NCBI GenBank assembly: GCA_046760105.1 | Contig: JBHIDJ010000003.1 | Coordinates: 19,718-83,717, forward strand | Direction: 5' to 3' | DNA: 64,000 bases | From: Acidiferrobacterales bacterium | Lineage (GTDB): Bacteria; Pseudomonadota; Gammaproteobacteria; Acidiferrobacterales; SPGG2 | Shown: one piece after another, positions 1 to 64,000 of the stretch | Position numbering within the stretch: the stretch's first letter is position 1 | Layout: every line of letters starts with the position of its first letter | The notes under the pieces: generated by a model | What the model saw: only the letters and a program-made list of their open reading frames with translations | The model's database searches: none | Told to the model about the DNA's origin: nothing | Translations under genes and position numbers: made by a program

Positions 1-727
1 CCATGACCATGACCTCGCGCCGGGTGAGGTCCCAGTACACTTGCGGAACATACAGCATGTCGGAGTCCGCGAAGTTCGCGCGGAGTTGGCTGGCGTTGGC
101 TGCTTCGCGTCGCAGGTCGAGCTCATCTCCTAGGGTTTTGTTGAACTCACCGACCACCTCTACCGGGCGCAACCGCCTGACGTCCGTGGAATAGCGTCTG
201 GCTAGACGCGCCACTACATGGAGAACCGCGATATCACGCGCCACCACTCGTTCCACGCCCGGCCTCAGGACTTTGACCGCCACCTCTGTTCCATCCGAGA
301 ACCGCGCGAAATGGACCTGCGCAACCGAAGCCGAGGCACCAGGTGAACGATCGAACTCATGGAAGTAGTCGCTTAGCTTCCCACCATAGCCGCGTTCGAT
401 GATCGCGACCGCCTGCTCTGCCGGAAACGGGGGCACGCGGTCTTGGAGCTTGCTGAGCTCCATCGCGACATCTTCTGGCAGCAGATCCGGCCGCGTGGAG
501 ATGATCTGACCGAACTTGACAAAGATGGGGCCCAGCTCCTCGAGCGCCTCGCGCAGCCGCACACCCCTCGGCACCGGTCGGCGGCGTCGCCAACGCCAGG
601 GCATCACCCGTAACAGCAACCGGTAGGGACGAAACAGGTGGATCGCCGTAACAAACTCGTCGAGGTCGTGCTTCACAAGGATACGAGTGATGCGAAGGAG
701 GCGCCCAAACTGGGCAGGCTTCATCAT
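1..727 (-). CDS. ubiB: UbiB (ABC1-family ubiquinone biosynthesis protein), N-terminal ~242 codons; the gene runs off the left edge
   Basis: Hand translation of the minus strand from the ATG at 727..725 gives MMKPAQFGRLLRITRILVKHDLDEFV...LEELGPIFVKFGQIISTRPDLLPEDVAMELSKLQDRVPPF...EVAVKVLRPGV..., a typical UbiB/ABC1 N-terminus. The frame stays open to position 2, so the ORF track (which needs a stop) misses it. The start overlaps the ubiJ stop as ATGA. The ubiE-ubiJ-ubiB order matches E. coli. Confidence 0.9.
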   Translation of the reverse strand, partial: MMKPAQFGRLLRITRILVKHDLDEFVTAIHLFRPYRLLLRVMPWRWRRRRPVPRGVRLREALEELGPIFVKFGQIISTRPDLLPEDVAMELSKLQDRVPPFPAEQAVAIIERGYGGKLSDYFHEFDRSPGASASVAQVHFARFSDGTEVAVKVLRPGVERVVARDIAVLHVVARLARRYSTDVRRLRPVEVVGEFNKTLGDELDLRREAANASQLRANFADSDMLYVPQVYWDLTRREVMVM

Positions 728-1350
728 CGCTTGTGCTCCCGTAAGCGGCGCAGCCGTGCCTCCAAACGATCCGTATCGGCTCGCAGGACATCGACCGCTT
801 CCAGAAAAGCCTCTACCCGGGCACGAGTAGCCAACACACGACTTTCTTCTTGCAAATACTCGGCGAGATCCGCGCCCAGCGTTTGCGCGGATTGCCGCTG
901 CCACGCCCGCGCGTCCCGCACAAAATTGCCGAGCTTGTGTGCCGCGACATCTCCGACCACGTGCGACACCTGCTCCTCCCAATCGATATCCAGATTTTCC
1001 ATGACTCGTTGAAAGCGCCTACCAAGCTCCACATCGCCACTCGTCTCCAGTTCGCCGGCGGCGAACAGCTCCAGTCTCGCACCACCTCGCAGCAGCCGGA
1101 GAAACGTCGGCAACGTGCCACGCAAGGTGACATCGACCTCGTCGTCATAATTGGAAAGCAGTCTTAGTCCTGCCGCCGTGGGTAACACATAGATCTCTGA
1201 GGCTGAAGCGAAAGGGACGCCCCCTGCGATGCACAGGCGGATCACCTTTCCCTCGAAAGGGGCAAGCCTGTCCAGGCTCTCACCATCCAGCCGCACCAGG
1301 CGATTGACTACCTGTTCCAGGACGTTGACCAAGAATCCTGGTTCATTCAC
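724..1350 (-). CDS. ubiJ: Ubiquinone biosynthesis accessory factor UbiJ (SCP2 sterol-carrier-like domain)
   Basis: 208-aa ORF between ubiE and ubiB. The N-terminal region (VNRLVRLDGESLDRLAPFEGKVIRLCI) looks like an SCP2 lipid-binding domain, and the position in the ubiE-J-B operon fits. Confidence 0.8.
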   Translation of the reverse strand: MNEPGFLVNVLEQVVNRLVRLDGESLDRLAPFEGKVIRLCIAGGVPFASASEIYVLPTAAGLRLLSNYDDEVDVTLRGTLPTFLRLLRGGARLELFAAGELETSGDVELGRRFQRVMENLDIDWEEQVSHVVGDVAAHKLGNFVRDARAWQRQSAQTLGADLAEYLQEESRVLATRARVEAFLEAVDVLRADTDRLEARLRRLREHKR

Positions 1351-1470
1351 ACGTGTACCTCAATCGATCATGTCACACAGCTCATGCCAATTGGTAGTTT
1401 TCACACAAATAGGTATGCGTGCACTGAAAAGAGGGTGAATGAACCGATTCGCGCTGTCGACACTCGCGTA

Positions 1471-2235
1471 CTAGATCTTATAGGCCTTGTGCAACGCTAC
1501 GATGCCGCCGCTCAGATTGAAATAATCGACACGCGCAAACCCAGCCGCTTGCATCATCCCCTTTAGTTCCTCCTGATCGGGATGCTTACGAATGGACTCG
1601 ACCAGGTAACGGTAGCTCGGCTCGTCGCGAGCCACCAGCCGACCCAATAGCGGTATGACACCGAACGAATAGGCACTATAGAGTGTTGCCAGACCAGGCC
1701 GTACCGGACGTGAGAATTCCAGTACAAGCATTCGTCCAGCCGGTCTCAGCACACGGTACATGGACTCCAGCGCCTGATCCATATGAGTCATATTACGGAG
1801 GCCGAACCCGATACTGATGCAATCGAAGTGATCGTCAGGGAACGGCAGGTTTTCCGCGTCCGCCTGCACAAACTCGACGTTACCGACTATCCCACGATCG
1901 ACAAGTCGCTGGCGGCCGACTTTGAGCATGGACTCGTTTACATCGGTGAGCACAACGCGACCGCGCGTGCCCACGCGTTTTGCAAACAAACACGCGAGAT
2001 CACCGGTGCCGCCGGCGACGTCAAGTACCCGCTGTCCCTCGCGAACGCCACTTTGCCGCGCGGTGAACTGCTTCCACAGGCGGTGAATGCCCAAGGACAT
2101 TAAGTCGTTCATCAGATCATATCTTTCGGCGACCGAATGAAAAACGTCCGCCACGAGGTTCTCTTTCGCGGACTCCGGGACCTCGTGAGAACCAAAATGG
2201 GTCGTCTTGTCGTGGCCTTTAGCTGCTTGTGTCAC
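1471..2235 (-). CDS. ubiE: Bifunctional demethylmenaquinone / ubiquinone C-methyltransferase UbiE
   Basis: 254 aa. Contains the [17 protein letters not shown] signature and the SAM motif [11 protein letters not shown], and ends in [11 protein letters not shown] as UbiE/MenG proteins do. Confidence 0.95.
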
Positions 2236-2244
2236 GGTGTGTGC

Positions 2245-2622
2245 TCACGCTACCGGCTTCGGGTCACGTTTGTGTCCGGCCTTTTGAAGGCGGTCGACAT
2301 ATTGCTGCCATAGCTGTTTCTGATTGACGCCGAGATGATATAACCATTCCCAAGAATACAAGCCGGTGTTATGGCCATCGTCGAAGTGCAGACAAACGGC
2401 GTAGGTTCCCACCGGCTCGATGTTGGTGATGTTTACGTTCTCCTTGCCGACCTGGAGTACGTCCTGGCCGGGCCCATGACCTTGCACCTCCGCCGACGGC
2501 GAATACACCCGTAAGTACTCACAAGGGAACTTGAAGCGCGTGTGGTCATCGAACGCGACTTCGAGGATACGCGACTTCTGGTGCAGCCTAATGTCAGTCG
2601 GCCTGACCTTGCGTTTTTCCAT
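2245..2622 (-). CDS. DUF971 family protein (gamma-butyrobetaine-hydroxylase-like N-terminal domain)
   Basis: 125 aa with LEVAFDDHTRFKFPCEYLRVYSPSAEV...HFDDGHNTGLYSWEWLY, the DUF971 pattern. This family commonly sits just upstream of ubiE. Confidence 0.8.
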   Translation of the reverse strand: MEKRKVRPTDIRLHQKSRILEVAFDDHTRFKFPCEYLRVYSPSAEVQGHGPGQDVLQVGKENVNITNIEPVGTYAVCLHFDDGHNTGLYSWEWLYHLGVNQKQLWQQYVDRLQKAGHKRDPKPVA

Positions 2623-2724
2623 AGTGAAACCTCAGACGTTTCCCGCATGGGAAACCATGCGATTATACCGGTTTCACGATAGATAAGTGCCTAAAAAAGC
2701 AGGCAAAACGCTACTAGGCTCGCG

Positions 2725-3996
2725 CTAGCGGCCGAACGAATCGATGAACATCCCTTTGAACATGAAGAAGAACATGATCGCTAGCAGTGCGCCCGCGGGC
2801 AGGGTAACAATCCAGGACATGAAGATGTTGGCCACCACGCGAATATTGATCGCGGCAATGCCGCGGGCGAAGCCAACGCCCAGTACGGCGCCCACCAGTG
2901 TATGGGTGGTAGAAATGGGCAGCCCCGTAAACGACGCCAACACGACTGTACTCGCCGCAGACAGATTGGCGGCAAACCCGCGGCTGGGGGTGAGTTCCGT
3001 AATTCTCTTACCGACGGTCAGCATGACCCGGTAACCAAACGTGAGTAGGCCGATCACGATGCCACCCCCACCGGCCAACAACACCCACGGAGGCAGCGGC
3101 GATTTCTGTAGTACCTGGCCGGTGGTGACTGTGCTTATGACCGCCGCCATGGGACCCACCGCGTTGGCGACATCATTGGAGCCGTGCGCAAACGCAACGG
3201 CGGCGGCCGTGAAGATCATCAATACCCCGAATACTTTTTCTACACTGGCGAAATGGAACTCGCGGTCGGCCTCCGGATCGATCTTGATGCGTTTAACCAA
3301 AGAGACGCCGAGCAACGTAGCCACAACAGCCAGTAGTAGTGCGATGCCGAAGCTTTCTGCCGACGTGAGGTTCAAGCCGACGTGCTTGAGCCCCTTTGTG
3401 AGGGTGAGCATGACGATGACAAAGCTGACGGCGAAGATATAGATCGGCCCGTATTTCTTGGCGTTCTTTAGGGGTTCCTCCGTATTGATGATTAGCGTCT
3501 GGATACTGTTGAACACAGCAAAGGCGACGGCGCCCGCGAGCACGGGTGACACCACCCAGCTCATGGCAATGGTTCCCACTTTTTTCCACTGTACCGCGTC
3601 CACGCCTATGCCGACGGCGGCAAAGCCTACCACCGCCCCGACAATCGTATGGGTAGTGGAGACGGGCCAACCCCGTCGCGACGCGATCAATAGCCACACC
3701 CCCGAGGCGAGCAGGGCGGCGAGCATCCCGTATATCAGTAGATCCGGCGCATCGGCGAAGACAGAGGCATCGATAATCCCTTTACGTATGGTGGAGGTCA
3801 CCTCGCCACCGGCGAGATAGGCCCCGGCGAACTCGAATATGGCGGCGATAATCACCGCCTGTATCACCGTGAGCGCGCGCGAGCCGACCGACGTCGCCAT
3901 CGCGTTGGCGACATCGTTGGCACCAATCCCCCAAGCCATAAACAGGCCGAAGGCGGTAGCAAGTGACAGGAAAACGAGGGTCGAATCTATGGACAC
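2725..3996 (-). CDS. Inorganic phosphate transporter, PiT family
   Basis: 423-aa polytopic membrane protein with duplicated GANDVANA / GSNDVANA signatures characteristic of PiT (PHO4) transporters. Confidence 0.9.
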   Translation of the reverse strand: MSIDSTLVFLSLATAFGLFMAWGIGANDVANAMATSVGSRALTVIQAVIIAAIFEFAGAYLAGGEVTSTIRKGIIDASVFADAPDLLIYGMLAALLASGVWLLIASRRGWPVSTTHTIVGAVVGFAAVGIGVDAVQWKKVGTIAMSWVVSPVLAGAVAFAVFNSIQTLIINTEEPLKNAKKYGPIYIFAVSFVIVMLTLTKGLKHVGLNLTSAESFGIALLLAVVATLLGVSLVKRIKIDPEADREFHFASVEKVFGVLMIFTAAAVAFAHGSNDVANAVGPMAAVISTVTTGQVLQKSPLPPWVLLAGGGGIVIGLLTFGYRVMLTVGKRITELTPSRGFAANLSAASTVVLASFTGLPISTTHTLVGAVLGVGFARGIAAINIRVVANIFMSWIVTLPAGALLAIMFFFMFKGMFIDSFGR

Positions 3997-4002
3997 GCCC
4001 GG

Positions 4003-4680
4003 CTATCTCGCTAGCAACAGTTGCAAGCGACTGCCGACTCGCTGGGCGTAATCCGCTACCTGCCCGACCCCCTCGATTAGCTGGTACGTAAACATCACAT
4101 CCGTGGGACGTAGATCGTCCTCGAGCCCGTAGAGAATGGCGCGCAGACGCACTTGTATGCGATCCGTCTCGCTCTCGATGGTGTTGAGCTCGACGATCAT
4201 ACTTTCCACACGTTCGACCTCGATGCCGCGAAAGCCAGTCTCCAACAGCTCGTCCAACTCATTGATGATCTCCAAGGCCTGCGCGGAGGCATCGATCACC
4301 CGATCTACGTATTCGCTAAAAAGCTCATGCATCTGTGGCGGCAAACGCATTTGGCGACCGCGCACAAGGCCAGCGATATCCTTCGCCTGATTCGCCATGT
4401 TGTCCTGCATCATCAAGACATCGAGCAGATCGCGCCGGTCAACCGGCATGAACAGGCCTATGTGAAGATTATGCCGTAGTTCTTTCTTTCGCGTGTCGGC
4501 TTCATGTTCCAACTGCGTAACCTGCTCTTGTATACGCGCGACTTCGGCCTCACTCCCGGTAAGCACGGCGGCAAAAAAGGGTTTTAACAGGCTCACACAC
4601 GAATGTACCTTGGTCATGTGTTCCTGCAAGGGGCGAATAGGTGATTTTCCGAAAAGCTTGGTGAAATAACCGGTGGGCAT
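4003..4680 (-). CDS. DUF47 / PhoU-like Pit accessory protein
   Basis: 225-aa helical protein lying 6 nt upstream of the PiT gene. N-terminus FGKSPIRPLQEHMTKVHSCV is typical of the TIGR00153/DUF47 family, which pairs with PiT. Confidence 0.8.
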   Translation of the reverse strand: MPTGYFTKLFGKSPIRPLQEHMTKVHSCVSLLKPFFAAVLTGSEAEVARIQEQVTQLEHEADTRKKELRHNLHIGLFMPVDRRDLLDVLMMQDNMANQAKDIAGLVRGRQMRLPPQMHELFSEYVDRVIDASAQALEIINELDELLETGFRGIEVERVESMIVELNTIESETDRIQVRLRAILYGLEDDLRPTDVMFTYQLIEGVGQVADYAQRVGSRLQLLLAR

Positions 4681-4869
4681 TCAGCTTTCCTCTCCAGTCA
4701 AAAAACGCCCTTTATTGTTGTAAAGGCATGAGTTAGGTACGCAATATAGGCACAACGCTGAGGCGCTGCAACGATGTTGTCGTCGCAAAGTTTGGTTACA
4801 CTACACGCCTTTCCTTAGCCGTTTAGATTTCGGTAATTACTGCTACCGCGCCCGGGGCGGCCCCTCTAT

Positions 4870-5889
<1,020 letters not shown>

Positions 5890-6070
5890 TTAGATCTCCA
5901 ACTGCGGGGACATGGCCTAGGGTATATAAAAACCCCTACCGACAGCAACGAACTTCCCTGCCCCGCAGCAGTTGCGCGCACATGGTGTAGGACACGTGGC
6001 CCGCAGATGTAGCGCTAGCAACGGCGCCCATCGGTGACCCCTGAGCGGTGGGTGGAGGTAGAACTATGGC

Positions 6071-7027
6071 CTATTTGGCCTTCTTTGCCTTCTTTTTCTT
6101 TGCCTTCTTGGCGGCCTTCTTCTTGGCTTTGGCTTTCTTTTTGACCTTTCTGGCCTTCTTGGCTGCTTTCTTCTTGGCCTTGGCCTTCTTCACTACTTTC
6201 ACTTTCTTTTTCGCCCTCACCTTCTTTTTAACCTTCTTGGCGGCCTTCTTTTTCGCTATCTTCTTCTTAGCCACTTTCTTTTTCGCTTTCTTTTTCTTGG
6301 GCTTTGCAGCCTTTGGCTTAACCGTCGGCGGGCGCGCCGACGCCGCTTCGACTCGGCTCATCGCAGCCGCCAGCGGACGAATCTGTGCTTCGACGACATC
6401 ACAGATATTCTTAAAGATGTCACTAACGCTCCCAATCCCGCGCACCGTCCGCAGCTTTCCTTGCGCTTTATAATAGGAAACCAACGGTGCGGTCTGTTCC
6501 TCGTAGACTTCGAGGCGCTTGCGCACCGCGTCTTCGTTATCGTCCGCCCGATGATGCAACACCTGACCGGTCTCGTCGTCCCTGCCAGGAACCTTAGGGG
6601 GATGAAAGTAGATGTTGTAGATCCTGCCGGTCGACGGGGCGATGCGCCGTCCCGTCAGCCGTTTCATCAACACCTCTTTGTCGACATCCACAAGAAGAGC
6701 GAGCTGCAACGGCTTACCCAGCCGCGCTAACATCGCGTCCAACTCCTGGGCCTGCGGGATATTGCGCGGGAACCCGTCGAGGATAAATCCCGATCTCGCA
6801 TCGGGTCTCGACAAGCGGTTTTGCACGACACCAAACATGACGTCGTCGGATACGAGCGCCCCCGCATCCATTGCCGCCTTCGCCCTTTTGCCTAGCTCCG
6901 TACCCGCTGCAACCTCATCGCGCAAGATATCGCCCGTCGCGATGTGGGGGATTTTAAACTTTTCGATCAATAGCTTAGCTTGTGTCCCCTTACCGGAACC
7001 TGGCGCTCCCAGAAGTACGATTCTCAT
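6071..7027 (-). CDS. adk: Adenylate kinase with a C-terminal Lys/Ala-rich histone-H1-like extension
   Basis: aa 1-~216 form a normal long-lid Adk (P-loop GAPGSGKGTQ, FILDGFPRN). aa ~237-318 are KKAK/AKKK repeats, about 50 Lys in 82 residues by hand count. No stop codon separates the two parts. Confidence 0.9.
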   Translation of the reverse strand: MRIVLLGAPGSGKGTQAKLLIEKFKIPHIATGDILRDEVAAGTELGKRAKAAMDAGALVSDDVMFGVVQNRLSRPDARSGFILDGFPRNIPQAQELDAMLARLGKPLQLALLVDVDKEVLMKRLTGRRIAPSTGRIYNIYFHPPKVPGRDDETGQVLHHRADDNEDAVRKRLEVYEEQTAPLVSYYKAQGKLRTVRGIGSVSDIFKNICDVVEAQIRPLAAAMSRVEAASARPPTVKPKAAKPKKKKAKKKVAKKKIAKKKAAKKVKKKVRAKKKVKVVKKAKAKKKAAKKARKVKKKAKAKKKAAKKAKKKKAKKAK

Positions 7028-7369
7028 CTTTCTTCTCGCTTAGGTCTGTCGGATTTGCGGTCCCTGCTTTTGCCCCCTTGGAGCCGCGGCGGGGCTAAAC
7101 TACCTTCTTGTCCCCCGACCGTCAATGGTTTTGGCGGCCTTAAGTACACGCAATTCTCCTATTTTCGCCGTAACCGTGATCGATTACAGAAATTGCGTTA
7201 ACCTACGCCCCGACTTTGAAGCTAGATCTTGGTCGCTACCTAAAGGGCGAACCGTCACGTGCGATTTGGCACCGCAGCCCCAACATTAAACATAAGGCGG
7301 ATACCCCATTTATCATTGAAAAAAATGCTCGGAATGCGGTGATTACGGTACTTTTTGGAAACTCATCCC

Positions 7370-8641
7370 ATGGCTAAAGCGAAACCAAAAAACGTGTTTT
7401 ATGCTCAGTCTGGAGGTGTGACGGCCGTTATTAACGCGACTGCCTGCGGTGTTATCGAGACTGCACGTAAGCACAAAAACAAACTTGGAAAAGTCCTAGC
7501 CGGACGCAACGGCATTATCGGCGCCCTCACCGAAGACTTGATCGATACGAGCAAGGAGTCATCATCGGCCATTCGCGGCTTGCGCTATACGCCCGGCGGG
7601 GCGTTTGGGTCAGCGCGCTACAAACTAAAGGGCCTGGACGAGAATAAGGCTGAATATGAGCGGCTGATCGAAGTATTCAAAGCCCATAACATCGGTTACT
7701 TTTTCTACAATGGCGGGGGCGACTCCCAAGACACCTCGCATAAAGTGTCGCGGATCGGCGAAAAACTCGGTTATCCGATGATATGCATCGGTATACCTAA
7801 GACTGTCGACAACGATCTACCTATTACTGACAACTGTCCGGGTTTCGGATCTGTCGCCAAGTACATCGCCACCTCGATTCGCGAGGCCGGATTCGATGTA
7901 GCCAGCATGGCCAAAACGTCGACCAAGGTCTTCGTGCTTGAAGCAATGGGACGTCATGCAGGTTGGATCGCTGCCGCCGGCGGGCTGGCGGCGGAAAAAG
8001 CCGGTGACGCGCCACATATGATTTTGTTCCCGGAGATAGTCTTTGACGAAGAGAAATTTCTCGCGAAGGTCGACAGCACCGTCAACAAATACGGTTACTG
8101 CGCCATCGTCGTCTCCGAGGGAATTAAGAACAAAGACGGCAAGTTCGTGGCCGAGGCTGGCACGCGGGACGCCTTTGGTCATGCCCAGCTCGGTGGCGTG
8201 GCACCCGCTGTCGCGCAACTGGTGAAGGACAGACTTGGGTATAAATACCACTGGGCGGTCGCCGACTACCTCCAGCGGTCTGCCCGTCATATCGCCTCCA
8301 AAACCGATGTCGAACAGGCTTATGCGCTCGGCAAGGCGGCAGTAAAGCTCGCCCTGAAGGGCCACAATGCGGTAATGCCGACTATTGTGCGTACTTCGAA
8401 CAAACCCTATAAGTGGAAGATCGGGGTGGCGAAGCTCGCCAATGTAGCCAATGTCGAAAAGAAGATGCCGCCGGACTTCATAACAAAGGATGGTTTTGGC
8501 ATTACGCGCAAGTGCCGTAACTACTTGGAACCGCTTATTAATGGCGAGGATTACCCGAAGTTCAAGAACGGCCTCCCGCAATACGTAATGCTAAAGAACG
8601 TGCCCGTAAAAAAGAAACTCAAAACACGTTTCACCGTTTAA
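7370..8641 (+). CDS. pfp: Pyrophosphate-dependent 6-phosphofructokinase (PPi-PFK)
   Basis: ~423 aa of the PFK fold (FYAQSGGVTAVINA, GGGDS, IGIPKTVDNDL, MGRHAGW). The length and motifs resemble the methanotroph/nitrifier-type PPi-PFK. The track start at 7355 is a TTG, so I prefer the ATG at 7370. An H+-PPase gene follows. Confidence 0.85.
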   Translation: MAKAKPKNVFYAQSGGVTAVINATACGVIETARKHKNKLGKVLAGRNGIIGALTEDLIDTSKESSSAIRGLRYTPGGAFGSARYKLKGLDENKAEYERLIEVFKAHNIGYFFYNGGGDSQDTSHKVSRIGEKLGYPMICIGIPKTVDNDLPITDNCPGFGSVAKYIATSIREAGFDVASMAKTSTKVFVLEAMGRHAGWIAAAGGLAAEKAGDAPHMILFPEIVFDEEKFLAKVDSTVNKYGYCAIVVSEGIKNKDGKFVAEAGTRDAFGHAQLGGVAPAVAQLVKDRLGYKYHWAVADYLQRSARHIASKTDVEQAYALGKAAVKLALKGHNAVMPTIVRTSNKPYKWKIGVAKLANVANVEKKMPPDFITKDGFGITRKCRNYLEPLINGEDYPKFKNGLPQYVMLKNVPVKKKLKTRFTV

Positions 8642-8799
8642 AAACAAATGTGAAATAACGTTCCTCATCACAAGCTGCTTTAGCTAACCTTTGGCAGGGC
8701 ACGGGAATAACGTCGGGAACGATGATAAACACGGCTGGAACCCGCCTTGAGAAACGGTCCGATTCAGAAATATAGCTAACGATAGGGGAGAAAAGCTCT

Positions 8800-10833
<2,034 letters not shown>

Positions 10834-10849
10834 CCGCCGAGACAAGCTA

Positions 10850-10877
10850 GAAAAACAAAGAGGGCTTTTCGTTTTTC
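10850..10877. terminator. Possible bidirectional hairpin between convergent hppA and hspQ
   Basis: GAAAAAC AAAG aggg CTTT tc GTTTTTC forms an AT-rich interrupted stem in a 54-nt convergent gap. It is weak and has no clean GC stem. Confidence 0.3.
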
Positions 10878-10887
10878 GTGCAGTGCT

Positions 10888-11205
10888 TCAATTAATCGAT
10901 CGACGAGCGATATATCGCCCGTCGCGGAATTCGTCGAATACTTGATCCACGAGCGGGTGGTTGATCGATCCACCCGCCTTATCGGGCTCGAGGTTGCGCT
11001 CAGCAACGTAGGTCTCGTGTTCGGCATTGTCAACGAGAACGCGATACCAGGGCTTATCCTTCGGCGGTCGGCTCCGCGCCATCTGCTCATACCACTCCTC
11101 CGTGCCTTGGAACGTGGGGTCGACATCCGCGATCACACCTCGATAATCAAACAACTTGTGATGCACAAGCTGTCCGACATGAAACTTTGCTTCGGAATCG
11201 CGCAT
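10888..11205 (-). CDS. hspQ: Heat-shock protein HspQ (YccV hemimethylated-DNA-binding domain)
   Basis: 105 aa: AKFHVGQLVHHKLFDYRGVIADVDP...PWYRVLVDNAEHETYVAERNL, close to the HspQ consensus. Confidence 0.85.
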   Translation of the reverse strand: MRDSEAKFHVGQLVHHKLFDYRGVIADVDPTFQGTEEWYEQMARSRPPKDKPWYRVLVDNAEHETYVAERNLEPDKAGGSINHPLVDQVFDEFRDGRYIARRSIN

Positions 11206-11216
11206 CAGATGTTCGT

Positions 11217-11399
11217 TTAATTCTTCAGCACCGAGGCATTGGCATCGAGGTGTCGACGATGCGCCGTCTGTGCTCGATAGATCAAGTCATTGAACGGTAA
11301 TTCGAACAGCGCCTCGATCTCCGTAATACCCGTCTTCATAAACCCTCCACGACAAAAGGTGTACGCCAAACTAGGCGAACGCTGCTTGGTTGTCAACAA
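11217..11399 (-). pseudogene. Probable remnant of the biotin synthase (bioB) N-terminus
   Basis: From M21, the sequence [37 protein letters not shown] resembles BioB residues ~8-45 (recalled E. coli [36 protein letters not shown]). The frame stops before the radical-SAM CxxxCxxC motif and abuts hspQ. Confidence 0.45.
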
Positions 11400-11630
11400 C
11401 CTTTCCTCCGAACGGTTGACGGTTTACGCATACCGATTCTCCGATAAGTCGGGCTTGAACTATCGCGGTGCATGACATCAACTCTGGCCAGCCCTGGTAC
11501 AATGTTCGGTGATCAATTTTAGTCAGATTTGAGATAGTGCACACGACTTGCCGGGCTCGGCGATACGCCAACCTTATACAAACAAAACTTCGCATCAAAA
11601 ACTATTGACACCAAACCTTTGGCAACAGAA

Positions 11631-12719
11631 ATGAAAGGGCCACAGAGTGAACGATATCGAACCCAGGTCGCCATCTGGCTGCTTATATGTTGCGCGTTTG
11701 TCCTCGCCATGGTGGTGCTGGGCGGCGTCACGCGTCTGACTCGATCTGGTCTTTCTATGGTGGATTGGGATCCGATCATGGGCGTGGTGCCGCCTCTAAA
11801 TCAGGCACAATGGGAACAGGTATTTAGCAGATATCAGCAATTTCCAGAGTACCAGCAGATCAATCGTAACATAAGCTTGACCGAATTTAAGTTCATCTTC
11901 TGGATGGAATACGCTCACAGACTATTGGGCCGTGTGATTGCGCTCGTGTTTCTTCTACCGTTTCTCTATTTCCTAACTCGGCGTCGTATAGACCGTCCGT
12001 TGATACCGAAATTGATAGGCATGTTTGCACTCGGTGGTCTACAGGGCTTGCTCGGATGGTTTATGGTTAAAAGCGGCTTGTTCGACGAGCCACACGTCAG
12101 CCCTTACCGCTTGACAGCGCATCTTGTTCTGGCTGTGATCATATACGGTTATATCCTCTGGGTCGCGTTGGGACTGTTGTTTCCCAAGGCGGAACACAGC
12201 GCATTGGCGTTCAAACCTATAAGGCGGTTCGGCCTTGCTGTTACCGGTATCATCGGCCTGACGATCCTTTCCGGCGGGTTCGTCGCCGGTACGAAAGCCG
12301 GTTTCGCCTTTAACACCTTCCCGCTGATGAACGGCCGACTCGTCCCGCAAGGGATGCTAGGGCTTAACCCGCTGTGGCGCAACTTCTTCGAAAACATCGC
12401 CACCGTACAGTTCGACCACCGGCTGATTGCCTACCTCTTATGTATCACGATTGCGGGGTTCTGGTACAAGGCGACCGCTGCTGACTTGCAGGGACGTGCC
12501 CACGCCGCTTCGCATGCCTTACTCGCGGTGCTAGCCATCCAGGTGGGGCTTGGGATTACAACTTTATTACTGATCGTACCAATGCCGCTGGCCGCCGCCC
12601 ATCAAGGAGGCGCGCTGCTACTGCTTACCGTTGCAATCTTTATAAACCACGAGCTGCGTCGCGGACCAACTCCACTGCCACGACGTGCAGCTACGACCAG
12701 TCTAGGCTCAGTGGGATAA
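11631..12719 (+). CDS. ctaA: Heme A synthase (COX15/CtaA family)
   Basis: Polytopic protein with GGVTRLTRSGLSMVDWDP...F.EYQ and conserved His-containing helices (EYAHRLLGR, FDHRLIAY). The track start at 11619 is a TTG; an ATG lies at 11631. Confidence 0.85.
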   Translation: MKGPQSERYRTQVAIWLLICCAFVLAMVVLGGVTRLTRSGLSMVDWDPIMGVVPPLNQAQWEQVFSRYQQFPEYQQINRNISLTEFKFIFWMEYAHRLLGRVIALVFLLPFLYFLTRRRIDRPLIPKLIGMFALGGLQGLLGWFMVKSGLFDEPHVSPYRLTAHLVLAVIIYGYILWVALGLLFPKAEHSALAFKPIRRFGLAVTGIIGLTILSGGFVAGTKAGFAFNTFPLMNGRLVPQGMLGLNPLWRNFFENIATVQFDHRLIAYLLCITIAGFWYKATAADLQGRAHAASHALLAVLAIQVGLGITTLLLIVPMPLAAAHQGGALLLLTVAIFINHELRRGPTPLPRRAATTSLGSVG

Positions 12720-13893
12720 CGACGATCCGATCACCTTGACCGAAGCCCGCGCTGCCAGCATCCACTTTGATAAAGCCGTTGGTTTCGCGAAGCGCTCCCA
12801 TCATATGTGATCCTTGACCAGCTAGCGCACGGGCGAACAAGCGGCCATGCTCTGTAAAAAGGCTGGCTCGTAAGAACTCGGTGCGCCCGGGGGCACGATC
12901 AGAACCGTTGGCGGCGATCGCTTCAAGCTCCACCCAGACAGGCACGGCATGATGCCATGCTATGAGGGCGGGTTCGACAAAGAGCTTGAACGTCACCAGA
13001 CTCGAGACCGGATTGCCGGGAAGCGCGAAGAAATGTGTCCGGCTGCCCATGCGTCCGAACGCGATTGGTTTACCAGGCTTAATATTGACTTTCCAGAAAT
13101 TGATTTCACCAATCTGCGAGAACACCTGCTTCACCAAATCATGATCGCCGACAGAGGCGCCCCCGCTGGTAATCACAAAATCATAGTCGGCACTGTCCTT
13201 GAGCACGCGCTTAAGTACCTGCGGATCATCCTCAACGATACCGCCGTCGTCAGCGACGACGCCGAGCTCCTGCAATTGCAGCAAAGTTGCCAGACGATTG
13301 GACTCATAAACCTGACCGGGCTTGAGTGGTGTACCCGGTGTGACCAACTCATCACCGGTGGCGATGACAAGCGCCCGCGGTCGCTGAAATGTGCTGATCT
13401 CAGCAACGCCAGCGGTCGATATTAACGCTAGGTCATAAGCCGACAGGCGCCGACCCGCACGGTAAAGCATGTCGCCTGCGTGAAAATCTTCGCCGCGGTA
13501 GCGGATATTTTGGCCCGACTCCACGTCGGTGGGAAAAACTGCCTTCGGCCCCACTAGTTTAACCTCTTCTTGGATGACCACTGCGTTCGCCCCGGTCGGT
13601 ACCGGCGCGCCGGTAAATATGCGCGTCGTGCTATGCGGCACCAGCGGCTGCGGACAATCGCCGCAGCGCGACTCACCAACTACGGATAACGTCAAGTCGT
13701 GGGCGTGCAGATCAGCAGCGTCCACGGCGTAACCGTCCATCGCCGAGTTATCAAACACCGGGTGATCCAGCCGCGCACATACGTCTTCGGCGAGGAAACG
13801 CCCATGTGCAAGATTAAGGGACAACATCTCGGTTTCAGTCGCTGCACCGACGTCAGCGATGATCGCGGCACGAGCCTGCTCTAGGGTCATCAT
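12691..13893 (-). CDS. moeA: Molybdopterin molybdenumtransferase MoeA
   Basis: 400 aa with NSAMDGYAV, ITSGGASVGDHD and LPGNPVSS motifs. Its 3' end overlaps the convergent ctaA by 29 nt. Confidence 0.9.
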   Translation of the reverse strand: MMTLEQARAAIIADVGAATETEMLSLNLAHGRFLAEDVCARLDHPVFDNSAMDGYAVDAADLHAHDLTLSVVGESRCGDCPQPLVPHSTTRIFTGAPVPTGANAVVIQEEVKLVGPKAVFPTDVESGQNIRYRGEDFHAGDMLYRAGRRLSAYDLALISTAGVAEISTFQRPRALVIATGDELVTPGTPLKPGQVYESNRLATLLQLQELGVVADDGGIVEDDPQVLKRVLKDSADYDFVITSGGASVGDHDLVKQVFSQIGEINFWKVNIKPGKPIAFGRMGSRTHFFALPGNPVSSLVTFKLFVEPALIAWHHAVPVWVELEAIAANGSDRAPGRTEFLRASLFTEHGRLFARALAGQGSHMMGALRETNGFIKVDAGSAGFGQGDRIVVIPLSLDWS

Positions 13894-13966
13894 GTCAGAG
13901 TGATTTAGCTACTGAGGGGAGCACAAATTAGTCTCCAGTATCGACCTGGGAAGACTCTGGAACAAA

Positions 13967-14050
13967 CGCAGAGAACGCAGAGGCGCAGAGGTCGCAAAGG
14001 GTTTAGTTGCCTGATCTTCTCTGCGTCTTTGCGCCTCCGCGGCCTCTGCG
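13967..14050. repeat. REP-like imperfect palindromic element built from GCAGAG-type units
   Basis: Left arm CGCAGAGAACGCAGAGGCGCAGAGGTCGCAAAGG, a 15-nt loop, then right arm CTTCTCTGCGTCTTTGCGCCTCCGCGGCCTCTGCG. By hand alignment about three quarters of positions are complementary. It is intergenic, between add and moeA. Confidence 0.5.
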
Positions 14051-14334
14051 TCGTATACCAGTATCCACAATAGACTGTAAAGGCCCTGCGTAGCCAAGTG
14101 CAAAGAATTATCTGCTCGCGGCAATATCCTTAGTTATCCGCACTAGGCGGGTTACAAGTGTCGATCACATATGGTACCAGGGAGATATGCTTCGCGGCAG
14201 CGAGATCCACGGTAAGCGTTGCATGTTAGCGTTCAGGCGACGGTCGCCCTCGCAAACGCGACGGGGGCGGCGACACTTAAACAGTGACCGACAACTGTTG
14301 CCTCAAACTAGCGGGGCAACACCCACTCAGTTTT

Positions 14335-15495
<1,161 letters not shown>

Positions 15496-15534
15496 TTAGA
15501 ATGGACGTCGGACGCGCGATACGCTTGACATTTG

Positions 15535-16701
15535 TTACTGGCCCACGCGCAAAAATTTCATCACTTCCTCTTTGCGTTGCATGGTATCTGCATAGCCCAG
15601 TGCAATCAATTTTCGGCAATACGCCTTTTCGAACAGCAGGTAGCTTACGAGGCTGGTTCCGCTTTGATGTTGCACGCCGATCCCCCGCAGAAGGAATCGC
15701 ATTGGACGAGGTAGATAGCGTTCGTAGCGTTCTGCGATCTCGCCGAGATCTTCACTTGGCGAGATCACCAATACCTCCACTTCACGCAGCGTAACGGCCC
15801 CTTCTTCCACTCGCTCCGCAGGAATCAGGCTTATGGTTCTGTTTATGCGTTGCAGGCGCTCGATATCTGCATCCAAACTTTCCAGAAAAATACTATTGAG
15901 CACGTGACCCGCAACCTCTGCAAGCGACGGATAGGATATTTGCTCCTCACTGCTTACACTCCCATCGTCCGTTTGGCGTACACCGATCACCAGCACCCGA
16001 TCAGCGCCCAGATGCAGCGCGGGACTAATGGGTGCTATTTGTCCCATTGAGCCGTCACCGAAATACTCGCGATCGAGCTTTACAGCAGGAAGAATAAAGG
16101 GTATCGCAGACGACGCCATCAAGTGATCAATGGTGATCTTGGCCGGCCTGCCTACGCGGCGTGCGCGTTGCCAGGGTGTCAGCGATTGCACGCCCTGGTA
16201 GAAACTTACCGACTGGCCGGAAGTGTACCCGGAAGCGGTGATGCTCAAGGCTTGTAACAACCCGTCATCGATCGCGTCCTGTATCTTTTCGCAGGGCACG
16301 GAGCGTACGAGTAACTGCCGCAGCGGCGTGCAATCCAGTAACGAAGTGGGATTATATTTGCCGAGACCGCCTAAAAGCATAGCCGTGAACCAATGCGCGC
16401 CGCTCTTCAATATCCCCCAGGTATCAGCTCGGAACACGTAGTGCACCCGAAAGAGCTTCCACACAAGGCTCAATCGTTTTACCCCTTCGCGGAAACGGGC
16501 TGAATAGATTGCGAGTGCTGCCGCGTTGATCGCGCCGGCCGATGTCCCGCAAATAATCGAAAAAGGGTTGCTCGCATCTCGCGGCAGCATTTGACTAATT
16601 GCCTTGAGCACGCCGACCTGATAGGCCGCGCGAGCGCCACCACCCCAAAGGATTAATCCGATCTTCGGGTCAGCAGATGCTTGCGTTTTTTCCCAGTCCA
16701 T
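15535..16701 (-). CDS. Patatin-like phospholipase family protein
   Basis: GGGARAAYQVGVL oxyanion motif, GTSAG nucleophile elbow and a downstream DGS/DGG-type Asp (FGDGSM). Confidence 0.85.
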   Translation of the reverse strand: MDWEKTQASADPKIGLILWGGGARAAYQVGVLKAISQMLPRDASNPFSIICGTSAGAINAAALAIYSARFREGVKRLSLVWKLFRVHYVFRADTWGILKSGAHWFTAMLLGGLGKYNPTSLLDCTPLRQLLVRSVPCEKIQDAIDDGLLQALSITASGYTSGQSVSFYQGVQSLTPWQRARRVGRPAKITIDHLMASSAIPFILPAVKLDREYFGDGSMGQIAPISPALHLGADRVLVIGVRQTDDGSVSSEEQISYPSLAEVAGHVLNSIFLESLDADIERLQRINRTISLIPAERVEEGAVTLREVEVLVISPSEDLGEIAERYERYLPRPMRFLLRGIGVQHQSGTSLVSYLLFEKAYCRKLIALGYADTMQRKEEVMKFLRVGQ

Positions 16702-16940
16702 CTTCGTGCTCTATTGGTAGGCCTTCCGGGTATTTAAACCGGCCACGGTTAGGCGCTAGATCGAACCTTTTACAAGACCTTTTTAAGTATAACTAACACC
16801 TGTTGTGACGGCTGCCTAGGTGTGTGCGCGCGCCGGACGCAGGCATATCGGCGAGCGACGGATCTAGATGGTTAGAGTCGATAGCGGTAGGCTATGTGTT
16901 TGCGCAGTAATCAGCGTCTACAGCCGATCATGGTTTCACC

Positions 16941-17630
16941 GTGAGGACGCGCTGGGGTTACCATTTGAACAACCGCTACACAGATAGAACTCTGGCACTT
17001 GCGGGCGTGTTCCAAGCCGCACGGCTAGTACAACAGCTGGCCCGCCATGGCCGTTCAGACAAAGGGGCGCTCGCTGCCAGCATCAATAGTGTACTCGAGC
17101 TCGATGCGCCGACGACCGAGGATGTCTACGGCGGTGTAGGTGGAGTCGCGCTTGGCCTACAGCTTCTTAGAGATAAGCTTAGTGGCCGCGCCGACCCTAG
17201 CGATGTAGAAATGACTCACTACGTAGTGAGTGTGCTCCAACTAGAACAACGTCTCAAACGCAACACGGCGATGTTGGAAACCATTCGCCGGGGCATAGAG
17301 TCGGTGCTTGCACAAATGCGATTCTTCGCGAGTGAAACCGCTGACGACGAACAGGTCCACCCGAACCTAGCGGCAAAGCTTTCGCAGCTCTATAGCATGA
17401 CACTCAGCACGCTTACGCCACGGATTGTCGTCAGCGGTGAGCGGGCCTACCTGGCTAATCCGGCTATTGCCGACAAGGTGCGGGCGCTCCTGCTTGCAGG
17501 CATCCGCTCCGCCTTCCTCTGGCGCCAGCTTGGTGGCACTCGCTGGCAGTTGCTGTTCAGGCGCAACGCGATTGTGCGCGAGGCGATAGGGATACTGGAA
17601 CTACTGCGCACCCAAGAGACAGCGGCCTAA
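16941..17630 (+). CDS. hflD: High-frequency-of-lysogenization protein HflD
   Basis: YTDRTLALAGVFQAARLVQQLARHGRSD matches the HflD N-terminal signature. The true start may be the TTG ~24 nt downstream of the GTG at 16941. Confidence 0.8.
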   Translation: MRTRWGYHLNNRYTDRTLALAGVFQAARLVQQLARHGRSDKGALAASINSVLELDAPTTEDVYGGVGGVALGLQLLRDKLSGRADPSDVEMTHYVVSVLQLEQRLKRNTAMLETIRRGIESVLAQMRFFASETADDEQVHPNLAAKLSQLYSMTLSTLTPRIVVSGERAYLANPAIADKVRALLLAGIRSAFLWRQLGGTRWQLLFRRNAIVREAIGILELLRTQETAA

Positions 17631-17665
17631 ACACTGAGGCACCTTAAGAACGACCCTATAGGCGA

Positions 17666-19111
17666 TCAACCGCTAAGCTTCTTCTTCAACACTTCATTAA
17701 CTTGTTTGGGGTTCGCCTTGCCGCGGGTGGCCTTCATAACCTGTCCGACAAAATAACCAAATACTTTTTCTTGACCGCTCCGATATTGTTCTACCTGTTT
17801 CGGGTTCGCTGTCAGAACTTCCTCAACTGCCTTTTCAATCAGGCCGGCATCCGTAATCTGTTTCAGTCCGCGTTTCTCGATAATCGCGTCGGCGTCGCCC
17901 TCACCCTTCCACATGGTATCGAATACTTCCTTGGCGATCTTTCCTGAGATCGTATTATCTGCAATGCGATCCGTGAGCCCTGCGAGCATAGTTGAGGAAA
18001 CAGCGGAGTCCTCGATCGAGCAGTTTTCTTTGTTTAAGTAACTGGACAACTCGCCCGTTACCCAGTTGGCTATCAGTTGAGGGTCAGCCGATGACGCCGT
18101 CGCTGTCTCCTCGAAGTAGTCAGCCATTTCACGCGTTGCCGTCAGAACCCCTGCATCGTAAGCGTTGACGGCATACTCGTGCATAAACCGCTTGCGTTTA
18201 GCATCCGGGAGCTCGGGCAATGTCTGTTTTACCTCCTCAATAAATGTCTCGTCCAGCTCAAGCGGCGGTAGATCCGGATCAGGAAAATAACGGTAATCGT
18301 GGGCCTCCTCTTTGCCACGCATTGATCGGGTCTCATCCTTGCCGGGATCGTAGAGCCGCGTTTCCTGCACAACCTCCCCGCCGCCCTCGAGGACATCGAT
18401 CTGCCGCTCGATCTCGTATTCGATTCCCTTCTCTATGAACTTGAACGAGTTGATGTTTTTCAACTCGGTGCGGATGCCAAATTCCTTCTGGCCCTTGCGA
18501 CGTACCGAGACATTGGCGTCACAACGGAACGAACCCTCTTGCATATTGCCGTCGCAGATCTCCAAATACCGGACCAGTTCGTGGAGTCTCTTCAGATAAG
18601 CGACGGCCTCTTGGGCAGAACGCATGTCGGGCTCCGAAACGATCTCCAGCAGCGGCGTGCCCGCACGGTTGAGATCGATCCCGCTCAGGCCCTGGAAGTC
18701 TTCGTGCAGGGATTTACCCGCGTCTTCTTCTAGGTGAGCGCGGGTAATGCGGATAGCCTTTGTCGAGCCATCGACTTCGATGTCGATGTGGCCGTGCTGC
18801 ACGATGGGCAACTCGTACTGGCTGATCTGATAACCCTTCGGCAGATCGGGGTAAAAGTAGTTCTTGCGGGCAAATACCGAATGGCGATTAATCTTCGCCC
18901 CGATGGCAAGACCAAACTTTATCGCCATTCGGGTGGTCTCCTTATTCATCACGGGAAGCACACCGGGCAGCGCTATATCGACGGCGCACGCCTGCGTGTT
19001 CGGCTCGGTACCGTACTTGGTCGACGCGCCAGAGAAAATCTTGCTCTGCGTCAACAATTGAGTGTGGACCTCAAGTCCAATAACCGGTTCCCAGTCCGTG
19101 TCTCTTAACAT
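17666..19111 (-). CDS. gatB: Asp-tRNA(Asn)/Glu-tRNA(Gln) amidotransferase subunit B
   Basis: [13 protein letters not shown]..., [15 protein letters not shown] and the C-terminal YqeY-like tail. I prefer the ATG at 19111 over the TTG at 19129. Confidence 0.95.
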
Positions 19112-19188
19112 ACGAGTTCCAAGTCTCAAGTACCAGGTAGCAAGGATTTTAGCAGCGTCCAGCTGCTTCGATCTTCACTTGCTACTTG

Positions 19189-20646
19189 CTACTCAAATCC
19201 CTTCGGGATTTGTCTATGCCAATCCGTCACCTGCTGGTAGCAGTGAGCGACGTTTAGGATGCGCGCTTCGTCAAAATACCGGCCGATGACGTGAAGGCCA
19301 ATCGGATGCCCAGCCTTGTCGAAACCCACAGGGATCGATAGACCGGGCAATCCAGCGAGATTTGCCGGGATCGTATAGATGTCGTTCAAATACATGGCCA
19401 CAGGATCATCAATTTTGGCGCCGATCTTGAATGCCGTCGTGGGTGTAGTCGGTCCCATAATTACATCACAGATGTCGAAAGCACGTTTGAAATCCTCCGC
19501 AATCAGACGCCTGAGTTTTAGGGCTTGCAAATAATACGCATCGTAGTAACCCGCAGACAGGGCATAGGTGCCAATCAGGACGCGCCGTTTGACTTCGGCG
19601 CCGAATCCCTGCGACCGGGTCTTTTTGTACATGTCGATTAGATCCGTGTACTCCGGCGCCCGGTAGCCGTAGCGCACACCGTCATAGCGGGCCAGGTTCG
19701 ATGAGGCCTCCGCCGGGGCCAACACGTAATAACAAGGGACGGCAAGGCTGCAGTTGGGCATGCTGACATCGACGATCTCGGCGCCAAGCCGCTTGTATTC
19801 ACCAAGTCCGGCCTCTACGGCTTGCGCCACCTCATTGCTGACGCCTTCCCCAAAGAACTCTTGCGGCAGTCCGATTGTTAAGCCCTTGATGTCGTGGTCG
19901 AGCTCCTTTGTGAAGTCCGGCACCGGCTCATCCACGGACGTGGAGTCGCGCGGATCAAAACCGGCCATCACGTTCAGGAGCCAGGCAGCATCCTCGACGC
20001 TGCGCGCCACTACGCCACCCTGATCTAGCGACGAGGCGAATGCCACCATGCCGTATCGTGAGACGCGGCCATAGCTCGGCTTCAAGCCGGTGATCCCACA
20101 AAAGGCCGCCGGCTGCCGGATCGAACCGCCGGTATCGGTCCCCGTTGCCGCCGGTGCCAGCGCAGCCGCAACCGCGGCGGCGGAACCACCAGAGCTGCCA
20201 CCGGGTACAGCCTCCTGGTCCCAAGGGTTCTTGACCGGCCCGAAGTAGGAGTTTTCATTGGACGAACCCATGGCAAACTCGTCCATATTGGTCTTGCCGA
20301 GGATCAGCGCGCCCGCCTGCTTAAATTTACGGATGACAGTGGCGTCATAGGGGGCGACAAAGTTGGCCAGGATCTTCGAGCCGCATGTCGTCAGCATACC
20401 GTCCGTGCAGAAGATGTCCTTATGCGCTAGCGGTATCCCTGTCAGCGGACTGGCATCCCCACGGGCAATACGCGCATCGGCGGCCCGTGCCTGCGCAAGC
20501 ACGCGCTCGCCATCAACCGTGATAAACGCGTTCAGGTGCTTATAGGTGCTGATCCGCCCGAGAAATGCCTCGGTGAGCTCGCTGCTGGAAAACGACTTGG
20601 CCTGCAGGCCTGCAGATAGGTCCGTGATCGGCTTATTATGTAACAC
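19189..20646 (-). CDS. gatA: Glutamyl-tRNA(Gln) amidotransferase subunit A
   Basis: 485 aa with the amidase signature [13 protein letters not shown] and full-length GatA-like sequence. Confidence 0.95.
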
Positions 20647-20775
20647 AGCGGCGCGCTCGCTGCGGTCTGAGCCGGATCAAGGCAACCGCGGCAGTGGCCA
20701 AGGTCTGATCTGTGCCAACGGATAGACTGATGCTCGATCCCTGCTCGAAATCGCCATACCCGCGTCGGCAGCGGC

Positions 20776-21063
20776 CTAATCGACGACCTTGGGCACCAGA
20801 TATAACCCGACCTCGGTGGCAGGGGCGAGCTGCTGGAACTTGTCGCGTCGGTCAGCCTCCGTAACGTTGTCTTCCCGCAGCCGCAGCCCGACATCCTGCG
20901 GATGCGCCATCGGTGTCACCCCGGTGGTATCGACTGCGTTCATCTGTTCAATCAGGTCGAGTATGCTCGACAGGCTGTCTGTAAACGACTTCGCCTCACG
21001 CTCATCGATCTCAAGTCGTGCGAGGTGTGCTATTCGCTCTACGTCGGCTCGACTCAGCGACAT
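20776..21063 (-). CDS. gatC: Glutamyl-tRNA(Gln) amidotransferase subunit C
   Basis: 95 aa starting MSLSRADVERIAHLARLEIDE, typical of GatC. It heads the gatCAB operon, though with an unusually long 129-nt gap before gatA. Confidence 0.9.
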   Translation of the reverse strand: MSLSRADVERIAHLARLEIDEREAKSFTDSLSSILDLIEQMNAVDTTGVTPMAHPQDVGLRLREDNVTEADRRDKFQQLAPATEVGLYLVPKVVD

Positions 21064-21187
21064 GGCTCAATGGCCCCATTGAAAGATGCGGCAAATTATC
21101 ATATTCACCAATCCGGTTGAACCCGCAACGTCCCGTTGATACAGTTAAATTAAAGCTTTCGCTGGCATTGAGGCCTGAGCAGGGAAT

Positions 21188-22231
21188 ATGTTTAGGAGTT
21201 TACGCGGTTTTTTTTCCAGTGATCTTGCCATCGACCTTGGCACCGCCAACACGCTGGTGTACGTGCGGGACAGGGGCATCGTGCTGGACGAACCCTCCGT
21301 CGTCGCCATCCGGCACGACCCCGGCCCGCGCAACAATCGCAGCATACTGGCGATAGGCGACCAGGCCAAACGCATGCTGGGGCGGACCCCGGGCAACATA
21401 CAGGCCATCCGACCGATGAAGGACGGCGTAATCGCCGACTTTACCGTCACCGGGGAGATGCTCAAATACTTCATTCGGCGCGTTCACGAAAATCGCCTGT
21501 TCCAGCCAAGCCCGCGGATCGTTGTTTGCGTGCCTTGCGGCTCGACCCAGGTGGAACGGCGGGCCATACGCGAATCGGCGATGGCAGCGGGCGCTCGTGA
21601 GGTCTACTTGATTGAAGAACCGATGGCCGCTGCCATCGGCGCTGACCTGCCGATTGTCGACCCGACGGGCTCCATGGTCCTTGACATCGGCGGCGGCACG
21701 ACAGAGGTGGGGGTGATTTCGCTCGGTGGCATCGTGTATTCCCAGTCTCTGCGGATGGCTGGTGACAAGATGGACGAGGCCATCATTAACTACATTCGTC
21801 GTAGCTACGGCCTGTTGGTTGGCGAAGCAACGGCGGAGCGGATCAAACGCGAAATCGGCACTGCCTGGCATCAAAGCGAGGTCCGCCGCATCGAGTTCAA
21901 GGGCCGGCACATCGCGGACGGCGTCCCCCGCAGCCAGGAAGTCGACAGTCAAGAGATCCATAGCGCGCTGACTGAATGCCTCAACGCGATTGTCAGCGCG
22001 ATCAAGGCGGCCCTGGAAAAGACCCCACCGGAGCTGGGCGCGGACGTCGCCGAGAAGGGCATCGTGGTAGCCGGCGGTGGGGCGCTGTTACGGGACATCG
22101 ATCGCATGCTCGGCGCCGAAACCGGCCTGCCGATTGTTATTACCGATGATCCGCTTACGTGCGTGGTCCAGGGTTGCGGGCGGGCACTGCAACAGGCGGA
22201 GACTCTGGGCGACGTTTTCCTGCAAGAGTAG
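21188..22231 (+). CDS. mreB: Rod-shape-determining protein MreB
   Basis: 347-aa actin-fold protein: [33 protein letters not shown]. Confidence 0.97.
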
Positions 22232-22249
22232 TCCGACGCGCTGTTTCGT

Positions 22250-23089
22250 ATGACGCATCTCTTCGCCCGGACGAGCGAACGCCCCTCGAGCTTGACACGA
22301 CTGGTGTTCGTGGTGGTCTTGTCTGCGTTCTTGATGGCACTGGATCACCGCAGCCAGTATCTTCCAGAAATCCGCGCCGCGCTGTCGGTGCTGATCTACC
22401 CCATCCAGGTCGTGGCTGCGCTACCGGTGCGAGTGAGCGCGTGGGTGACGGAAGTCGTCACGACCGAGAAAACGCTGCGCGACCGCATCGCCGAGCTGCG
22501 CAACGAGAACTTGGCGCACTTTGCGAGGCTGCAAAAGGTTGACGCCCTCGAGGCGGAAAACAAACGCTTGCGCGATTTGCTGGGATCAGCCCAGCGCGTT
22601 GCCGACCGAGCGGTAGTGGCCGAACTGGTAGAAGTCAGCCTTGAGCCGTTTACCCGCAAGATCGTGGTTGCCAAGGGAAGCCGTGACGGCGTTCGTCTGG
22701 GTCAGCCGGTGATTGACGCCCACGGTATCATGGGCCAGATCACAGAAGTGGGCGTGCTAACGAGTAAGGCCACCCTCATTACGGACCCCGGACATGCAAT
22801 TCCGGTCATCGTGAACCGCAATAGCTTGCGGGCGGTTGTGTTCGGTACGGGTGCACCCGATCGCGTGCGCATACCCTACATGACAGCCTCGGCGGATATT
22901 AAGGAAGGCGACCTGGTCGTAAGCTCGGGTATGGGCGGGCACTTCCCACCTGGTTATCCGGTAGCACAAGTAACCGAGCTCATAAAGGACCCGAACGAGG
23001 CGTTTTTGCGAATCAGCGCGAGGCCGATGGCCCGACTAAATTACGGGAAGGAGGTGCTGTTGATCTGGCCCGGTGACGATGAGGACTAG
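22250..23089 (+). CDS. mreC: Rod-shape-determining protein MreC
   Basis: 279 aa with an N-terminal TM segment, a coiled coil (LRNENLAHFARLQKVDALEAENKRLRDLL) and a beta-rich C-terminus. It lies immediately after mreB. Confidence 0.9.
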   Translation: MTHLFARTSERPSSLTRLVFVVVLSAFLMALDHRSQYLPEIRAALSVLIYPIQVVAALPVRVSAWVTEVVTTEKTLRDRIAELRNENLAHFARLQKVDALEAENKRLRDLLGSAQRVADRAVVAELVEVSLEPFTRKIVVAKGSRDGVRLGQPVIDAHGIMGQITEVGVLTSKATLITDPGHAIPVIVNRNSLRAVVFGTGAPDRVRIPYMTASADIKEGDLVVSSGMGGHFPPGYPVAQVTELIKDPNEAFLRISARPMARLNYGKEVLLIWPGDDED

Positions 23090-23095
23090 CACACC

Positions 23096-23569
23096 ATGCG
23101 CGGTGCACTGGTTATTGCCATCAGCTTTCTAGTGGCGTTCCTGTTGTCGATGCTTCCCGGGCCAGAATGGGCTCAGCAATTTCGTCCAAATTGGGTGGGG
23201 CTGGTTCTAATCTATTGGTGCATTGCTACGCCGACACGCGTAGGTGTCGGTATTGGTTGGTTGGTTGGTCTGGTACTGGATCTACTCTTCGGCTCGCTAT
23301 TGGGGCAGCACGCGCTGGCGATGGCGGTCATCGCCTACATCGCACATAAGCTGCACCTACAGCTTCGCATGTTCCCGCTATGGCAACAGGCGGTAACGGT
23401 GCTGATCCTGCTTGTCATCAATCAGCTGCTGGTTCTTTGGGTGAAGGGGGTTCTTGGTCAGGCCTCTACGCTCTGGCCCTACTGGACCTCAAGTATCGTC
23501 GGTATGGTGATCTGGCCGCTGGTGTTTGTCATCTTGCGAGATGTGCGCCGTCGGATAAATCTAAGCTAG
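23096..23569 (+). CDS. mreD: Rod-shape-determining protein MreD
   Basis: 157-aa polytopic membrane protein in the mreBCD position. Confidence 0.85.
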   Translation: MRGALVIAISFLVAFLLSMLPGPEWAQQFRPNWVGLVLIYWCIATPTRVGVGIGWLVGLVLDLLFGSLLGQHALAMAVIAYIAHKLHLQLRMFPLWQQAVTVLILLVINQLLVLWVKGVLGQASTLWPYWTSSIVGMVIWPLVFVILRDVRRRINLS

Positions 23570-23572
23570 ACC

Positions 23573-25462
23573 ATGCTTGACATACCGATCAAGGACTATT
23601 TTCGCGAGACCCGGCTGTTCAATTCACGTCTTTCCGTCGCCGTGGTCGTAGTGTCATTGCTGACAATAGCCCTGCTCGCACGGCTTGCCTATCTGCAAAT
23701 CATCAGCCACCGGCACTACGCTACGCTCTCCCAGGAGAATCGCATCCACCCGCGACCTATACCACCGGTTCGGGGGCGCATCTTCGATCGTAACGGCGTT
23801 GTGCTCGCGCAGAGCTTGCCGGTATTCACGCTGGAGATCGTGCCTGAGCAGGTCGAGGATATGGACGCGCTTCTGGCGCAGCTTGCCGATATTGTCGAGC
23901 TGCACCCTCGGGACTTAAAGACTTTCAAAAAGGAACTTCGTAAGCGTCCCCGATTTGAGAGCCTTACCCTGCGCACGCGCCTAAGCGACGAAGAAGCAGC
24001 ACGTATCGCGGTTAACCGCCCGCATCTGGATGGGGTTGAACTAGAGGCACGACTACAACGCCACTATCCATTAGGCGGGCTGGGCGTGCACGCCATTGGT
24101 TACGTCGGCCGCATCGATGAGCAGGAACTCGAAGGCATCGATCGGTCTGCGTATCGCGGTACTCAGCATATCGGTAAGCTCGGCGTCGAGCAGCGTTACG
24201 AGCAGCTGTTGTTAGGGGAGGTCGGTATCGAGAAGGTGGAGACCAACGCCTATGGTCGGGCGTTGCGCGTGGTAGAGCGCATTGCACCAAGGGCCGGGAA
24301 GAATATATACCTCAACCTTGATGCCAAACTGCAGGCTATCGCCGAGCACGAACTCAAGGGGCGTCGCGGTGCCGTAATTGCCTTAGTTCCCAGAACCGGT
24401 GAAGTGCTTGTGTTCGCAAGCACGCCCGTCTATGACCCCAATCCGTTTGTAAACGGCATCGATCCTGAGGCCTATCGCGTGCTGCTCGAGGATCCGAACA
24501 AACCGCTCATCAACCGCGCCATTAATGGCCAGTACGCGCCCGGATCGACGATTAAACCGTTCTTAGCGATGGCCGCATTAGAAACAGACGACTTCAATCC
24601 AGCCGAAACAGTTTTCTGTCGCGGCTGGTTTAGACTGCCGAGATCCACGCGTCGTTTCCGGGACTGGAAGAAGTATGGACACAAAGATGTCAATCTTCAC
24701 GACGCGATTGTCCAGTCGTGCGATGTATATTTTTACAGGCTAGCCGTAAAGCTCGGCATTGACCGGATGCAAGACTTTCTCGCGAATTTCGGCTTCGGTA
24801 CCGCTACGGGTATCGACCTCATGGGGGAAGCACAGGGGTTGCTGCCTTCACCGGGATGGAGACAGGCCCGCGGCGAAGCCTGGTATCCCGGTGAGACCGT
24901 GGTAACCGGCATCGGCCAAGGCCCGTTGCTTATTACACCGCTGCAGCTCGCGTCGGCGCTTAGCGCATTGGCCAACCACGGTAGCCGGGTCCAGCCCCGC
25001 TTGTTACGAGCGATCGAAGACCCCAAGACCAAGGCATTGACAGAATCAGCGCCGGAACCCGTTGGAGAGGTGGCTGTGACGCAATACGATCATTGGCATG
25101 CAGTGGTCGCAAGCCTAGTCGACGTGGTGCATGGAGAAAAAGGCACGGCACGCCGGATCGGCTGGAATGCGCCCTATCAGATCGCAGGCAAGACGGGCAC
25201 GGCGCAAGTCAAGGCTCTTGGCCAAACGGAGGAGTATGATGAAGAAAGCACGCCTGAGCACCTCCGCGATCATGCTTTGTTCATCGCCTTTGCCCCGGCC
25301 GAGGACCCCCGGATCGCCGTGGCGGTAGTCGTTGAAAATGGCGGCGCGGGCAGTTCGACCGCGGCCCCCATTGCCCGCAAGGTGATGGATCAGTATCTGC
25401 TGGACGGCAATAAAAAGAATGACGTTTCTTTAAGCGTAAGCCTGGAGCGCGCCAGCCAATGA
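23573..25462 (+). CDS. mrdA: Penicillin-binding protein 2 (elongasome transpeptidase)
   Basis: 629 aa with APGSTIKP (SxxK), a SxD/SxN-type motif (QSCD) and KTGTAQ (KTG) motifs. Confidence 0.93.
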   Translation: MLDIPIKDYFRETRLFNSRLSVAVVVVSLLTIALLARLAYLQIISHRHYATLSQENRIHPRPIPPVRGRIFDRNGVVLAQSLPVFTLEIVPEQVEDMDALLAQLADIVELHPRDLKTFKKELRKRPRFESLTLRTRLSDEEAARIAVNRPHLDGVELEARLQRHYPLGGLGVHAIGYVGRIDEQELEGIDRSAYRGTQHIGKLGVEQRYEQLLLGEVGIEKVETNAYGRALRVVERIAPRAGKNIYLNLDAKLQAIAEHELKGRRGAVIALVPRTGEVLVFASTPVYDPNPFVNGIDPEAYRVLLEDPNKPLINRAINGQYAPGSTIKPFLAMAALETDDFNPAETVFCRGWFRLPRSTRRFRDWKKYGHKDVNLHDAIVQSCDVYFYRLAVKLGIDRMQDFLANFGFGTATGIDLMGEAQGLLPSPGWRQARGEAWYPGETVVTGIGQGPLLITPLQLASALSALANHGSRVQPRLLRAIEDPKTKALTESAPEPVGEVAVTQYDHWHAVVASLVDVVHGEKGTARRIGWNAPYQIAGKTGTAQVKALGQTEEYDEESTPEHLRDHALFIAFAPAEDPRIAVAVVVENGGAGSSTAAPIARKVMDQYLLDGNKKNDVSLSVSLERASQ

Positions 25463-25513
25463 ACGAGCAATGTATATATTTGCGTTTAGGGTGTCTTGTC
25501 CTAACCTTGGAAT

Positions 25514-26596
25514 ATGACCTTTCTCGAACGCCTGCATCTCGATAGACCCTTCTTATATGGACTCTTAGTGCTTGCGTCCCTCAGCGTGGTGATTTTGTAT
25601 AGCGCGAGCGCGGGCACGGCGACGGTCGCGCTTGGGCAGGCATTTCGCTTGGCTCTCGGCTTCGCGATTATGTTGGCGATCGCGCAGGTACCCCCCAATC
25701 AGCTCGCACGGTGGTCGCCACATGTTTACATCACGGGGCTCGTACTGTTGATTGGCGTGCTGGTAGTCGGCGCCACTGGCAAGGGTGCACAACGGTGGTT
25801 GAGCCTCGGGGCGCTGAACTTCCAACCCTCCGAGATCATGAAAATCGGTGTCCCGATGGTGTTAGCGTTCTACCTCTCTCGCCGGCCACTACCACCGCCG
25901 TTGTCTTGCATTGCGGTAGCAATCATCCTGGTGCTGATTCCCACGCTGCTGATCGCTCGCCAGCCGGACCTCGGCACCGCGTTACTCGTGATGACATCTG
26001 GAATACTAGTGTTGTTTCTTGCAGGCATACGCTGGCGTTCGATCGCCGCGCTGCTGGCTGTGCTCGCAGCATCCGTGCCGTTGGTATGGCTTTACCTACA
26101 CGACTACCAAAAACAACGTATCATTACGCTCTTCACCCCTGAGTCAGATCCCCTCGGGACGGGATATCACATCATTCAATCCATGATTGCGGTCGGCTCG
26201 GGTGGGCTGTATGGAAAGGGATGGTTTAACAGCACCCAGACGCAACTGCAGTTTCTGCCGGAAAGTTCCACAGACTTTGTATTCGCCGTATTCGCAGAGG
26301 AATTCGGTTTGGTCGGGATTTTGGTAATCTTTGCCGCGTACGTGTTTGTCGTATTGCGGGGTCTAGCGATCGCCTTTTACGCGCAGGACTCCTACGCACG
26401 CCTGCTTGCAGCCAGCCTGACCCTGACTTTCTTTCTCTATTTCTTTGTGAACATTGGCATGGTCACCGGGATCTTGCCCGTTGTCGGGGTGCCGCTACCT
26501 ATTATCAGTTACGGTGGCAGTTCCCTCGTCACCTTGATGGCGGCATTTGGTATCCTTATGAGCATCCAGACCCACCGGAAGATCGTACAAATATAA
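25514..26596 (+). CDS. rodA: Peptidoglycan glycosyltransferase RodA (SEDS family)
   Basis: 360-aa polytopic protein with FQPSEIMK, TDFVFAVFAEEFG and PLPIISYGGSS motifs. Confidence 0.93.
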   Translation: MTFLERLHLDRPFLYGLLVLASLSVVILYSASAGTATVALGQAFRLALGFAIMLAIAQVPPNQLARWSPHVYITGLVLLIGVLVVGATGKGAQRWLSLGALNFQPSEIMKIGVPMVLAFYLSRRPLPPPLSCIAVAIILVLIPTLLIARQPDLGTALLVMTSGILVLFLAGIRWRSIAALLAVLAASVPLVWLYLHDYQKQRIITLFTPESDPLGTGYHIIQSMIAVGSGGLYGKGWFNSTQTQLQFLPESSTDFVFAVFAEEFGLVGILVIFAAYVFVVLRGLAIAFYAQDSYARLLAASLTLTFFLYFFVNIGMVTGILPVVGVPLPIISYGGSSLVTLMAAFGILMSIQTHRKIVQI

Positions 26597-26608
26597 CTTA
26601 AACACTGC

Positions 26609-27607
26609 ATGCGCTTCTGGTTGCGTGTCTTATCTCTGACCCTCTTTGTCCCCTGGCTCCTGCCCGGTCCGACCGCGGCTGTCAGCCTGAGCGATTATCC
26701 GCAGCTGCGAACATTCGTCGAAGACATGGCGAACAAACACGCCATGGCGCAACAGCAACTCAGCCAATGGTTCGAGCGCGCCACGATCCGACAGGATATT
26801 CTCCACGCCATCAACACACCAAAAGAGGCGCTGCCCTGGTACGAGTACCGCAAACTGTTCGTTACCAAACAAAGCGCCAGTCGTGGCCAGCGGTTCTGGC
26901 TATCGAACGCCGACGCGCTGTCGCGGGCCTGGCAAGATTATGGCGTAGATCCGGCAACGATCGTCGCCATTGTCGGCATCGAAACCCAGTATGGCCGCAA
27001 TCCTGGGGGCTTTCGCGTGATGGATGCGCTCACCACGTTGATGCTTGAATACCCCAAGCGCAGCGAATTTTTCCGGCGGGAACTGGAAGAATATTTGCTG
27101 TTGCTGCAAGAATTGAACATGGACCCATTCGAACTGCCCGGATCTTATGCGGGCGCCATAGGGATTCCGCAGTTCATTCCCAGCAGTTACCGTCAATATG
27201 CCATCGACTTCGACGGCGACGGTCAGCGCAACATCGTGCGCAGCGTCGCTGATTCCATCGGTAGCGTGGCCAATTTCCTAAAAAGGCACGGCTGGCAAAA
27301 GGGTGGGGGTGTCATTGAACAGATTCGATTGCAGGGCGAATTCGCAGCTTGGCTCGATAAGCTCGACGGCAAACCGATGCCATCACTAAGATACCTGGTG
27401 AGTTATGGTATCCTGCCGATGCGGTACAACGATGTAGACCAACGTGCGGCACTAATCAGGCTAGAAGACCAGGAAGGACCGGTCTATTACCTTGGGTACA
27501 ACAACTTTTATGTCATCACGCGCTACAATCGCAGTCAAAACTATGCTATGGCGGTGTACGAGTTGAGCGAATGGATCCGCCGGCTGCACAAGGCGAATGC
27601 ACCATGA
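26609..27607 (+). CDS. mltB: Lytic murein transglycosylase B
   Basis: 332 aa with a signal peptide, VAIVGIETQYG (catalytic Glu) and GAIGIPQFIPSSY motifs. Confidence 0.88.
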   Translation: MRFWLRVLSLTLFVPWLLPGPTAAVSLSDYPQLRTFVEDMANKHAMAQQQLSQWFERATIRQDILHAINTPKEALPWYEYRKLFVTKQSASRGQRFWLSNADALSRAWQDYGVDPATIVAIVGIETQYGRNPGGFRVMDALTTLMLEYPKRSEFFRRELEEYLLLLQELNMDPFELPGSYAGAIGIPQFIPSSYRQYAIDFDGDGQRNIVRSVADSIGSVANFLKRHGWQKGGGVIEQIRLQGEFAAWLDKLDGKPMPSLRYLVSYGILPMRYNDVDQRAALIRLEDQEGPVYYLGYNNFYVITRYNRSQNYAMAVYELSEWIRRLHKANAP

Positions 27608-28437
27608 GGAAGATTCTGCCTCTCATATTGGTAGCAGTCTTGCTCACCGCGTGCGGTGGTCTGCATCGAAAGGGTGGTTATTATGAGGATGATGGCCCGC
27701 CCAAACGCACCCGTGTCGACCTCTCCAAAATCCCCAGTGCCCTTCCGCGCGTCGAACCGCTCAGTCAGCACGGCAACAATCCTTATACCGTAAGCGGCAA
27801 GATGTACTTTCCACTAAGTAGCGCTAAAGACTACCGAGAACGCGGCATCGCTTCCTGGTATGGAAAGAAATTTCACGGCAAACAAACATCCAGCCGTGAA
27901 CGCTACGACATGTATGCGATGACAGCGGCGCATAAGGTACTTCCGTTGCCGACATACGTGCAGGTGCGAAACCTCCACAACGGGCGCGTTGTCGTTGTGC
28001 GCGTCAATGATCGTGGCCCGTTCCTGCGAAACCGTGTAATCGATCTATCCTATGCCGCTGCCGCCAAGCTCGACATGCTCAGGACAGGTACCGCCTTGGT
28101 CGAGGTGAGAGCGATCGATGGAGTCGAGCCTTACCCGACCACACTGCAAACCGCCGGCGTACAAGCAGCCACCGAGCACTCCAGCAGCGGTCAGCCGTCG
28201 GCACCGCGCCTGTATTTGCAAGTAGGTGCCTTTACGAGCTGGGAAAACGCGGTAAGACTGCGCGCCCGCCTCAACCGAGCACAGCTTGGACTAATACACA
28301 TTCAAAGCGAACTGCAGGACAATGTGCGCTTCTACCGCGTGCGCGTCGGCCCACTCGCGAGCATCGCGGAGAGTGATCGATTAGCGCAACGCGCGGCCGA
28401 GTATGGCGTTCCCGACGCCCATGTGATCGTCGAATAG
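27604..28437 (+). CDS. rlpA: Septal-ring lytic transglycosylase RlpA (DPBB + SPOR domains), lipoprotein
   Basis: Lipobox LLTAC. The DPBB region is GIASWYGKKFHGKQTSSRERYDMYAMTAAHKVLPLPTYVQVRNL..VVVRVNDRGPF, followed by a C-terminal SPOR-like YLQVGAF...YRVRVGP. The ATG at 27604 overlaps the mltB stop as ATGA. Confidence 0.88.
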   Translation: MRKILPLILVAVLLTACGGLHRKGGYYEDDGPPKRTRVDLSKIPSALPRVEPLSQHGNNPYTVSGKMYFPLSSAKDYRERGIASWYGKKFHGKQTSSRERYDMYAMTAAHKVLPLPTYVQVRNLHNGRVVVVRVNDRGPFLRNRVIDLSYAAAAKLDMLRTGTALVEVRAIDGVEPYPTTLQTAGVQAATEHSSSGQPSAPRLYLQVGAFTSWENAVRLRARLNRAQLGLIHIQSELQDNVRFYRVRVGPLASIAESDRLAQRAAEYGVPDAHVIVE

Positions 28438-28591
28438 CGGCTGGCGCCACTGATGGCGTGCACGAGCAATTGGACGGCCCGTATGGAGAGGTTGACCCGT
28501 TCAAACGTCCTGCACGACAATAGTTTGACAGTATAACGACCGTACGTTTGGTTTGGCTGTCGCTCAACGGCACGTTAAAGTCCCACAGGTT

Positions 28592-29494
28592 ATGCGAGCA
28601 CTAACCCAGGAATCCACAGGCGACATCGCGAGCATCAATAGCGTTTATGTCGCCGGAAAGTTTGTTTCCGCGCATGAAGCGCTTATTTCCCCGTTTGACC
28701 GAGGTTTTATCTTCGGTGACGGCGTCTACGAAGTGATTCCGGTTTTCAACGGCCGCCTCTTTCGGCTACATCATCATCTGCAACGTCTTGAGAATAGCCT
28801 GACCGCAATTGGGCTCGTGAATCCGCTAACGCACGCGCAATGGCAGCAGGTGTTGCAGCGCTTGATCGATGATAACGGCGCCGGCGATCAGTCGGTGTAT
28901 TTGCAAGTTACCCGCGGTGTAGCGCTAAGGAATCATGCATTCCCGAACGACGCCCAAGCGACCGTGTTTGCCTACGCCCAGCAGATGACATACACGGACC
29001 CGATGGCGCCGGTCAGTGGGGTGTCCGTGATTACCGCTCAGGAGATCCGCTGGCAACGATGTGACATCAAGTCCACCTCGCTGCTAGCCGCGGTGATGCT
29101 GCGCGAACAGGCAGCCCGGGAAGGATCGGTGGAGGCGATTCTCGTTCGCGGGGGTCTCGTTACTGAAGGCGCTGCCAGTAATGTCTTCATCGTGCACAAC
29201 GGCAAGCTAATGACGCCGCCCAAAGGCCCGTTCATTCTCGGCGGCATTACGCGCGATTTGGTCCTTGAGCTCGCGAGAGCGCGTGGCATCGTCTATGACG
29301 AGCGTGACGTGAAACAAAGCGAACTCACCGCCGCCGACGAGATATGGATAACGAGCTCGACTCAGGAGATCAAAGCTGTCACACAGCTCGACGGTACGCC
29401 CGTGGGAAGCGGTATACCGGGACCGTTGTACACGCGCCTATACACGCTCTACCAGGAATATAAGGAAGCATTTCGGCAGGGCAAAGTTGAATGA
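28592..29494 (+). CDS. Class IV (D-amino-acid / branched-chain type) aminotransferase, Dat-like
   Basis: ISPFDRGFIFGDGVYEVIPVFNG, YLQVTRG and the KSTSLL region carrying the class IV PLP lysine context. I prefer the ATG at 28592 over the TTG at 28553. Confidence 0.75.
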   Translation: MRALTQESTGDIASINSVYVAGKFVSAHEALISPFDRGFIFGDGVYEVIPVFNGRLFRLHHHLQRLENSLTAIGLVNPLTHAQWQQVLQRLIDDNGAGDQSVYLQVTRGVALRNHAFPNDAQATVFAYAQQMTYTDPMAPVSGVSVITAQEIRWQRCDIKSTSLLAAVMLREQAAREGSVEAILVRGGLVTEGAASNVFIVHNGKLMTPPKGPFILGGITRDLVLELARARGIVYDERDVKQSELTAADEIWITSSTQEIKAVTQLDGTPVGSGIPGPLYTRLYTLYQEYKEAFRQGKVE

Positions 29495-29596
29495 CGCCAG
29501 TAACCCGCTACCTATTAACCAAATCGCTTATGTAATGCAAAGCAAGCTTGTGTTCACGGCCCATCCTGGTTTCACCAGGCTACTGCCATAAAGGCT

Positions 29597-30271
29597 ATGC
29601 AAGCACTCGACGGCGTCATTGTGCGTGATCTTGGTCGCGTGGACTACCTAGCGACCTGGCGCGCAATGCGCGAATTTACAGAACGGCGTGATCCATCGAC
29701 TAACGATGAGATTTGGCTTCTCATGCACCCACGCGTTTATACCATTGGCCTCAAGGGCAGGGATCACGAATTTGTAAGTCGGGACGGAATTTCCTTTGTG
29801 CGCACGGATCGAGGTGGTGACATGACCTACCACGGACCAGGTCAGATAGTAGCGTATGTGTTGATGGACTTGCAGCGGCGTCGCTGGGGGGTGAGACAGC
29901 TCGTCCACGGCCTCGAGCAAGCGGTCATCGAGTTGTTGGTGGAACAGGGCATAGAGGGCCATCGGCGCTGCGGGGCGCCAGGTGTCTATGTTGAGGACAA
30001 GAAGATCGCCGCACTTGGACTGCGCGTGCGTCGCGGGCGTAGCTACCATGGACTCGCACTCAACGTAGACATGGACCTTACGCCATTTGCTGCCATCGAT
30101 CCCTGCGGTTATCCCGGAATGGACGTGACGCAGCTGCTCGCGCTTGCCCCACACCTCAATATAGAGCAAACAAATCAATTACTTATGTCGCATCTGATCA
30201 CGAGTTTAGGTTACAATGCGTTCGACGTTGATAGTGAGCAACCAACACCCAAACCTGCATCGGGCTACTAG
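29597..30271 (+). CDS. lipB: Octanoyltransferase LipB
   Basis: 224 aa with TDRGGDMTYHGPGQ and KIAALGLRV...HGLALN motifs. Confidence 0.92.
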   Translation: MQALDGVIVRDLGRVDYLATWRAMREFTERRDPSTNDEIWLLMHPRVYTIGLKGRDHEFVSRDGISFVRTDRGGDMTYHGPGQIVAYVLMDLQRRRWGVRQLVHGLEQAVIELLVEQGIEGHRRCGAPGVYVEDKKIAALGLRVRRGRSYHGLALNVDMDLTPFAAIDPCGYPGMDVTQLLALAPHLNIEQTNQLLMSHLITSLGYNAFDVDSEQPTPKPASGY

Positions 30272-30421
30272 CCAAAACATGCACCGCATCTCAGCTGACG
30301 GCACGCAGAAAGCACACTTGTTGGTTGCCCGACTGGCGCCGAGTATGCGCGGTGTTGGTGTGCGCGTAGTGAGTATGTCGAACAACATCGAGCGACAGGC
30401 CGTACGCGGGGTATATTAAAC

Positions 30422-31225
30422 ATGGAAGGGTGGCAAGAAATCGTCGCCCTTTTTCTGCTGCCGCCAGGATTGTTTATCTTGATCGCGATTCTTGGCTTTT
30501 TCGTGTACAGCAAATGGATATGGGGCGGCACCATAATCATTATGTTAAGCCTGGCATTGCTCATCGCGTTGAGCCTGCCGCTCACAGGCCAACAGTTGGC
30601 TTCCTCGCTGGAAACTTTCACCGAACCACTTTACCCAGAAACACTCGACGAGGCAGGGAAGCAAACGAAAGCCATCGTTGTTCTCGGTGCTGGCCGTTAC
30701 CCGGACGCGCCGGAATACGGGGCGGACACAGTGAGCCGTCTTGCGCTCGAGCGTTTACGCTATGGCGCGCACCTGCACAGACAAACGGGGCTACCCATCC
30801 TGGTTACCGGCGGTGCCCGGCACGGCGAACGAGTCCCCGAGGCCGAACTCATGCAGGCGGTACTGGAACGAGACTACCAGATCATTCCCGAATGGAAAGA
30901 ATCGAGATCGCGCAACACGTTCGAAAACGCGGTGCTCAGCAGCGAACTGTTGCGGGTTGGCGGCATTGACCATGTGCTCTTGGTAACCCATGCGTGGCAC
31001 ATGCGGCGCGCGGTGTGGGCGTTTGAAACTACGGGTCTACGAGTGACCGCTGCACCCACTGGTTTCACGACACTGAGTAAGCGCGAGCGTGGTATCTATG
31101 GCTACCTGCCCTCGGCCCGTGGGTTGTACCGGAGTAGCGAGGCGCTGCGCGAATGGCTGGGTTATTGGTGGTACTTAATGACGTATCGCTCAGGGGAGTC
31201 GGAACGCGTTGCCGAAGCTGGCTAG
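30422..31225 (+). CDS. DUF218 (YdcF/ElyC-like) membrane-anchored protein
   Basis: N-terminal TM helices, then AIVVLGAGR...ILVTGG...SRNTFENA...LLVTHAWHMRRA, the DUF218 pattern. Confidence 0.75.
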   Translation: MEGWQEIVALFLLPPGLFILIAILGFFVYSKWIWGGTIIIMLSLALLIALSLPLTGQQLASSLETFTEPLYPETLDEAGKQTKAIVVLGAGRYPDAPEYGADTVSRLALERLRYGAHLHRQTGLPILVTGGARHGERVPEAELMQAVLERDYQIIPEWKESRSRNTFENAVLSSELLRVGGIDHVLLVTHAWHMRRAVWAFETTGLRVTAAPTGFTTLSKRERGIYGYLPSARGLYRSSEALREWLGYWWYLMTYRSGESERVAEAG

Positions 31226-31331
31226 GTTGGGATGCCCAGCGCCAGCCGAAGTGTGCTTTCACGGATACCCGCCAGCCAATGCATCAAACAGTTGGCGAAT
31301 GCCCCTCTCGAAAATCGGCGCCGTCGCTATC

Positions 31332-31898
31332 TTAGGCGTGCTGACCCAATCCGGCACTCGAGAACCCGCCCTCGTGCACGGGGCGCTGCGCCTCATCAAG
31401 GAACTCACACAACCTCGCCCTTACCGTATCTGCATCAATTGGCTTGGCCCAAAATTCCGTCGCGCCCTGCGATAAAGCGTGCTGCCGGATAGCACTATCG
31501 GGCACTCCCGTGATCATGATGATAGGAATGCGGTCGAAGCCGGAAAGTTTGCGGGCCGCAGTCAAGAAGTCGAGGCCATCCAGGTCCGGCATCATATAGT
31601 CGATCAGACACAGGTCGGGTACACGCCGGCAGCACCAGCACCACGCCAGCGCCGCACGGCTGGAAGTGAAGCTGACCATGTCAACGGCGTAATCGAGTCC
31701 CTTAATCAAGTTTTCAAGAATAGTGAGATTATCCCTTTCGTCATCCAACAGCAGGATCGTTGATTTCACGTACAGAATGTCTCTTATGCACCATGCCAAG
31801 GCATCTTCAAGTTCCATGCCAAGGAACGTGACTAACTCGCTTTCGAGGCGCAGTCGTCGCCACTTGCGGAGTTGCACGAGTTGGCCCCTTTCCGACAA
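31332..31898 (-). CDS. Stand-alone response-regulator receiver (REC) protein
   Basis: ILLLDDE, LIDYMMPDLDG (phospho-acceptor Asp), IIMITG and AKP motifs. The N-terminal ~45 aa are uncertain and the start could be internal (e.g. M28). An unusual CWCCRR cluster sits in the alpha2-beta3 region. Confidence 0.75.
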   Translation of the reverse strand: MSERGQLVQLRKWRRLRLESELVTFLGMELEDALAWCIRDILYVKSTILLLDDERDNLTILENLIKGLDYAVDMVSFTSSRAALAWCWCCRRVPDLCLIDYMMPDLDGLDFLTAARKLSGFDRIPIIMITGVPDSAIRQHALSQGATEFWAKPIDADTVRARLCEFLDEAQRPVHEGGFSSAGLGQHA

Positions 31899-32197
31899 CA
31901 GAAGAAATATTCTAAAGATCAGTAGCTTAGGAGAGGGAGTGCGTCTGCGCGCGGCCTGGGCGATGCCCTAGGTGCTGGCGGTGACGGCCCATCAGGGGGG
32001 CCAGCGAGACGTGCCGGAGGGCCCGAATGTCAGGAAAAGCGGCCCGTCATGCACTCAGATTGGGTCACTCCGGGTTCGGGGAGCGTCACCCCCGCCTTTG
32101 CCGGTCTCAGTTAGGCGCAGCCGACACACGCAGCCACCAGTGGGTTTGCGGCTGGGACGGGGTTGTAGCGCGGGGTGAGCAGAGAATTCTATAGGAC

Positions 32198-34096
32198 TTA
32201 ACGGCCAACGCGCTTGCGCGGTCGGGAATCAGGAGTGCTCTCGCTATCGTGGAGGTCCGTCTCGCCGATGAAATCCTCGAGCTCCTTGATGGTCGACTCA
32301 ATGGCACCTACCTCGGATTGCCCGGATTCCTGCGATTCCTGCTCGGGTTTGACAAGCCCCTCGGCGATCGTCAGTTCCTTCGTGTTCGTTTCCGCGGGCC
32401 CCGGGTTCACCACGGGCTTAGCTGGCGATTGTTCGGCGTTCGGGTTCAGTCGCGGACGCCAGGGTGAATCCTCTAGCCAACGCGAGAAATCTTGGGCACT
32501 CAAAGGCCGGCTTATGTATTCACCTTGCGCGGCTTCACAACCCTGTTTTTCCAGTTGCGCAAACGCCTGCTCGCTTGACGTGCCCTCACCGATGACCTCC
32601 AGGCCGAGGTTATGGGCGAGATCGATGGTGGCACGCACAATCTTGGCATGCTTGGCGTTTTGGATCATGTCCATGACAAAGGACTTGTCGATCTTTATCT
32701 CCTGCACCGGCAGTTTACTGAGATATGACAACGATGAGTAACCGGTGCCAAAATCATCGATCGAAAGCCGCACGCCCATGTCGGCCAGCCTTGTCAGGAT
32801 CTGTAACGCGCGATCTTGGTCTACCATGATGCTGGTCTCGGTGATTTCGAGGATCAGCCGCTCAGCGGGGACGCCTTGCGCGGCGAGCAACCCCGCGATG
32901 AGATCGGGGAGCTCAAGATCAAGCAGCCCCTGGGGTGACATGTTGAAGGCGACACCGATATCCAAGCCCGCCCGGGCCCAGCTGCACTGCTGCTGAAGGC
33001 CATGGTTGAGTACCCACATGGTCAACGGCTTTATCAGGCCGGTGCGTTCCGCCAAAGGAATAAAGTCATCGGGCGGCATGAGATCATGTTGGGGATGCTG
33101 CCAGCGCACCAACGCCTCGACTTCCGTAACTTGCTTGGTCTTTATGGTGACCTTCGGTTGATAGTGCAAGACCAGTTCGTCAGTCTCGATCGCGTGGCGT
33201 AGCTCTCCCATGAGCGTCAGTCGATGGGGGCTGTGTTTATCAAGCCGCGGATCGTAGACGACGTAACCGCTTTTTTCCTGCTTCGCCATATACATAGCGA
33301 CGTCCGCCCGCTGCAGCAGGGTGTCGGGATCCGGACCATGCTCAGGGAAGACCGCAATACCGATACTGGCCTGTACATCCAGCTTTAGCCCTTCCAGCGC
33401 AAACGGTGTTTGCAACGCCTTGCCGATGTTACGCGCTACCTGCATAGCCTCCTTAACTACCGATATTTTTGGCAACAAGATCGCAAACTCATCACCACCA
33501 AGCCGTGCAACGGTAAAAGTATCCTGGATTGTTCCTTGCAGGCGTGCCGCCACCTGCTTCAGCACGCGGTCACCACTGAAATGGCCAAGCGTGTCGTTGA
33601 TCTCCTTGAACCGATCCAAGTCCATGACGAGAATCGCCAGGTGGGTTTTGTCATGCTGGGCGGCGTTTAACGCCTGTTCCAGGCGGTCCAGCAATAGCAC
33701 ACGATTAGGCAGGTCAGTCAGGTGATCATGGGTGACATCGTGCATCGCCTGCTGCTCGATCGCCGTTGTCTGCGCCCGCAGCTCGCTCGTCTGGTCAACG
33801 ACCAGGGCACTGGCCTCAAAGGCCATAACCGACCCGATGTATTGGCCCCAGATCGCGAAGAAAAACGGCATGCCGTCCAATAGCCACAGTGCCCCGTTCG
33901 TCCTCTGAGCCTCGATGATCCCGGTGAGAGTGACGCCGCCTGTTTGGTAATAGCTCACGAGCGCAGTGGCAATGACGATCGCCGCGCACGCGATCGTCAC
34001 GCCATAAACGGCATACTTGTTCGCCTTGCCTTTGAGCAGCTGGACGTTGCTAGATAAACTTTGGCTCGCTGTCAGCGCCACTCGTAAATTCTCCAC
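32198..34096 (-). CDS. Membrane-anchored GGDEF-EAL protein (diguanylate cyclase / c-di-GMP phosphodiesterase)
   Basis: Two or three N-terminal TM helices, an intact RLGGDEF active-site motif, an EVEALVRW EAL motif and DDFGTGYSS. A ~110-aa acidic low-complexity C-terminal tail follows. Confidence 0.9.
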   Translation of the reverse strand: MENLRVALTASQSLSSNVQLLKGKANKYAVYGVTIACAAIVIATALVSYYQTGGVTLTGIIEAQRTNGALWLLDGMPFFFAIWGQYIGSVMAFEASALVVDQTSELRAQTTAIEQQAMHDVTHDHLTDLPNRVLLLDRLEQALNAAQHDKTHLAILVMDLDRFKEINDTLGHFSGDRVLKQVAARLQGTIQDTFTVARLGGDEFAILLPKISVVKEAMQVARNIGKALQTPFALEGLKLDVQASIGIAVFPEHGPDPDTLLQRADVAMYMAKQEKSGYVVYDPRLDKHSPHRLTLMGELRHAIETDELVLHYQPKVTIKTKQVTEVEALVRWQHPQHDLMPPDDFIPLAERTGLIKPLTMWVLNHGLQQQCSWARAGLDIGVAFNMSPQGLLDLELPDLIAGLLAAQGVPAERLILEITETSIMVDQDRALQILTRLADMGVRLSIDDFGTGYSSLSYLSKLPVQEIKIDKSFVMDMIQNAKHAKIVRATIDLAHNLGLEVIGEGTSSEQAFAQLEKQGCEAAQGEYISRPLSAQDFSRWLEDSPWRPRLNPNAEQSPAKPVVNPGPAETNTKELTIAEGLVKPEQESQESGQSEVGAIESTIKELEDFIGETDLHDSESTPDSRPRKRVGR

Positions 34097-34430
34097 TAAT
34101 ACCTAAACTATCAGGGCGCCCGGCCAATGGCATGGCTCGACCGATACCGCGAACTGCCCTGTAACTCCCTCGCTTATTTAGATTCGATTCGCCCGATTGT
34201 CTAGGCCGAGGTCGGCGAGCAGTGGTCTCCTCCGGGCCGTCGGGCCCGACTCTATGATGAGTTTAATCGGAGGCCAGAGAGCGGAATAACTCAGCACCCA
34301 CTTAGGTAAGCGTAGACCATAGGAAAGCGCGATGGAACCGCACTCGCCTGGCAGCTCGTGGTCGATACGCGCTGCCTGTCACCCCGCTAAGTTACTGAAA
34401 ATTATTGAAAATCCGTAGTGGGCGGAAACG

Positions 34431-36257
34431 TCAGAATCCAAAAAGCTTCACCACGCCTACGCTGAGGGCCGGCACAAACGTGATAATCAAGACGCCAACC
34501 AGCGACAGCAGAAAGAAGGGGGCAGACGCCCAGCAGATCTCCAGAAGCGGTCGTTCAAAACGGAAAGCAGCCAGAAAGAGGTTCATGCCGACCGGCGGTG
34601 TCAAGTATCCAAGTTGCATGTTGGCAAGAAATACGATTCCCAGATGTACCGGATCGACACCAAAGGCCATGGCGACCGGAAGGATTAAAGGCACGATCAC
34701 GACGAGCGCTGAGAAAATGTCTAGCAGGCATCCTGCTATCAGAAGGAAACCATTAAGCGCAAGCAAGAACAGCCATGGTGACTCGATCGCCGACTGAACC
34801 CACTCCGTCGCCAATGTCGGCACATCCGCGAAAATAAGGTAGTTGGTGAGTCCCATGGCAGTCGCCAGGATAATCATGATGCCACCAATCATGACCGCGG
34901 CGTCCACCAGTAGCCGAGGTAGATCGTGCCGCACACTGAGTTCACGGTGGACCAGGAATTCCAAGAGCAGTGTATAAACGGCGGTCAGACCAGCCACCTC
35001 CACCAGCGTCGCATAACCCGAAAAAATGCCAAACAAGATTGCGACCGGTAACAGCACCTCGTACTTCGCCTCCCGGATCGCCGCTAACGCCGCACGCCCG
35101 TTAAATCGACTACGACCCCCCGGGATAAGCCAACCTGCGTGAACAGCGTAAACCGCAAACATGACGATCAATAAGAATCCCGGCAGCAGTCCGGCGAGAA
35201 ACAATCGATCGATCGGGGTGTGCGACGATACACCGTAGAGAATTATCAGCAGACTCGGCGGCAACAGGATGCCGAGGCTCCCCGAGGCAGTTAGCGCTCC
35301 CATCGAAAAGCGCTCGCGGTAGCCCTCGCGTATGAGCACGGGCAGGAGCAGTCCTCCAAGCGCCAGGATGGTGACACCGGAGCCACCGGTGAACGTGGTA
35401 AAGAAGGCACACACACCAATGCTGGCGATGGCTGTACCCCCGGGGATCCAGCCGAACAGCGCATGGAACAGATGCGCCAGACGATCAGACGACTTTCCCT
35501 CGGCCAATATGGTGCCTGCCAGGGTAAACAACGGTATGGTGGGTAATATCGGATTGGATGCAATGCGATACGCCTCCACCGGGATCGAGGCGAGTGGCAC
35601 CGCATCGACAAAAAACAGTAGGCTCGCGGCGGCCCCCAAGATGACAAATATCGGCGCACCGGCGAGCGCTGCCATCAAAATTACGCATACGCCCGGTAGC
35701 AGTAACAACCCTCGGCTTTCCTCCGGCCAAAAGGCAAAACCGACGACCAACAGCGTCATCGCCACCGCAACAATTCGCCCCCAATACCTGCCCGGCGTCT
35801 GCCATAGGAAACGCAGGCCGATGACTGCAAACCCGACAGGCATAATAACCTCGGCGACCCACTGCGGAATCAGACCACCTAGGGTAGTGGCCACCGCGCG
35901 ATCGACCCTCACCATGTCCAACGAGGCCCAAGCCAGCAGCAGCGCAACTGCCGTTGCCATGGATCCCGCGATAACGCTAGCGGCGGTCCGCCACCGTCCC
36001 CGCAGAAAGGATGCGAATCCCAGCGCCAGATGCTTTCCCCGCTTTGCCGCTACCATGGCGCCTAGGAACGCGACCCAAAGCGTTAAGTGACGAACATAGT
36101 CGATCGAACCCGGGACTCCGATGCCAACCAGGGCACGTCCGACGACTTCGATGATGGGAAGCAGGACGATACCCAGTAACGCCAGGGCTGTGGCCGTATT
36201 CTCTGCCTCGTACCACAAGGACTGGGTAGCCAGGCTTGCCTTGCGCACCCAGCTCAC
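34431..36257 (-). CDS. TRAP transporter fused small+large permease (DctQ-DctM fusion)
   Basis: 608-aa polytopic protein. The N-terminal ~160 aa are DctQ-like and the remainder DctM-like. It lies adjacent to a DctP-type binding protein gene. Confidence 0.88.
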   Translation of the reverse strand: MSWVRKASLATQSLWYEAENTATALALLGIVLLPIIEVVGRALVGIGVPGSIDYVRHLTLWVAFLGAMVAAKRGKHLALGFASFLRGRWRTAASVIAGSMATAVALLLAWASLDMVRVDRAVATTLGGLIPQWVAEVIMPVGFAVIGLRFLWQTPGRYWGRIVAVAMTLLVVGFAFWPEESRGLLLLPGVCVILMAALAGAPIFVILGAAASLLFFVDAVPLASIPVEAYRIASNPILPTIPLFTLAGTILAEGKSSDRLAHLFHALFGWIPGGTAIASIGVCAFFTTFTGGSGVTILALGGLLLPVLIREGYRERFSMGALTASGSLGILLPPSLLIILYGVSSHTPIDRLFLAGLLPGFLLIVMFAVYAVHAGWLIPGGRSRFNGRAALAAIREAKYEVLLPVAILFGIFSGYATLVEVAGLTAVYTLLLEFLVHRELSVRHDLPRLLVDAAVMIGGIMIILATAMGLTNYLIFADVPTLATEWVQSAIESPWLFLLALNGFLLIAGCLLDIFSALVVIVPLILPVAMAFGVDPVHLGIVFLANMQLGYLTPPVGMNLFLAAFRFERPLLEICWASAPFFLLSLVGVLIITFVPALSVGVVKLFGF

Positions 36258-36270
36258 GAGATCAGGTCTT

Positions 36271-37305
36271 TCAATTCGAGGACTTTGTAGCGCCTAGACG
36301 CTTCGCGCGAAACTCGTCACGCAGTCTAAGCACTTCGTCGAAAGATCCGGCCGGGACGATCTTGCCCCGAATGTCGGGATAGACCGATGTCGTTAACTCC
36401 TGCCATTCCTCGTAAGCGTCGGGCGGAACCGAGACCACCTGCAGACCGCGTTTGACCATCGCTCGAATCGCGTCTTGTTCTAACTGCCGAACCCTGTCGC
36501 GCAGCCGCAACCCGGCTTCGCGCGCTATTTGCGCCAACTTGGGTCTTAGGTCCGACGGAATTTTAGACCAGGCCCTTGTGCTGATAACGGTTCCACCGGT
36601 CAGTGGGGCCCACCTCATATCCGTCATTGAACCCGTAAACGCAAACCACTGATTCGCCAATGCCGCAAGCGGCGGAGCCTGATATGCCGTAATCATGCCG
36701 GTCTGAAGCGCTGGCAAAATGTCGTGCGACGCCAGCGGCACAGGTTTGAATCCGAGTTTCTTCCAAAGCTCCTCCGTCTCGGTGGTTTCAGCCGCGGCCC
36801 ACACAAACAGTTTTTGCTTCTTAAGATCATCTGGGCGCTGCACTGGGGACTTCGTAAAAAAGTGCACCCACCCCGCATCTCCCCAATTGAGCACGACGAA
36901 GCCTTTTTCTCGCAGGGCCTTTTCCATGGTTTTCGCTAACCCGGCCTGCACGTAGTCCAACTCTTCGTACGAAGCAAAAGCCAACGGGATATGCAGGGCC
37001 TTAGCCGACGGATCCACGATGCTAAGACCCACGGTCGAGACGGTGGCGGCATCGAGTTGCCCAATGCGGATCCGGCGCATAATGTCGCTTTCATCGCCGA
37101 GGGTGCCCGCATAAATCTTCAGCCGGACTTTGCCATCTGATGCTTCCGTCCACTTCTCATCGATCTCGGTCAGATACTCGTACCAAGTCGAGTCCTTGGG
37201 TACAACCGTCGCAAGTTTGACCACCACTGTCCGTGCACTCGCCTCAGCGACAAAAAGCGCCATACACATGGCCGCAAAGACTATCCGTTTAAGTCTCATA
37301 CTCAC
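36271..37305 (-). CDS. TRAP transporter substrate-binding protein (DctP/TatP-type)
   Basis: 344 aa with a signal peptide (MCMALFVAEASA) and periplasmic SBP-like sequence. A 4-nt overlap with the upstream TatT-like gene suggests translational coupling. Confidence 0.85.
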   Translation of the reverse strand: MSMRLKRIVFAAMCMALFVAEASARTVVVKLATVVPKDSTWYEYLTEIDEKWTEASDGKVRLKIYAGTLGDESDIMRRIRIGQLDAATVSTVGLSIVDPSAKALHIPLAFASYEELDYVQAGLAKTMEKALREKGFVVLNWGDAGWVHFFTKSPVQRPDDLKKQKLFVWAAAETTETEELWKKLGFKPVPLASHDILPALQTGMITAYQAPPLAALANQWFAFTGSMTDMRWAPLTGGTVISTRAWSKIPSDLRPKLAQIAREAGLRLRDRVRQLEQDAIRAMVKRGLQVVSVPPDAYEEWQELTTSVYPDIRGKIVPAGSFDEVLRLRDEFRAKRLGATKSSN

Positions 37306-38276
37306 TCCCCAATGAAAAAATCGTCGATTCGAAACATTAACACTTGCGCCCGCCTCTGCGCGATCAGGTTTGCCAGCCGATACTCAGGGGCTTTATCGGC
37401 GTTGAAGCCCAGGGCCTGCTGCAAAAGCGTTTTGAATTCCCGGCGATTCTGCATCTGTACCGAAACGGACTCTGCTAGCGACACCAATGGACTTACCTGT
37501 TGGTCATTGGCGAGTTCCATGGCACGCTGAAAGTGTTCGCGCGCTTTTTCCACACTGCCGCCCTGTGCGCTAGAGCGTCCACCCTCAAAGGCAATCAGAA
37601 ATTGATGGATTGCCCCTTGATTAAAGCTTTCGTCCAACTCCAAGCAGCGCTGAATCAACGGCCCGATTAAATTCAGATCAGCGACTAAATCCATATCTTG
37701 TTTATCTGCAGATATCGCCGCGCTCCACGATACCGCCGCCCAATAAAGCTCTGGAACATGTTTTGGCTTAAAGCGCGCAAGCGCGGATGTCGGATCCTGC
37801 CTCAGCTTTTCCACAAGGTCTGGCTCACGCAAATCCAACGCGCGTAAGGCGTAGTCACGGCCTCTGAGATAGAGCCGTTTCGCCCGTTGGCGAAGCTCGC
37901 GCGCACGGCGACGATCCGTTTCCTCCAATTCGAAAGCCTGGAAATCCACGTAGGCATAGGCGTATTGCGTAAAGCCGCTTGCCGCCGCAACCAGCAACCC
38001 GTGATGATCAGGGACTTCAGTAAGCAAACCTTCCATGGTCTTCAAACCGAAGGGCAGGGCATCGCCAATAAGCTCGATGTCGTCGTCAGATGCGTATACG
38101 GTTCCGGTTTCTGCTAACACGTTGCCCACCCGGTTGGCCGCGAACTTCCTTACCGAGCACCCCGAAGTCATAACCAGGACAAAAACGAGGAAAACCACCG
38201 TCCACAGCGGCCGCCTATCGGTCGTCCCCGTGATCGTTGGTGTGGGAAATATTGGTTGCGAGATACTTGTGATCAT
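37302..38276 (-). CDS. TRAP-associated TPR lipoprotein, TatT family
   Basis: Lipobox VMTSGC. The region GDALPFGLKTMEGLLTEVPDHHGLLVAAASGFTQYAYAYV resembles what I recall of TatT-family proteins. All-helical TPR-like remainder. The gene order T-P-QM matches Treponema tatT-tatP-tatQM. Confidence 0.7.
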   Translation of the reverse strand: MITSISQPIFPTPTITGTTDRRPLWTVVFLVFVLVMTSGCSVRKFAANRVGNVLAETGTVYASDDDIELIGDALPFGLKTMEGLLTEVPDHHGLLVAAASGFTQYAYAYVDFQAFELEETDRRRARELRQRAKRLYLRGRDYALRALDLREPDLVEKLRQDPTSALARFKPKHVPELYWAAVSWSAAISADKQDMDLVADLNLIGPLIQRCLELDESFNQGAIHQFLIAFEGGRSSAQGGSVEKAREHFQRAMELANDQQVSPLVSLAESVSVQMQNRREFKTLLQQALGFNADKAPEYRLANLIAQRRAQVLMFRIDDFFIGE

Positions 38277-38405
38277 TTGCTATGCGGCTAGCTCTACTCC
38301 GGCTGCATTATATCTATCTCCAACGCATGGCCATAGCTTAGGCCAGATGGGAGGGATCGTGCGAGGTTCGTCGAATCGACGGATAAGGTTGCAAGCAGCG
38401 TGATA

Positions 38406-39947
38406 CTACAGCTGGTTCTTGAACAGCAGTGCGAATAACTGATAAAAGCGCAGCTTGACAATCCTGCCAGACTTGGCGCGCGGAAAGCGACTGTCCTCGC
38501 CAATGGCTTTACCATCAGGACCTATTAACCACGCATTCGCCAGGTGCATGTCCATCGACACGCGCAATTGGCGCGCGAGCACTTCATCATGGGCGGCAAC
38601 CGCCAGCTCGGTATTCAAGAATTGTGAACGTGGATCGATATTAAAATTTCCGATAATGGCGATTGTGTTATCGATGACTACCGATTTTGCATGGAGCATC
38701 TTTGGGCCTTTGTACTCCCAAATCTCCAAACCCAGCCGCACTAAATCTGCTTTCTTCCCTTCGTAACCTCCTTGGGCGAAGAAATTCTGGGTCGATGCCA
38801 ATGAGTTGGTCAGCACACGTACTTGAACACCGCGATCGATCGCCCGCATGAACGCCGCCTTAGCGCTCTTAGAAAGAACAAGATAAGGCGATTCAATAAT
38901 AATGGATGATTTCGCGGAGTCTACATAGCGCAGAAACGCATCGAAGGTTCCAGGGTCCTTGCCTTTACGGCCCACTGGATCGTGGAAAAAACGTATATCG
39001 GTTACGTCTCGCTGTCCCGCAGACCAATCAGTGGCCGGATTGAGATGAACAAGCGTATTCTGGCTGAGATCTGCCCGGTGCCAGTCCAACAGCGCCGCTG
39101 CTTCTTGCAGTGCTTTGGCAGCGCGAATCTGTGACTGCTCACAGCGTTCGTATGAATGCCCATTCCTCGATTCGTCACATTGTTGAGGCAAGAATTCCGG
39201 ATCATGCGGTCCAAGCGCGGCGTCGCTAACTTCTTGGCTATTCCACAACCGCATGAAGTAACGGGAGGTCGCTTCGACTACCTTGCCGGCAACATACACG
39301 TCGCGGTCGACGTAAGCCCTTTCGACGTAACTCTTTTCGGTAACACCAAACCACGGATTCTCAAGATTGCGCCCGCCAATCAACATTTCGCGACCATCGA
39401 CAAGAATTAGCTTGTCGTGTAGCCGCCGATTGAACCAGCCGAGTTTTGTGATACGCAAGGGGTGGTACTCCTTGATCGCTACGCCTTCTTGTATTAAATG
39501 CGCAAGGACCGGCTTAGAGATCTCGTTAAAGTACCCGTCAATAAGGAATCTGACTTTTACTCCTCGACGGGCCGCATCCCGCAGCAGAGCGAGATAGGAC
39601 AGCACCATCCGGTCCTCTGAGGCCCTGTAAAGCTCGATAAGGATTTCCTCCCGAGCCTGCTGAATCATATCCACACGCACCTGTGCCGCCTCTTGGTCTG
39701 CATCTATAATGCGAAATGTGTCGGCGCAGGTTGGATTGGGAAACCAAACGAAAGAAAGCACGACAAGTGCAACGAATGTCGAGGCTCTCAGACGAAAAAC
39801 GGTCTCTTGCATTAAGCGCGTGTGATCCACGGGCAGTTTAGTGTGCACGGAACCTGGCATCGGACTAACAGACCTAGAGCCTACCTGAGTGATACACGCG
39901 ACCGCAATAACGAGAGGGCGTCGGGCTTGGGGCTGCGAGGAGCACAC
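38406..39947 (-). CDS. Phospholipase D / cardiolipin-synthase-like family protein (two HKD motifs), probably secreted
   Basis: HDKLILVDG and LHAKSVVIDN HKD motifs. The likely native start is the ATG at 39812 (MQETVFRLRASTFVALVVLSFVWFPNPTCA, a signal peptide); the track ORF begins at a GTG at 39947. Confidence 0.85.
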   Translation of the reverse strand: MCSSQPQARRPLVIAVACITQVGSRSVSPMPGSVHTKLPVDHTRLMQETVFRLRASTFVALVVLSFVWFPNPTCADTFRIIDADQEAAQVRVDMIQQAREEILIELYRASEDRMVLSYLALLRDAARRGVKVRFLIDGYFNEISKPVLAHLIQEGVAIKEYHPLRITKLGWFNRRLHDKLILVDGREMLIGGRNLENPWFGVTEKSYVERAYVDRDVYVAGKVVEATSRYFMRLWNSQEVSDAALGPHDPEFLPQQCDESRNGHSYERCEQSQIRAAKALQEAAALLDWHRADLSQNTLVHLNPATDWSAGQRDVTDIRFFHDPVGRKGKDPGTFDAFLRYVDSAKSSIIIESPYLVLSKSAKAAFMRAIDRGVQVRVLTNSLASTQNFFAQGGYEGKKADLVRLGLEIWEYKGPKMLHAKSVVIDNTIAIIGNFNIDPRSQFLNTELAVAAHDEVLARQLRVSMDMHLANAWLIGPDGKAIGEDSRFPRAKSGRIVKLRFYQLFALLFKNQL

Positions 39948-40013
39948 CGATCGCGGGCAGCGGCTAATTTATGGTAAACAAGGGGTACAGCGTAAGTTGA
40001 AAGGGGCGAGCTT

Positions 40014-40559
40014 ATGATATCAAGCAACTCCTGGTTACGAATATCGACCTTGTTGAGTCTCCTACTACCTATAGCGCAGGCAGGACCGCTGCACGATGCC
40101 GCAGAACGGGGAGACCTAGACCGGGCAAGAACGCTTATTGCCCAGGGTGCCAATGTCAACGCGCGGGACACAAATGCCGCCACACCGCTCCATTGGGCAG
40201 TCTACGGGGGTCACACGGCGCTCGCGCGATGGCTAATTGCGCAGGGCGCGGATGTCTACGCGAACGAAACACCGTTTTGCCCCACACCTCCGCAAGTTGC
40301 TGCGACCTTAAGTGACGATGCGTTAACGGCGTGGCTTGATCATCAGACCGCCCACATTAACGACAACACCCAAAACGGTGTCAGGCCGTTACACTGGGCT
40401 GCAGCCGGCGGCCACCTAGCCACGGTCGAGCTGCTGATTACTGAGGGCGCCAACATTAATGCAGAAACGGCCGAAGGCATCACCCCGTTGCAAACCGCCG
40501 CTGGTATGGGCCATGAGCACATCGTGAAGTTGCTACGACGGCATGGCGCCAAAGAATAA
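40014..40559 (+). CDS. Secreted ankyrin-repeat protein
   Basis: Signal peptide (LLSLLLPIAQA), then at least 4 ANK repeats (GANVNARDTNAATPLHWAVYGGH..., GANINAETAEGITPLQTAAGMGH...). Confidence 0.85.
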   Translation: MISSNSWLRISTLLSLLLPIAQAGPLHDAAERGDLDRARTLIAQGANVNARDTNAATPLHWAVYGGHTALARWLIAQGADVYANETPFCPTPPQVAATLSDDALTAWLDHQTAHINDNTQNGVRPLHWAAAGGHLATVELLITEGANINAETAEGITPLQTAAGMGHEHIVKLLRRHGAKE

Positions 40560-40650
40560 TATGTAGCACGAGTCAGGTAGGCTTGGTCTTGTCAACGGCG
40601 GCGCGCGACGCGGTCGCCGCTACGGCAACACATTTCTTGAGACTGCGCGA

Positions 40651-41034
40651 ATGCTCAATCGGTCTCTGCCGAAGGTAATCATTTTGATCTTTGCTCTTAC
40701 TATGGCAGCCTGCAAACAGGGCGAAAGTAAGACAGCGCCTACCAGTGGCGAACAGCTGGTGACCCCAGTGGCAAAAGGCTCGGTTACGCTCAGGTGGCAA
40801 CCACCCACTCGAAATACCGATGGATCAAAGCTGACCGACTTGGCTGGCTACAAGATTTACTACGGAACGTCCAAAGAATATTACCAACGGGTAATCGACA
40901 TAAAGGACCCAACCATAACGCAATACACGATCAACCACCTACCGCCATATACATACTACTTCGTGATAATAGCGTACAACCGCGCCGGCGCCGAGAGCCA
41001 CTACTCGAACGTCGGCAGCAAGACCATCCAGTAA
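40651..41034 (+). CDS. Small lipoprotein with a fibronectin-type-III-like domain
   Basis: Lipobox LTMAAC. Then VTLRWQPPTRNTDGSKLTDLAGYKIYYG...YYFVIIAYNRAGAES, a typical FN3 strand pattern. Confidence 0.6.
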   Translation: MLNRSLPKVIILIFALTMAACKQGESKTAPTSGEQLVTPVAKGSVTLRWQPPTRNTDGSKLTDLAGYKIYYGTSKEYYQRVIDIKDPTITQYTINHLPPYTYYFVIIAYNRAGAESHYSNVGSKTIQ

Positions 41035-41139
41035 CGCCAAGCCATTCGCTCAGTAACTCCAACACCAAGCGACGAGGCGCTTGGCGTTCTTGGCCTGCTT
41101 TTTGCTTGGCTCTAACTCGATCAGTTCACGCCAACGTAG

Positions 41140-42135
41140 ATGGGCATCGACAAGAGCATCTGGCTTCCGGTAGCGGCGTTATTCAGTCCTGGCTTATCGC
41201 CCCGCACTTCGCGCGATAGCACGTGGGAGACGTTGATGGACGCCGGTACCATAGCCTACGAGCAAGGTCGCTACGCAAAAGCCGAGGAGCAGCTATGGGC
41301 CGCGCTCAAACGCGCCGAGACCTTTGGGCTTGCGGATCTGCGCGTCGTCACTAGCCTCAACAGCCTTGCCGAAGTCCATCGCGCGCAAGCTAAGTATACC
41401 GACGCGGAATCGCTCATTAAGCAAGCCTTGGCACTCCGCGAGAACACGTTCGGACCTGTCCATGCTGACGTGGCGGCTAGCCTCAACAACCTAGCGGAGC
41501 TCTTCCGAGCTCAGAGCAAACACGACGAGGCCAAATCGCTTCTCAAGCGTGCCGTATCCATTTATCAGAAGATCGTGGACACGGAACACCCTGATGTTGC
41601 CACAACCCTCAACACTCTGGCGCTCTGCTACCGTGATCAAGGCGAGCATGCTAAAGCAAAGTCATTGCTGAAAGACGCCTTAGCGATTCGGAAGAAGTCG
41701 CTGGGATCAAGACATCCGCGCGTCGCCACTACGCTCAACAATCTCGCGCTTTGTTACCGTGCCGAGGGTAACGACGCCAAAGCCGAGCCGCTGCTGAAGC
41801 AGGCTTTGAAGATCCGCGAGAAGACTCTCGGACCGCGGCATCCGCGCGTGGCCACCAGTCTCAACAATCTGGCGCAGCTCTATCGAACCCTGGGTCGACA
41901 CGGTGAGGCCGAGCGCCTATACAAGCGCGCCTTGAAGATTCTGGAGAAAGCAAAAGGAAGAAACCACGCAAAGGTGGCCAACGTCTTGGATAACTACGCC
42001 CACCTTTTGACAGACATGAAAAAACCGAAGCAGGCGGCAAAGCTTGTTGCTCGCGCAAAAATCGTTAGAAAAAAAATGGTGGATAGCGGTCCGTCAGTTG
42101 TTGGCCGTGGGCGCTACGTCCTCGGAAGTTTCTGA
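41140..42135 (+). CDS. Tetratricopeptide repeat protein (kinesin-light-chain-like TPR_10/12 repeats)
   Basis: Six or seven 42-aa repeats of the form HPxVATxLNNLAxLYRxQGxxxxAExLxKxAL. The start is uncertain (41140 or an internal Met). Confidence 0.85.
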   Translation: MGIDKSIWLPVAALFSPGLSPRTSRDSTWETLMDAGTIAYEQGRYAKAEEQLWAALKRAETFGLADLRVVTSLNSLAEVHRAQAKYTDAESLIKQALALRENTFGPVHADVAASLNNLAELFRAQSKHDEAKSLLKRAVSIYQKIVDTEHPDVATTLNTLALCYRDQGEHAKAKSLLKDALAIRKKSLGSRHPRVATTLNNLALCYRAEGNDAKAEPLLKQALKIREKTLGPRHPRVATSLNNLAQLYRTLGRHGEAERLYKRALKILEKAKGRNHAKVANVLDNYAHLLTDMKKPKQAAKLVARAKIVRKKMVDSGPSVVGRGRYVLGSF

Positions 42136-42147
42136 ACCCAGCCGTGA

Positions 42148-42176
42148 GGTGCCTGCGGCAGAGCATTCGAGGCACC
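42148..42176. terminator. Possible bidirectional hairpin between the convergent TPR gene and the HExxH gene
   Basis: GGTGCCT - 15 nt - AGGCACC, a 7-bp GC-rich stem in the 44-nt convergent gap. No U-tract. Confidence 0.35.
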
Positions 42177-42179
42177 GCG

Positions 42180-42647
42180 TCACATCCGCCAGCAGGTGCT
42201 GACTAATAATATGTGGATGTCGTTGAACGCGGGTGCCCTCCCATGTTGGGCCAGGTATTCGGCCTGCGCCGCGTATGCTGTCGGCTCTAGTTTGCGCACA
42301 CATGAAACTGCCTTATCGAATCCGTGACGATATTGAAGATAATGCACAAGCTCGTGCACAAGCACAGCCCGACCTTCTATCGTGGTGAGGTCCACGTCGT
42401 CTAACAGGTAAATCGTGCCATCTCTGGGATTGTAAACGCCGGCCACACTGATATTGTTGATATCTGGCCCGCGGGGAACGTTACCCTGGTAGAAAATTTG
42501 CACCAGCGTTCCCTGCGGAACGCTTATTACGTCAGGCACATGGGAGCCATCATACGCCAGAGGCGAATGGCCGCTGATCCACATCAACATCGCAACCGTG
42601 AGTTCTTTCATCGCGCTGCCGTAACTGAACGAGAGGATTCGTATCAA
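42180..42647 (-). CDS. Hypothetical protein with an HExxH motif (HELVHYLQ), possibly DUF6647-like
   Basis: 155-aa ORF, last gene of a tightly packed three-gene minus-strand operon. The LLDDVDLTTIEGRAVLVHELVHYLQY motif is zincin-like. The family assignment is from memory only. Confidence 0.6.
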   Translation of the reverse strand: MIRILSFSYGSAMKELTVAMLMWISGHSPLAYDGSHVPDVISVPQGTLVQIFYQGNVPRGPDINNISVAGVYNPRDGTIYLLDDVDLTTIEGRAVLVHELVHYLQYRHGFDKAVSCVRKLEPTAYAAQAEYLAQHGRAPAFNDIHILLVSTCWRM

Positions 42648-42820
42648 TCTTCAATCAACCCATCGGGCAGGAGGTCCGTGAGGTCTTGCAGTGTCCACGC
42701 CTCAGGAGGCTCCGGAACATCTTCCGGCGGCCAGATATCGAGAACATCAGGAATAACGTCGTTGCCGAACGGGTCGCCGTCCGTCCACAGGTGATCGATT
42801 TCGTCGAAAATCGGGGCCAT
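42644..42820 (-). CDS. Small, very acidic hypothetical protein (58 aa), below the ORF-track cutoff
   Basis: Hand translation gives MAPIFDEIDHLWTDGDPFGNDVIPDVLDIWPPEDVPEPPEAWTLQDLTDLLPDGLIED*. A GGGAGG Shine-Dalgarno sits ~8 nt before the ATG. The ORF starts 3 nt after the upstream stop, and its TGA overlaps the TTG start of the next ORF. Confidence 0.55.
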   Translation of the reverse strand: MAPIFDEIDHLWTDGDPFGNDVIPDVLDIWPPEDVPEPPEAWTLQDLTDLLPDGLIED

Positions 42821-42823
42821 GTC

Positions 42824-43042
42824 TTATACCTCCCACCGGTCACCACAATGATTTACGTAGTAGCCCTCCCCGGGATGCAGCAAAGGCGTACCAACGTGGA
42901 TCGTCGCGTCACGCGTGACGCTCGCCCACACTTCATCGGGGTTAAAGCCATGGTTAAAGCGGCGACGTTTCGCGACTTCCCGGGCGATCATCGCAGCCGC
43001 AAATTGGCACGCACGTGCAAGTCTTGGATTAATATGGTCCAT
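42824..43042 (-). CDS. Small basic hypothetical protein (72 aa)
   Basis: ORF preceded by AAGGAGGT ~7 nt upstream of the ATG. First gene of the three-gene operon. No family recognised. Confidence 0.55.
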   Translation of the reverse strand: MDHINPRLARACQFAAAMIAREVAKRRRFNHGFNPDEVWASVTRDATIHVGTPLLHPGEGYYVNHCGDRWEV

Positions 43043-43368
43043 AGCTCTACCTCCTTGCCCTCACACATGCGCCCCGCAAATCTCACTGCCCGCTTGTCCG
43101 CCTACCGACCTTGTTAAAAGCAATTGCTATACGGATCTGCTAGCTGCGCCGCTTGTCCTGGGGCGCTGTAGTGCAGTTGGGTCCAACAGTACAGAGATAG
43201 AGCAGCGTGATCTGTTAAGTAATACGTCGAGCGTTCGTGAAATATTTACGGTAGGGGTCCGATCAAGAAGCCAACTTTTTATCAAGCCTTTAGCAACCGC
43301 GTCTTACGTGTGTCAGCTCGTTTGTTGGATGTCCTGAGCTTTCGGCCGACCCCCACCGCGAAGAAGGC

Positions 43369-43385
43369 TTGTTAATTTTTCACAG
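43369..43385. promoter_or_regulatory. CRP-like operator candidate (TGTTA-N5-TCACA)
   Basis: TTGTTAATTTTTCACAG lies in the divergent intergenic region, 157 nt upstream of the Sel1 gene ATG. It is one mismatch from the palindrome TTGTGAA-TTT-TTCACAA seen at 57099. Confidence 0.4.
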
Positions 43386-43541
43386 CTTTTTAACAGCATA
43401 TTTCACAGAAGCTACACGCGTCTTTGGACTAATGTATTGAGCATATACAAAGGCGGTCTTGGCATACCTTCGAGGAGCTAACTGGTCGTCGAGAACAAGG
43501 TAAACCGGGTAGTTCCGTGCCTGACCGCAAGCGAGGACACT

Positions 43542-44324
43542 ATGTGCAGATTGCAGAGAAGAACAGCATCAACCATAGCGGAAGGTGAGGTGAAGGGTGA
43601 AGAATCAGGGAGAACTCTGCTGTTCAGCGGTCTCCTCCTGGGCACGCTCTATTTTTTTACTCCGTGCATAAGCCAGGCCACAGTCACGTACCATCATCAG
43701 GTGGCGGACAAGGCGCTACCTTCGCTACACGAAACAGGCCTCCTCGCGTATCGCTACAGTGAAGCCGACAAGGCAATAGAGCGCGGAAATTATGAGCAGG
43801 CTATCCATATCCTCCAGTTGCTAGCGAAACAGGGAGCCATGAAGTCCCAGTATGATCTAGGGGTCATGTATTACCATGGGCTTGGCGTTAAGCAAGACAA
43901 GGCCGAGGCCATGCGATGGAACCGTATGGCGGCCGAACAGGGGCACATAGCCGCGCAATACAACATGGGCATCGCCTATTCAACGGGGACAGGCGTCGAC
44001 CTAGACGCCGTTAAAGCTGCCGACTGGTGGCGCAAAGCCGCCCTTCAAGGCAGCACCGAGGCACAGTTTAATCTCGGTCTGATGTACGCCCAGGGTGACG
44101 GCGTGACCCAGAATATGATGCAGGCAGCCCGATGGTGGTACGAGGCAGCGACGCATGGCGATGCCGCTGCGCAGTATGCCCTCGGTCTCATGTTTGCCAG
44201 GGGCGATGGCGTTACCCAGAACCTCAACGAAGCGGCGAAGTGGTGGTATCTGGCAGCAAGCCAGGGATTTGAACGCGCCAAGAATGCCTTGAACAAGCTT
44301 CGCCTTATCGTGATACCGAAATAA
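43542..44324 (+). CDS. Sel1-like repeat (SLR) protein, probably secreted
   Basis: About five Sel1 repeats (AQYNMGIAYSTGTGV..D..KAADWWRKAA..G). A hydrophobic signal-like segment LLFSGLLLGTLYFFTPCISQA suggests the start may be downstream of 43542. The last 49 nt lie inside direct-repeat copy A. Confidence 0.85.
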   Translation: MCRLQRRTASTIAEGEVKGEESGRTLLFSGLLLGTLYFFTPCISQATVTYHHQVADKALPSLHETGLLAYRYSEADKAIERGNYEQAIHILQLLAKQGAMKSQYDLGVMYYHGLGVKQDKAEAMRWNRMAAEQGHIAAQYNMGIAYSTGTGVDLDAVKAADWWRKAALQGSTEAQFNLGLMYAQGDGVTQNMMQAARWWYEAATHGDAAAQYALGLMFARGDGVTQNLNEAAKWWYLAASQGFERAKNALNKLRLIVIPK

Positions 44325-44361
44325 AAGGCGCGCAGACGCTATCGCAGTCCTCACCGATGAC
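44276..44361 (+). repeat. 86-bp direct repeat, copy A (covers the Sel1 gene 3' end, stop and 37 nt downstream)
   Basis: CGCCAAGAATGCCTTGAACAAGCTTCGCCTTATCGTGATACCGAAATAAAAGGCGCGCAGACGCTATCGCAGTCCTCACCGATGAC. It matches 46542..46627 at 83 of 86 positions by hand alignment. Confidence 0.85.
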
Positions 44362-44608
44362 ACGGAATCAGGGATTCCCTAATATAGAGGGTCACGGAAT
44401 CCTTGATTGACGCGGAGCCCGAAATCGGCGTTGATTTCATAGGACCAACGACTAGCAACAATAATAGCAATAGCGCGTTTTCCAGCGCCAAACGTCTCCG
44501 GGGAAGGGATCCCCAGCATGCACAGCCACAACGGCTCCGACAAGAAGCTACGGGGCTTTGGTCCGCCTCTGACGCAAATAGACGCATCCACCTGAGGGAG
44601 GGTCCAAC

Positions 44609-46315
44609 ATGAAAAACCTCCAAATAGTGCTGAACCTCACGCGCAACCACAATCGTTTCGCCAGCCAGAGCGTTGATCTGATCGCGTCAAACTCGTGGAT
44701 TAGCCAGTTCGCACGGCTCGCCATGACCTCCTCGCTGCCGAACAGCTACTGCATCGGTCTGCCGGGTAACCGCCTCTACGGCGGATGCACCTACATCGAC
44801 ATGATCGAACGGGAGATTTGTCGACTCGCCCGCGAACTGTTCCCGATGGAGCACGTGGTGTTGCAGTTCCTCTCAGGCATGCAGGCCAACATCGGTGCCT
44901 ACAACGCCGTACTCAAACGGGGTAATACTGTAATGGCTGCCCAGTTGAAGCACGGGGGCCACTACAGTCACAACCCGCAAGGCCCATTGCGCCTTTTTTC
45001 GGCAAAACTCGTGCCGGTGCCCTTCGACGACTCCTGTTACAACATCGACGTCGATGAGCTCGCCAAGTCGCTCGCAACGCAGAAGCCAAAGCTTCTTATC
45101 GTGGGCTGGAGCGAGTTTCTGTTCCCCCATCCGCTCCCTGAGATCCGCGCGCTGTGCGACAAGCACGGCGTTCGCTTGATGTACGACATGTCGCACGTTG
45201 CCGGGCTGATCGCTGGGAAAGTCTTCCAGCCCGATGCGACCAAGTATGCCGACATCGCCACCAGCTCAACCGGCAAGTCGCTGCACGCGCCCGACCACGG
45301 CATGGTCTTTTTCAACGACAAGTCGCTAGAGACGGGTGTCCTTGACGCCGTGATGCCCCTGCTTACTTCCAATACGCACCCACACGAGATGGCGGCACTC
45401 GGCGTTGCCTTTGCCGAGATGGTAGAGTTCGGCCGAGACTACGCCTTACAGGTCGTGCGCAACTCCAAGGCCCTGGGCCGTGCGCTCGAAGAGGAGGGGC
45501 TCAAAGTCCTTTATGCGCATCTAGACTATAGCGAGAGCCATACCGTGCTCGTGGAATACGTCGCCTCGAGCGTTGCCGTGGCCCTGCTGGACCGGACCGG
45601 TATTCTGTGCAACACGTGCCCACTTCCATGGGATCCCCCACGTACCGAGACGGGTCTGCGGCTCGGGACTCAGGTCCTAACACGGCGCGGGATGCGCGAG
45701 CCCGAAATGCAGGTGATCGCCCAAGGGATCGCACGGGTACTTCTGCATGGCGAACACCCGGATCGCGTGGCCTACGAGTTTGTCAAGCCACTCGCCCAGC
45801 GATTCGATCGAACGGTGTACTCGTTTGACTTTCACTTCCCGCTGCAGCAGGACTGGTATGGCGCCCCGTACGAAGGCTACCGCGCGGAAAATGTCGACGA
45901 TGTAATCCACGAGCTCGTACCGTTCGCAAACTGCACACCCGAGCAGATCCGATCACTCGCCGAACAGCTTACTCTCGTCGTTATCGACAAGGAACAAGTG
46001 TTATTCGAGACGGGCGATGCCTCGGATAGCGTGTACTTCATCAGTGAGGGAATCGTGGAGATCATGGACCGGTCCGGTAACACGGATGTTGTGATCGGGT
46101 CTCTCGGAGAAGGCAAGCACTTCGGGGAGCTTGGTGTGATGAAAGGCATCAACCGTACCATGACTGCACGAGCACAGCCTCGCACGCGTCTGTTCCGCAT
46201 GAAGGCCGCAAACTTCGAAGAGCTGCTCAAAGACGTCCTACCGCTCAGACAGTACTTCGAGGATTACGTCCACATCATCGAAGAACAAAACCGCTGGCGA
46301 CAGCGCGCCATGTAA
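44609..46315 (+). CDS. SHMT-fold PLP-dependent enzyme fused to a C-terminal cyclic-nucleotide-binding (CAP_ED) domain
   Basis: aa 1-~430 carry GlyA-like motifs: LIASNSW, LYGGC, SGMQAN, HGGHYSH, DMSHVAGLIAG, SSTGKSL (Lys223). aa ~434-545 form a cNMP domain with the cassette FGELGV...RTMTARA. A GAGGGAGGG Shine-Dalgarno precedes the ATG. Confidence 0.85.
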   Translation: MKNLQIVLNLTRNHNRFASQSVDLIASNSWISQFARLAMTSSLPNSYCIGLPGNRLYGGCTYIDMIEREICRLARELFPMEHVVLQFLSGMQANIGAYNAVLKRGNTVMAAQLKHGGHYSHNPQGPLRLFSAKLVPVPFDDSCYNIDVDELAKSLATQKPKLLIVGWSEFLFPHPLPEIRALCDKHGVRLMYDMSHVAGLIAGKVFQPDATKYADIATSSTGKSLHAPDHGMVFFNDKSLETGVLDAVMPLLTSNTHPHEMAALGVAFAEMVEFGRDYALQVVRNSKALGRALEEEGLKVLYAHLDYSESHTVLVEYVASSVAVALLDRTGILCNTCPLPWDPPRTETGLRLGTQVLTRRGMREPEMQVIAQGIARVLLHGEHPDRVAYEFVKPLAQRFDRTVYSFDFHFPLQQDWYGAPYEGYRAENVDDVIHELVPFANCTPEQIRSLAEQLTLVVIDKEQVLFETGDASDSVYFISEGIVEIMDRSGNTDVVIGSLGEGKHFGELGVMKGINRTMTARAQPRTRLFRMKAANFEELLKDVLPLRQYFEDYVHIIEEQNRWRQRAM

Positions 46316-46541
46316 CGCCAGTAATCAACTGACCAGGCGGCAAATTTTTTGGCGCCAGCTGCCGGCCGTCCCGACCCCGCATCCAGATACGCTAGGCACC
46401 GAAGCTTGGCCCTGCCGGTTTCGATTGACCCTCTTGATCACTCTCTCGCGAGCCTCGACGCTCTATCTTCCCCTTGACCTAGGTGCGCGGCAGTTGCCGA
46501 TACCGAAAGTGCGGGCCCAGAGATTCCACGGTTTCTTTGGC

Positions 46542-46627
46542 CGCCAAGAATGCATTGAACAAGCTTCGCCTTATCGTGATACCGAAATAAAAGGCGCGTA
46601 AACGCTATCGCAGTCCTCACCGATGAC
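46542..46627 (+). repeat. 86-bp direct repeat, copy B (orphan copy of the Sel1 gene 3' end)
   Basis: Same sequence as 44276..44361 with 3 substitutions, 2266 bp downstream. The sequence upstream of copy B is not Sel1-like in the matching frame. Confidence 0.85.
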
Positions 46628-46719
46628 GACCGGCTGGGCGCCACCGCAAGCTGTGGCCAGCGCCCCAGGCGATAATTCAATACCACCTCAATGCTAAAGA
46701 TGCGGCGGTGACGACAGAG

Positions 46720-47454
46720 CTACCAGCCTGCTGGCAGCTTTTTCTTGATAGTAATCCTCTTGTCTTCGACTCTTATATATCCACCCGTCGCAAGATCTTT
46801 CAAGATGCGGCTTACCATCTCCCTTGATGCCCCCACCATGTTAGCAATATCCTGCTGAGTTAACTTTTCGGAGATTACGAAATTGCCGTTTTCCGCTGTA
46901 GCGAGGTTTGATAATGTTCTCGCAACCCGTCCGTAGACGTCCCTTAGGGCGAGGCCTTTCACGTTATCAGTCAGCATCCGTATTCGATGCGTTAACTCCT
47001 TGATGAGGGTAATCGCAATATCGGGATTCTTGGCCAGACACTCCTTGAAATCGCTCTTCGAGATGATCGAAAACCTTGAGGGCTCCAACGTCATAACAGA
47101 TGCGGACCTGGGGGCGTCATCAAGTAACGCTATTTCGCCAAAGTACTCTCCTGGCCCTTCTATATCGAGGATGATTTCTCTTCCTTGCTCGTCACTCAGA
47201 AACACTTTCACTTTGCCCGTCAGAATAACGTAGAGCGAGTCAGTAGTATCCCCCTCATTGATGACGATGGTATTTCTTGGGAATGTCTTCGTGACTGCGT
47301 GGCCGGATACCGTCGCGAGATCCGCTTGTGCCAGGCTCGCAAAAAGCGGGATGCCCTCGAAGACGCCCCCCGTCTGCGCGGCGGTGAGACCCGTATACCG
47401 GACTGAATTGTAGCCCACCGTCGCTTGCGCTGCGCTCAGATTGCTGGTAGTCAC
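46720..47454 (-). CDS. Crp/Fnr-family transcriptional regulator with a cNMP-binding domain
   Basis: 244 aa. The cNMP cassette is FGEIALLDDAPRSASVMT (RS as in the E. coli CRP cAMP site). The HTH is TQQDIANMVGASREMVSRILKDL, retaining the CRP R-E-x-x-x-R DNA-contact pattern (CRP: SRETVGR). Confidence 0.9.
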   Translation of the reverse strand: MTTSNLSAAQATVGYNSVRYTGLTAAQTGGVFEGIPLFASLAQADLATVSGHAVTKTFPRNTIVINEGDTTDSLYVILTGKVKVFLSDEQGREIILDIEGPGEYFGEIALLDDAPRSASVMTLEPSRFSIISKSDFKECLAKNPDIAITLIKELTHRIRMLTDNVKGLALRDVYGRVARTLSNLATAENGNFVISEKLTQQDIANMVGASREMVSRILKDLATGGYIRVEDKRITIKKKLPAGW

Positions 47455-47550
47455 CGTTCTACCCTCCTTGCGTTCTCACGAACGCGCTAATACTGCGGCT
47501 GCGCTGAAACTACACCAATTATTACTATACATAGATTTAGGAACTGCTCG

Positions 47551-47566
47551 TGTGTAAGATTTCACA
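47551..47566. promoter_or_regulatory. CRP-consensus-like site (TGTGT-N6-TCACA)
   Basis: TGTGTAAGATTTCACA starts 97 nt upstream of the crp-like gene start, adjacent to the N5 palindrome at 47573. Confidence 0.35.
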
Positions 47567-47572
47567 GGGATT

Positions 47573-47589
47573 CTGTGAAAAATTCACGG
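47573..47589. promoter_or_regulatory. CRP-like operator candidate (TGTGA-N5-TCACG)
   Basis: CTGTGAAAAATTCACGG lies 119 nt upstream of the crp-like gene (possible autoregulation). It also forms the inverted repeat TTTCACAG-GGATT-CTGTGAAA with the preceding half-site. Confidence 0.45.
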
Positions 47590-47629
47590 TTTACGGTACC
47601 CACCAGCAACGAGATGGGAAGATTTGTAG

Positions 47630-47673
47630 TGCGAACGAGCTGGTCGGGAGTTCGAGTCTCTCCGGGCGTGCCA
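47630..47673 (+). other. tRNA 3'-half fragment with encoded CCA (tRNA-Arg-like architecture); no 5' half present
   Basis: TGGTC GGGAG TTCGAGT CTCTC CGGGCGT G CCA reads as variable loop, canonical T-arm (G53, T54 T55 C56, A58, C61), 7-nt acceptor strand, discriminator and CCA. No complementary ACGCCCG-type 5' acceptor strand occurs in the preceding ~100 nt, and the anticodon stem cannot pair. Confidence 0.55.
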
Positions 47674-47974
47674 ATAATCAAAGAGTTACACTCACCCTCG
47701 CGGTAGCAGGTCGTGGCGAATCACCAATGAGTCACCACAGGGGCGGCTGTTCAACCGCGTCGGAGAGGCAGACCGAGCAAACATGTAGTCGAGCTGTGAT
47801 CAAGGCTTTTAAATTTTCACAATCTCCCCTCCGTATTGGTACGCCTTCGCCCGGCGCAAGCGGGAATTACGATACGGAAGATCGCAACACCCGTCGCAGT
47901 GCACTCCTTGGGTTAGTCGGCCCGCAAGTAACTCACGCCCCTGCTGAGTGCCGGCATGCCCCGAAGTCGTCAGG

Positions 47975-48838
47975 TCACACAGTTCCAACCGTGAGCACTT
48001 CGAGCATGCTGAAGTAGAGCTCGTCTCGGTCGAGGATATACTCATCAGAGGCGGGGTCAAAATGCGCTCTCCACTGCGCATAGTCTTCCACTGATAGATA
48101 TGGCTCTGCCATTCTCGCGTGCCATTCACTATTGCCGGCGATGTATCGCTTGGCCGCAGGCGTCAACGGCGCGAGCTTCTGAATGGCATAACTCTTCGTC
48201 CACACGTCCTTGAGCCCCGCTTTTAGAAACGACCCATGCGTTTTTCTCCCAGCGAAATTGTCAAAGTACTTTTCTGATCGATCACGAGCGCGCGAGGCCC
48301 CCAGAAGGACCTTCAGGGTCAGGGTAGGATCGATGGGATGTAATATAAAGTCGGCGCCGTCGAAATCCTTGGCCGCAATCCTCCCGCCTTTTCTTGTCAC
48401 GCGCTTCTGCTCCTCCAGAATCCTGAGATGATCCTCGACATAAGTGAAGCAACCTCCGAAAAACACGAAGTCGACCCTGTCATCGTCGAGCGGTATCGCT
48501 GAGAAATCGGCTTGGCGAAAGCTCATCAGGTCCTTCAGTGGGTTATGCTGGCGTTGCTTTTCGGCGTACGCCAACAGCTCCACAGAGATATCAACGCCGA
48601 TGATCCGCCCATCCGGCTTGACCTTCTCTGCAAACAGGGGACTCCATAAACCTGGTCCACATCCCAGGTCCAACACCACATCCCCGGGGGTGAGATAGAG
48701 GTCATCGACCAGTTGCCGTCGCTCGTGTTGCTTTGTTTCATGATGATCCAGGAGCCACCGGAGCTCGGTCAGCTCCAGGCCATCCGGACCGGTGTTGAAT
48801 GCGACATCGACGGACATGGGACCCCCTTGTTGTGACAT
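47975..48838 (-). CDS. Class I SAM-dependent methyltransferase
   Basis: 287 aa with SAM motif I VLDLGCGPGLW and a downstream acidic loop IGVDIS; Methyltransf_11/25-like. Confidence 0.85.
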   Translation of the reverse strand: MSQQGGPMSVDVAFNTGPDGLELTELRWLLDHHETKQHERRQLVDDLYLTPGDVVLDLGCGPGLWSPLFAEKVKPDGRIIGVDISVELLAYAEKQRQHNPLKDLMSFRQADFSAIPLDDDRVDFVFFGGCFTYVEDHLRILEEQKRVTRKGGRIAAKDFDGADFILHPIDPTLTLKVLLGASRARDRSEKYFDNFAGRKTHGSFLKAGLKDVWTKSYAIQKLAPLTPAAKRYIAGNSEWHARMAEPYLSVEDYAQWRAHFDPASDEYILDRDELYFSMLEVLTVGTV

Positions 48839-49241
48839 TGGGAACCGTATTTCCCATTGTTCACGGCGCCATACGGCGCCAGTTTATCCTGAAGCCGGCC
48901 GCAATAGTTGCCAGGGGGCGGCCACATCCCGACTCAGGACGCGCTGAGCGGTAGGCCTGTCGGCGGGCCTCAGAGCTGTTTTGAAATTCTGAGTGACCCC
49001 TGTGCCGAACATAGAGACAACAACGAGGCTATTGTCAAATTATACGCCGAAAGACCGTCCCAGCCCGAATTGACATTTCACCAAATTAGTCGAATCCTTT
49101 GTTCTTTACGGCGAGGTAAGAGGTAATATACGGTGCCGTACTCAGAACGCACTATAAAGACATAAACGAGCTACTCTCAACGAGTCCCGTGCCGTTCAAA
49201 TCAGAGGGCACCGCCCCGCGACCTCTGGCGAGGAGACAACT

Positions 49242-50891
49242 ATGAGCGAGCGTAAAGAGCACGCGTATATTCGGGTGCTCAGGAGACAGCTTGCCGAAGG
49301 AAAGATCGACCGTCGCGAGTTTCTGCGCACCGTAACCCTTCTCGGCTTATCCGCGAGCGCCGCCTATGCTTTTGCCGGCAAGGCAAAAGCTGAGACCAAG
49401 CCGGCTATGCCCAAGGGCGGCATCCTTCGGATAAGCATGCCCGTTAGGAAAATCGAAGACCCGCACACCTTCAGCTCGCTTTCGGACAGCAACGTCGTCC
49501 GACAGGTCACCGAATATCTGACCAAAACCGGCCACGACAACATTACGCGTCCGTACCTTCTGCAATCATGGAAGCCCAGCGAGGATCTAAAGACCTGGAC
49601 GCTGCACTTACGCCGGGGCATCAAATGGCACAATGGCCGCGACTTCACGGCTGACGATGTCATCTGGAACCTCAAGCACGTGCTCGATGACAAAACAGGC
49701 TCATCGGTCCTGGGCCTTATGAAGGGCTATATGCTCGAGGAAGACGGCGAGGGAAAAACCCGGCTGTGGGATGCGAACGCGATCGAGAAGGTCGATTCGT
49801 TCACCATCCGGCTGAACTGCAAAGTACCCCAGCTAGCGGTGCCCGAGCATCTGTTCCACTACCCGCTGCTCATTCTCGACCCTGAAGAAGGCGGGGTCTT
49901 CGGACCCGGCTCCAGCGGCACGGGTGCGTTCGAGCTGGTCGAACATGAGGTCGGCAAGCTCTCGGTGCTCAAAGCCCGTAAGGACTACTGGGGCGACGGA
50001 CCGCATCTGGACACCCTCGAATTCATCGACCTGGGCGGTGACCCACAAACGGAGGTTTCCGCCTTCCGCACGAAAAAGGTCGATGGCGCAGACTCCATTG
50101 ACGTGGTCGAGTTCGAAGCGCTGAAACTCATGCCGCACCTTAAGAGGTACGACGCGGTAACGGCAGGTACGGGGCTGGCCCGCGGGAAGGTGACTGAGAA
50201 ACCATTCGACGATGCCAGAGTGCGCAAGGCGCTCCGGCTTGCGATCGACCCCCGCCTCACCCAAGAGCTGGTGCGGGGCGTGCTCGGCTCCCCGGCGGAG
50301 CATCATCACGTTTCGCCTATCCACCCCGAATACGCGAAGCTCCCTCCCATGTGGGTTGACAAGAAACGGAACGTCGAGGCTGCCAAGAGACTCCTGGCCG
50401 AGGCGGGCTATTCCAGGGGTATCGACCTAGGGAGGATCGATTGCAGGGCATCACCGGACTGGGAGGCCAGTGCCGCGCAAGCGATCGTCGAGCAGTGGAG
50501 GGATATTGGCGTGCGCTGTGGGGTCAATACGATGCCGGACGCAAAGTACTGGGAAATCTGGGATAAGACCCGGTTGGGCTTCACCGCCTGGTCCCACCGA
50601 CCGCTCGGCATCATGGTGCTGGGTCTCGCCTATCGCTCTGGCGTACCGTGGAACGAATCCTCGTATTCAAACCCCGAATTTGATCGGCTGCTGACCGAGG
50701 CCGAGGGCGAGCCCGATGTTGACAAACGGCGCGAGGTGATGGCCAAGCTCGAAAAAATCATGCAGGAGGATGGCCCCATTGTTCAGCCGTTCTGGCGGAC
50801 TGTGGTGACCTTTATGGACAAGCGGGTGAAGGGCTTCGAAATGCACCCAACCTTCTATATCTTTGGTAACGAGTTGGCCATCGAATCTTAA
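49242..50891 (+). CDS. ABC-transporter family-5 (peptide/nickel/opine type) substrate-binding protein, Tat-exported, orphan
   Basis: 549 aa. Twin-arginine leader DRREFLRTVTLLGLSASAAYAFA, with family-5 SBP-like sequence throughout. No permease or ATPase genes are nearby. Confidence 0.85.
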   Translation: MSERKEHAYIRVLRRQLAEGKIDRREFLRTVTLLGLSASAAYAFAGKAKAETKPAMPKGGILRISMPVRKIEDPHTFSSLSDSNVVRQVTEYLTKTGHDNITRPYLLQSWKPSEDLKTWTLHLRRGIKWHNGRDFTADDVIWNLKHVLDDKTGSSVLGLMKGYMLEEDGEGKTRLWDANAIEKVDSFTIRLNCKVPQLAVPEHLFHYPLLILDPEEGGVFGPGSSGTGAFELVEHEVGKLSVLKARKDYWGDGPHLDTLEFIDLGGDPQTEVSAFRTKKVDGADSIDVVEFEALKLMPHLKRYDAVTAGTGLARGKVTEKPFDDARVRKALRLAIDPRLTQELVRGVLGSPAEHHHVSPIHPEYAKLPPMWVDKKRNVEAAKRLLAEAGYSRGIDLGRIDCRASPDWEASAAQAIVEQWRDIGVRCGVNTMPDAKYWEIWDKTRLGFTAWSHRPLGIMVLGLAYRSGVPWNESSYSNPEFDRLLTEAEGEPDVDKRREVMAKLEKIMQEDGPIVQPFWRTVVTFMDKRVKGFEMHPTFYIFGNELAIES

Positions 50892-51029
50892 GCAGGCGGA
50901 CCAGGGCGCTCAAGAAGCTCACATTCCAGCGTGCATGACGCCCGCTTAGAACCACCTAGAGGACGTTGCCGCAGCGCGCAGTGACCGCCACGCGACCGGG
51001 AGCGGCGGCGATATCAGGAGAGCACTATC

Positions 51030-53291
51030 ATGTTGCGATTGCTTTCGATCCGAGACCGACTCTTCCTTCTGCTGATGCTGCTCGTCGCGTCGCTCGTCTT
51101 CACCAACCTCCTGCTGATCAACCAGACGAGAAACCTCGAGCACTCCATCCGTCAACAGGCGCACAACATCGATCGCATGGTGAAAGTCGATGCAGCGGTC
51201 AAGACCTTCGGCGACCTTAAGTACTGGCTGACTGCCTGGGCACTTAACGTCGACGCCCATGCCGAGAAGCGTGCCAAGGACGCCCGCGACCTCCTAAACG
51301 GACAGCTATCCGAGCTCAAACCGGATCTGCCGGAGGTGGTCGCCGATGTGCCTGGGCAGGCGGCCGATCTGGTGAGCGAGACAAGCGCGGCCGCGGAAGC
51401 GTTCGCGCGTGATAACTATGCCGTTGCCAAGGGCCTGATCCGCAGGGGGCATGGGCATGTTTTGGCGGTTGATGCCAAGCTTTCAACGGTGGTGGGTAGC
51501 CTCCAAGAAAAAGCTCAGAGTGCTGCCGCGAGAGCGTTGCGGGAGACTTCGCAGGATGTTCAAACCGCCTTATGGATCGTCGTGCTGGTGAGCCTCGTGG
51601 CCGCCACCTTGACCTTTCTAATCGTGCGCTCGGTGGTCATGCCGCTGCGACAAGTGGGCGGGGTGATAGGCGCTATGAGCGCTGGCGAGATGGACGTCCC
51701 TCTGCCGCCAGCGAGCCGTGATGAGATCGGGGATATGGTGCAGGTGCTCACCCTGTTCCGGGAGAACGTCGCACGACGCAGGGCAATCGAACAGGACTTG
51801 CGCGAGGTGCTCGATGCCATCGAATACGGCATCCTGTTCATGGATTCGAATTTGCAGATTCGCATCGATAACCGCGCCTACCGCGAAATCTGGGGTATCC
51901 CCGAGAGCTTTCTCGCCCAGAAGCCCCACCTGCGGGAGTTAATGGAGTACAACCGCGAACACGAGATCTACGATGTCCCCGAGGGTGGGTGGGAGAACTA
52001 CGTCGAAGGCCGTATCGACTCCATTCAAAAGGGGAGTATTCCCCCGACGGAGCTGCACCGCGCCGACGGCAAGATAATCCAGTATCAGTGCGTCGCCCTT
52101 CCAGACGGCGGTCGGATGCTCACGTATTTCGACATTACCGAGATCAAGCGCGCCGAGCAGGCGCTGCGCGAGAGCGAGGAGCGTTACGCCCTGGCGATGA
52201 TGGGCGCCAATGAAGGGCTGTGGGACTGGGACTCGCGCGCCAATGAGATTTACGTCTCCCCGCGCTTCAAGACGATCTTCGGGATGGAGACGGAGGCCCT
52301 CAAAATCACGCCAGCCGACTGGGAGGCCTGCATCCATCCGGATGACCGTGCCCACTACCGCCAGGCATTTCAGGCGCACTTGCGCGGTGACACCGAGTTC
52401 TACCAATCCGAATGCCGCGTGCTGTTGCCCGATGGAGCCCAGCGCTGGGTCCGGATGCGCGGCATCGGCCTGCGCGATGAACGCGGCCGGGTATATCGCA
52501 TGGCCGGATCCGTCGGCGATATCACTGCGGGCAAGCAAGCTGAAATCGAGCTACGCCAAGCCAAGGATGAGGCCATGCAAGCGAGCAACGCCAAAACCCA
52601 GTTCCTCGCCAACATGAGCCATGAGCTGCGCACACCTCTGAACGCCATCTTGGGTTATACGGAGCTGATCCTGGACCAGGTATACGGCGAGGTGCCCGAC
52701 CAGACCCGGGATGTTCTCGAGCGCGTGGAGCAGAGCGGCCGCCACCTACTTGGGCTCATCAACGACGTTCTCGACCTCTCCAAGATCGAGGCAGGTCGCT
52801 TCACGCTGCCCCTCGCCGACTATTCCATGCAGGAGGTGGTCGGGAACGTCATTAGCACAGTCGAATCATTGGGGGCGGAAAAAAATCTGGCCCTGAACGT
52901 TTCGCTTCCACCTGATCTGCCTATCGGAAGGGGGAACGAACAACGCATCACCCAGGTCCTGCTGAATCTCATCGGGAACGCAATCAAGTTTACTGACGTC
53001 GGGGAGGTTTCAGTAGAGGTAACGGTATCCGACGAAAACTTTGTCGTTTCCGTGTCCGACACCGGGATCGGCATATCGGAAGCGGATCAAGCGGAGATTT
53101 TCAAAGAATTTCAGCAGGCGGACAATTCCGTCACACGCGAACGTGGGGGCACAGGCCTCGGTCTCGCCATCGCCAGGCGCATGATCGAAATACAGGGGGG
53201 GCGCGTGTGGGTTCAGTCGACCCGGGGCAAGGGTTCGACCTTTTCGTTCTCACTGCCCATCCGGGTCGAGCCACAGCCGGAGGCGACATGA
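51030..53291 (+). CDS. Sensor histidine kinase (2 TM + periplasmic helical domain, HAMP, 2x PAS, HisKA, HATPase_c)
   Basis: H-box FLANMSHELRTPLNAILGYTE, N-box LLNLIGNAIKFT, G-boxes DTGIGI and GGTGLGLAI. Two PAS-like blocks occupy aa ~270-520. Confidence 0.9.
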   Translation: MLRLLSIRDRLFLLLMLLVASLVFTNLLLINQTRNLEHSIRQQAHNIDRMVKVDAAVKTFGDLKYWLTAWALNVDAHAEKRAKDARDLLNGQLSELKPDLPEVVADVPGQAADLVSETSAAAEAFARDNYAVAKGLIRRGHGHVLAVDAKLSTVVGSLQEKAQSAAARALRETSQDVQTALWIVVLVSLVAATLTFLIVRSVVMPLRQVGGVIGAMSAGEMDVPLPPASRDEIGDMVQVLTLFRENVARRRAIEQDLREVLDAIEYGILFMDSNLQIRIDNRAYREIWGIPESFLAQKPHLRELMEYNREHEIYDVPEGGWENYVEGRIDSIQKGSIPPTELHRADGKIIQYQCVALPDGGRMLTYFDITEIKRAEQALRESEERYALAMMGANEGLWDWDSRANEIYVSPRFKTIFGMETEALKITPADWEACIHPDDRAHYRQAFQAHLRGDTEFYQSECRVLLPDGAQRWVRMRGIGLRDERGRVYRMAGSVGDITAGKQAEIELRQAKDEAMQASNAKTQFLANMSHELRTPLNAILGYTELILDQVYGEVPDQTRDVLERVEQSGRHLLGLINDVLDLSKIEAGRFTLPLADYSMQEVVGNVISTVESLGAEKNLALNVSLPPDLPIGRGNEQRITQVLLNLIGNAIKFTDVGEVSVEVTVSDENFVVSVSDTGIGISEADQAEIFKEFQQADNSVTRERGGTGLGLAIARRMIEIQGGRVWVQSTRGKGSTFSFSLPIRVEPQPEAT

Positions 53292-53653
53292 ACGGGCGGA
53301 TTCTGGTAGTCGAGGATCAAGAGGATAACCGTAAGATCATGCGCGACCTGCTGACCAACGCCGACTACGAAGTGATCGAAGCGGTGACCGGCGACGAGGG
53401 GGTGGCCATGGCGCAAACCCACGTTCCCGACGTCATCCTCATGGACATAAACCTCCCCGGGCTCGATGGATACGAAGCGACGCGCCAGATCAAAGCCAAT
53501 CCCGCGCTCCACCACATTCCGATCATCGCAGTCACCTCCTACGCGCTAAGCGGCGACGAGGCAAAGGCCCGGGAGGCCGGCTGCGACGCCTATTTCAGCA
53601 AACCGGTCAGCCCGCGCGCGCTCCTGGCCAAGGTGCGCGAGTACACCGGATAA
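53288..53653 (+). CDS. Single-domain response regulator (CheY-like)
   Basis: MNGRILVVEDQEDN..., ILMDINLPGLDG, AVTSYA, FSKP. The ATG at 53288 overlaps the kinase stop as ATGA. Confidence 0.88.
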   Translation: MNGRILVVEDQEDNRKIMRDLLTNADYEVIEAVTGDEGVAMAQTHVPDVILMDINLPGLDGYEATRQIKANPALHHIPIIAVTSYALSGDEAKAREAGCDAYFSKPVSPRALLAKVREYTG

Positions 53654-53672
53654 GCGCCCCGAGGAGCAAATT

Positions 53673-54842
53673 GTGAGAACGCCACCGCAGATCCTCATCG
53701 TGGACGACAACCCGACGAACGTGGATATCCTTCAGGCACGCCTCACCGTGCACGGCTATGACATTCTCACGGCGAGCGACGGCGAGCAAGCTGTAAGCAT
53801 CGCCAGAGAAAGGCAGCCAGATCTCATTTTGTTGGATGTCATGATGCCAAAAATGGATGGCATCGAGGTCTGTCGACACCTCAAAGGCGATCCCTCGCTG
53901 CCGTTTATGCCGATTATCCTGGTCACAGCTAAGTCGGATTCGAAGGACGTGGTCGCCGGTCTGGAGGCGGGTGCCGAGGAGTATCTGACCAAGCCCGTAG
54001 ACCAACAGGCGCTCGTGGCAAGGGTCAAGTCGATGTTGAAGATTAAGGACCTCCACGATACGACCCAAGAGCAGGCGGCCCAGCTCTCGCAGTGGAACCG
54101 GACGCTCGAGGAGCGCGTCAAGGAGCAACTCGCAGAGCTGGAGCGCATGAGCCAGCTGAAGCGATTCTTCTCTCCGCATCTCGCGAAGCTCATCGTGTCC
54201 TCCGGAGACAAGAGCTTCCTCAAAAGCCACCGACAGGATATCACCGTGCTCTTCTGTGACCTCCGCGGGTACACGACATTCGCGACGAGCGCCGAGCCCG
54301 AAGAGGAAATCCAGCTGCTGGACGAGTACCACAAGGTCGTCGGTTCCTTGGTATTCGGCTTCGAGGCAACCCTGGAGCACTACGCCGGGGATGGGATCAT
54401 GGCGTTCTTCAACGACCCGATACCCTGTCCTTCTCCGGCGGTGCGCGCCATCCGGATGGCATTGGCGATGCAACGGGAGGTCGGCGAGTTGCTCGAGGGG
54501 TGGCGGAAACGCGGCTTCGACTTGGGGTTCGGCGTGGGGATTGCCATGGGGTACGCCACGTTGGGACAGATCGGTTTCGAAGGCCAATTTCACTACGCCG
54601 CCGTCGGCTCTGTGTCTAACCTTGCGGCGCGCCTTTGCGACAAGGCCCAAAGCGGGCAGATCCTGATCTCCCAGCGGGTCTACGCGGAACTCGAGGGGCT
54701 GGCAGAGGCTGAACCGGTCGGAGAGCTCGCTCTCAAGGGATTCGAGAAGCCCTTACCCGCCTATAACGTGCTCGCAATAAAGGCCGATGAATCTCCTCAC
54801 GAGGAAACTCAGTCTCCGGGGTCGAGCGACGGGAGGCGGTGA
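53673..54842 (+). CDS. Response regulator with a class III adenylate/guanylate cyclase output domain
   Basis: REC (ILIVDDNPTN, ILLDVMMPKMDG, VTAKS, LTKP), a coiled-coil linker, then CYCc (ITVLFCDLRGYTTFA..., GDGIMAFFNDP, GIAMGYATLGQIGF..., NLAARL). Confidence 0.88.
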   Translation: MRTPPQILIVDDNPTNVDILQARLTVHGYDILTASDGEQAVSIARERQPDLILLDVMMPKMDGIEVCRHLKGDPSLPFMPIILVTAKSDSKDVVAGLEAGAEEYLTKPVDQQALVARVKSMLKIKDLHDTTQEQAAQLSQWNRTLEERVKEQLAELERMSQLKRFFSPHLAKLIVSSGDKSFLKSHRQDITVLFCDLRGYTTFATSAEPEEEIQLLDEYHKVVGSLVFGFEATLEHYAGDGIMAFFNDPIPCPSPAVRAIRMALAMQREVGELLEGWRKRGFDLGFGVGIAMGYATLGQIGFEGQFHYAAVGSVSNLAARLCDKAQSGQILISQRVYAELEGLAEAEPVGELALKGFEKPLPAYNVLAIKADESPHEETQSPGSSDGRR

Positions 54843-55107
54843 CGCGTGCATTCGGCCCTTGCGGATAACAGACAGATATCATGTATTGACCTACCCGTTC
54901 TCAAGCGACGTGAGTTAGGTCGGCCGTAAGCAATGGGATGGACTCCTCCTCACCTCAACGGCATCTAGGTGCCAGACTATATCGGCTTCATCCACATAGG
55001 ACCATGTTCCACATCGTTGAATCACGGTTAGCCTTGCCCAATTGAGACAAGAGGGGCAGTCGGTTTGTAGGTCGGCCTAGGAGATCGCGTCACATAAGGA
55101 TCATTCC

Positions 55108-56340
55108 GTGCAAAGCAGCCTTCAACAGCATCCCGTCCTCGTTCTGGGTGCCTTCTTCCCAGCTCTTGGGGTTGTCCACTCCTTGGCGCCCAAGGGCGCC
55201 ACATGCTGGATCTGCGATTCACGCCGAAACGTTGCTGGTTGGTCCCGTCACGCGCACTACCGGTGCATACCCGATCCCCGACTCGACGACCGGAGAATGA
55301 TCGATCGGCTGCTTGCACTCGCGCGCACGGTCGGAGGTAAGCCGATCCTGGTGCCCACGGACGATCATTTTGCGCAAGTGCTTGCCCGCCATCGGGTTGA
55401 ATTGGAAGAGGCCGCGATCCCATGCGTCGCACCGAGTGAAGCTGTCGAGCTGCTTGTCGATCAACAGCGGTTCTGTGAATGGGGGCAAGCGAACGATGTC
55501 AGCTGTCCAAAAGCTGTCCGGGTCAGCGAAGCCCTCGGCTCGCTTGCTCTGCCCTTTGTTGCGAAGCCCATCAACAAGTCGTCCTTCGAAGTGACTGCGC
55601 GCAAGCTCCCACGTGGTCAACAGGCGAGCGACTTGCGTTTCAAGTTCATCCGCAGCGCGGAGGAATGGCAGGTTTACAAAGATGAAATCTGCCCCAATCT
55701 CGAGCATATTCTGGTCCAGGAGTTCATCGAGGGTACGACCACCGATATGTACTCGATCGGCGTCTACGCCGATCGGCAATCCTGCATCAAGGGGCTCTTC
55801 GTTGGTCGGAAGCTTCGCGGTTACCCTGCCTTGTACGGGAACACGAAACTTGGACAGAACGACCGCGTTCCCAACGATGTGTTGGACGAAGTGACGCGCA
55901 TCGTCCGAGAACTTGCCTACACCGGCATCGCTGAGTTCGAATATAGGCGGGAACCCACGACCGGCCACTTTCGCCTTATCGAGATCAATCCGAGATGCTG
56001 GAGCTGGATCGGTGCCACCGCTGTGTCCAAGGCCGACATTCCTTGGATCGCCTTTCAGGATTTGACCGGCGCGAAACTAGGCGGCGTTATCCAAAATGGC
56101 TCCCCAGGATCGATCAAATACGTGCAGATCATGTCGGACTTCGCAAACGTGTTCTTGCGCTACCGCTGGGATTATCCTGCTTGGCTCATGGGGCCGCGGG
56201 CCTGGTGGAACAGTCTCAAAGCTGAAAAGTTAGTGATTGCGGAATTCGACCGGGGTGACTGGCCTGTCGCGCTTTTCTACTTCGCATTGGTCTTACAGAA
56301 TGCCGCCATACTTCTTATTAGGCGACTAAGGAAGCGTTGA
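55108..56340 (+). CDS. ATP-grasp domain protein (COG3919-like predicted carboxylate-amine ligase)
   Basis: 410 aa, GTG start with AAGGA upstream. Pre-ATP-grasp Rossmann-like N-terminus (VLVLGAFFPALGVVHSLAPKG), a central LVQEFIEG motif and EFEYRREPTTGHFRLIEINPR, typical of ATP-grasp C-lobes. Confidence 0.7.
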   Translation: MQSSLQQHPVLVLGAFFPALGVVHSLAPKGATCWICDSRRNVAGWSRHAHYRCIPDPRLDDRRMIDRLLALARTVGGKPILVPTDDHFAQVLARHRVELEEAAIPCVAPSEAVELLVDQQRFCEWGQANDVSCPKAVRVSEALGSLALPFVAKPINKSSFEVTARKLPRGQQASDLRFKFIRSAEEWQVYKDEICPNLEHILVQEFIEGTTTDMYSIGVYADRQSCIKGLFVGRKLRGYPALYGNTKLGQNDRVPNDVLDEVTRIVRELAYTGIAEFEYRREPTTGHFRLIEINPRCWSWIGATAVSKADIPWIAFQDLTGAKLGGVIQNGSPGSIKYVQIMSDFANVFLRYRWDYPAWLMGPRAWWNSLKAEKLVIAEFDRGDWPVALFYFALVLQNAAILLIRRLRKR

Positions 56341-56443
56341 TTCCTGGACCGGCTCCGCTCACGGTCCAACTGTTGATTGCGCAGCTGCAGACGGCGGTCG
56401 CAACGCTGATTAATACCTTTGATGACTCACAGGAGGAACGAAG

Positions 56444-56818
56444 ATGCGGGTTGTGCGAAAGGACTTTTCGGACCTTTTGAAGCTGTTCATATTGGCGATC
56501 TGTGCATGGGGTTTACCTGAACGCCATTGGTCCGGCGTTTGCCGCAGGCTCACCAAGGCAGAGTTGTGGAAGAACAAGAAAAGGACTGAGACTGCTGTCC
56601 ACCGAATTCGAACCGCATGCGACGGTCGGGCCATACCCCTCAGCCCGGAAGACGTGGAGCTCGAACGCGCGGCGGCGCATTACCTGGATCGCCTTCAGAT
56701 CTTCGCCGATTATCGCCCCCGCGGCTGGTCTCCAGAGATCGAGTTACACGGGCGAGAGCATCTGGATGAGGCCCTCGCCCAGGGCCGGGGCGCAATCCTC
56801 TGGGCGCTGCACGGATGA
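56444..56818 (+). pseudogene. Possible truncated lysophospholipid/lipid-A acyltransferase (LPLAT, LpxL-like) N-terminal fragment
   Basis: The 124-aa ORF (AGGAGG Shine-Dalgarno) ends ...IELHGREHLDEALAQGRGAILWALHG*, exactly where LpxL/LPLAT proteins carry the H(x)4D catalytic block. No continuation appears in any frame downstream. It could instead be an intact small protein. Confidence 0.4.
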
Positions 56819-57098
56819 ACCCCAGTGCGGTTGGTCTAAACAAACGGATTCTAAGCTTGCCATTCTGAACAGACGTCTCTGTGGCATTAATAACGGCCGA
56901 CCTAAAAAAGTCGTGCAAGACAGTCCTCGCTCGCTCGCTTAGGCCATCCGCCCTCCGCGGCGGCGATGCGGGACAGGAAATACCATAGTGCTCCAGGTGA
57001 GCCGCTGCCCAGCGAGCTCTCTTTGACCTAACGCACACAAATACCCCTTTGAGGCCGCTCGAAGCAGCATCTTGCCTGTTGCCTGCTGTTGTATAGGG

Positions 57099-57115
57099 TT
57101 GTGAATTTTTCACAA
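57099..57115. promoter_or_regulatory. Perfect 17-bp palindrome, CRP-like operator candidate (TGTGA-N5-TCACA)
   Basis: TTGTGAATTTTTCACAA, followed 5 nt later by an extra half-site TTGTGAA (57121..57127). A TATAGT -10-like hexamer lies at 57159..57164. Confidence 0.5.
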
Positions 57116-57187
57116 ATTGTTTGTGAAAACCTCCCTGGAGTACTGATGCTCACCGCAATATAGTGAGGATCGCCATCGGGCTCGTGG

Positions 57188-57204
57188 GCGTGAATTTCTC
57201 ACAA
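57188..57204. promoter_or_regulatory. CRP-like operator candidate (CGTGA-N5-TCACA)
   Basis: GCGTGAATTTCTCACAA lies 89 bp downstream of the perfect palindrome, in the same ~700-bp non-coding stretch upstream of the second Sel1 gene. Confidence 0.4.
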
Positions 57205-57512
57205 TTTCTGATGGCAACGCTACATAGAGCGAGCAACCAGGAGTCTAGTAAGGTGACAAGCATCCAAACATTTAGCGGGTTATCCGGGCGAGGGCTCGCG
57301 CTGCAGACGCGAGGCTTATCCGCTGCGGCACCCACAGTGACTATGAACAGAAGGAATGACGAGACGATACAAGAGTACGAACGCCCGATACCTGGGGTAA
57401 CTGGTAGGGACGTTTTTTGTGCATGGATTGTAGTCGCTACATTTCTGCTCGGGTTGCTTGTGTTGTCCGTGGTTTAACGAGAACCCGAAAAATAGCAAGA
57501 GAGAATTCGCGA

Positions 57513-57938
57513 ATGCGGTTGACCAAACTCATAGCCTCGCTATTTGTCAGAGGTGGGCAAACGCTCCACATGCGAACTTATAAGGAAGGATTGGCCGCCT
57601 ATAAGTCTGGGCACTATAGCGCGGCAGTAGCTAGTCTAAGGCCGTATGCTAAGAAGGGCGATGCACTGGCGCAGCTGACGCTTGGCAACATGTACAAGAA
57701 AGGTCTTGGGGTGCCGAAGGACCTCGATCAAGCGGCGCATTGGTACCGCAAAGCGGCGACTCAGGGGGATCCTGACGCGAAGTTTAATCTGGGAATCATG
57801 TACATCAGGGGGGACGGTGTAACCGGCGACAAAGGTCAAGCGTTAAACTGGCTGAAGGACGCGGCAGAACAGGGCCACAGACAAGCCAGGCTCGCTTATG
57901 AATACATCACGAGGCAAGAGTACCAGAACGTCTGTTGA
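57513..57938 (+). CDS. Sel1-like repeat protein (short)
   Basis: About three Sel1 repeats (AQLTLGNMYKKGLGVPKDLDQAAHWYRKAATQGDPDAKFNLGIMYIRGDGV...). I prefer the ATG at 57513 over the longer track ORF from 57417. Confidence 0.8.
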   Translation: MRLTKLIASLFVRGGQTLHMRTYKEGLAAYKSGHYSAAVASLRPYAKKGDALAQLTLGNMYKKGLGVPKDLDQAAHWYRKAATQGDPDAKFNLGIMYIRGDGVTGDKGQALNWLKDAAEQGHRQARLAYEYITRQEYQNVC

Positions 57939-57981
57939 CCGGCGATCGCAGCAAAGGTCAGCATTGATGCGCACGCACTGA

Positions 57982-58278
57982 CGCAAACTTCAGTTTCGCA
58001 TCGGCATCGACCTGAGGGATGTCATCGTCGATCGACACCACATTTATGGCGACGGCGTCAATGTGACAGTGCGCTTTCAAAGTCTGGCTGAGCCGGGTGG
58101 CATTTGTCTCTCCCAAACGGCGCACGAAGCCATCAGCAACAAACTACCGCTTACCTACGAATTCATAGGCGAGCAATCCGCGAAGAACATTAGCAAGCTG
58201 CTACCGGCCTTGCGTGTCAGGATGGAACCGGGCTACCAGCCAACCGATATCCCTGCCCTCATATCCCAACTAGTGTGA
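57982..58278 (+). pseudogene. 3' fragment of a class III adenylate/guanylate cyclase gene
   Basis: The frame reads, straight after a TGA at 57979: RKLQFRIGIDLRDVIVDRHHIYGDGVNVTVRFQSLAEPGGICLSQTAHEAISNKL..FIGEQSAKNISKLLPALRV. This matches the C-terminal half of CYCc domains (RIGIh.G.v....d.yGdgVN.AARLesLAepGgI.iS). The N-terminal half is absent and AARLES has degenerated to TVRFQS. Confidence 0.6.
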
Positions 58279-58289
58279 ATACTTCACAG
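58273..58289. promoter_or_regulatory. CRP-like operator candidate (TGTGA-N5-TCACA; 15-bp perfect core)
   Basis: GTGTGAATACTTCACAG lies 213 nt upstream of the ATG at 58502. Confidence 0.5.
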
Positions 58290-58501
58290 TCGCCGCGCCT
58301 AACCGATCACAGCGATCGGATGGTGACTTGGATACAGTGCACGCTACAAGACGGCCTTACACAGGCACTTGTATTGGCGGAGATCCGCGCTAGCTAGAGT
58401 CCGAGTCGTAGCTCATGCAGGTGGCACTCCGCAAGCCAGGCGTCGACCTGGATCTACGAGTTAGAGTTAACCGCGAAAATACTTCAGAAAGGAGAGTCAA
58501 A

Positions 58502-59161
58502 ATGGTAGCAACGTCTGAGAAGTTTGAAGAGCTTGAAAAGCTTAATGAGGTAGAAGCGTTACGCGAGCAGGAACACGAGGGAGAGGTTCCTGAAGTAGAG
58601 GATGGGGAACAGGGTGACGAGTCTCCACAGTTTTTTGAGGAACATGGAACGTTTCCTGAATTAGAATACGGAAGGCACGGGGGCTGGCCTGGCAAGTACC
58701 GAAAATTTGGAAAGTGTAAGTTTGAAGTCGGGCTTCCCCACTACCCGCCCCTCACGGGTGCCATAAGAGCGGAAGTCTACGAGAATGGTAAACCCTCAAA
58801 TTGCATCATCCGCGCAGACAAGGAGTGGTCTGTTCGAGTTCATTGGTATCTGAAGGGTGCACTGCAAGACTGTATCTGCGGATATTGGTGTCTCAATTTG
58901 TTCATGGAGTCCATCGGCCCGGGACCTGAGCTTGTGATCCCCTATCATAAACTCATTCCGCTGAGGCCCTGCGGAAATGGCCATTATTGGTACGAGATCA
59001 AGGTTCCGGCAGGCTTCATCACCCCGAAGCACTGCTCGATCCCTTACCAGCTGGTCGCTGGCGTCACTTATCGTACGCCTTGCAAGAAGCCGGGCCCGAT
59101 ATCGGGGTTCTGCAAGCTGCCAATGATTCAATTTTATGAATCCAGCAAGAGATTTACATAA
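58502..59161 (+). CDS. Hypothetical protein: acidic N-terminal region plus Cys/aromatic-rich C-terminal domain
   Basis: The ATG at 58502 is preceded by AAAGGAGAG. The first ~50 aa are Glu-rich (EKFEELEKLNEVEALREQEHEGEVPEVEDGEQGDE). The rest holds about 11 Cys (GKCKFEV, QDCICGYWCLN, RPCGNGHYWY, KHCSIPY, TPCKKPGPISGFCK). No family recognised. GC content is visibly lower than in neighbouring genes. Confidence 0.6.
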   Translation: MVATSEKFEELEKLNEVEALREQEHEGEVPEVEDGEQGDESPQFFEEHGTFPELEYGRHGGWPGKYRKFGKCKFEVGLPHYPPLTGAIRAEVYENGKPSNCIIRADKEWSVRVHWYLKGALQDCICGYWCLNLFMESIGPGPELVIPYHKLIPLRPCGNGHYWYEIKVPAGFITPKHCSIPYQLVAGVTYRTPCKKPGPISGFCKLPMIQFYESSKRFT

Positions 59162-59832
59162 GCACTAGTGTCACACGTTTATTGACCTCCTGGCCCTGGC
59201 GGTGCATCTATTGCGCTGCCAGGGTCAGCGTCTTAGGGCAATTTGCCAGGGGAAGAACCGGTCGCCCATGATACGAGCGCATGGATGCCGGTCAACGTAA
59301 TCCTAGCTTGGCTGCAACACAACCTGCTTGTTTTGCGACAGCTCGCGTTTCACGCGCTACTTCGTAGAGAACCAGGAGAGCGACATGCTGCTTACCATAA
59401 AGACTAATCAAATCGGTCTAGTGTCACACGATCGTCCTTATCGCAGGGCAAGTATACGCGAACTATGCCGAGAGCGAGATTAAACACAGAGAGCTATGAG
59501 GTCACGGATGCCTATGGGGGCTGTGCTTAAAGGCAGACTTTCTGACCAAATTGGAGGCCGGAAGCCAACTGGTGACAAGAATACTTTCCGTATCGGGCGG
59601 GAGGAGAATGACTCAAATTCGATTGGTGATGAGGCGTAGGGACGGCACGGAGAGAAAGCCAGTGTGACCCGGGGGGAGTGCTGTAGTCTCCTTGCTCCAT
59701 GAGGGGTAAGATTGGTGGAGGTACACGAAGCAGAAACCGAATACCGAGGAGGCAGCGGATCGAGCGCCGAGCTACGGGTCTGTTAGCTCTCGGAGACCGG
59801 ACTCTTTGACCGCTGCGCAAAGGAGGGGAACT

Positions 59833-61206
59833 ATGGGAGGCATAAAGGTCCAGAACTGGAAACGCGCGATTACATACTACGCCAAGGTTGTGGAGGTGGT
59901 GCACAGCGTCGACGACATCGTCCGGATCGTCAAGGACAAGCAGCGGTATCCCTCCCCCGTCCGAGTGAAGGGATCCCATCACTCCACCACCCGCTGCATC
60001 GTGGCAGAGGACGGCACGGTCATCGACATCACCAAGATGAACCAGATCCTCGACATCGACGAGAAGGCGAAGACCATTACGATGCAGGCGGGTGTGTTCC
60101 ACATCGACGCCGCCCGTGAGCTGGAGAAGCACAATTTGCAATTCTACGTGAACGTGGAGATAGGCAACCTCACGGTGGGCAGCGGCGCCTGTGGGGCTAC
60201 TAAGGACGCTTCGTATTTTTCCGAGGAGTTGGGGAAATACGAGTTCGGTCAGGTTGCTTCCTACGTGGTGGGATTGAAGGCGGTGCTCCCCAGTGGGGAG
60301 ATCCTAGAGGTCACCGAGGACCAAGGGGAGCTGTTGGAGGTGATGCGTTCGAGCTACGGGATGCTCGGGATCATCTTCGAGGTCACCTACAAGGTCAAAG
60401 AGATCAAACCTATGGCGGTGGAGCACGTCTCCTACCATGTCGATGAATTCGCCGACCGGCTCGATGAGCTGATCGGTGGGAACCGATCGATGATGCTCTA
60501 CCTCTTCCCCTTCCTCGACCGTGTGGTGGTCGAATACCGTTACGACGGGAGTGGCCCAATCACCTCGAACAGTTGGCAGTGGCGGCTCCGGAACTGGGTC
60601 TGGAAGACGGCGGGCCCTGCCTTCGGGAAGACCGTAACCACGTTCATACCCTTCAAGGGGATTCGATACTGGCTGATAGACCGCTTCAACCAGCTTACCC
60701 AGGCGCTCATGCCCTGGGTGCTGCGGGGCTGTCACACCAGTCCCGTCGATCAGATCATCCGCTACCCGGAGACCGCAGGCTACGCGTCCTACACCTTCAG
60801 CATCTGGGCTTTCCCACGGGAGGAGTACCCTCAGACCATCCGAGCCTACTACCGGTTCTGCAAGGATTACTACAAGGAGAACGGTTACCGTTGTGATCTG
60901 TTAAACGTGGGCTACAACATCGCAAAGGACACAAGCTCTCTCTTTTCTTACACCAGCAAGGGCCCGGCACTCACCCTCGACCCAGTCTCCACCGCCTCGA
61001 AAGGCTGGTTCGCGTTCCTGACCGCCTATAACGAGTTCTGCATCCAGCACAACGGGACCCCCTTGTTCAACCAGACCCCGAGGATCACACCGCTCCAAGC
61101 CAAGGCGGCCTTCGGCCCGGAGATCGAGAAGTTCCAAGAGTACCGCCGAAAGTACGACCCCGAAGACCGGTTCTACATCGAGTATTTCCGGAAGCGGTTC
61201 GAGTAG
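59833..61206 (+). CDS. FAD-linked oxidase (PCMH-type FAD-binding domain; aldonolactone-oxidase-like)
   Basis: VQNWKRAI...VVEVVHSVDDIVRIVKD......VRVKGSHHS...IDITKMNQILDID...ITMQAGV fits the FAD_binding_4 N-terminus. The C-terminus ends ...YRRKYDPEDRFYIEYF, like ALO/GULO-type oxidases. An AAAGGAGGGG Shine-Dalgarno precedes the ATG at 59833. Confidence 0.85.
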   Translation: MGGIKVQNWKRAITYYAKVVEVVHSVDDIVRIVKDKQRYPSPVRVKGSHHSTTRCIVAEDGTVIDITKMNQILDIDEKAKTITMQAGVFHIDAARELEKHNLQFYVNVEIGNLTVGSGACGATKDASYFSEELGKYEFGQVASYVVGLKAVLPSGEILEVTEDQGELLEVMRSSYGMLGIIFEVTYKVKEIKPMAVEHVSYHVDEFADRLDELIGGNRSMMLYLFPFLDRVVVEYRYDGSGPITSNSWQWRLRNWVWKTAGPAFGKTVTTFIPFKGIRYWLIDRFNQLTQALMPWVLRGCHTSPVDQIIRYPETAGYASYTFSIWAFPREEYPQTIRAYYRFCKDYYKENGYRCDLLNVGYNIAKDTSSLFSYTSKGPALTLDPVSTASKGWFAFLTAYNEFCIQHNGTPLFNQTPRITPLQAKAAFGPEIEKFQEYRRKYDPEDRFYIEYFRKRFE

Positions 61207-61211
61207 CAGCT

Positions 61212-62078
61212 CGGGCGGTCTAGAAAGAGTGGCAGCAATGCGCTACCAGCACTACAAATCGCTCAGGTGGTTCCGCATTACTGTCGGGCTTGGTTTCGTG
61301 GGCAACATGATCTTCGTGCTACCCGCCCTCTTCGCTCCCCGGTACCTGGAGACACTGATTGAGGTCGGGACGACCAACACACTCCACTGGCTGCAGAACG
61401 TCGGGATCCTGCTGCTGATCATCACGATCATGTACATCCCGGCGATCAAGGATCCTTTCCGCTACCTCTTCATCTCGTACCTGCTCGTGGCAGGTCGATT
61501 TTCTGCTGGACTACTCTTCTTGCTGGGAGTTCTGTTCATGAACTACCCCTCAGGTATGTTGGTCCTTTCGGGCAGCGATCTCATCCTATCAAGCATCCAA
61601 GCTGTCCTTCTCTACTTCATGCTCCGGGACGGGGATCCCCGGGCGGTCTAGAAAGAGTGGCAGCAATGCGCTACCAGCACTACAAATCGCTCAGGTGGTT
61701 CCGCATTACTGTCGGGCTTGGTTTCGTGGGCAACATGATCTTCGTGCTACCCGCCCTCTTCGCTCCCCGGTACCTGGAGACACTGATTGAGGTCGGGACG
61801 ACCAACACACTCCACTGGCTGCAGAACGTCGGGATCCTGCTGCTGATCATCACGATCATGTACATCCCGGCGATCAAGGATCCTTTCCGCTACCTCTTCA
61901 TCTCGTACCTGCTCGTGGCAGGTCGATTTTCTGCTGGACTACTCTTCTTGCTGGGAGTTCTGTTCATGAACTACCCCTCAGGTATGTTGGTCCTTTCGGG
62001 CAGCGATCTCATCCTATCAAGCATCCAAGCTGTCCTTCTCTACTTCATGCTCCGGGACGGGGATCCCCGGGCGGTCTA
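61212..62078 (+). repeat. Perfect tandem duplication: 2 x 428 bp plus an 11-bp third-copy stub
   Basis: Unit 61212..61639 equals 61640..62067, judged from identical sense and antisense ORF translations at a 428-nt offset. All three junctions share CGGGCGGTCTA (61212, 61640, 62068). Confidence 0.9.
61229..61651 (+). CDS. Small 4-TM membrane protein, copy 1
   Basis: ~137-140 aa with four hydrophobic helices (ITVGLGFVGNMIFVLPALFA, VGILLLIITIMYIPAI, LFISYLLVAGRFSAGLLFLLGVLF, LVLSGSDLILSSIQAVLLYFML). The start is the GTG at 61229 or the ATG at 61238. No family recognised. Confidence 0.65.
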   Translation: MAAMRYQHYKSLRWFRITVGLGFVGNMIFVLPALFAPRYLETLIEVGTTNTLHWLQNVGILLLIITIMYIPAIKDPFRYLFISYLLVAGRFSAGLLFLLGVLFMNYPSGMLVLSGSDLILSSIQAVLLYFMLRDGDPRAV

Positions 62079-62082
62079 CTGA
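61657..62082 (+). CDS. Small 4-TM membrane protein, copy 2 (identical except for one extra C-terminal Tyr)
   Basis: Same sequence as copy 1. It ends ...DPRAVY* because the duplication junction changes the stop context. Confidence 0.65.
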   Translation: MAAMRYQHYKSLRWFRITVGLGFVGNMIFVLPALFAPRYLETLIEVGTTNTLHWLQNVGILLLIITIMYIPAIKDPFRYLFISYLLVAGRFSAGLLFLLGVLFMNYPSGMLVLSGSDLILSSIQAVLLYFMLRDGDPRAVY

Positions 62083-62108
62083 CGCCTGCCCGCAACGGAA
62101 GGCCGAAC

Positions 62109-63689
62109 ATGGAAACCTTCGACCGACTCACGCCTCAGGAGAGCCGCCTTCACGGCCGGCGCTTTCGCCTTGCCTGCGGAATCGCGGTCATCGGCATCTT
62201 GGGGTTGCTGGCCTTTTTCAATGCTTTCGCCTCTAACCGTCCTGTCGACTACGAGAGCGATGAGGACCACTTCTACTACGGCTCCATCGGCTCCGATATC
62301 TCCGGGGGTTTGCCCCTCAAGGTGATGCAGGTTCTCCCGGCGATGTTCCCCGAGTACCTTCCGACGGGGGCCGAGCGACACGACTACACGGTCTTCGGAT
62401 TCATTCAGGAGCCTGGGGCGAAGATGCCCATCGGCTTCTCCATCCGCCAACAGTTTATCGACCTCACCTCGATCAACTGCGGGGTTTGCCACACCGGCTC
62501 CGTGCGCGAGACCGTCGACAGCGAGCCTGTGATCATTCCGGCCATGCCGGCGAACACCATGGACTTACTCGCCTTTTTCGAGTTCCTCTTCGACTGCGCC
62601 GGGGACCAACGGTTCAACAGCGAGGAGATCCTCGCCGCAATGGAGAAGGCCGATATCTCTGGGCCCCTTGACGGTCTGATCTACCGTTTCGTGATCCCAC
62701 GCATGAAGGAGGGGCTGCTCGCGCGGTCCAAGAAGATCAGCTTCCTGTTCGAGCCGGATTACCCCCGTTTCGGGCCGGGCAGGGTCAACACCTTCGACAC
62801 CTTCAAGTACGATCAGTTCGCATATTACTACCAGGCCCACGGCCAGGAGATCGACCCGGACGAAATCTACGGCACGGTGGCCCTCCCGTCGATCTGGAAT
62901 CAAGCCGCCCGGGAGGGTCTGAAGCTCCATTGGGACGGAAACAACTCTTCCGTCCGGGAACGGAATTTCAGCGCCGCCATCGGCGCAGGCGCTAAGCCGC
63001 AGGACATGGACATCGAGCGAATGTTTCGGATCGAGAGATGGCTCGCCACCCTTCCTCCACCCGCCTACCCCTTTTCCATCGACGAGAAGAAGGCGAAGCA
63101 GGGCGAGGCTATCTACAAAAAGTACTGCCTCGATTGCCACGACTTCACGGGGAAGCAGGTGGGACAGGTCTTCCCGCTCGCGAAGATCGGCACGGACCGT
63201 CACCGTCTGGATTCTTACACGCAGTTTCTGCTGGAAGCCCAGCAGGACTACACCGAGGGTTATTTCTGGTCCTTCACCCACTTCACCAAGACCCACGGCT
63301 ACGCAAGCCAGCCCCTTGATGGCATCTGGGCCCGGGCGCCTTACCTGCACAACGGCTCGGTTCCCACGATGTGGGATCTCCTGACCCCTGCCGAGGAGCG
63401 TCCCCAGGCGTTCACCATCGGCGGAGACGTCTACGACCAGGAGAAGATGGGGTTCGTGCACGAGGCGCTGACCGGTTCTCCAGAATCCGGCTACATCCGC
63501 AACGACGGGAGCTCTTACACAGGGACGGCCTTCGTGCTCGATACGAACCTTCGGTCGAACAGCAGCCAGGGCCACACGGGGCCTGCCTACGGCACGGAGC
63601 TCAGCGACGACCAGAAGCGAGCCCTGATCGAGTATTTCAAGTGGCAGGACCGCCCTAGTGGGCGTCCCGTACAAACCTCAGGAGAGTAG
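62109..63689 (+). CDS. Membrane-anchored di-haem c-type cytochrome (CCP/MauG/RoxA-like oxidoreductase superfamily)
   Basis: N-terminal TM anchor (ACGIAVIGILGLLAFF). Two CxxCH haem motifs (SINCGVCHTG and KKYCLDCHDF). LHWDGNNSSVRERNFSAAIGAG and APYLHNGSVPTMWDLL blocks are typical of this uncharacterised di-haem family, from memory. Confidence 0.8.
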   Translation: METFDRLTPQESRLHGRRFRLACGIAVIGILGLLAFFNAFASNRPVDYESDEDHFYYGSIGSDISGGLPLKVMQVLPAMFPEYLPTGAERHDYTVFGFIQEPGAKMPIGFSIRQQFIDLTSINCGVCHTGSVRETVDSEPVIIPAMPANTMDLLAFFEFLFDCAGDQRFNSEEILAAMEKADISGPLDGLIYRFVIPRMKEGLLARSKKISFLFEPDYPRFGPGRVNTFDTFKYDQFAYYYQAHGQEIDPDEIYGTVALPSIWNQAAREGLKLHWDGNNSSVRERNFSAAIGAGAKPQDMDIERMFRIERWLATLPPPAYPFSIDEKKAKQGEAIYKKYCLDCHDFTGKQVGQVFPLAKIGTDRHRLDSYTQFLLEAQQDYTEGYFWSFTHFTKTHGYASQPLDGIWARAPYLHNGSVPTMWDLLTPAEERPQAFTIGGDVYDQEKMGFVHEALTGSPESGYIRNDGSSYTGTAFVLDTNLRSNSSQGHTGPAYGTELSDDQKRALIEYFKWQDRPSGRPVQTSGE

Positions 63690-63757
63690 TCAACTCAGGC
63701 GTCCCAGGTTAAAGGGCGAGCAGGGCTGTGGATGCTGCAGCTCTTTGGAGAAGGTCA

Positions 63758-64000
63758 ATGTATAAGATCCTTTTGTGCCACCGCCGGAAGAAAGGGCTCG
63801 GGTACGGCAAGTTCCACAATCACTGGATGGAACCGCGCAGCCGTCTGGTCCTTGACCTTCACGCGAAGCTGGGCTACAGCCGGTATGCACAGCTACACCA
63901 GGTCCGCCGGATAAACTTGCTCTACCAAGGGATCCGATTCACTCGGAGCCCGGTGGTCACCGCTTTGCTTTCCGTGATTCAGGGCAAAAAGGTACCTAAG
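63758..64000 (+). CDS. EthD-like protein, N-terminal 81 codons; the gene runs off the right edge
   Basis: Hand translation from the ATG at 63758 (GGAGAAGG Shine-Dalgarno) gives MYKILLCHRRKKGLGYGKFHNHWMEPRSRLVLDLHAKLGYSRYAQLHQ..., which fits the EthD pattern (M.K...L.KRK.G.s.eeF..hW...H..l.....g..rY.Q.H). It is absent from the track because it has no stop. Confidence 0.45.
   Translation, partial: MYKILLCHRRKKGLGYGKFHNHWMEPRSRLVLDLHAKLGYSRYAQLHQVRRINLLYQGIRFTRSPVVTALLSVIQGKKVPK

Follow-up and report, generated by a model that had tools for sequence, protein, structure and literature searches.

The question raised by this locus is whether a sensor kinase, a class III cyclase, a Crp-family regulator and an enzyme with a cyclic-nucleotide-binding domain (CNBD), all encoded in one stretch of 64,000 nucleotides (the window), form a single signal-to-metabolism circuit, as a preliminary description proposed. 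Each of the parts is of a known kind, and comparison with other genomes backs only part of the proposed wiring; the circuit is partly supported. In our view, the locus is a lineage-specific Crp/Sel1/CNBD neighborhood that harbors a widespread cyclase cassette. The genes on which the proposal was built were confirmed at the coordinates given for them by Pfam and NCBIfam searches, being intact except for the one already recognized as a fragment. The genes considered here are as follows:

43542..44324, plus strand: Sel1-repeat protein (Pfam; identity to loci L180 and L183)
44609..46315, plus strand: SHMT-like PLP enzyme with a C-terminal cyclic-nucleotide-binding domain (SHMT-CNBD; Pfam)
46720..47454, minus strand: Crp-family regulator, long form of 244 aa (cNMP_binding and HTH_Crp_2; Pfam)
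49242..50891, plus strand: solute-binding protein (SBP_bac_5), 139 nt upstream of the kinase
51030..53291, plus strand: sensor histidine kinase, a membrane protein with intact Pfam domains
53288..53653, plus strand: single-domain receiver, DivK-like and PleD-REC1-like (Pfam)
53673..54842, plus strand: receiver, 53-residue helix and class III cyclase (Guanylate_cyc; Pfam)
57417..57938, plus strand: second Sel1-repeat protein, start probably near 57513
57982..58278, plus strand: cyclase fragment (Pfam E-value 1.6e-4, profile positions 100–156 of 183)

The kinase, receiver and receiver-cyclase genes constitute one translationally coupled operon, as had been claimed. The ATG of the receiver overlaps the TGA of the kinase (ATGA) with GGAGG located 8 nt upstream, and the GTG start codon of the receiver-cyclase, preceded by GAGGAG, follows after a 19-nt gap. 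The kinase contained HAMP, PAS_7, PAS_3, HisKA, and HATPase_c domains in this order, with about 150 putatively periplasmic N-terminal residues between two hydrophobic, predicted transmembrane segments. No transporter genes were found near the solute-binding protein gene, which is a possible co-sensor for the kinase and is not conserved with the cassette. Its GC3 is similar to that of the operon (0.74–0.80 for these four genes versus 0.57–0.64 for crp, the methyltransferase and the Sel1 genes), which is compatible with a separately acquired block of the solute-binding protein gene plus the operon. Among solved structures, the single receiver was most similar to REC1 of PleD (1.6e-30) and to DivK (1.8e-28).

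Both the phospho-acceptor D55 of the receiver-cyclase and its four catalytic residues (the metal ligands D196 and D240, together with N316 and R320) are intact, all five being invariant across 126 homologues in positions aligned to CyaB. The AlphaFold model (pLDDT 88) comprised the receiver (1–110), a single helix (111–163) and the cyclase (186–369), and its sole full-length analogues in the PDB were PleD and WspR. The substrate-specifying residues, from which either ATP or GTP was to be read, are His236/Ala309, and this pair matches neither Lys/Asp-Thr (ATP) nor Glu/Cys-Gly (GTP). The product would be a 3',5'-cyclic nucleotide; because the base-specifying residues are non-canonical, cAMP stays an assumption.

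Comparison with other genomes shows strong conservation of kinase, DivK-like receiver and receiver-cyclase as a widespread three-gene cassette. Receiver-fused cyclases were found at 63 loci; the single receiver was encoded upstream in 44 of the 44 related loci that could be tested. A kinase core was likewise present in 33 of 34, with sensor domains varying between lineages and loci. The identity of the single receiver was 65–84% across proteobacterial and Ilumatobacteraceae cassettes and fell to 32–43% in two actinobacterial loci (L011 and L012). Its DivK-like character and universal conservation in the cassette point to an integral role of this receiver; the phosphate sink initially suggested is one of three possibilities of equal standing.

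The expected co-occurrence of the remaining genes mostly failed at the neighborhood level. None of SHMT-CNBD, the solute-binding protein, the methyltransferase and ATP-grasp accompanied the cassette across about 80 related loci; about 60 other cassette loci lacked a window-type Crp, SHMT-CNBD, solute-binding protein or ATP-grasp, and 422 kb of cassette flanks contained only 7 CNBD matches. A link between cyclase and Crp found some support in the comparison: in L138, L150 (with L147) and L162, the receiver-cyclase gene is closely followed by one for a Crp 53–57% identical to that of the window.

The 244-aa form of Crp is confirmed by orthologues that align over its full length with 76–84% identity. 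NCBI annotates a 210-aa form. The phosphate-binding cassette FGEIAL...RSA is intact, the recognition helix reads REMVSR (R-E-x-x-x-R), and the position of S128 of E. coli CRP is occupied by Thr, as it is in the Crp copies of L150 and L162 and in the Crp ORF of L138, which is cut by the contig end. Ser or Thr at this position is of the cAMP type (PMC11224242); the window Crp has an intact cNMP pocket of that type. In L180 and L183, its orthologues are surrounded by cyclases and CNBD genes, with a CHASE2-cyclase and a cyclase-CNBD fusion on their flanks, so that the concentration of cyclases and CNBDs recurs in the lineage, whereas which cyclases are present does not. Class III cyclases flank crp in all three genomes of the lineage. 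The first Sel1 protein is 50–53% identical to the product of the Sel1-like gene behind Crp214 in L180 and 64–70% identical to a Sel1 fragment of L183; the second is 65–74% identical to the product of the L180 Sel1 gene adjoining the cyclase-CNBD gene.

Genes of the Crp neighborhood are marked by a common palindrome, (T)GTGAA-N3-TTCAC(A), found upstream of crp, of both Sel1 genes and of the ORF 58415–59161. The sites in the window and the other elements of the crp promoter are listed below (no strand is assigned except where given):

43237..43249: palindrome GTGAAATATTTAC, 1 mismatch to GTGAA-N3-TTCAC, upstream of the Sel1 gene at 43542
43371..43383: palindrome GTTAATTTTTCAC, 1 mismatch, upstream of the same gene
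47524..47529, minus strand: -10-like TATAGT of the crp promoter, invariant in the promoter alignment
47551..47566: CRP-like box TGTGTAAGATTTCACA with canonical spacing, 1 mismatch to TGTGA-N6-TCACA
47574..47590: block ACCGTGAATTTTTCACA (crp strand), invariant in four contigs, including an exact palindrome GTGAA-N3-TTCAC
57101..57113: exact palindrome GTGAATTTTTCAC, upstream of the second Sel1 gene
57190..57202: palindrome GTGAATTTCTCAC, 1 mismatch, also upstream of this Sel1 gene
58275..58287: exact palindrome GTGAATACTTCAC, overlapping the stop codon of the cyclase fragment, 140 nt upstream of ORF 58415–59161

Six palindromes with at most one mismatch were observed versus 1.75 expected, a number reached in none of 100 shuffles, and the background of exact palindromes was 0.07 per 64 kb (1.94 Mb of other loci). 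All palindromes of the window lie in gaps between annotated genes, apart from the overlap with the stop codon of the decayed fragment. The invariant block of the crp promoter is shared by four contigs of three lineages, and the left half of the CRP-like box is kept in L183 and L180. In L180, exact palindromes also precede crp and the Sel1 genes; in L183, they precede crp. Neither the palindrome nor a CRP box was found upstream of the solute-binding protein gene or the kinase operon; therefore, the operon is not visibly part of the same regulon. The TGTGA and TCACA halves are separated by 5 nt in the palindrome versus 6 nt in known CRP sites, and a regulator other than Crp could bind it.

The second proposed reader, SHMT-CNBD, consists of an SHMT-like domain (residues 8–372), with the PLP lysine motif STGKS present, and a cNMP_binding domain (458–541) with an intact phosphate-binding cassette FGELGV...RT. 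With this cassette kept here as well as in Crp, both proteins may serve as cyclic-nucleotide readers, as originally suggested. Their co-location did not extend to relatives: members of the SHMT-CNBD family (about 40 clusters) were never found beside Crp or a cyclase in other genomes, and their neighbors differed in every relative examined. No published description of a fusion of an SHMT-like enzyme with a CNBD was found in the literature searched. The cyclase fragment, correctly recognized as the 3' part of another class III cyclase, is 57–58% identical to residues 94–177 of the 360–377-aa cyclase-CNBD fusions of the relatives, and is a remnant of such a gene. Because only these residues are matched, it lacks the half carrying both metal-binding Asp; the CNBD is also missing. 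No other cyclase or CNBD was found in the 64 kb by tblastn, which leaves the receiver-cyclase as the only intact cyclase.

The gene content, the residues, the statistics of synteny and the enrichment of the motif are direct observations, and the reading we lean towards, with modest confidence, is that of two layers: a kinase-controlled cyclase cassette juxtaposed with a Crp neighborhood that shares a palindrome and a nucleotide pool. The cassette would be a self-contained two-component output module. Its membrane kinase would detect an extracellular signal, possibly aided by the adjacent solute-binding protein, autophosphorylate, and transfer phosphate directly, without Hpt, to the two receivers encoded downstream. 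Phosphorylation of D55 would align two receiver-helix-cyclase chains via the 53-residue helix, and the two-chain class III active site thus assembled would start to produce a 3',5'-cyclic nucleotide, with cAMP as the most probable product. The DivK-like receiver, served by the same kinase, may either modulate this kinase by feedback or compete for its phosphate. The Crp layer, tied together by the palindrome, is lineage-specific (NCBI assigns the source MAG to Acidiferrobacterales) and includes crp, the two Sel1 genes and the CNBD-fused proteins. Crp would bind the cyclic nucleotide and probably regulate its own gene and the Sel1 genes through the palindrome; SHMT-CNBD, encoded downstream of one Sel1 gene, is possibly also Crp-regulated, and its enzyme may read the same nucleotide pool allosterically. 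In the relatives, the cyclases beside crp are the CHASE2-cyclase and the cyclase-CNBD fusion, while here the receiver-cyclase is intact and the cyclase-CNBD decayed.

Juxtaposition without dedicated wiring is possible, though we consider it rather doubtful: an independent, horizontally mobile cassette would by chance have landed in, or replaced part of, the Crp/Sel1/CNBD neighborhood, and its product would feed a cell-wide pool together with other cyclases encoded elsewhere in the genome, the nearby readers being targets no more than any further CNBD protein. The presence of the cassette in many phyla (about 50–86% identity) with unrelated flanks is in line with this, as are its GC3, unlike that of crp and the Sel1 genes, the lack of the shared operator before the kinase operon, the different cyclases near crp in relatives and the absence of synteny between SHMT-CNBD and any cyclase. 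However, three independent loci have a Crp 53–57% identical to that of the window encoded after the receiver-cyclase, which chance does not explain; class III cyclases flank crp in all three genomes of the lineage, and the cassette supplies the sole intact cyclase of the window.

Two further alternatives concern the cassette itself. It is unlikely that the clade with Arg, His or Gln at the Lys position produces cGMP or a cyclic pyrimidine nucleotide, or is promiscuous, with the neighboring CNBDs reading that nucleotide. Lys was never found at this position, either in the 126 close homologues (His 87, Arg 38) or among 150 representatives from clustering at 50% identity (Arg 76, His 39, Gln 17), and the neighboring cyclases of the relatives are also non-canonical (His/Glu and Asp/Arg). 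The second position varies among Ala, Gly, Thr and Ser, as has been described for guanylyl cyclases (PMC4215837), and the Lys position is that of R142, the specificity residue of the cCMP cyclase EaPycC, located four residues before the metal Asp D146 (PMC11224242). On the other hand, the nearest solved relative by both sequence (110 bits) and fold is the adenylyl cyclase CyaB, the Glu of guanylyl cyclases is absent from the Lys position, and the Crp copies carry the cAMP-type Thr; the score with the PycC profile (62 bits) hardly differed from that with the generic Pfam domain (61.5 bits), and the gene has no adjacent Pycsar effector. Rv0386 (Gln/Asn) and Rv1900c (Asn/Asp) of M. tuberculosis are also adenylyl cyclases despite non-canonical pairs. 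Quite improbable is a multistep phosphorelay, in which the single receiver, neither sink nor modulator, would be the first acceptor and pass phosphate to the receiver-cyclase via an Hpt encoded elsewhere. The invariable place of this receiver between kinase and receiver-cyclase (44/44) and the hybrid kinases with additional receivers in some cassettes (L011, L123, L142-146, L152-156) would suit it, but neither Pfam scans of the window genes nor the gene tables of L087-L089 listed an Hpt domain, the window kinase stops 9 residues past HATPase_c, and DivK with PleD, the closest analogue, uses direct transfer to both receivers.

Among known systems, Caulobacter DivJ/PleC-DivK-PleD likewise has a single-domain receiver and a receiver-fused nucleotide cyclase sharing one kinase. 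For both receivers of the window, PleD REC1 and DivK are the best matches among solved structures, the gene order is that of the divK-pleD operon, and the output, as in PleD, is a dimerization-dependent nucleotide cyclase connected via a helical linker. Unlike PleD, it is a class III mononucleotide cyclase instead of GGDEF and follows one receiver domain instead of two; unlike DivJ/PleC, the kinase belongs to the same operon, and no cell-cycle context is known for the window cassette. Pseudomonas aeruginosa CyaB (PDB 3r5g) is the best match by sequence (E-value 8.8e-31) and fold (TM-score 0.91, rmsd 2.0 A), with the same metal and transition-state residues; its base-specifying residues are Lys (DKFVGD) and Thr versus His/Ala here. 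The N-terminal part of CyaB is a MASE2 membrane domain, not a receiver. A receiver also controls a class IIIb-type cyclase in Spirulina/Anabaena CyaC, a class III adenylyl cyclase that is turned on when it phosphorylates itself and passes the phosphate to its receiver (Kasahara and Ohmori 1999, as cited in PMC1183210). The catalytic domain of CyaC (1wc0/1wc1) is a close structural match; however, CyaC is a single receiver-kinase-receiver-cyclase polypeptide with Lys/Thr specificity residues, whereas kinase, extra receiver and cyclase are here encoded separately. The class III fold is shared with PycC of Pycsar as well, and Arg, found in EaPycC at the adenine-binding Lys position, is the commonest residue there in the clade of the window cyclase; the window protein itself has His, is under two-component control, scores only generically with the PycC HMM and has no adjacent TM or TIR effector.

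The window Crp resembles E. coli CRP and Pseudomonas Vfr in its CNBD with the G-E...R-S cassette and Ser/Thr base contact, in the R-E-x-x-x-R recognition helix and in the CRP-like box of its own promoter. It differs in a conserved N-terminal extension of about 30 residues, in an NCBIfam CRP equivalog score below the cut-off (134.9 versus 266) and in the 5-nt rather than 6-nt spacer of the enriched palindrome. Fusion of a CNBD to a catalytic or structural protein, as in SHMT-CNBD, occurs in the mycobacterial acetyltransferase Pat and in family 2B encapsulin shell proteins, whose NCBIfam models the CNBDs of the window match weakly; here, the catalytic partner is an SHMT-like PLP enzyme.

Pfam and NCBIfam scans recovered, each in its place, all the features of the preliminary description, with the following coordinates and strands:

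51030–53291, + strand: membrane histidine kinase with HAMP, PAS_7, PAS_3, HisKA and HATPase_c domains
53288–53653, + strand: single receiver, 121 aa
53673–54842, + strand: receiver fused to a class III cyclase, 389 aa
46720–47454, − strand: Crp-family regulator
44609–46315, + strand: SHMT-like PLP enzyme with a C-terminal cNMP-binding domain (SHMT-CNBD)
57982–58278, + strand: short cyclase-domain fragment, in frame

The three-gene operon layout was also confirmed in the raw sequence: the kinase and receiver genes overlap by ATGA, a 19-nt gap precedes the GTG start of the receiver-cyclase gene, and Shine–Dalgarno motifs stand before all three genes. The kinase had clear HisKA (E 2.5e-23) and HATPase_c (E 2.4e-29) matches in Pfam, and its H-box SHELRTPLN was readable in translation; the single receiver contained ILMDINLPG, a threonine (AVTSY) and a lysine (SKP). 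No further cyclase or cyclic-nucleotide-binding domain (CNBD) was found across the 64 kb by tblastn with cyclase and CNBD queries, and an Rfam scan of 42–60 kb of the window gave no match. A third receiver-domain coding stretch (31401–31757, − strand) was 28% identical to the single receiver.

Receiver-cyclases of this kind were found to be widespread, with thousands of metagenome relatives at 65–86% identity. Comparison loci were gathered from genomes (L007–L012), contig look-ups and a metagenome scan. The full-protein query of genome contigs had matched the receiver domain only in 74 of 80 loci, leaving L007–L012 usable, and for this reason the metagenome scan was restricted to the linker plus cyclase; all ORFs of the gathered loci were scanned with purpose-built HMMs. 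The receiver-fused cyclase of the window type was present in at least 63 loci. A separate single receiver lay directly upstream of it in all 44 loci with enough sequence, and a kinase core was located upstream in 33 of the 34 testable loci, with hybrid kinases in some cassettes. The transmitter part of these kinases was 39–81% identical to that of the window kinase. The sensory parts varied by locus and included TorS-type sensor-HAMP-PAS_7, sCache_4-HAMP-GAF, GAF-GAF hybrid and PAS-only arrangements. Since the linkage is constant while the sensory parts differ, what is conserved is evidently the trio of kinase core, single receiver and receiver-cyclase, and the inputs are interchangeable. The same conserved operon linkage supports the predicted cognate two-component pairing. 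The kinase core, DivK-like receiver and receiver-helix-cyclase form a portable set on which sensor domains are swapped, and Mycolicibacterium hodleri DSM 44183 (L012), a carrier in culture, gives experiments a starting point.

The single receiver was 65–84% identical among proteobacterial and Ilumatobacteraceae cassettes and 32–43% identical in two actinobacterial loci. Such universal presence, together with these identities, points to an integral part of the cassette; its role may be that of a relay step, an allosteric modulator like DivK or a phosphate sink. Neither the Pfam scans of the window genes nor the gene tables of loci L087–L089 listed an Hpt domain; the economical model is therefore one in which the kinase would pass phosphate directly to both receivers.

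Regarding the input, the only match of the kinase periplasmic domain was a weak one to TarH (E 0.03). The solute-binding protein (SBP) encoded in the window was rejected as a general co-sensor because SBP_bac_5 had no homologue near any other cassette, though it could serve locally. Other SBP families occurred near the cassette in L088 (Peripla_BP_6) and L162 (three PF04392 genes) only. Homologues of SHMT-CNBD, the methyltransferase, the ATP-grasp protein and the Sel1 proteins were likewise absent from the flanks of the gathered cassette loci. The actinobacterial cassettes (L011:2350–7645, L012:6139–8054, L143, L145, L149), a branch to which M. hodleri belongs, were preceded by genes for a PknG-like Ser/Thr kinase, VWA and FHA proteins; in this lineage specifically, the cyclase cassette may thus be coupled to Ser/Thr-kinase signalling. 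In three unrelated loci (L089:11785–13482, L100:5599–5883, L122:2750–2992), homologues of the fragment-type cyclase (44–48% identity) lay no more than 10 kb from the cassette; the L089 copy sits after a transposase and before a TPR gene.

The AlphaFold model of the receiver-cyclase (pLDDT 88) comprised a receiver (residues 1–110), a single 53-residue helix (111–163) into which the last receiver helix runs on, a short helix and the cyclase domain (186–369). In Foldseek, the cyclase domain matched Pseudomonas aeruginosa CyaB (3r5g) with a TM-score of 0.91. Active sites of class III cyclases assemble across the dimer interface; hence, phosphorylation of D55, the phospho-acceptor of the fused receiver, would align two chains via the long helix and turn catalysis on. 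D55 was invariant in 126 homologues.

D196 and D240 of the receiver-cyclase align to the metal-binding aspartates of CyaB. D240 was invariant in the 126 homologues, D196 was Asp in all but L008 (Glu), and the transition-state residues N316 and R320 were invariant. By its metal aspartates, the Asn/Arg pair and the predicted fold, the protein is assigned to the class III nucleotidyl cyclases (PF00211). In the alignment to CyaB, the position of the adenine-binding lysine was occupied by His236; in the 126 homologues this position was His in 87, Arg in 38 and Lys in none. The second specificity position (Asp/Thr) was Ala309, with Ala, Gly, Met or Ser in the homologues. An exhaustive search with the linker plus cyclase query retrieved 1,525 representative clusters at E<1e-30, whose N-terminal regions were highly varied and carried many different sensor domains. 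Among the best 150 of the 1,525 clusters, the lysine position was Arg in 76, His in 39 and Gln in 17, again never Lys, and the second position was Ala, Gly, Thr or Ser. Adenylyl cyclases keep the Lys/Asp pair, and guanylyl cyclases have Glu and a variable second residue (PMC4215837). The adenylyl cyclase signature (Lys plus Asp/Thr) was thus absent from the window protein and its lysine was never seen in the clade; as for the guanylyl cyclase signature, the first position is His, not Glu, and Ala at the second is compatible. Judged by these residues, the clade fits neither the adenylyl nor the guanylyl pattern. The preliminary description had considered the choice between cAMP and cGMP not readable by eye, and this stands: His236/Ala309 matches neither canonical pair, and the product is unreadable from sequence because no clade member has the canonical Lys.

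From its nearest relatives and the kind of Crp found with the cassette, cAMP is the most likely product of the receiver-cyclase, a reading that we favour with some reserve. A rather improbable alternative is that this large Lys-less clade routinely outputs cGMP, a pyrimidine cyclic nucleotide or a mixture, not plain cAMP, from two-component systems of soil and sediment bacteria, with Crp, SHMT-CNBD and a cyclase-CNBD fusion as dedicated readers acting via an operator with unusual N5 spacing. A lead in the pyrimidine direction is given by the cCMP cyclase EaPycC, in which R142 is the specificity residue (PMC11224242): it lies four residues before the metal aspartate D146, at the same position as the adenine-binding Lys. 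Membership in the Pycsar systems was rejected, as the PycC HMM gave 62 bits, a score on a par with that of the generic Pfam domain; no Pycsar effector (CNBD-TM or CNBD-TIR) was adjacent, the cyclase neighbours being the receiver and an ATP-grasp gene. We found neither a characterised member of the 1,525-cluster clade nor, in the literature search, a characterised receiver-cyclase without the Lys; such a clade is a testable anomaly.

The phosphate-binding cassette is kept in the CAP domains of both Crp and SHMT-CNBD. In Crp, FGEIALLD..RSAS aligns to G71, E72, R82 and S83 of Escherichia coli CRP, and threonine occupies the S128 position, as it does in the L150 and L162 copies and in the L138 ORF, which ends at the contig edge. 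At this position, Ser/Thr is a cAMP-type contact; cUMP receptors have Asn, and a protein specific for cGMP has Glu (PMC11224242). The recognition helix is CRP-like (R-E-x-x-x-R). Nevertheless, the protein scored below the level of the E. coli CRP equivalog (NCBIfam NF008732, 134.9 bits against a cut-off of 266). The whole 244-aa protein, including its N-terminal extension, is conserved in the closest relatives, encoded on contigs L183 (84% identity) and L180 (76%).

In L138, L147/L150 and L162, genes for Crp proteins 53–57% identical to that of the window follow the receiver-cyclase directly or at a short distance. They made up four of the seven CNBD matches in the 422 kb of cassette flanks; the cyclase–Crp association is therefore real, yet confined to a minority of loci. 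In L162 (1–4359), genes for the cyclase, an SBP (PF04392), a second SBP, Crp and a third SBP follow one another on one strand with minimal gaps, so that Crp lies within an apparent operon; no transporter genes stand beside these three SBP genes. The chain proposed in the preliminary description, from a signal via kinase, cyclase and cNMP to Crp and the PLP enzyme, is plausible with unequal backing: the cyclase-to-Crp step has some comparative support, and the enzyme step failed the synteny test, SHMT-CNBD occurring near none of the cassettes.

SHMT-CNBD scored 333.3 with NCBIfam NF000586 (cut-off 335) and had a Pfam SHMT E-value of 2e-64; its lysine is visible in the motif STGKS. The family is small (about 40 clusters, 47–79% identity) and forms a separate clade, the nearest CNBD-less relatives of which include diatom and cyanobacterial proteins. 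Each context examined showed different neighbours: GCS2, a CNBD protein and GATase_4 in L090/L091, a CNBD-haem-oxygenase-like gene and a GAF-sulfotransferase in L092/L093, a CoA-transferase and a receiver-SpoIIE gene in L097/L098, and PAS-STAS genes in L099. In the contexts examined outside the window organism, it was never beside Crp or a cyclase. The link of SHMT-CNBD to the circuit would rest on adjacency in the window and on palindromes upstream of the same-strand Sel1 gene preceding it. No residue at the C-helix position for base contact was conserved across the family, so a ligand is not assignable to its CNBD. The literature search yielded no report of an SHMT-CNBD fusion; this rare fusion would give a second messenger a direct link to an amino-acid or one-carbon reaction.

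On two long contigs from one JGI sample (L090:10001–15100, L091:10001–15063), SHMT-CNBD is followed on the same strand by GCS2 (carboxylate-amine ligase), a protein of 340–350 aa with two CNBD-like stretches and GATase_4; this run resembles a small operon for biosynthesis in which two components would bind cNMP. In L092:8054–12724 and L093:5328–9998, the neighbours of SHMT-CNBD on its two flanks are a CNBD-Haem_oxygenas_2 fusion and the GAF-sulfotransferase, two more cases of an enzyme joined to a small-molecule sensor domain.

On L183 and L180, crp is divergent from a CHASE2-cyclase gene, with a cyclase-CNBD fusion gene and Sel1 genes close by; the two Sel1 genes of the window are orthologues of these Sel1 genes. 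L180 additionally encodes a CNBD-only protein and a second Crp, and at the edge of this neighbourhood (L180:18401–20738) it has two TIR-domain genes (TIR_2, ThsB_TIR), a kind not seen in the examined part of the window. The CHASE2-cyclases (L180:7329–9647, L183:1275–3533) carry the specificity pair Asp (Lys position) and Arg (second position), and the cyclase-CNBD fusions (L180:798–1880, L183:5084–6217) the pair His and Glu; canonical pairs are thus likewise missing from the cyclases flanking crp on these contigs. The fragment at 57982–58278 aligned to residues 94–177 of the cyclase-CNBD fusion with 57–58% identity, by which the decayed second cyclase is identified as a former cyclase-CNBD gene. 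The decay noted in the preliminary description is evident: the N-terminal half with both metal aspartates is lost, and so is the CNBD. Neither the lost CNBD half of this gene nor a CHASE2-cyclase has left remnants that were detected in the window.

The promoter regions of crp from the window, L183, L184 and L180 were aligned. An invariant block ACCGTGAATTTTTCACA, containing the palindrome GTGAA-N3-TTCAC, a −10-like TATAGT and a Shine–Dalgarno motif were shared by all four contigs, and the upstream sequence was otherwise diverged. At no more than one mismatch, the window has six copies of the palindrome where 1.75 were expected, and none of 100 shuffles had as many as six. All six sites lie within 43.2–58.3 kb, in gaps between annotated genes. 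Each Sel1 gene, the one preceding SHMT-CNBD and the second one, has two sites upstream; crp has one, and so does ORF 58415, whose site overlaps the stop codon of the decayed fragment. No copy stands upstream of the SBP gene or the kinase operon. The exact palindrome was found three times on L180, upstream of crp and both Sel1-type genes, and once on L183, upstream of crp; its frequency in 1.94 Mb of unrelated loci was 0.07 per 64 kb. Crp is the obvious candidate for binding it, but the half-sites of the palindrome stand 5 nt apart, against 6 nt in known CRP sites; with this unusual spacing, the palindrome would mark a candidate regulon joining crp, the Sel1 genes and CNBD-fused proteins. The 1-kb stretch between the ATP-grasp and second Sel1 genes (56341–57416) contained two palindrome sites and no recognisable gene; ORF 58415–59161, downstream of the sixth site, encodes 248 aa with no Pfam match.

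The canonical CRP box was rejected as a regulon marker: with up to two mismatches it occurred 8 times in the window against 21 expected from shuffles, and with up to one mismatch once against 1.5. That one TGTGA-N6-TCACA site (47551–47566, one mismatch) lies in the promoter of crp itself and is partly conserved, its left half corresponding to the conserved CCTGTGAA; it is not significant alone and notable only by conservation. If transcription starts about 7 nt past the −10, the box would be centred near −41.5.

GC3 values were 0.74–0.80 for the SBP, kinase, receiver, receiver-cyclase and SHMT-CNBD genes of the window, and 0.57–0.64 for crp, the methyltransferase and both Sel1 genes. This contrast is compatible with a later acquisition of the high-GC3 genes, although the signal is weak because a FAD oxidase gene (59806–61206) also reaches 0.81.

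Taken together, the region is best read as a lineage-specific Crp/Sel1/CNBD neighbourhood whose neighbouring cyclases vary between genomes; in the window genome this place is taken by a widespread two-component cyclase cassette, with a higher GC3 than crp and the Sel1 genes and with no shared operator. Its parts are of known kinds, and the variants to follow are the Lys-less clade, the DivK-like cassette, the N5 palindrome and SHMT-CNBD. None of the cassette, the clade, the palindrome regulon and the fusion enzyme overturns current understanding, and each is directly testable. A class III cyclase under receiver control is a recognised architecture; to our knowledge, few such cyclases have been studied. 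The only full-length analogues of the receiver-cyclase in the PDB were the receiver-GGDEF proteins PleD and WspR, and PleD REC1 and DivK were the best solved relatives of both receivers; the cassette thus mirrors the DivK–PleD system in its design, a single receiver with a receiver-fused cyclase, and differs from it in that its output enzyme is a mononucleotide cyclase.

Follow-up and report, generated by a model that had tools for sequence, protein, structure and literature searches.

Gene content, composition and conservation of the locus

The window (the whole 64,000-nucleotide stretch of DNA analysed here, from an Acidiferrobacterales metagenome-assembled genome, or MAG) contains at its right end, from 59833 to 64000, a conserved, probably horizontally mobile four-gene oxidation module that is found in many unrelated bacteria. 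Its genes encode a flavoenzyme, a small protein with four transmembrane helices (TM4, present here in two copies), a di-haem c-type protein and the beginning of a double-EthD protein, and a gene for a Cys-rich protein lies upstream of them. The features of the region are:

58273-58287, candidate CRP-like palindrome TGTGAATACTTCACA, TGTGA-N5-TCACA, a perfect 6+3+6 read from the sequence
58502..59161, + strand, Cys-rich protein gene; 219 aa, acidic N-terminal tail and C-terminal beta-sandwich of ~150 aa
59833..61206, + strand, VAO/ALO-type flavoenzyme gene; 457 aa from an ATG behind AGGAGG (longest ORF from TTG 59806)
61212-61639 and 61640-62067, exact tandem repeat of a 428 bp unit, 100% identical by direct sequence comparison
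61238..61651, + strand, TM4 copy 1; 137 aa from ATG (140 aa from GTG 61229); P0122, ACE5NW_01720
61666..62082, + strand, TM4 copy 2; 138 aa from ATG (141 aa from GTG 61657); P0121, ACE5NW_01725
62068-62078, partial third copy of the repeat, 11 nt, CGGGCGGTCTA; microhomology at the duplication junction
62109..63689, + strand, RoxA-like di-haem c-type protein gene; 526 aa, N-terminal anchor and periplasmic catalytic domain
63758..64000, + strand, start of the double-EthD gene, 81 codons, cut by the window edge; identified by tblastn against orthologues

The initial annotation described this region as a co-oriented run of genes with short gaps and C/G-ending codons, and both properties were recovered. 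The gaps from the flavoenzyme gene through the two TM4 genes and the di-haem gene to the EthD gene are 22, 5, 26 and 68 nt (with starts at 61229 and 61657 for TM4), and GC3 in the module is 0.814, 0.759, 0.754 and 0.812 (z = 2.9, 1.9, 1.8 and 2.8) against a mean of 0.645 (sd 0.059, maximum 0.767) for the 46 other ORFs of the window. The share of C-ending codons is 0.47 in the module vs 0.33, and its total G+C (0.56-0.61) lies within the normal range of the window. The host is an Acidiferrobacterales MAG, and the nearest relatives of the di-haem protein (62-77% identical) come from Acidobacteriota, Alphaproteobacteria and Halomonas; in three related loci (L001, L010 and L011) remnants of transposases or integrases lie beside or within the module. 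The highest GC3 in the window, the distant taxa of the nearest relatives and the mobile-element remnants beside them agree with the horizontal acquisition proposed earlier, and the module has probably moved in this way.

In all, 92 related loci were compared, 18 of them a close set with a di-haem identity of 59% or more (from Acidobacteriota, Alpha- and Gammaproteobacteria, and metagenomes) and 74 more distant. Positional counts in the close set cover only the loci whose contig reaches far enough. With that scope, TM4 lies directly upstream of the di-haem gene in 15/15, the double-EthD gene directly downstream of it in 16/16, and a FAD gene adjoins the module in 14/14, so the suggested search for co-occurrence of FAD_binding_4, di-haem and EthD genes gave a positive answer. 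The FAD gene is found in 0/74 distant loci; at least two di-haem genes are present in 49/74, and gene orders there include di-haem-TM4-di-haem and di-haem-di-haem-TM4-TM4, without FAD or EthD genes. TM4 and the di-haem gene are the old core, adjacent throughout the family and fused in some organisms. The earlier idea of an oxidative pathway, for which only candidate substrates were offered, fits this conserved set of oxidative genes.

The TM4 family and its tandem duplication

TM4 is a four-helix integral inner-membrane protein of an undescribed family. Its AF2 model (pLDDT 83.5) has four long helices, and the HMM and structure searches that had been recommended for it matched no Pfam family and, with Foldseek, no PDB entry at E<0.001. 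The family alignment has a mean column identity of 59%, with invariant polar residues in the helices. TM4 scores 17 bits against the prokaryotic cytochrome b561 model Ni_hydr_CYTB, whose cutoff is 30.1. A role as a haem-b protein was considered and is ruled out, since its sole candidate haem-ligand histidine, H53, is not conserved and is Y, W or Q in homologues.

In some homologues TM4 is fused to RoxA-like di-haem domains (P0281, P0282, P0366 and P0375) and in others to An_peroxidase, or animal-haem peroxidase, domains (P0334, P0365 and P0398). These fusions point to TM4 as a membrane partner dedicated to haem oxygenases of the periplasm, and from adjacency, fusion and conservation we infer that it would serve the di-haem enzyme of the window as such a partner. 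The P0281 fusion retains a fifth hydrophobic helix ahead of the conserved start of the haem domain, 'HFKYGSIGSD', and this fixes the topology.

The two TM4 genes arose by a 428-bp tandem event between 11-nt direct repeats; the duplicated element extends overall over 61212..62078, and short-read graphs leave its copy number unfixed. The junction from the end of copy 1 to the start of copy 2 reads ...GATCCCCGGGCGGTCTAGAAAGAG... Both copies are translatable, they show zero divergence, and the duplication has only just happened. The two proteins had been called identical, and at the DNA level the 428-bp repeat is indeed exact, but copy 1 ends in ...DPRAV* and copy 2 in ...DPRAVY*, the ancestral C-terminus; copy 1 lacks the final Tyr because its stop codon comes from duplicated upstream sequence. 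The initial annotation overlooked the zero-divergence nature of the duplication and the tight linkage of TM4 to the di-haem gene.

Because the copies are 100% identical and the source is a MAG, the second TM4 gene might be an assembly artefact of a genome with one copy. TM4 is single-copy in all 15 close loci that reach its position, and the nearest relative, L104, which is 86% identical in DNA, carries a single copy and lacks the microhomology. Against this, the deposited MAG annotates both copies, and an independent k=31 assembly (Logan contig L013 from SRR29324584), which is 100% identical to window 54938-61241, breaks off exactly 30 nt (k-1) inside the TM4 repeat, where the graph must branch given a real junction; this break supports the presence of the copy-end-to-copy-start junction in the reads. 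The junction also bears an 11-nt microhomology signature of slippage or unequal crossover, and the usual error of De Bruijn assemblers is to collapse tandem repeats, not to expand them. We therefore consider an artefact unlikely. Elsewhere in the family, diverged TM4 pairs are present in L012, L076, L078 and L086, and P0282, P0289 and P0301 are fused double-TM4 proteins.

The di-haem protein, flavoenzyme and double-EthD protein

The di-haem protein is identical to P0001, deposited as 'cytochrome c [Acidiferrobacterales bacterium]'. It has CxxCH motifs at C124/C127/H128 and C340/C343/H344, and an uncleaved N-terminal helix anchors it at the periplasmic face, in line with the first reading. The RoxA-like blocks also noted there are confirmed by matches to Pfam RoxA-like_Cyt-c (PF21419; 69.1 bits vs cutoff 26.7, residues 397-435) and NCBIfam NF040606 (di-heme cytochrome c peroxidase; 181.5 bits vs curated cutoff 150). 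Its relatives score 151-205 bits on the latter model, so all proteins of this family are peripheral members of NF040606, and against the RoxA/B/C equivalogs it scores 55-77 bits (cutoffs 900-1000). The haem-binding residues are all conserved: both CxxCH motifs, H274-W275-D276-G277, H414 and H489 are unchanged across 26 homologues, and judged by these sites the enzyme looks functional.

The sole solved relative is RoxA (4b2n), and similarity to it is limited to the haem core (38 bits). In phmmer alignments whose segments are weak alone, W275 aligns with the inter-haem Trp W302 of RoxA and H489 with RoxA H641. The essential F317 of RoxA aligns with Ile291, and RoxA F301 with the invariant H274; with these two replacements the chemistry could differ from that of RoxA, for example towards that of a peroxidase. 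Like RoxA and RoxB of Steroidobacter cummioxidans, the window protein is extracytoplasmic and has two CxxCH haems, the RoxA-like_Cyt-c motif (GY..PL.G.WA.APY.HNGSVP), a candidate bridging Trp in WDG, a His that may correspond to the sixth haem-2 ligand and a hydrophobic distal pocket, in which A290 aligns with RoxA A316. It differs in being 526 aa long and membrane-anchored (RoxA is ~670 aa and secreted) and in its partners: neither TM4 nor a VAO flavoenzyme nor a double-EthD protein is known to be part of rubber-degradation loci.

The second point of comparison is the PA2077/PA2078 pair of Pseudomonas aeruginosa ('FadCcp'), the oleate 10S-dioxygenase and 7,10-diol synthase (PMC4496055). These are RoxA-related di-haem enzymes that act on lipid and are periplasmic or periplasm-facing, PA2077 being predicted to be membrane-associated, and they are not described as having a TM4, FAD or EthD partner. 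They are 634 and 624 aa long with CxxCH motifs 245 and 235 residues apart, and the spacing in the window protein is 216. Compared by description, the PA2078-PA2077 operon resembles the tandem di-haem pairs of the distant branch, unlike the window clade, which has a single di-haem gene.

The flavoenzyme is a member of the VAO/PCMH family, aldonolactone-oxidase branch, and is predicted to be cytoplasmic; it has no signal peptide and begins directly with the FAD-binding fold. An independent contig (L013) also calls a 457-aa gene. As expected of the aldonolactone-oxidase-like enzyme with GSHHS first described here, the motif is present and Pfam FAD_binding_4 matches at 71.2 bits (cutoff 26.4); the ALO domain, at 22.7 bits, is just below its cutoff of 23.1. 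It shares the FAD_binding_4 fold and an ALO-like cap domain with GLDH, GULO/ALO, AldO/xylitol oxidase and DprE1, but its scores on the models specific to sugar-1,4-lactone oxidases, GLDH and DprE1 are all far under the cutoffs (TIGR01678, 84.3 vs 396.8; DprE1, 56.7 vs 500; GLDH TIGR01676, 37.1 vs 458), and the substrate specificity of known relatives is thus not transferable to it. The closest solved structures are GLDH 8qmy and xylitol oxidase 2vfr. In 2vfr the corresponding motif is 'GSGHS', whose His, the covalent FAD-linking residue of that enzyme, is aligned with the second His of GSHHS, and the flavoenzyme probably carries a covalent His-FAD at this site.

The ORF that starts at 63758 and runs past the window edge had been called EthD-like. 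The 81-aa fragment alone has no Pfam match, and it is 41-59% identical by tblastn to the N-terminal half of 273-283-aa orthologues (L001-L006 and L008-L011), whose genes lie directly downstream of the di-haem gene. The full-length orthologues that are 55-59% identical over the fragment match EthD (PF07110) in two domains with 41-60 bits (cutoff 22). The downstream gene is probably that of a double-EthD (dimeric alpha/beta-barrel) protein, predicted to be cytoplasmic. The remainder of this gene is the sole constant part downstream of the di-haem gene in relatives; a PEMT-like methyltransferase gene follows it in the closest locus that extends past it, and in other relatives genes for an 890-aa RoxA-like protein and a GMC oxidoreductase do so.

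Proposed function and the upstream neighbour

The best overall explanation, to which we give a probability of about 0.55, is a TM4-docked di-haem oxygenase module with a flavoenzyme and an EthD protein, next to an unrelated Cys-rich gene. TM4 would dock the haem enzyme at the membrane and may offer it a membrane-soluble substrate by way of an intrabilayer polar cluster (N26, D117, S121 and Q124). With O2 or peroxide, the di-haem enzyme would then oxygenate a lipid or isoprenoid that is hydrophobic and probably unsaturated, a substrate class proposed because the only characterised relatives, RoxA/RoxB and, as putative relatives, PA2077/PA2078, act in this way. The flavoenzyme, by oxidising an alcohol to a carbonyl, and the EthD protein might process the product or make the precursor on the cytoplasmic side. 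By this analogy, the likeliest chemistry would be that a hydrophobic lipid, probably an unsaturated one, is oxygenated at the membrane.

The gene neighbourhoods are consistent with a lipid theme. Genes for An_peroxidase, P450, GMC oxidoreductase (in 28/92 related loci), PEMT-like methyltransferase and patatin recur near family members, and in L012 and L056 An_peroxidase and P450 genes adjoin di-haem-TM4 units. These two families are those of fatty-acid dioxygenase/hydroperoxide isomerase pairs. The argument is one of guilt by association, drawn from distant paralogous clusters and not from the FAD/EthD clade, where 0/18 close loci have An_peroxidase or P450 genes. There is a likeness to the fungal and cyanobacterial haem dioxygenases with P450 or catalase companions, such as linoleate diol synthases and 10S-DOX (PMC13049297), both in these gene pairs and in the TM4-An_peroxidase fusions, but the type of haem enzyme differs. 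More tentatively, TM4 could be a new membrane adaptor or substrate-delivery family, working as a dimer and recruited by two unrelated kinds of haem oxygenase, RoxA-like and animal-haem-peroxidase-type. If so, these proteins together would make up a widespread undescribed bacterial system for oxygenating membrane lipids or other hydrophobic molecules at the periplasmic face, in oxylipin-like signals or lipid turnover, and the window would hold a zero-divergence first step that has matured elsewhere into diverged or fused TM4 pairs.

The presence of flavin oxidases in 14/14 close loci, and of GMC genes in extended clusters of the family, could also mean that these oxidases make H2O2 which a CCP/MauG-type di-haem protein uses or detoxifies; the name of NF040606 and the invariant H274, which could be a distal base at the RoxA F301 position, agree with such a couple. 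However, the flavoenzymes have no export signals, which would put H2O2 production in the wrong compartment, and the strict linkage to TM4 and the double-EthD gene is left unexplained; we regard this scheme as quite unlikely. Compartment also bears on a respiratory dehydrogenase, in which the flavoenzyme would oxidise a sugar lactone, polyol or similar substrate and pass electrons through the membrane protein to a di-haem cytochrome c, as in plant GLDH or in flavoprotein-cytochrome c dehydrogenases of the membrane. Among solved structures the flavoenzyme is best matched by L-galactono-1,4-lactone dehydrogenases, which use cytochrome c, the public annotation of the di-haem protein is 'cytochrome c', and the weak, sub-threshold Ni_hydr_CYTB match of TM4 points the same way. 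Nevertheless, the flavoenzyme lacks a signal peptide whereas haem c lies in the periplasm, TM4 offers no invariant His by which haem b could be carried across the membrane, and TM4 and the di-haem gene occur without the FAD gene in most of the family. TM4 is moreover fused to animal-haem peroxidases, enzymes that do not carry electrons, and the di-haem protein bears a RoxA-type catalytic core, so electron transfer of this kind seems distinctly improbable.

MauG and the bacterial CCPs belong to the same superfamily as the window protein and share its putative inter-haem Trp and its periplasmic location, but no MauG or CCP model matched it, its architecture and partners differ, and, unlike in MauG systems, the module comes with no gene for a periplasmic substrate protein. 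The Cys-rich protein had been suggested as such a substrate, to be cross-linked or oxidised by the di-haem enzyme, and in this single genome its gene does lie next to the module, in the same orientation. Of its 9 Cys (~11 had been counted), 5 are invariant in the family alignment, and the poly-acidic N-terminus is borne out by 20 acidic residues in the first 60; the core of its AF2 model has pLDDT 85-93, and its PDB matches are weak, generic beta-sandwiches. Only 18 homologues were found, in 0/92 of the related di-haem loci, and TM4 is absent from the Cys-rich loci examined. The family has its own conserved neighbourhood elsewhere, BTAD - Cys-rich - HHH_5 - An_peroxidase, and this together with its absence from the 92 loci leaves the cross-linking idea unsupported. 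Its homologues do lie near An_peroxidase genes in L018, L020 and L021, but those peroxidases show no BLAST similarity at E<1e-3 to the ones fused or adjacent to TM4. In addition, the Cys-rich protein lacks a signal peptide whereas the di-haem enzyme faces the periplasm; its gene is separated from the FAD gene by an unconserved stretch of 671 nt and has a GC3 of 0.56, a bias opposite to that of the module. MauG-like maturation of this protein is very improbable and largely refuted by the missing co-occurrence; the protein appears to be an unrelated neighbour outside the module.

The palindrome lies ~215 nt upstream of the Cys-rich start codon. It had been called CRP-like; its TGTGA-N5-TCACA form is one base short of the CRP spacing, and a Crp-family regulator is encoded in the window at 46720-47454.

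Gene content and conservation of the module

The module genes lie on the + strand of the window:

59806–61206, +, flavoenzyme (FAD) gene; 466 aa from a TTG start, 457 aa from an ATG at 59833 behind AGGAGG
61229–61651, +, TM4 copy 1; 140 aa
61657–62082, +, TM4 copy 2; 141 aa
62109–63689, +, di-haem protein; 526 aa
from 63758 past the window edge, +, EthD-like ORF; 81 codons within the window

The ORF list agrees with the intergenic gaps of 22, 5, 26 and 68 nt in the initial annotation, whose description of these genes needs small corrections only. The flavoenzyme has a strong Pfam FAD_binding_4 match and an ALO cap domain slightly below threshold; the specific models for lactone oxidases, GLDH and DprE1 all score far under their cutoffs. 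Its GSHHS motif has a second His that aligns with the His in the xylitol oxidase (2vfr) motif “GSGHS”, the residue that links FAD covalently. Prediction of its O2 reactivity from the GLDH Ala113 “gatekeeper” position was dropped because the alignment is unreliable in that part. The di-haem protein has an identical counterpart at NCBI, from an Acidiferrobacterales MAG (89-kb contig). It matches Pfam RoxA-like_Cyt-c and exceeds the cutoff of NCBIfam NF040606; distant paralogues all score 151–205 bits with this model, values that are uninformative on where its seed sequences lie. The 81-aa EthD-like fragment has no Pfam match alone and, by sequence comparison, is an orthologue of double-EthD proteins of 273–283 aa.

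With more than 5,500 homologues found, and metagenomic loci numbering at least 559, the RoxA-like di-haem proteins form a large family. A genome scan, exact-protein look-ups and a metagenome scan (at least 559 relatives in the last) yielded 92 related loci. Eighteen of these, with di-haem proteins at least 59% identical to that of the window, form a close set, in which counts are over the loci reaching each position. The proposed check on co-occurrence of FAD, di-haem and EthD genes finds the neighbourhood conserved across this set: a TM4 gene lies immediately upstream of the di-haem gene (15 of 15), a double-EthD gene immediately downstream (16 of 16), and a FAD gene is adjacent in all 14 loci that can be scored (11 upstream, three inverted downstream). 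None of the 18 has more than one TM4 gene. In one alphaproteobacterial MAG (L002), tblastn recovers the FAD gene as two pieces that overlap but lie in different frames (8112–8621 and 8617–9453), which points to a frameshift, a pseudogene or an error in the sequence. Content after the EthD gene varies; a PEMT-like methyltransferase gene follows it in the closest loci that reach beyond it (L008 and L009), an 890-aa RoxA-like protein, a GMC oxidoreductase and a 1311-aa protein are encoded downstream in Halomonas, and the first two of these in several alphaproteobacterial MAGs. The 1311-aa protein has no Pfam domain, and such a protein is encoded near di-haem and GMC genes in locus L010 (10607–14542) and also in L063, L064, L068, L078 and L083.

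Among the 74 loci at 40–52% identity, two paralogous tandem di-haem genes are the usual layout (49 of 74), often with a TM4 gene between them or two TM4 genes after them, and GMC oxidoreductase, 890-aa RoxA-like protein, An_peroxidase and P450 genes are frequently close by. FAD and EthD genes were never seen in these 74 loci, and thus the TM4 and di-haem genes are the old core, to which the FAD and double-EthD genes are a clade-specific addition. We rate the module as a variant of the known RoxA/FadCcp-type di-haem oxygenase systems. In the searchable literature the term “RoxA-like” had no match and “EthD” matched solely ethidium homodimer papers. New here are the strict four-gene conservation, the recognition that TM4 partners two families of haem oxygenase, by fusion or as a neighbour, and the kind of event that gave the two TM4 copies.

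The TM4 protein and its probable duplication

The HMM and structure searches suggested for the four-helix protein gave no family: a Pfam scan of all members at E ≤ 1 returned only sub-threshold noise (Ni_hydr_CYTB, BphX-like), and Foldseek found no PDB relative. AF2 models TM4 with confidence (pLDDT 83.5) as four long helices. The family is strongly conserved (mean column identity 59%), with invariant polar residues within the helices (N26, D117, S121, Q124), in the first periplasmic loop (R38, E41, N50, W54, Q56, all invariant) and in the cytoplasmic loop (D75, R78, Y79, likewise). A b-type cytochrome was considered and ruled out, since H53, the sole plausible haem ligand, varies across the family.

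Searching 1.84 billion representative proteins with a TM4 profile gave 225 relatives. Four are fused to a RoxA-like di-haem domain (proteins P0281, P0282, P0366 and P0375), three carry TM4 at the N-terminus of a full-length animal-haem peroxidase domain (P0334, P0365 and P0398), and several are double-TM4 proteins. No other observation speaks as strongly as these fusions for TM4 and the haem enzyme acting as a single unit. P0281 has a fifth hydrophobic helix between TM4 and the conserved start of the haem domain, which fits a predicted topology with both TM4 termini cytoplasmic and the N-terminal helix of the di-haem protein an uncleaved anchor. A Sorangium peroxidase gene (L012, 8116–9972), beside a di-haem-TM4-TM4-di-haem cluster, encodes a protein 49% identical to the peroxidase part of P0334.

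Both TM4 genes of the window lie inside a tandem repeat of period 428 that is 100% identical (61212–61639 and 61640–62067). Their products had been described as identical; the repeat is, and copy 1, whose stop codon is supplied by duplicated upstream sequence, lacks the final Tyr. The ribosome-binding region is the same in front of both copies. The repeat is followed by an 11-nt partial third copy (CGGGCGGTCTA), so that the single ancestral TM4 gene stood between two 11-nt direct repeats, a paired arrangement that is the signature of slippage or unequal crossing-over. The deposited MAG annotates both copies (ACE5NW_01720 and ACE5NW_01725). An independent Logan contig (L013, run SRR29324584) matches window 54938–61241 at 100% and ends exactly 30 nt into the repeat; with k = 31 this is a forced de Bruijn branch point if the reads hold the copy-end-to-copy-start junction (GATCCCCGGGCGGTCTAGAAAGAGTGGC). 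In the closest relative (L104, 86% DNA identity), a single TM4 gene stands between the FAD and di-haem genes, and the 11-nt microhomology is missing. The duplication is thus probably real and very recent, and it offers a small, clean natural case of microhomology-driven gene duplication before divergence.

The di-haem enzyme and its proposed chemistry

In 26 di-haem homologues, both CxxCH motifs, H274-W275-D276-G277, H414 (in APYLHNGSVP) and H489 are invariant. RoxA (4b2n) is the sole solved relative; in the alignment W275 corresponds to its inter-haem W302, H489 to its haem-2 ligand H641 and A290 to A316, whereas RoxA F317 is replaced by Ile and RoxA F301 by the invariant H274. The haem scaffold thus appears intact, with a distal pocket unlike that of RoxA.

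To our knowledge, the only known functions in the RoxA-like di-haem family are those of rubber oxygenases and two P. aeruginosa oxylipin synthases. The only relatives characterised are enzymes that work beyond the cytoplasm and oxygenate C=C bonds in hydrophobic substrates; for RoxA and RoxB the substrate is polyisoprene. PA2077 and PA2078 of P. aeruginosa are a tandem di-haem pair that acts on oleate (PMC4496055), and their oxylipin products are reported to act as quorum-sensing signals (PMC6377657). An_peroxidase and P450 gene pairs adjoin di-haem-TM4 units in two loci (L012 and L056). Fatty-acid dioxygenase/hydroperoxide isomerase cascades are built from enzymes of these two families (PMC13049297). 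Neighbouring genes for GMC oxidoreductases, a PEMT-like protein and a patatin are in keeping with a lipid theme.

From the chemistry of the relatives, the An_peroxidase fusions and P450 pairs, and the lipid-type neighbours, we favour a reading in which, on the outer side of the inner membrane, the TM4/di-haem unit would oxygenate an isoprenoid or unsaturated lipid. The flavoenzyme, converting alcohol to carbonyl, would act on the cytoplasmic side, as would the double-EthD protein. An electron-transfer chain from the flavoenzyme to the cytochrome c is disfavoured by topology and by the absence of haem ligands in TM4, and it would leave unexplained that most TM4/di-haem units come without a flavoenzyme. 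It is possible that the module is an oxidase-peroxidase couple, with a flavin oxidase supplying H2O2, but the oxidase would then sit in the wrong compartment and TM4 would have no explained role. The family lends itself to experiment because much of it has a strongly conserved four-helix membrane partner of its own, this partner is fused to haem oxygenases of two families, and one clade adds the VAO flavoenzyme and the double-EthD protein; together these give a minimal gene set for expression. Halomonas stenophila, as a named carrier, may give a cultivable host, and membrane oxygenation of a lipid or isoprenoid is a testable hypothesis.

Composition, mobility and flanking genes

GC3 is 0.81 in the flavoenzyme and di-haem genes, 0.75 in each TM4 copy, 0.74 in the EthD fragment and 0.56 in the Cys-rich gene; the 46 other window ORFs have a mean of 0.645 (sd 0.059, maximum 0.767). 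C-ending codons account for the module's excess (0.47 vs 0.33), and its total G+C is unremarkable within the window, so the distinct composition first attributed to the module holds for codon third positions only. Hosts of the 18 close loci include Acidobacteriota, Alphaproteobacteria (Rhizomicrobium and others) and Halomonas stenophila. The Halomonas copies are flanked by transposase or integrase remnants, and in an Acidobacteriota MAG (L001) an IS630-type transposase gene (HTH + DDE_3; 8171–9205) interrupts the module just upstream of TM4. Such remnants, together with the GC3 shift, support a horizontally mobile module that was probably acquired horizontally in this genome, as the initial annotation had supposed. 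L001 also has a rearranged version of the module, with FAD and GMC oxidoreductase genes inverted downstream (13774–16948).

The Cys-rich protein encoded upstream (219 aa) has the acidic N-terminus originally described (20 acidic residues among the first 60) and nine Cys rather than about 11. Only 18 homologues were found, most of them the C-terminal domain alone (~150 aa), and five Cys are invariant. Its AF2 model is a beta-sandwich (core pLDDT 85–93) with weak, generic PDB matches only, and a Pfam scan of all members at E ≤ 1 gave sub-threshold noise with nothing consistent. Elsewhere its gene lies in a neighbourhood of its own, in the order BTAD regulator, Cys-rich protein, HHH_5 protein (~280–330 aa), animal-haem peroxidase (450–470 aa):

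L018, 6002–10008, conserved neighbourhood
L020, 4510–9066, conserved neighbourhood
L021, 4484–9082, conserved neighbourhood
L022, 1418–5361, partly conserved neighbourhood

The peroxidase is encoded in the first three of these loci. The arrangement has the look of a small system not yet described. Genes for NB-ARC/TPR or AAA regulators frequently lie close to it, and in L016 the Cys-rich gene adjoins one for cytochrome b561. A link to the module through An_peroxidase was rejected, as the Cys-rich-side and TM4-linked peroxidases have no BLAST similarity at E < 1e-3. The protein has no signal peptide and its genes never occur with TM4 or di-haem genes in the other loci examined; with its separate neighbourhood, this overturns the proposal that it is a component or substrate of the module, and it is neither, but an orphan family.

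The 671-nt leader between the Cys-rich and FAD genes is conserved in none of the relatives. It contains CTAGTGTCACAC twice (59165–59176 and 59418–59429), including the 9-nt palindrome GTGTCACAC; this repeat was rejected as a significant element, being at chance level (two or more matches in 9 of 100 shuffles). Promoter and terminator scans gave sites no more numerous than in shuffled sequence, and an Rfam search of 57000–64000 at E ≤ 1 found nothing. Between an ATP-grasp gene (55108–56340) and the Cys-rich gene, window 56340–58500 is gene-poor and of lower G+C (~0.525–0.55), with only a Sel1-repeat protein gene (57417–57938) and short ORFs without a family. It may be an island junction; no integrase was found, and the window has no tRNA gene to mark a boundary. 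Farther upstream, 44609–54842 is a cyclic-nucleotide signalling neighbourhood:

44609–46315, serine hydroxymethyltransferase with a C-terminal cNMP-binding domain, an unusual fusion
46720–47454, minus strand, Crp-family regulator
51030–53291, PAS/HAMP histidine kinase
53207–53653, receiver protein
53673–54842, receiver-adenylate/guanylate cyclase

The Crp-family regulator could read the palindrome TGTGA-N5-TCACA at 58273–58287.
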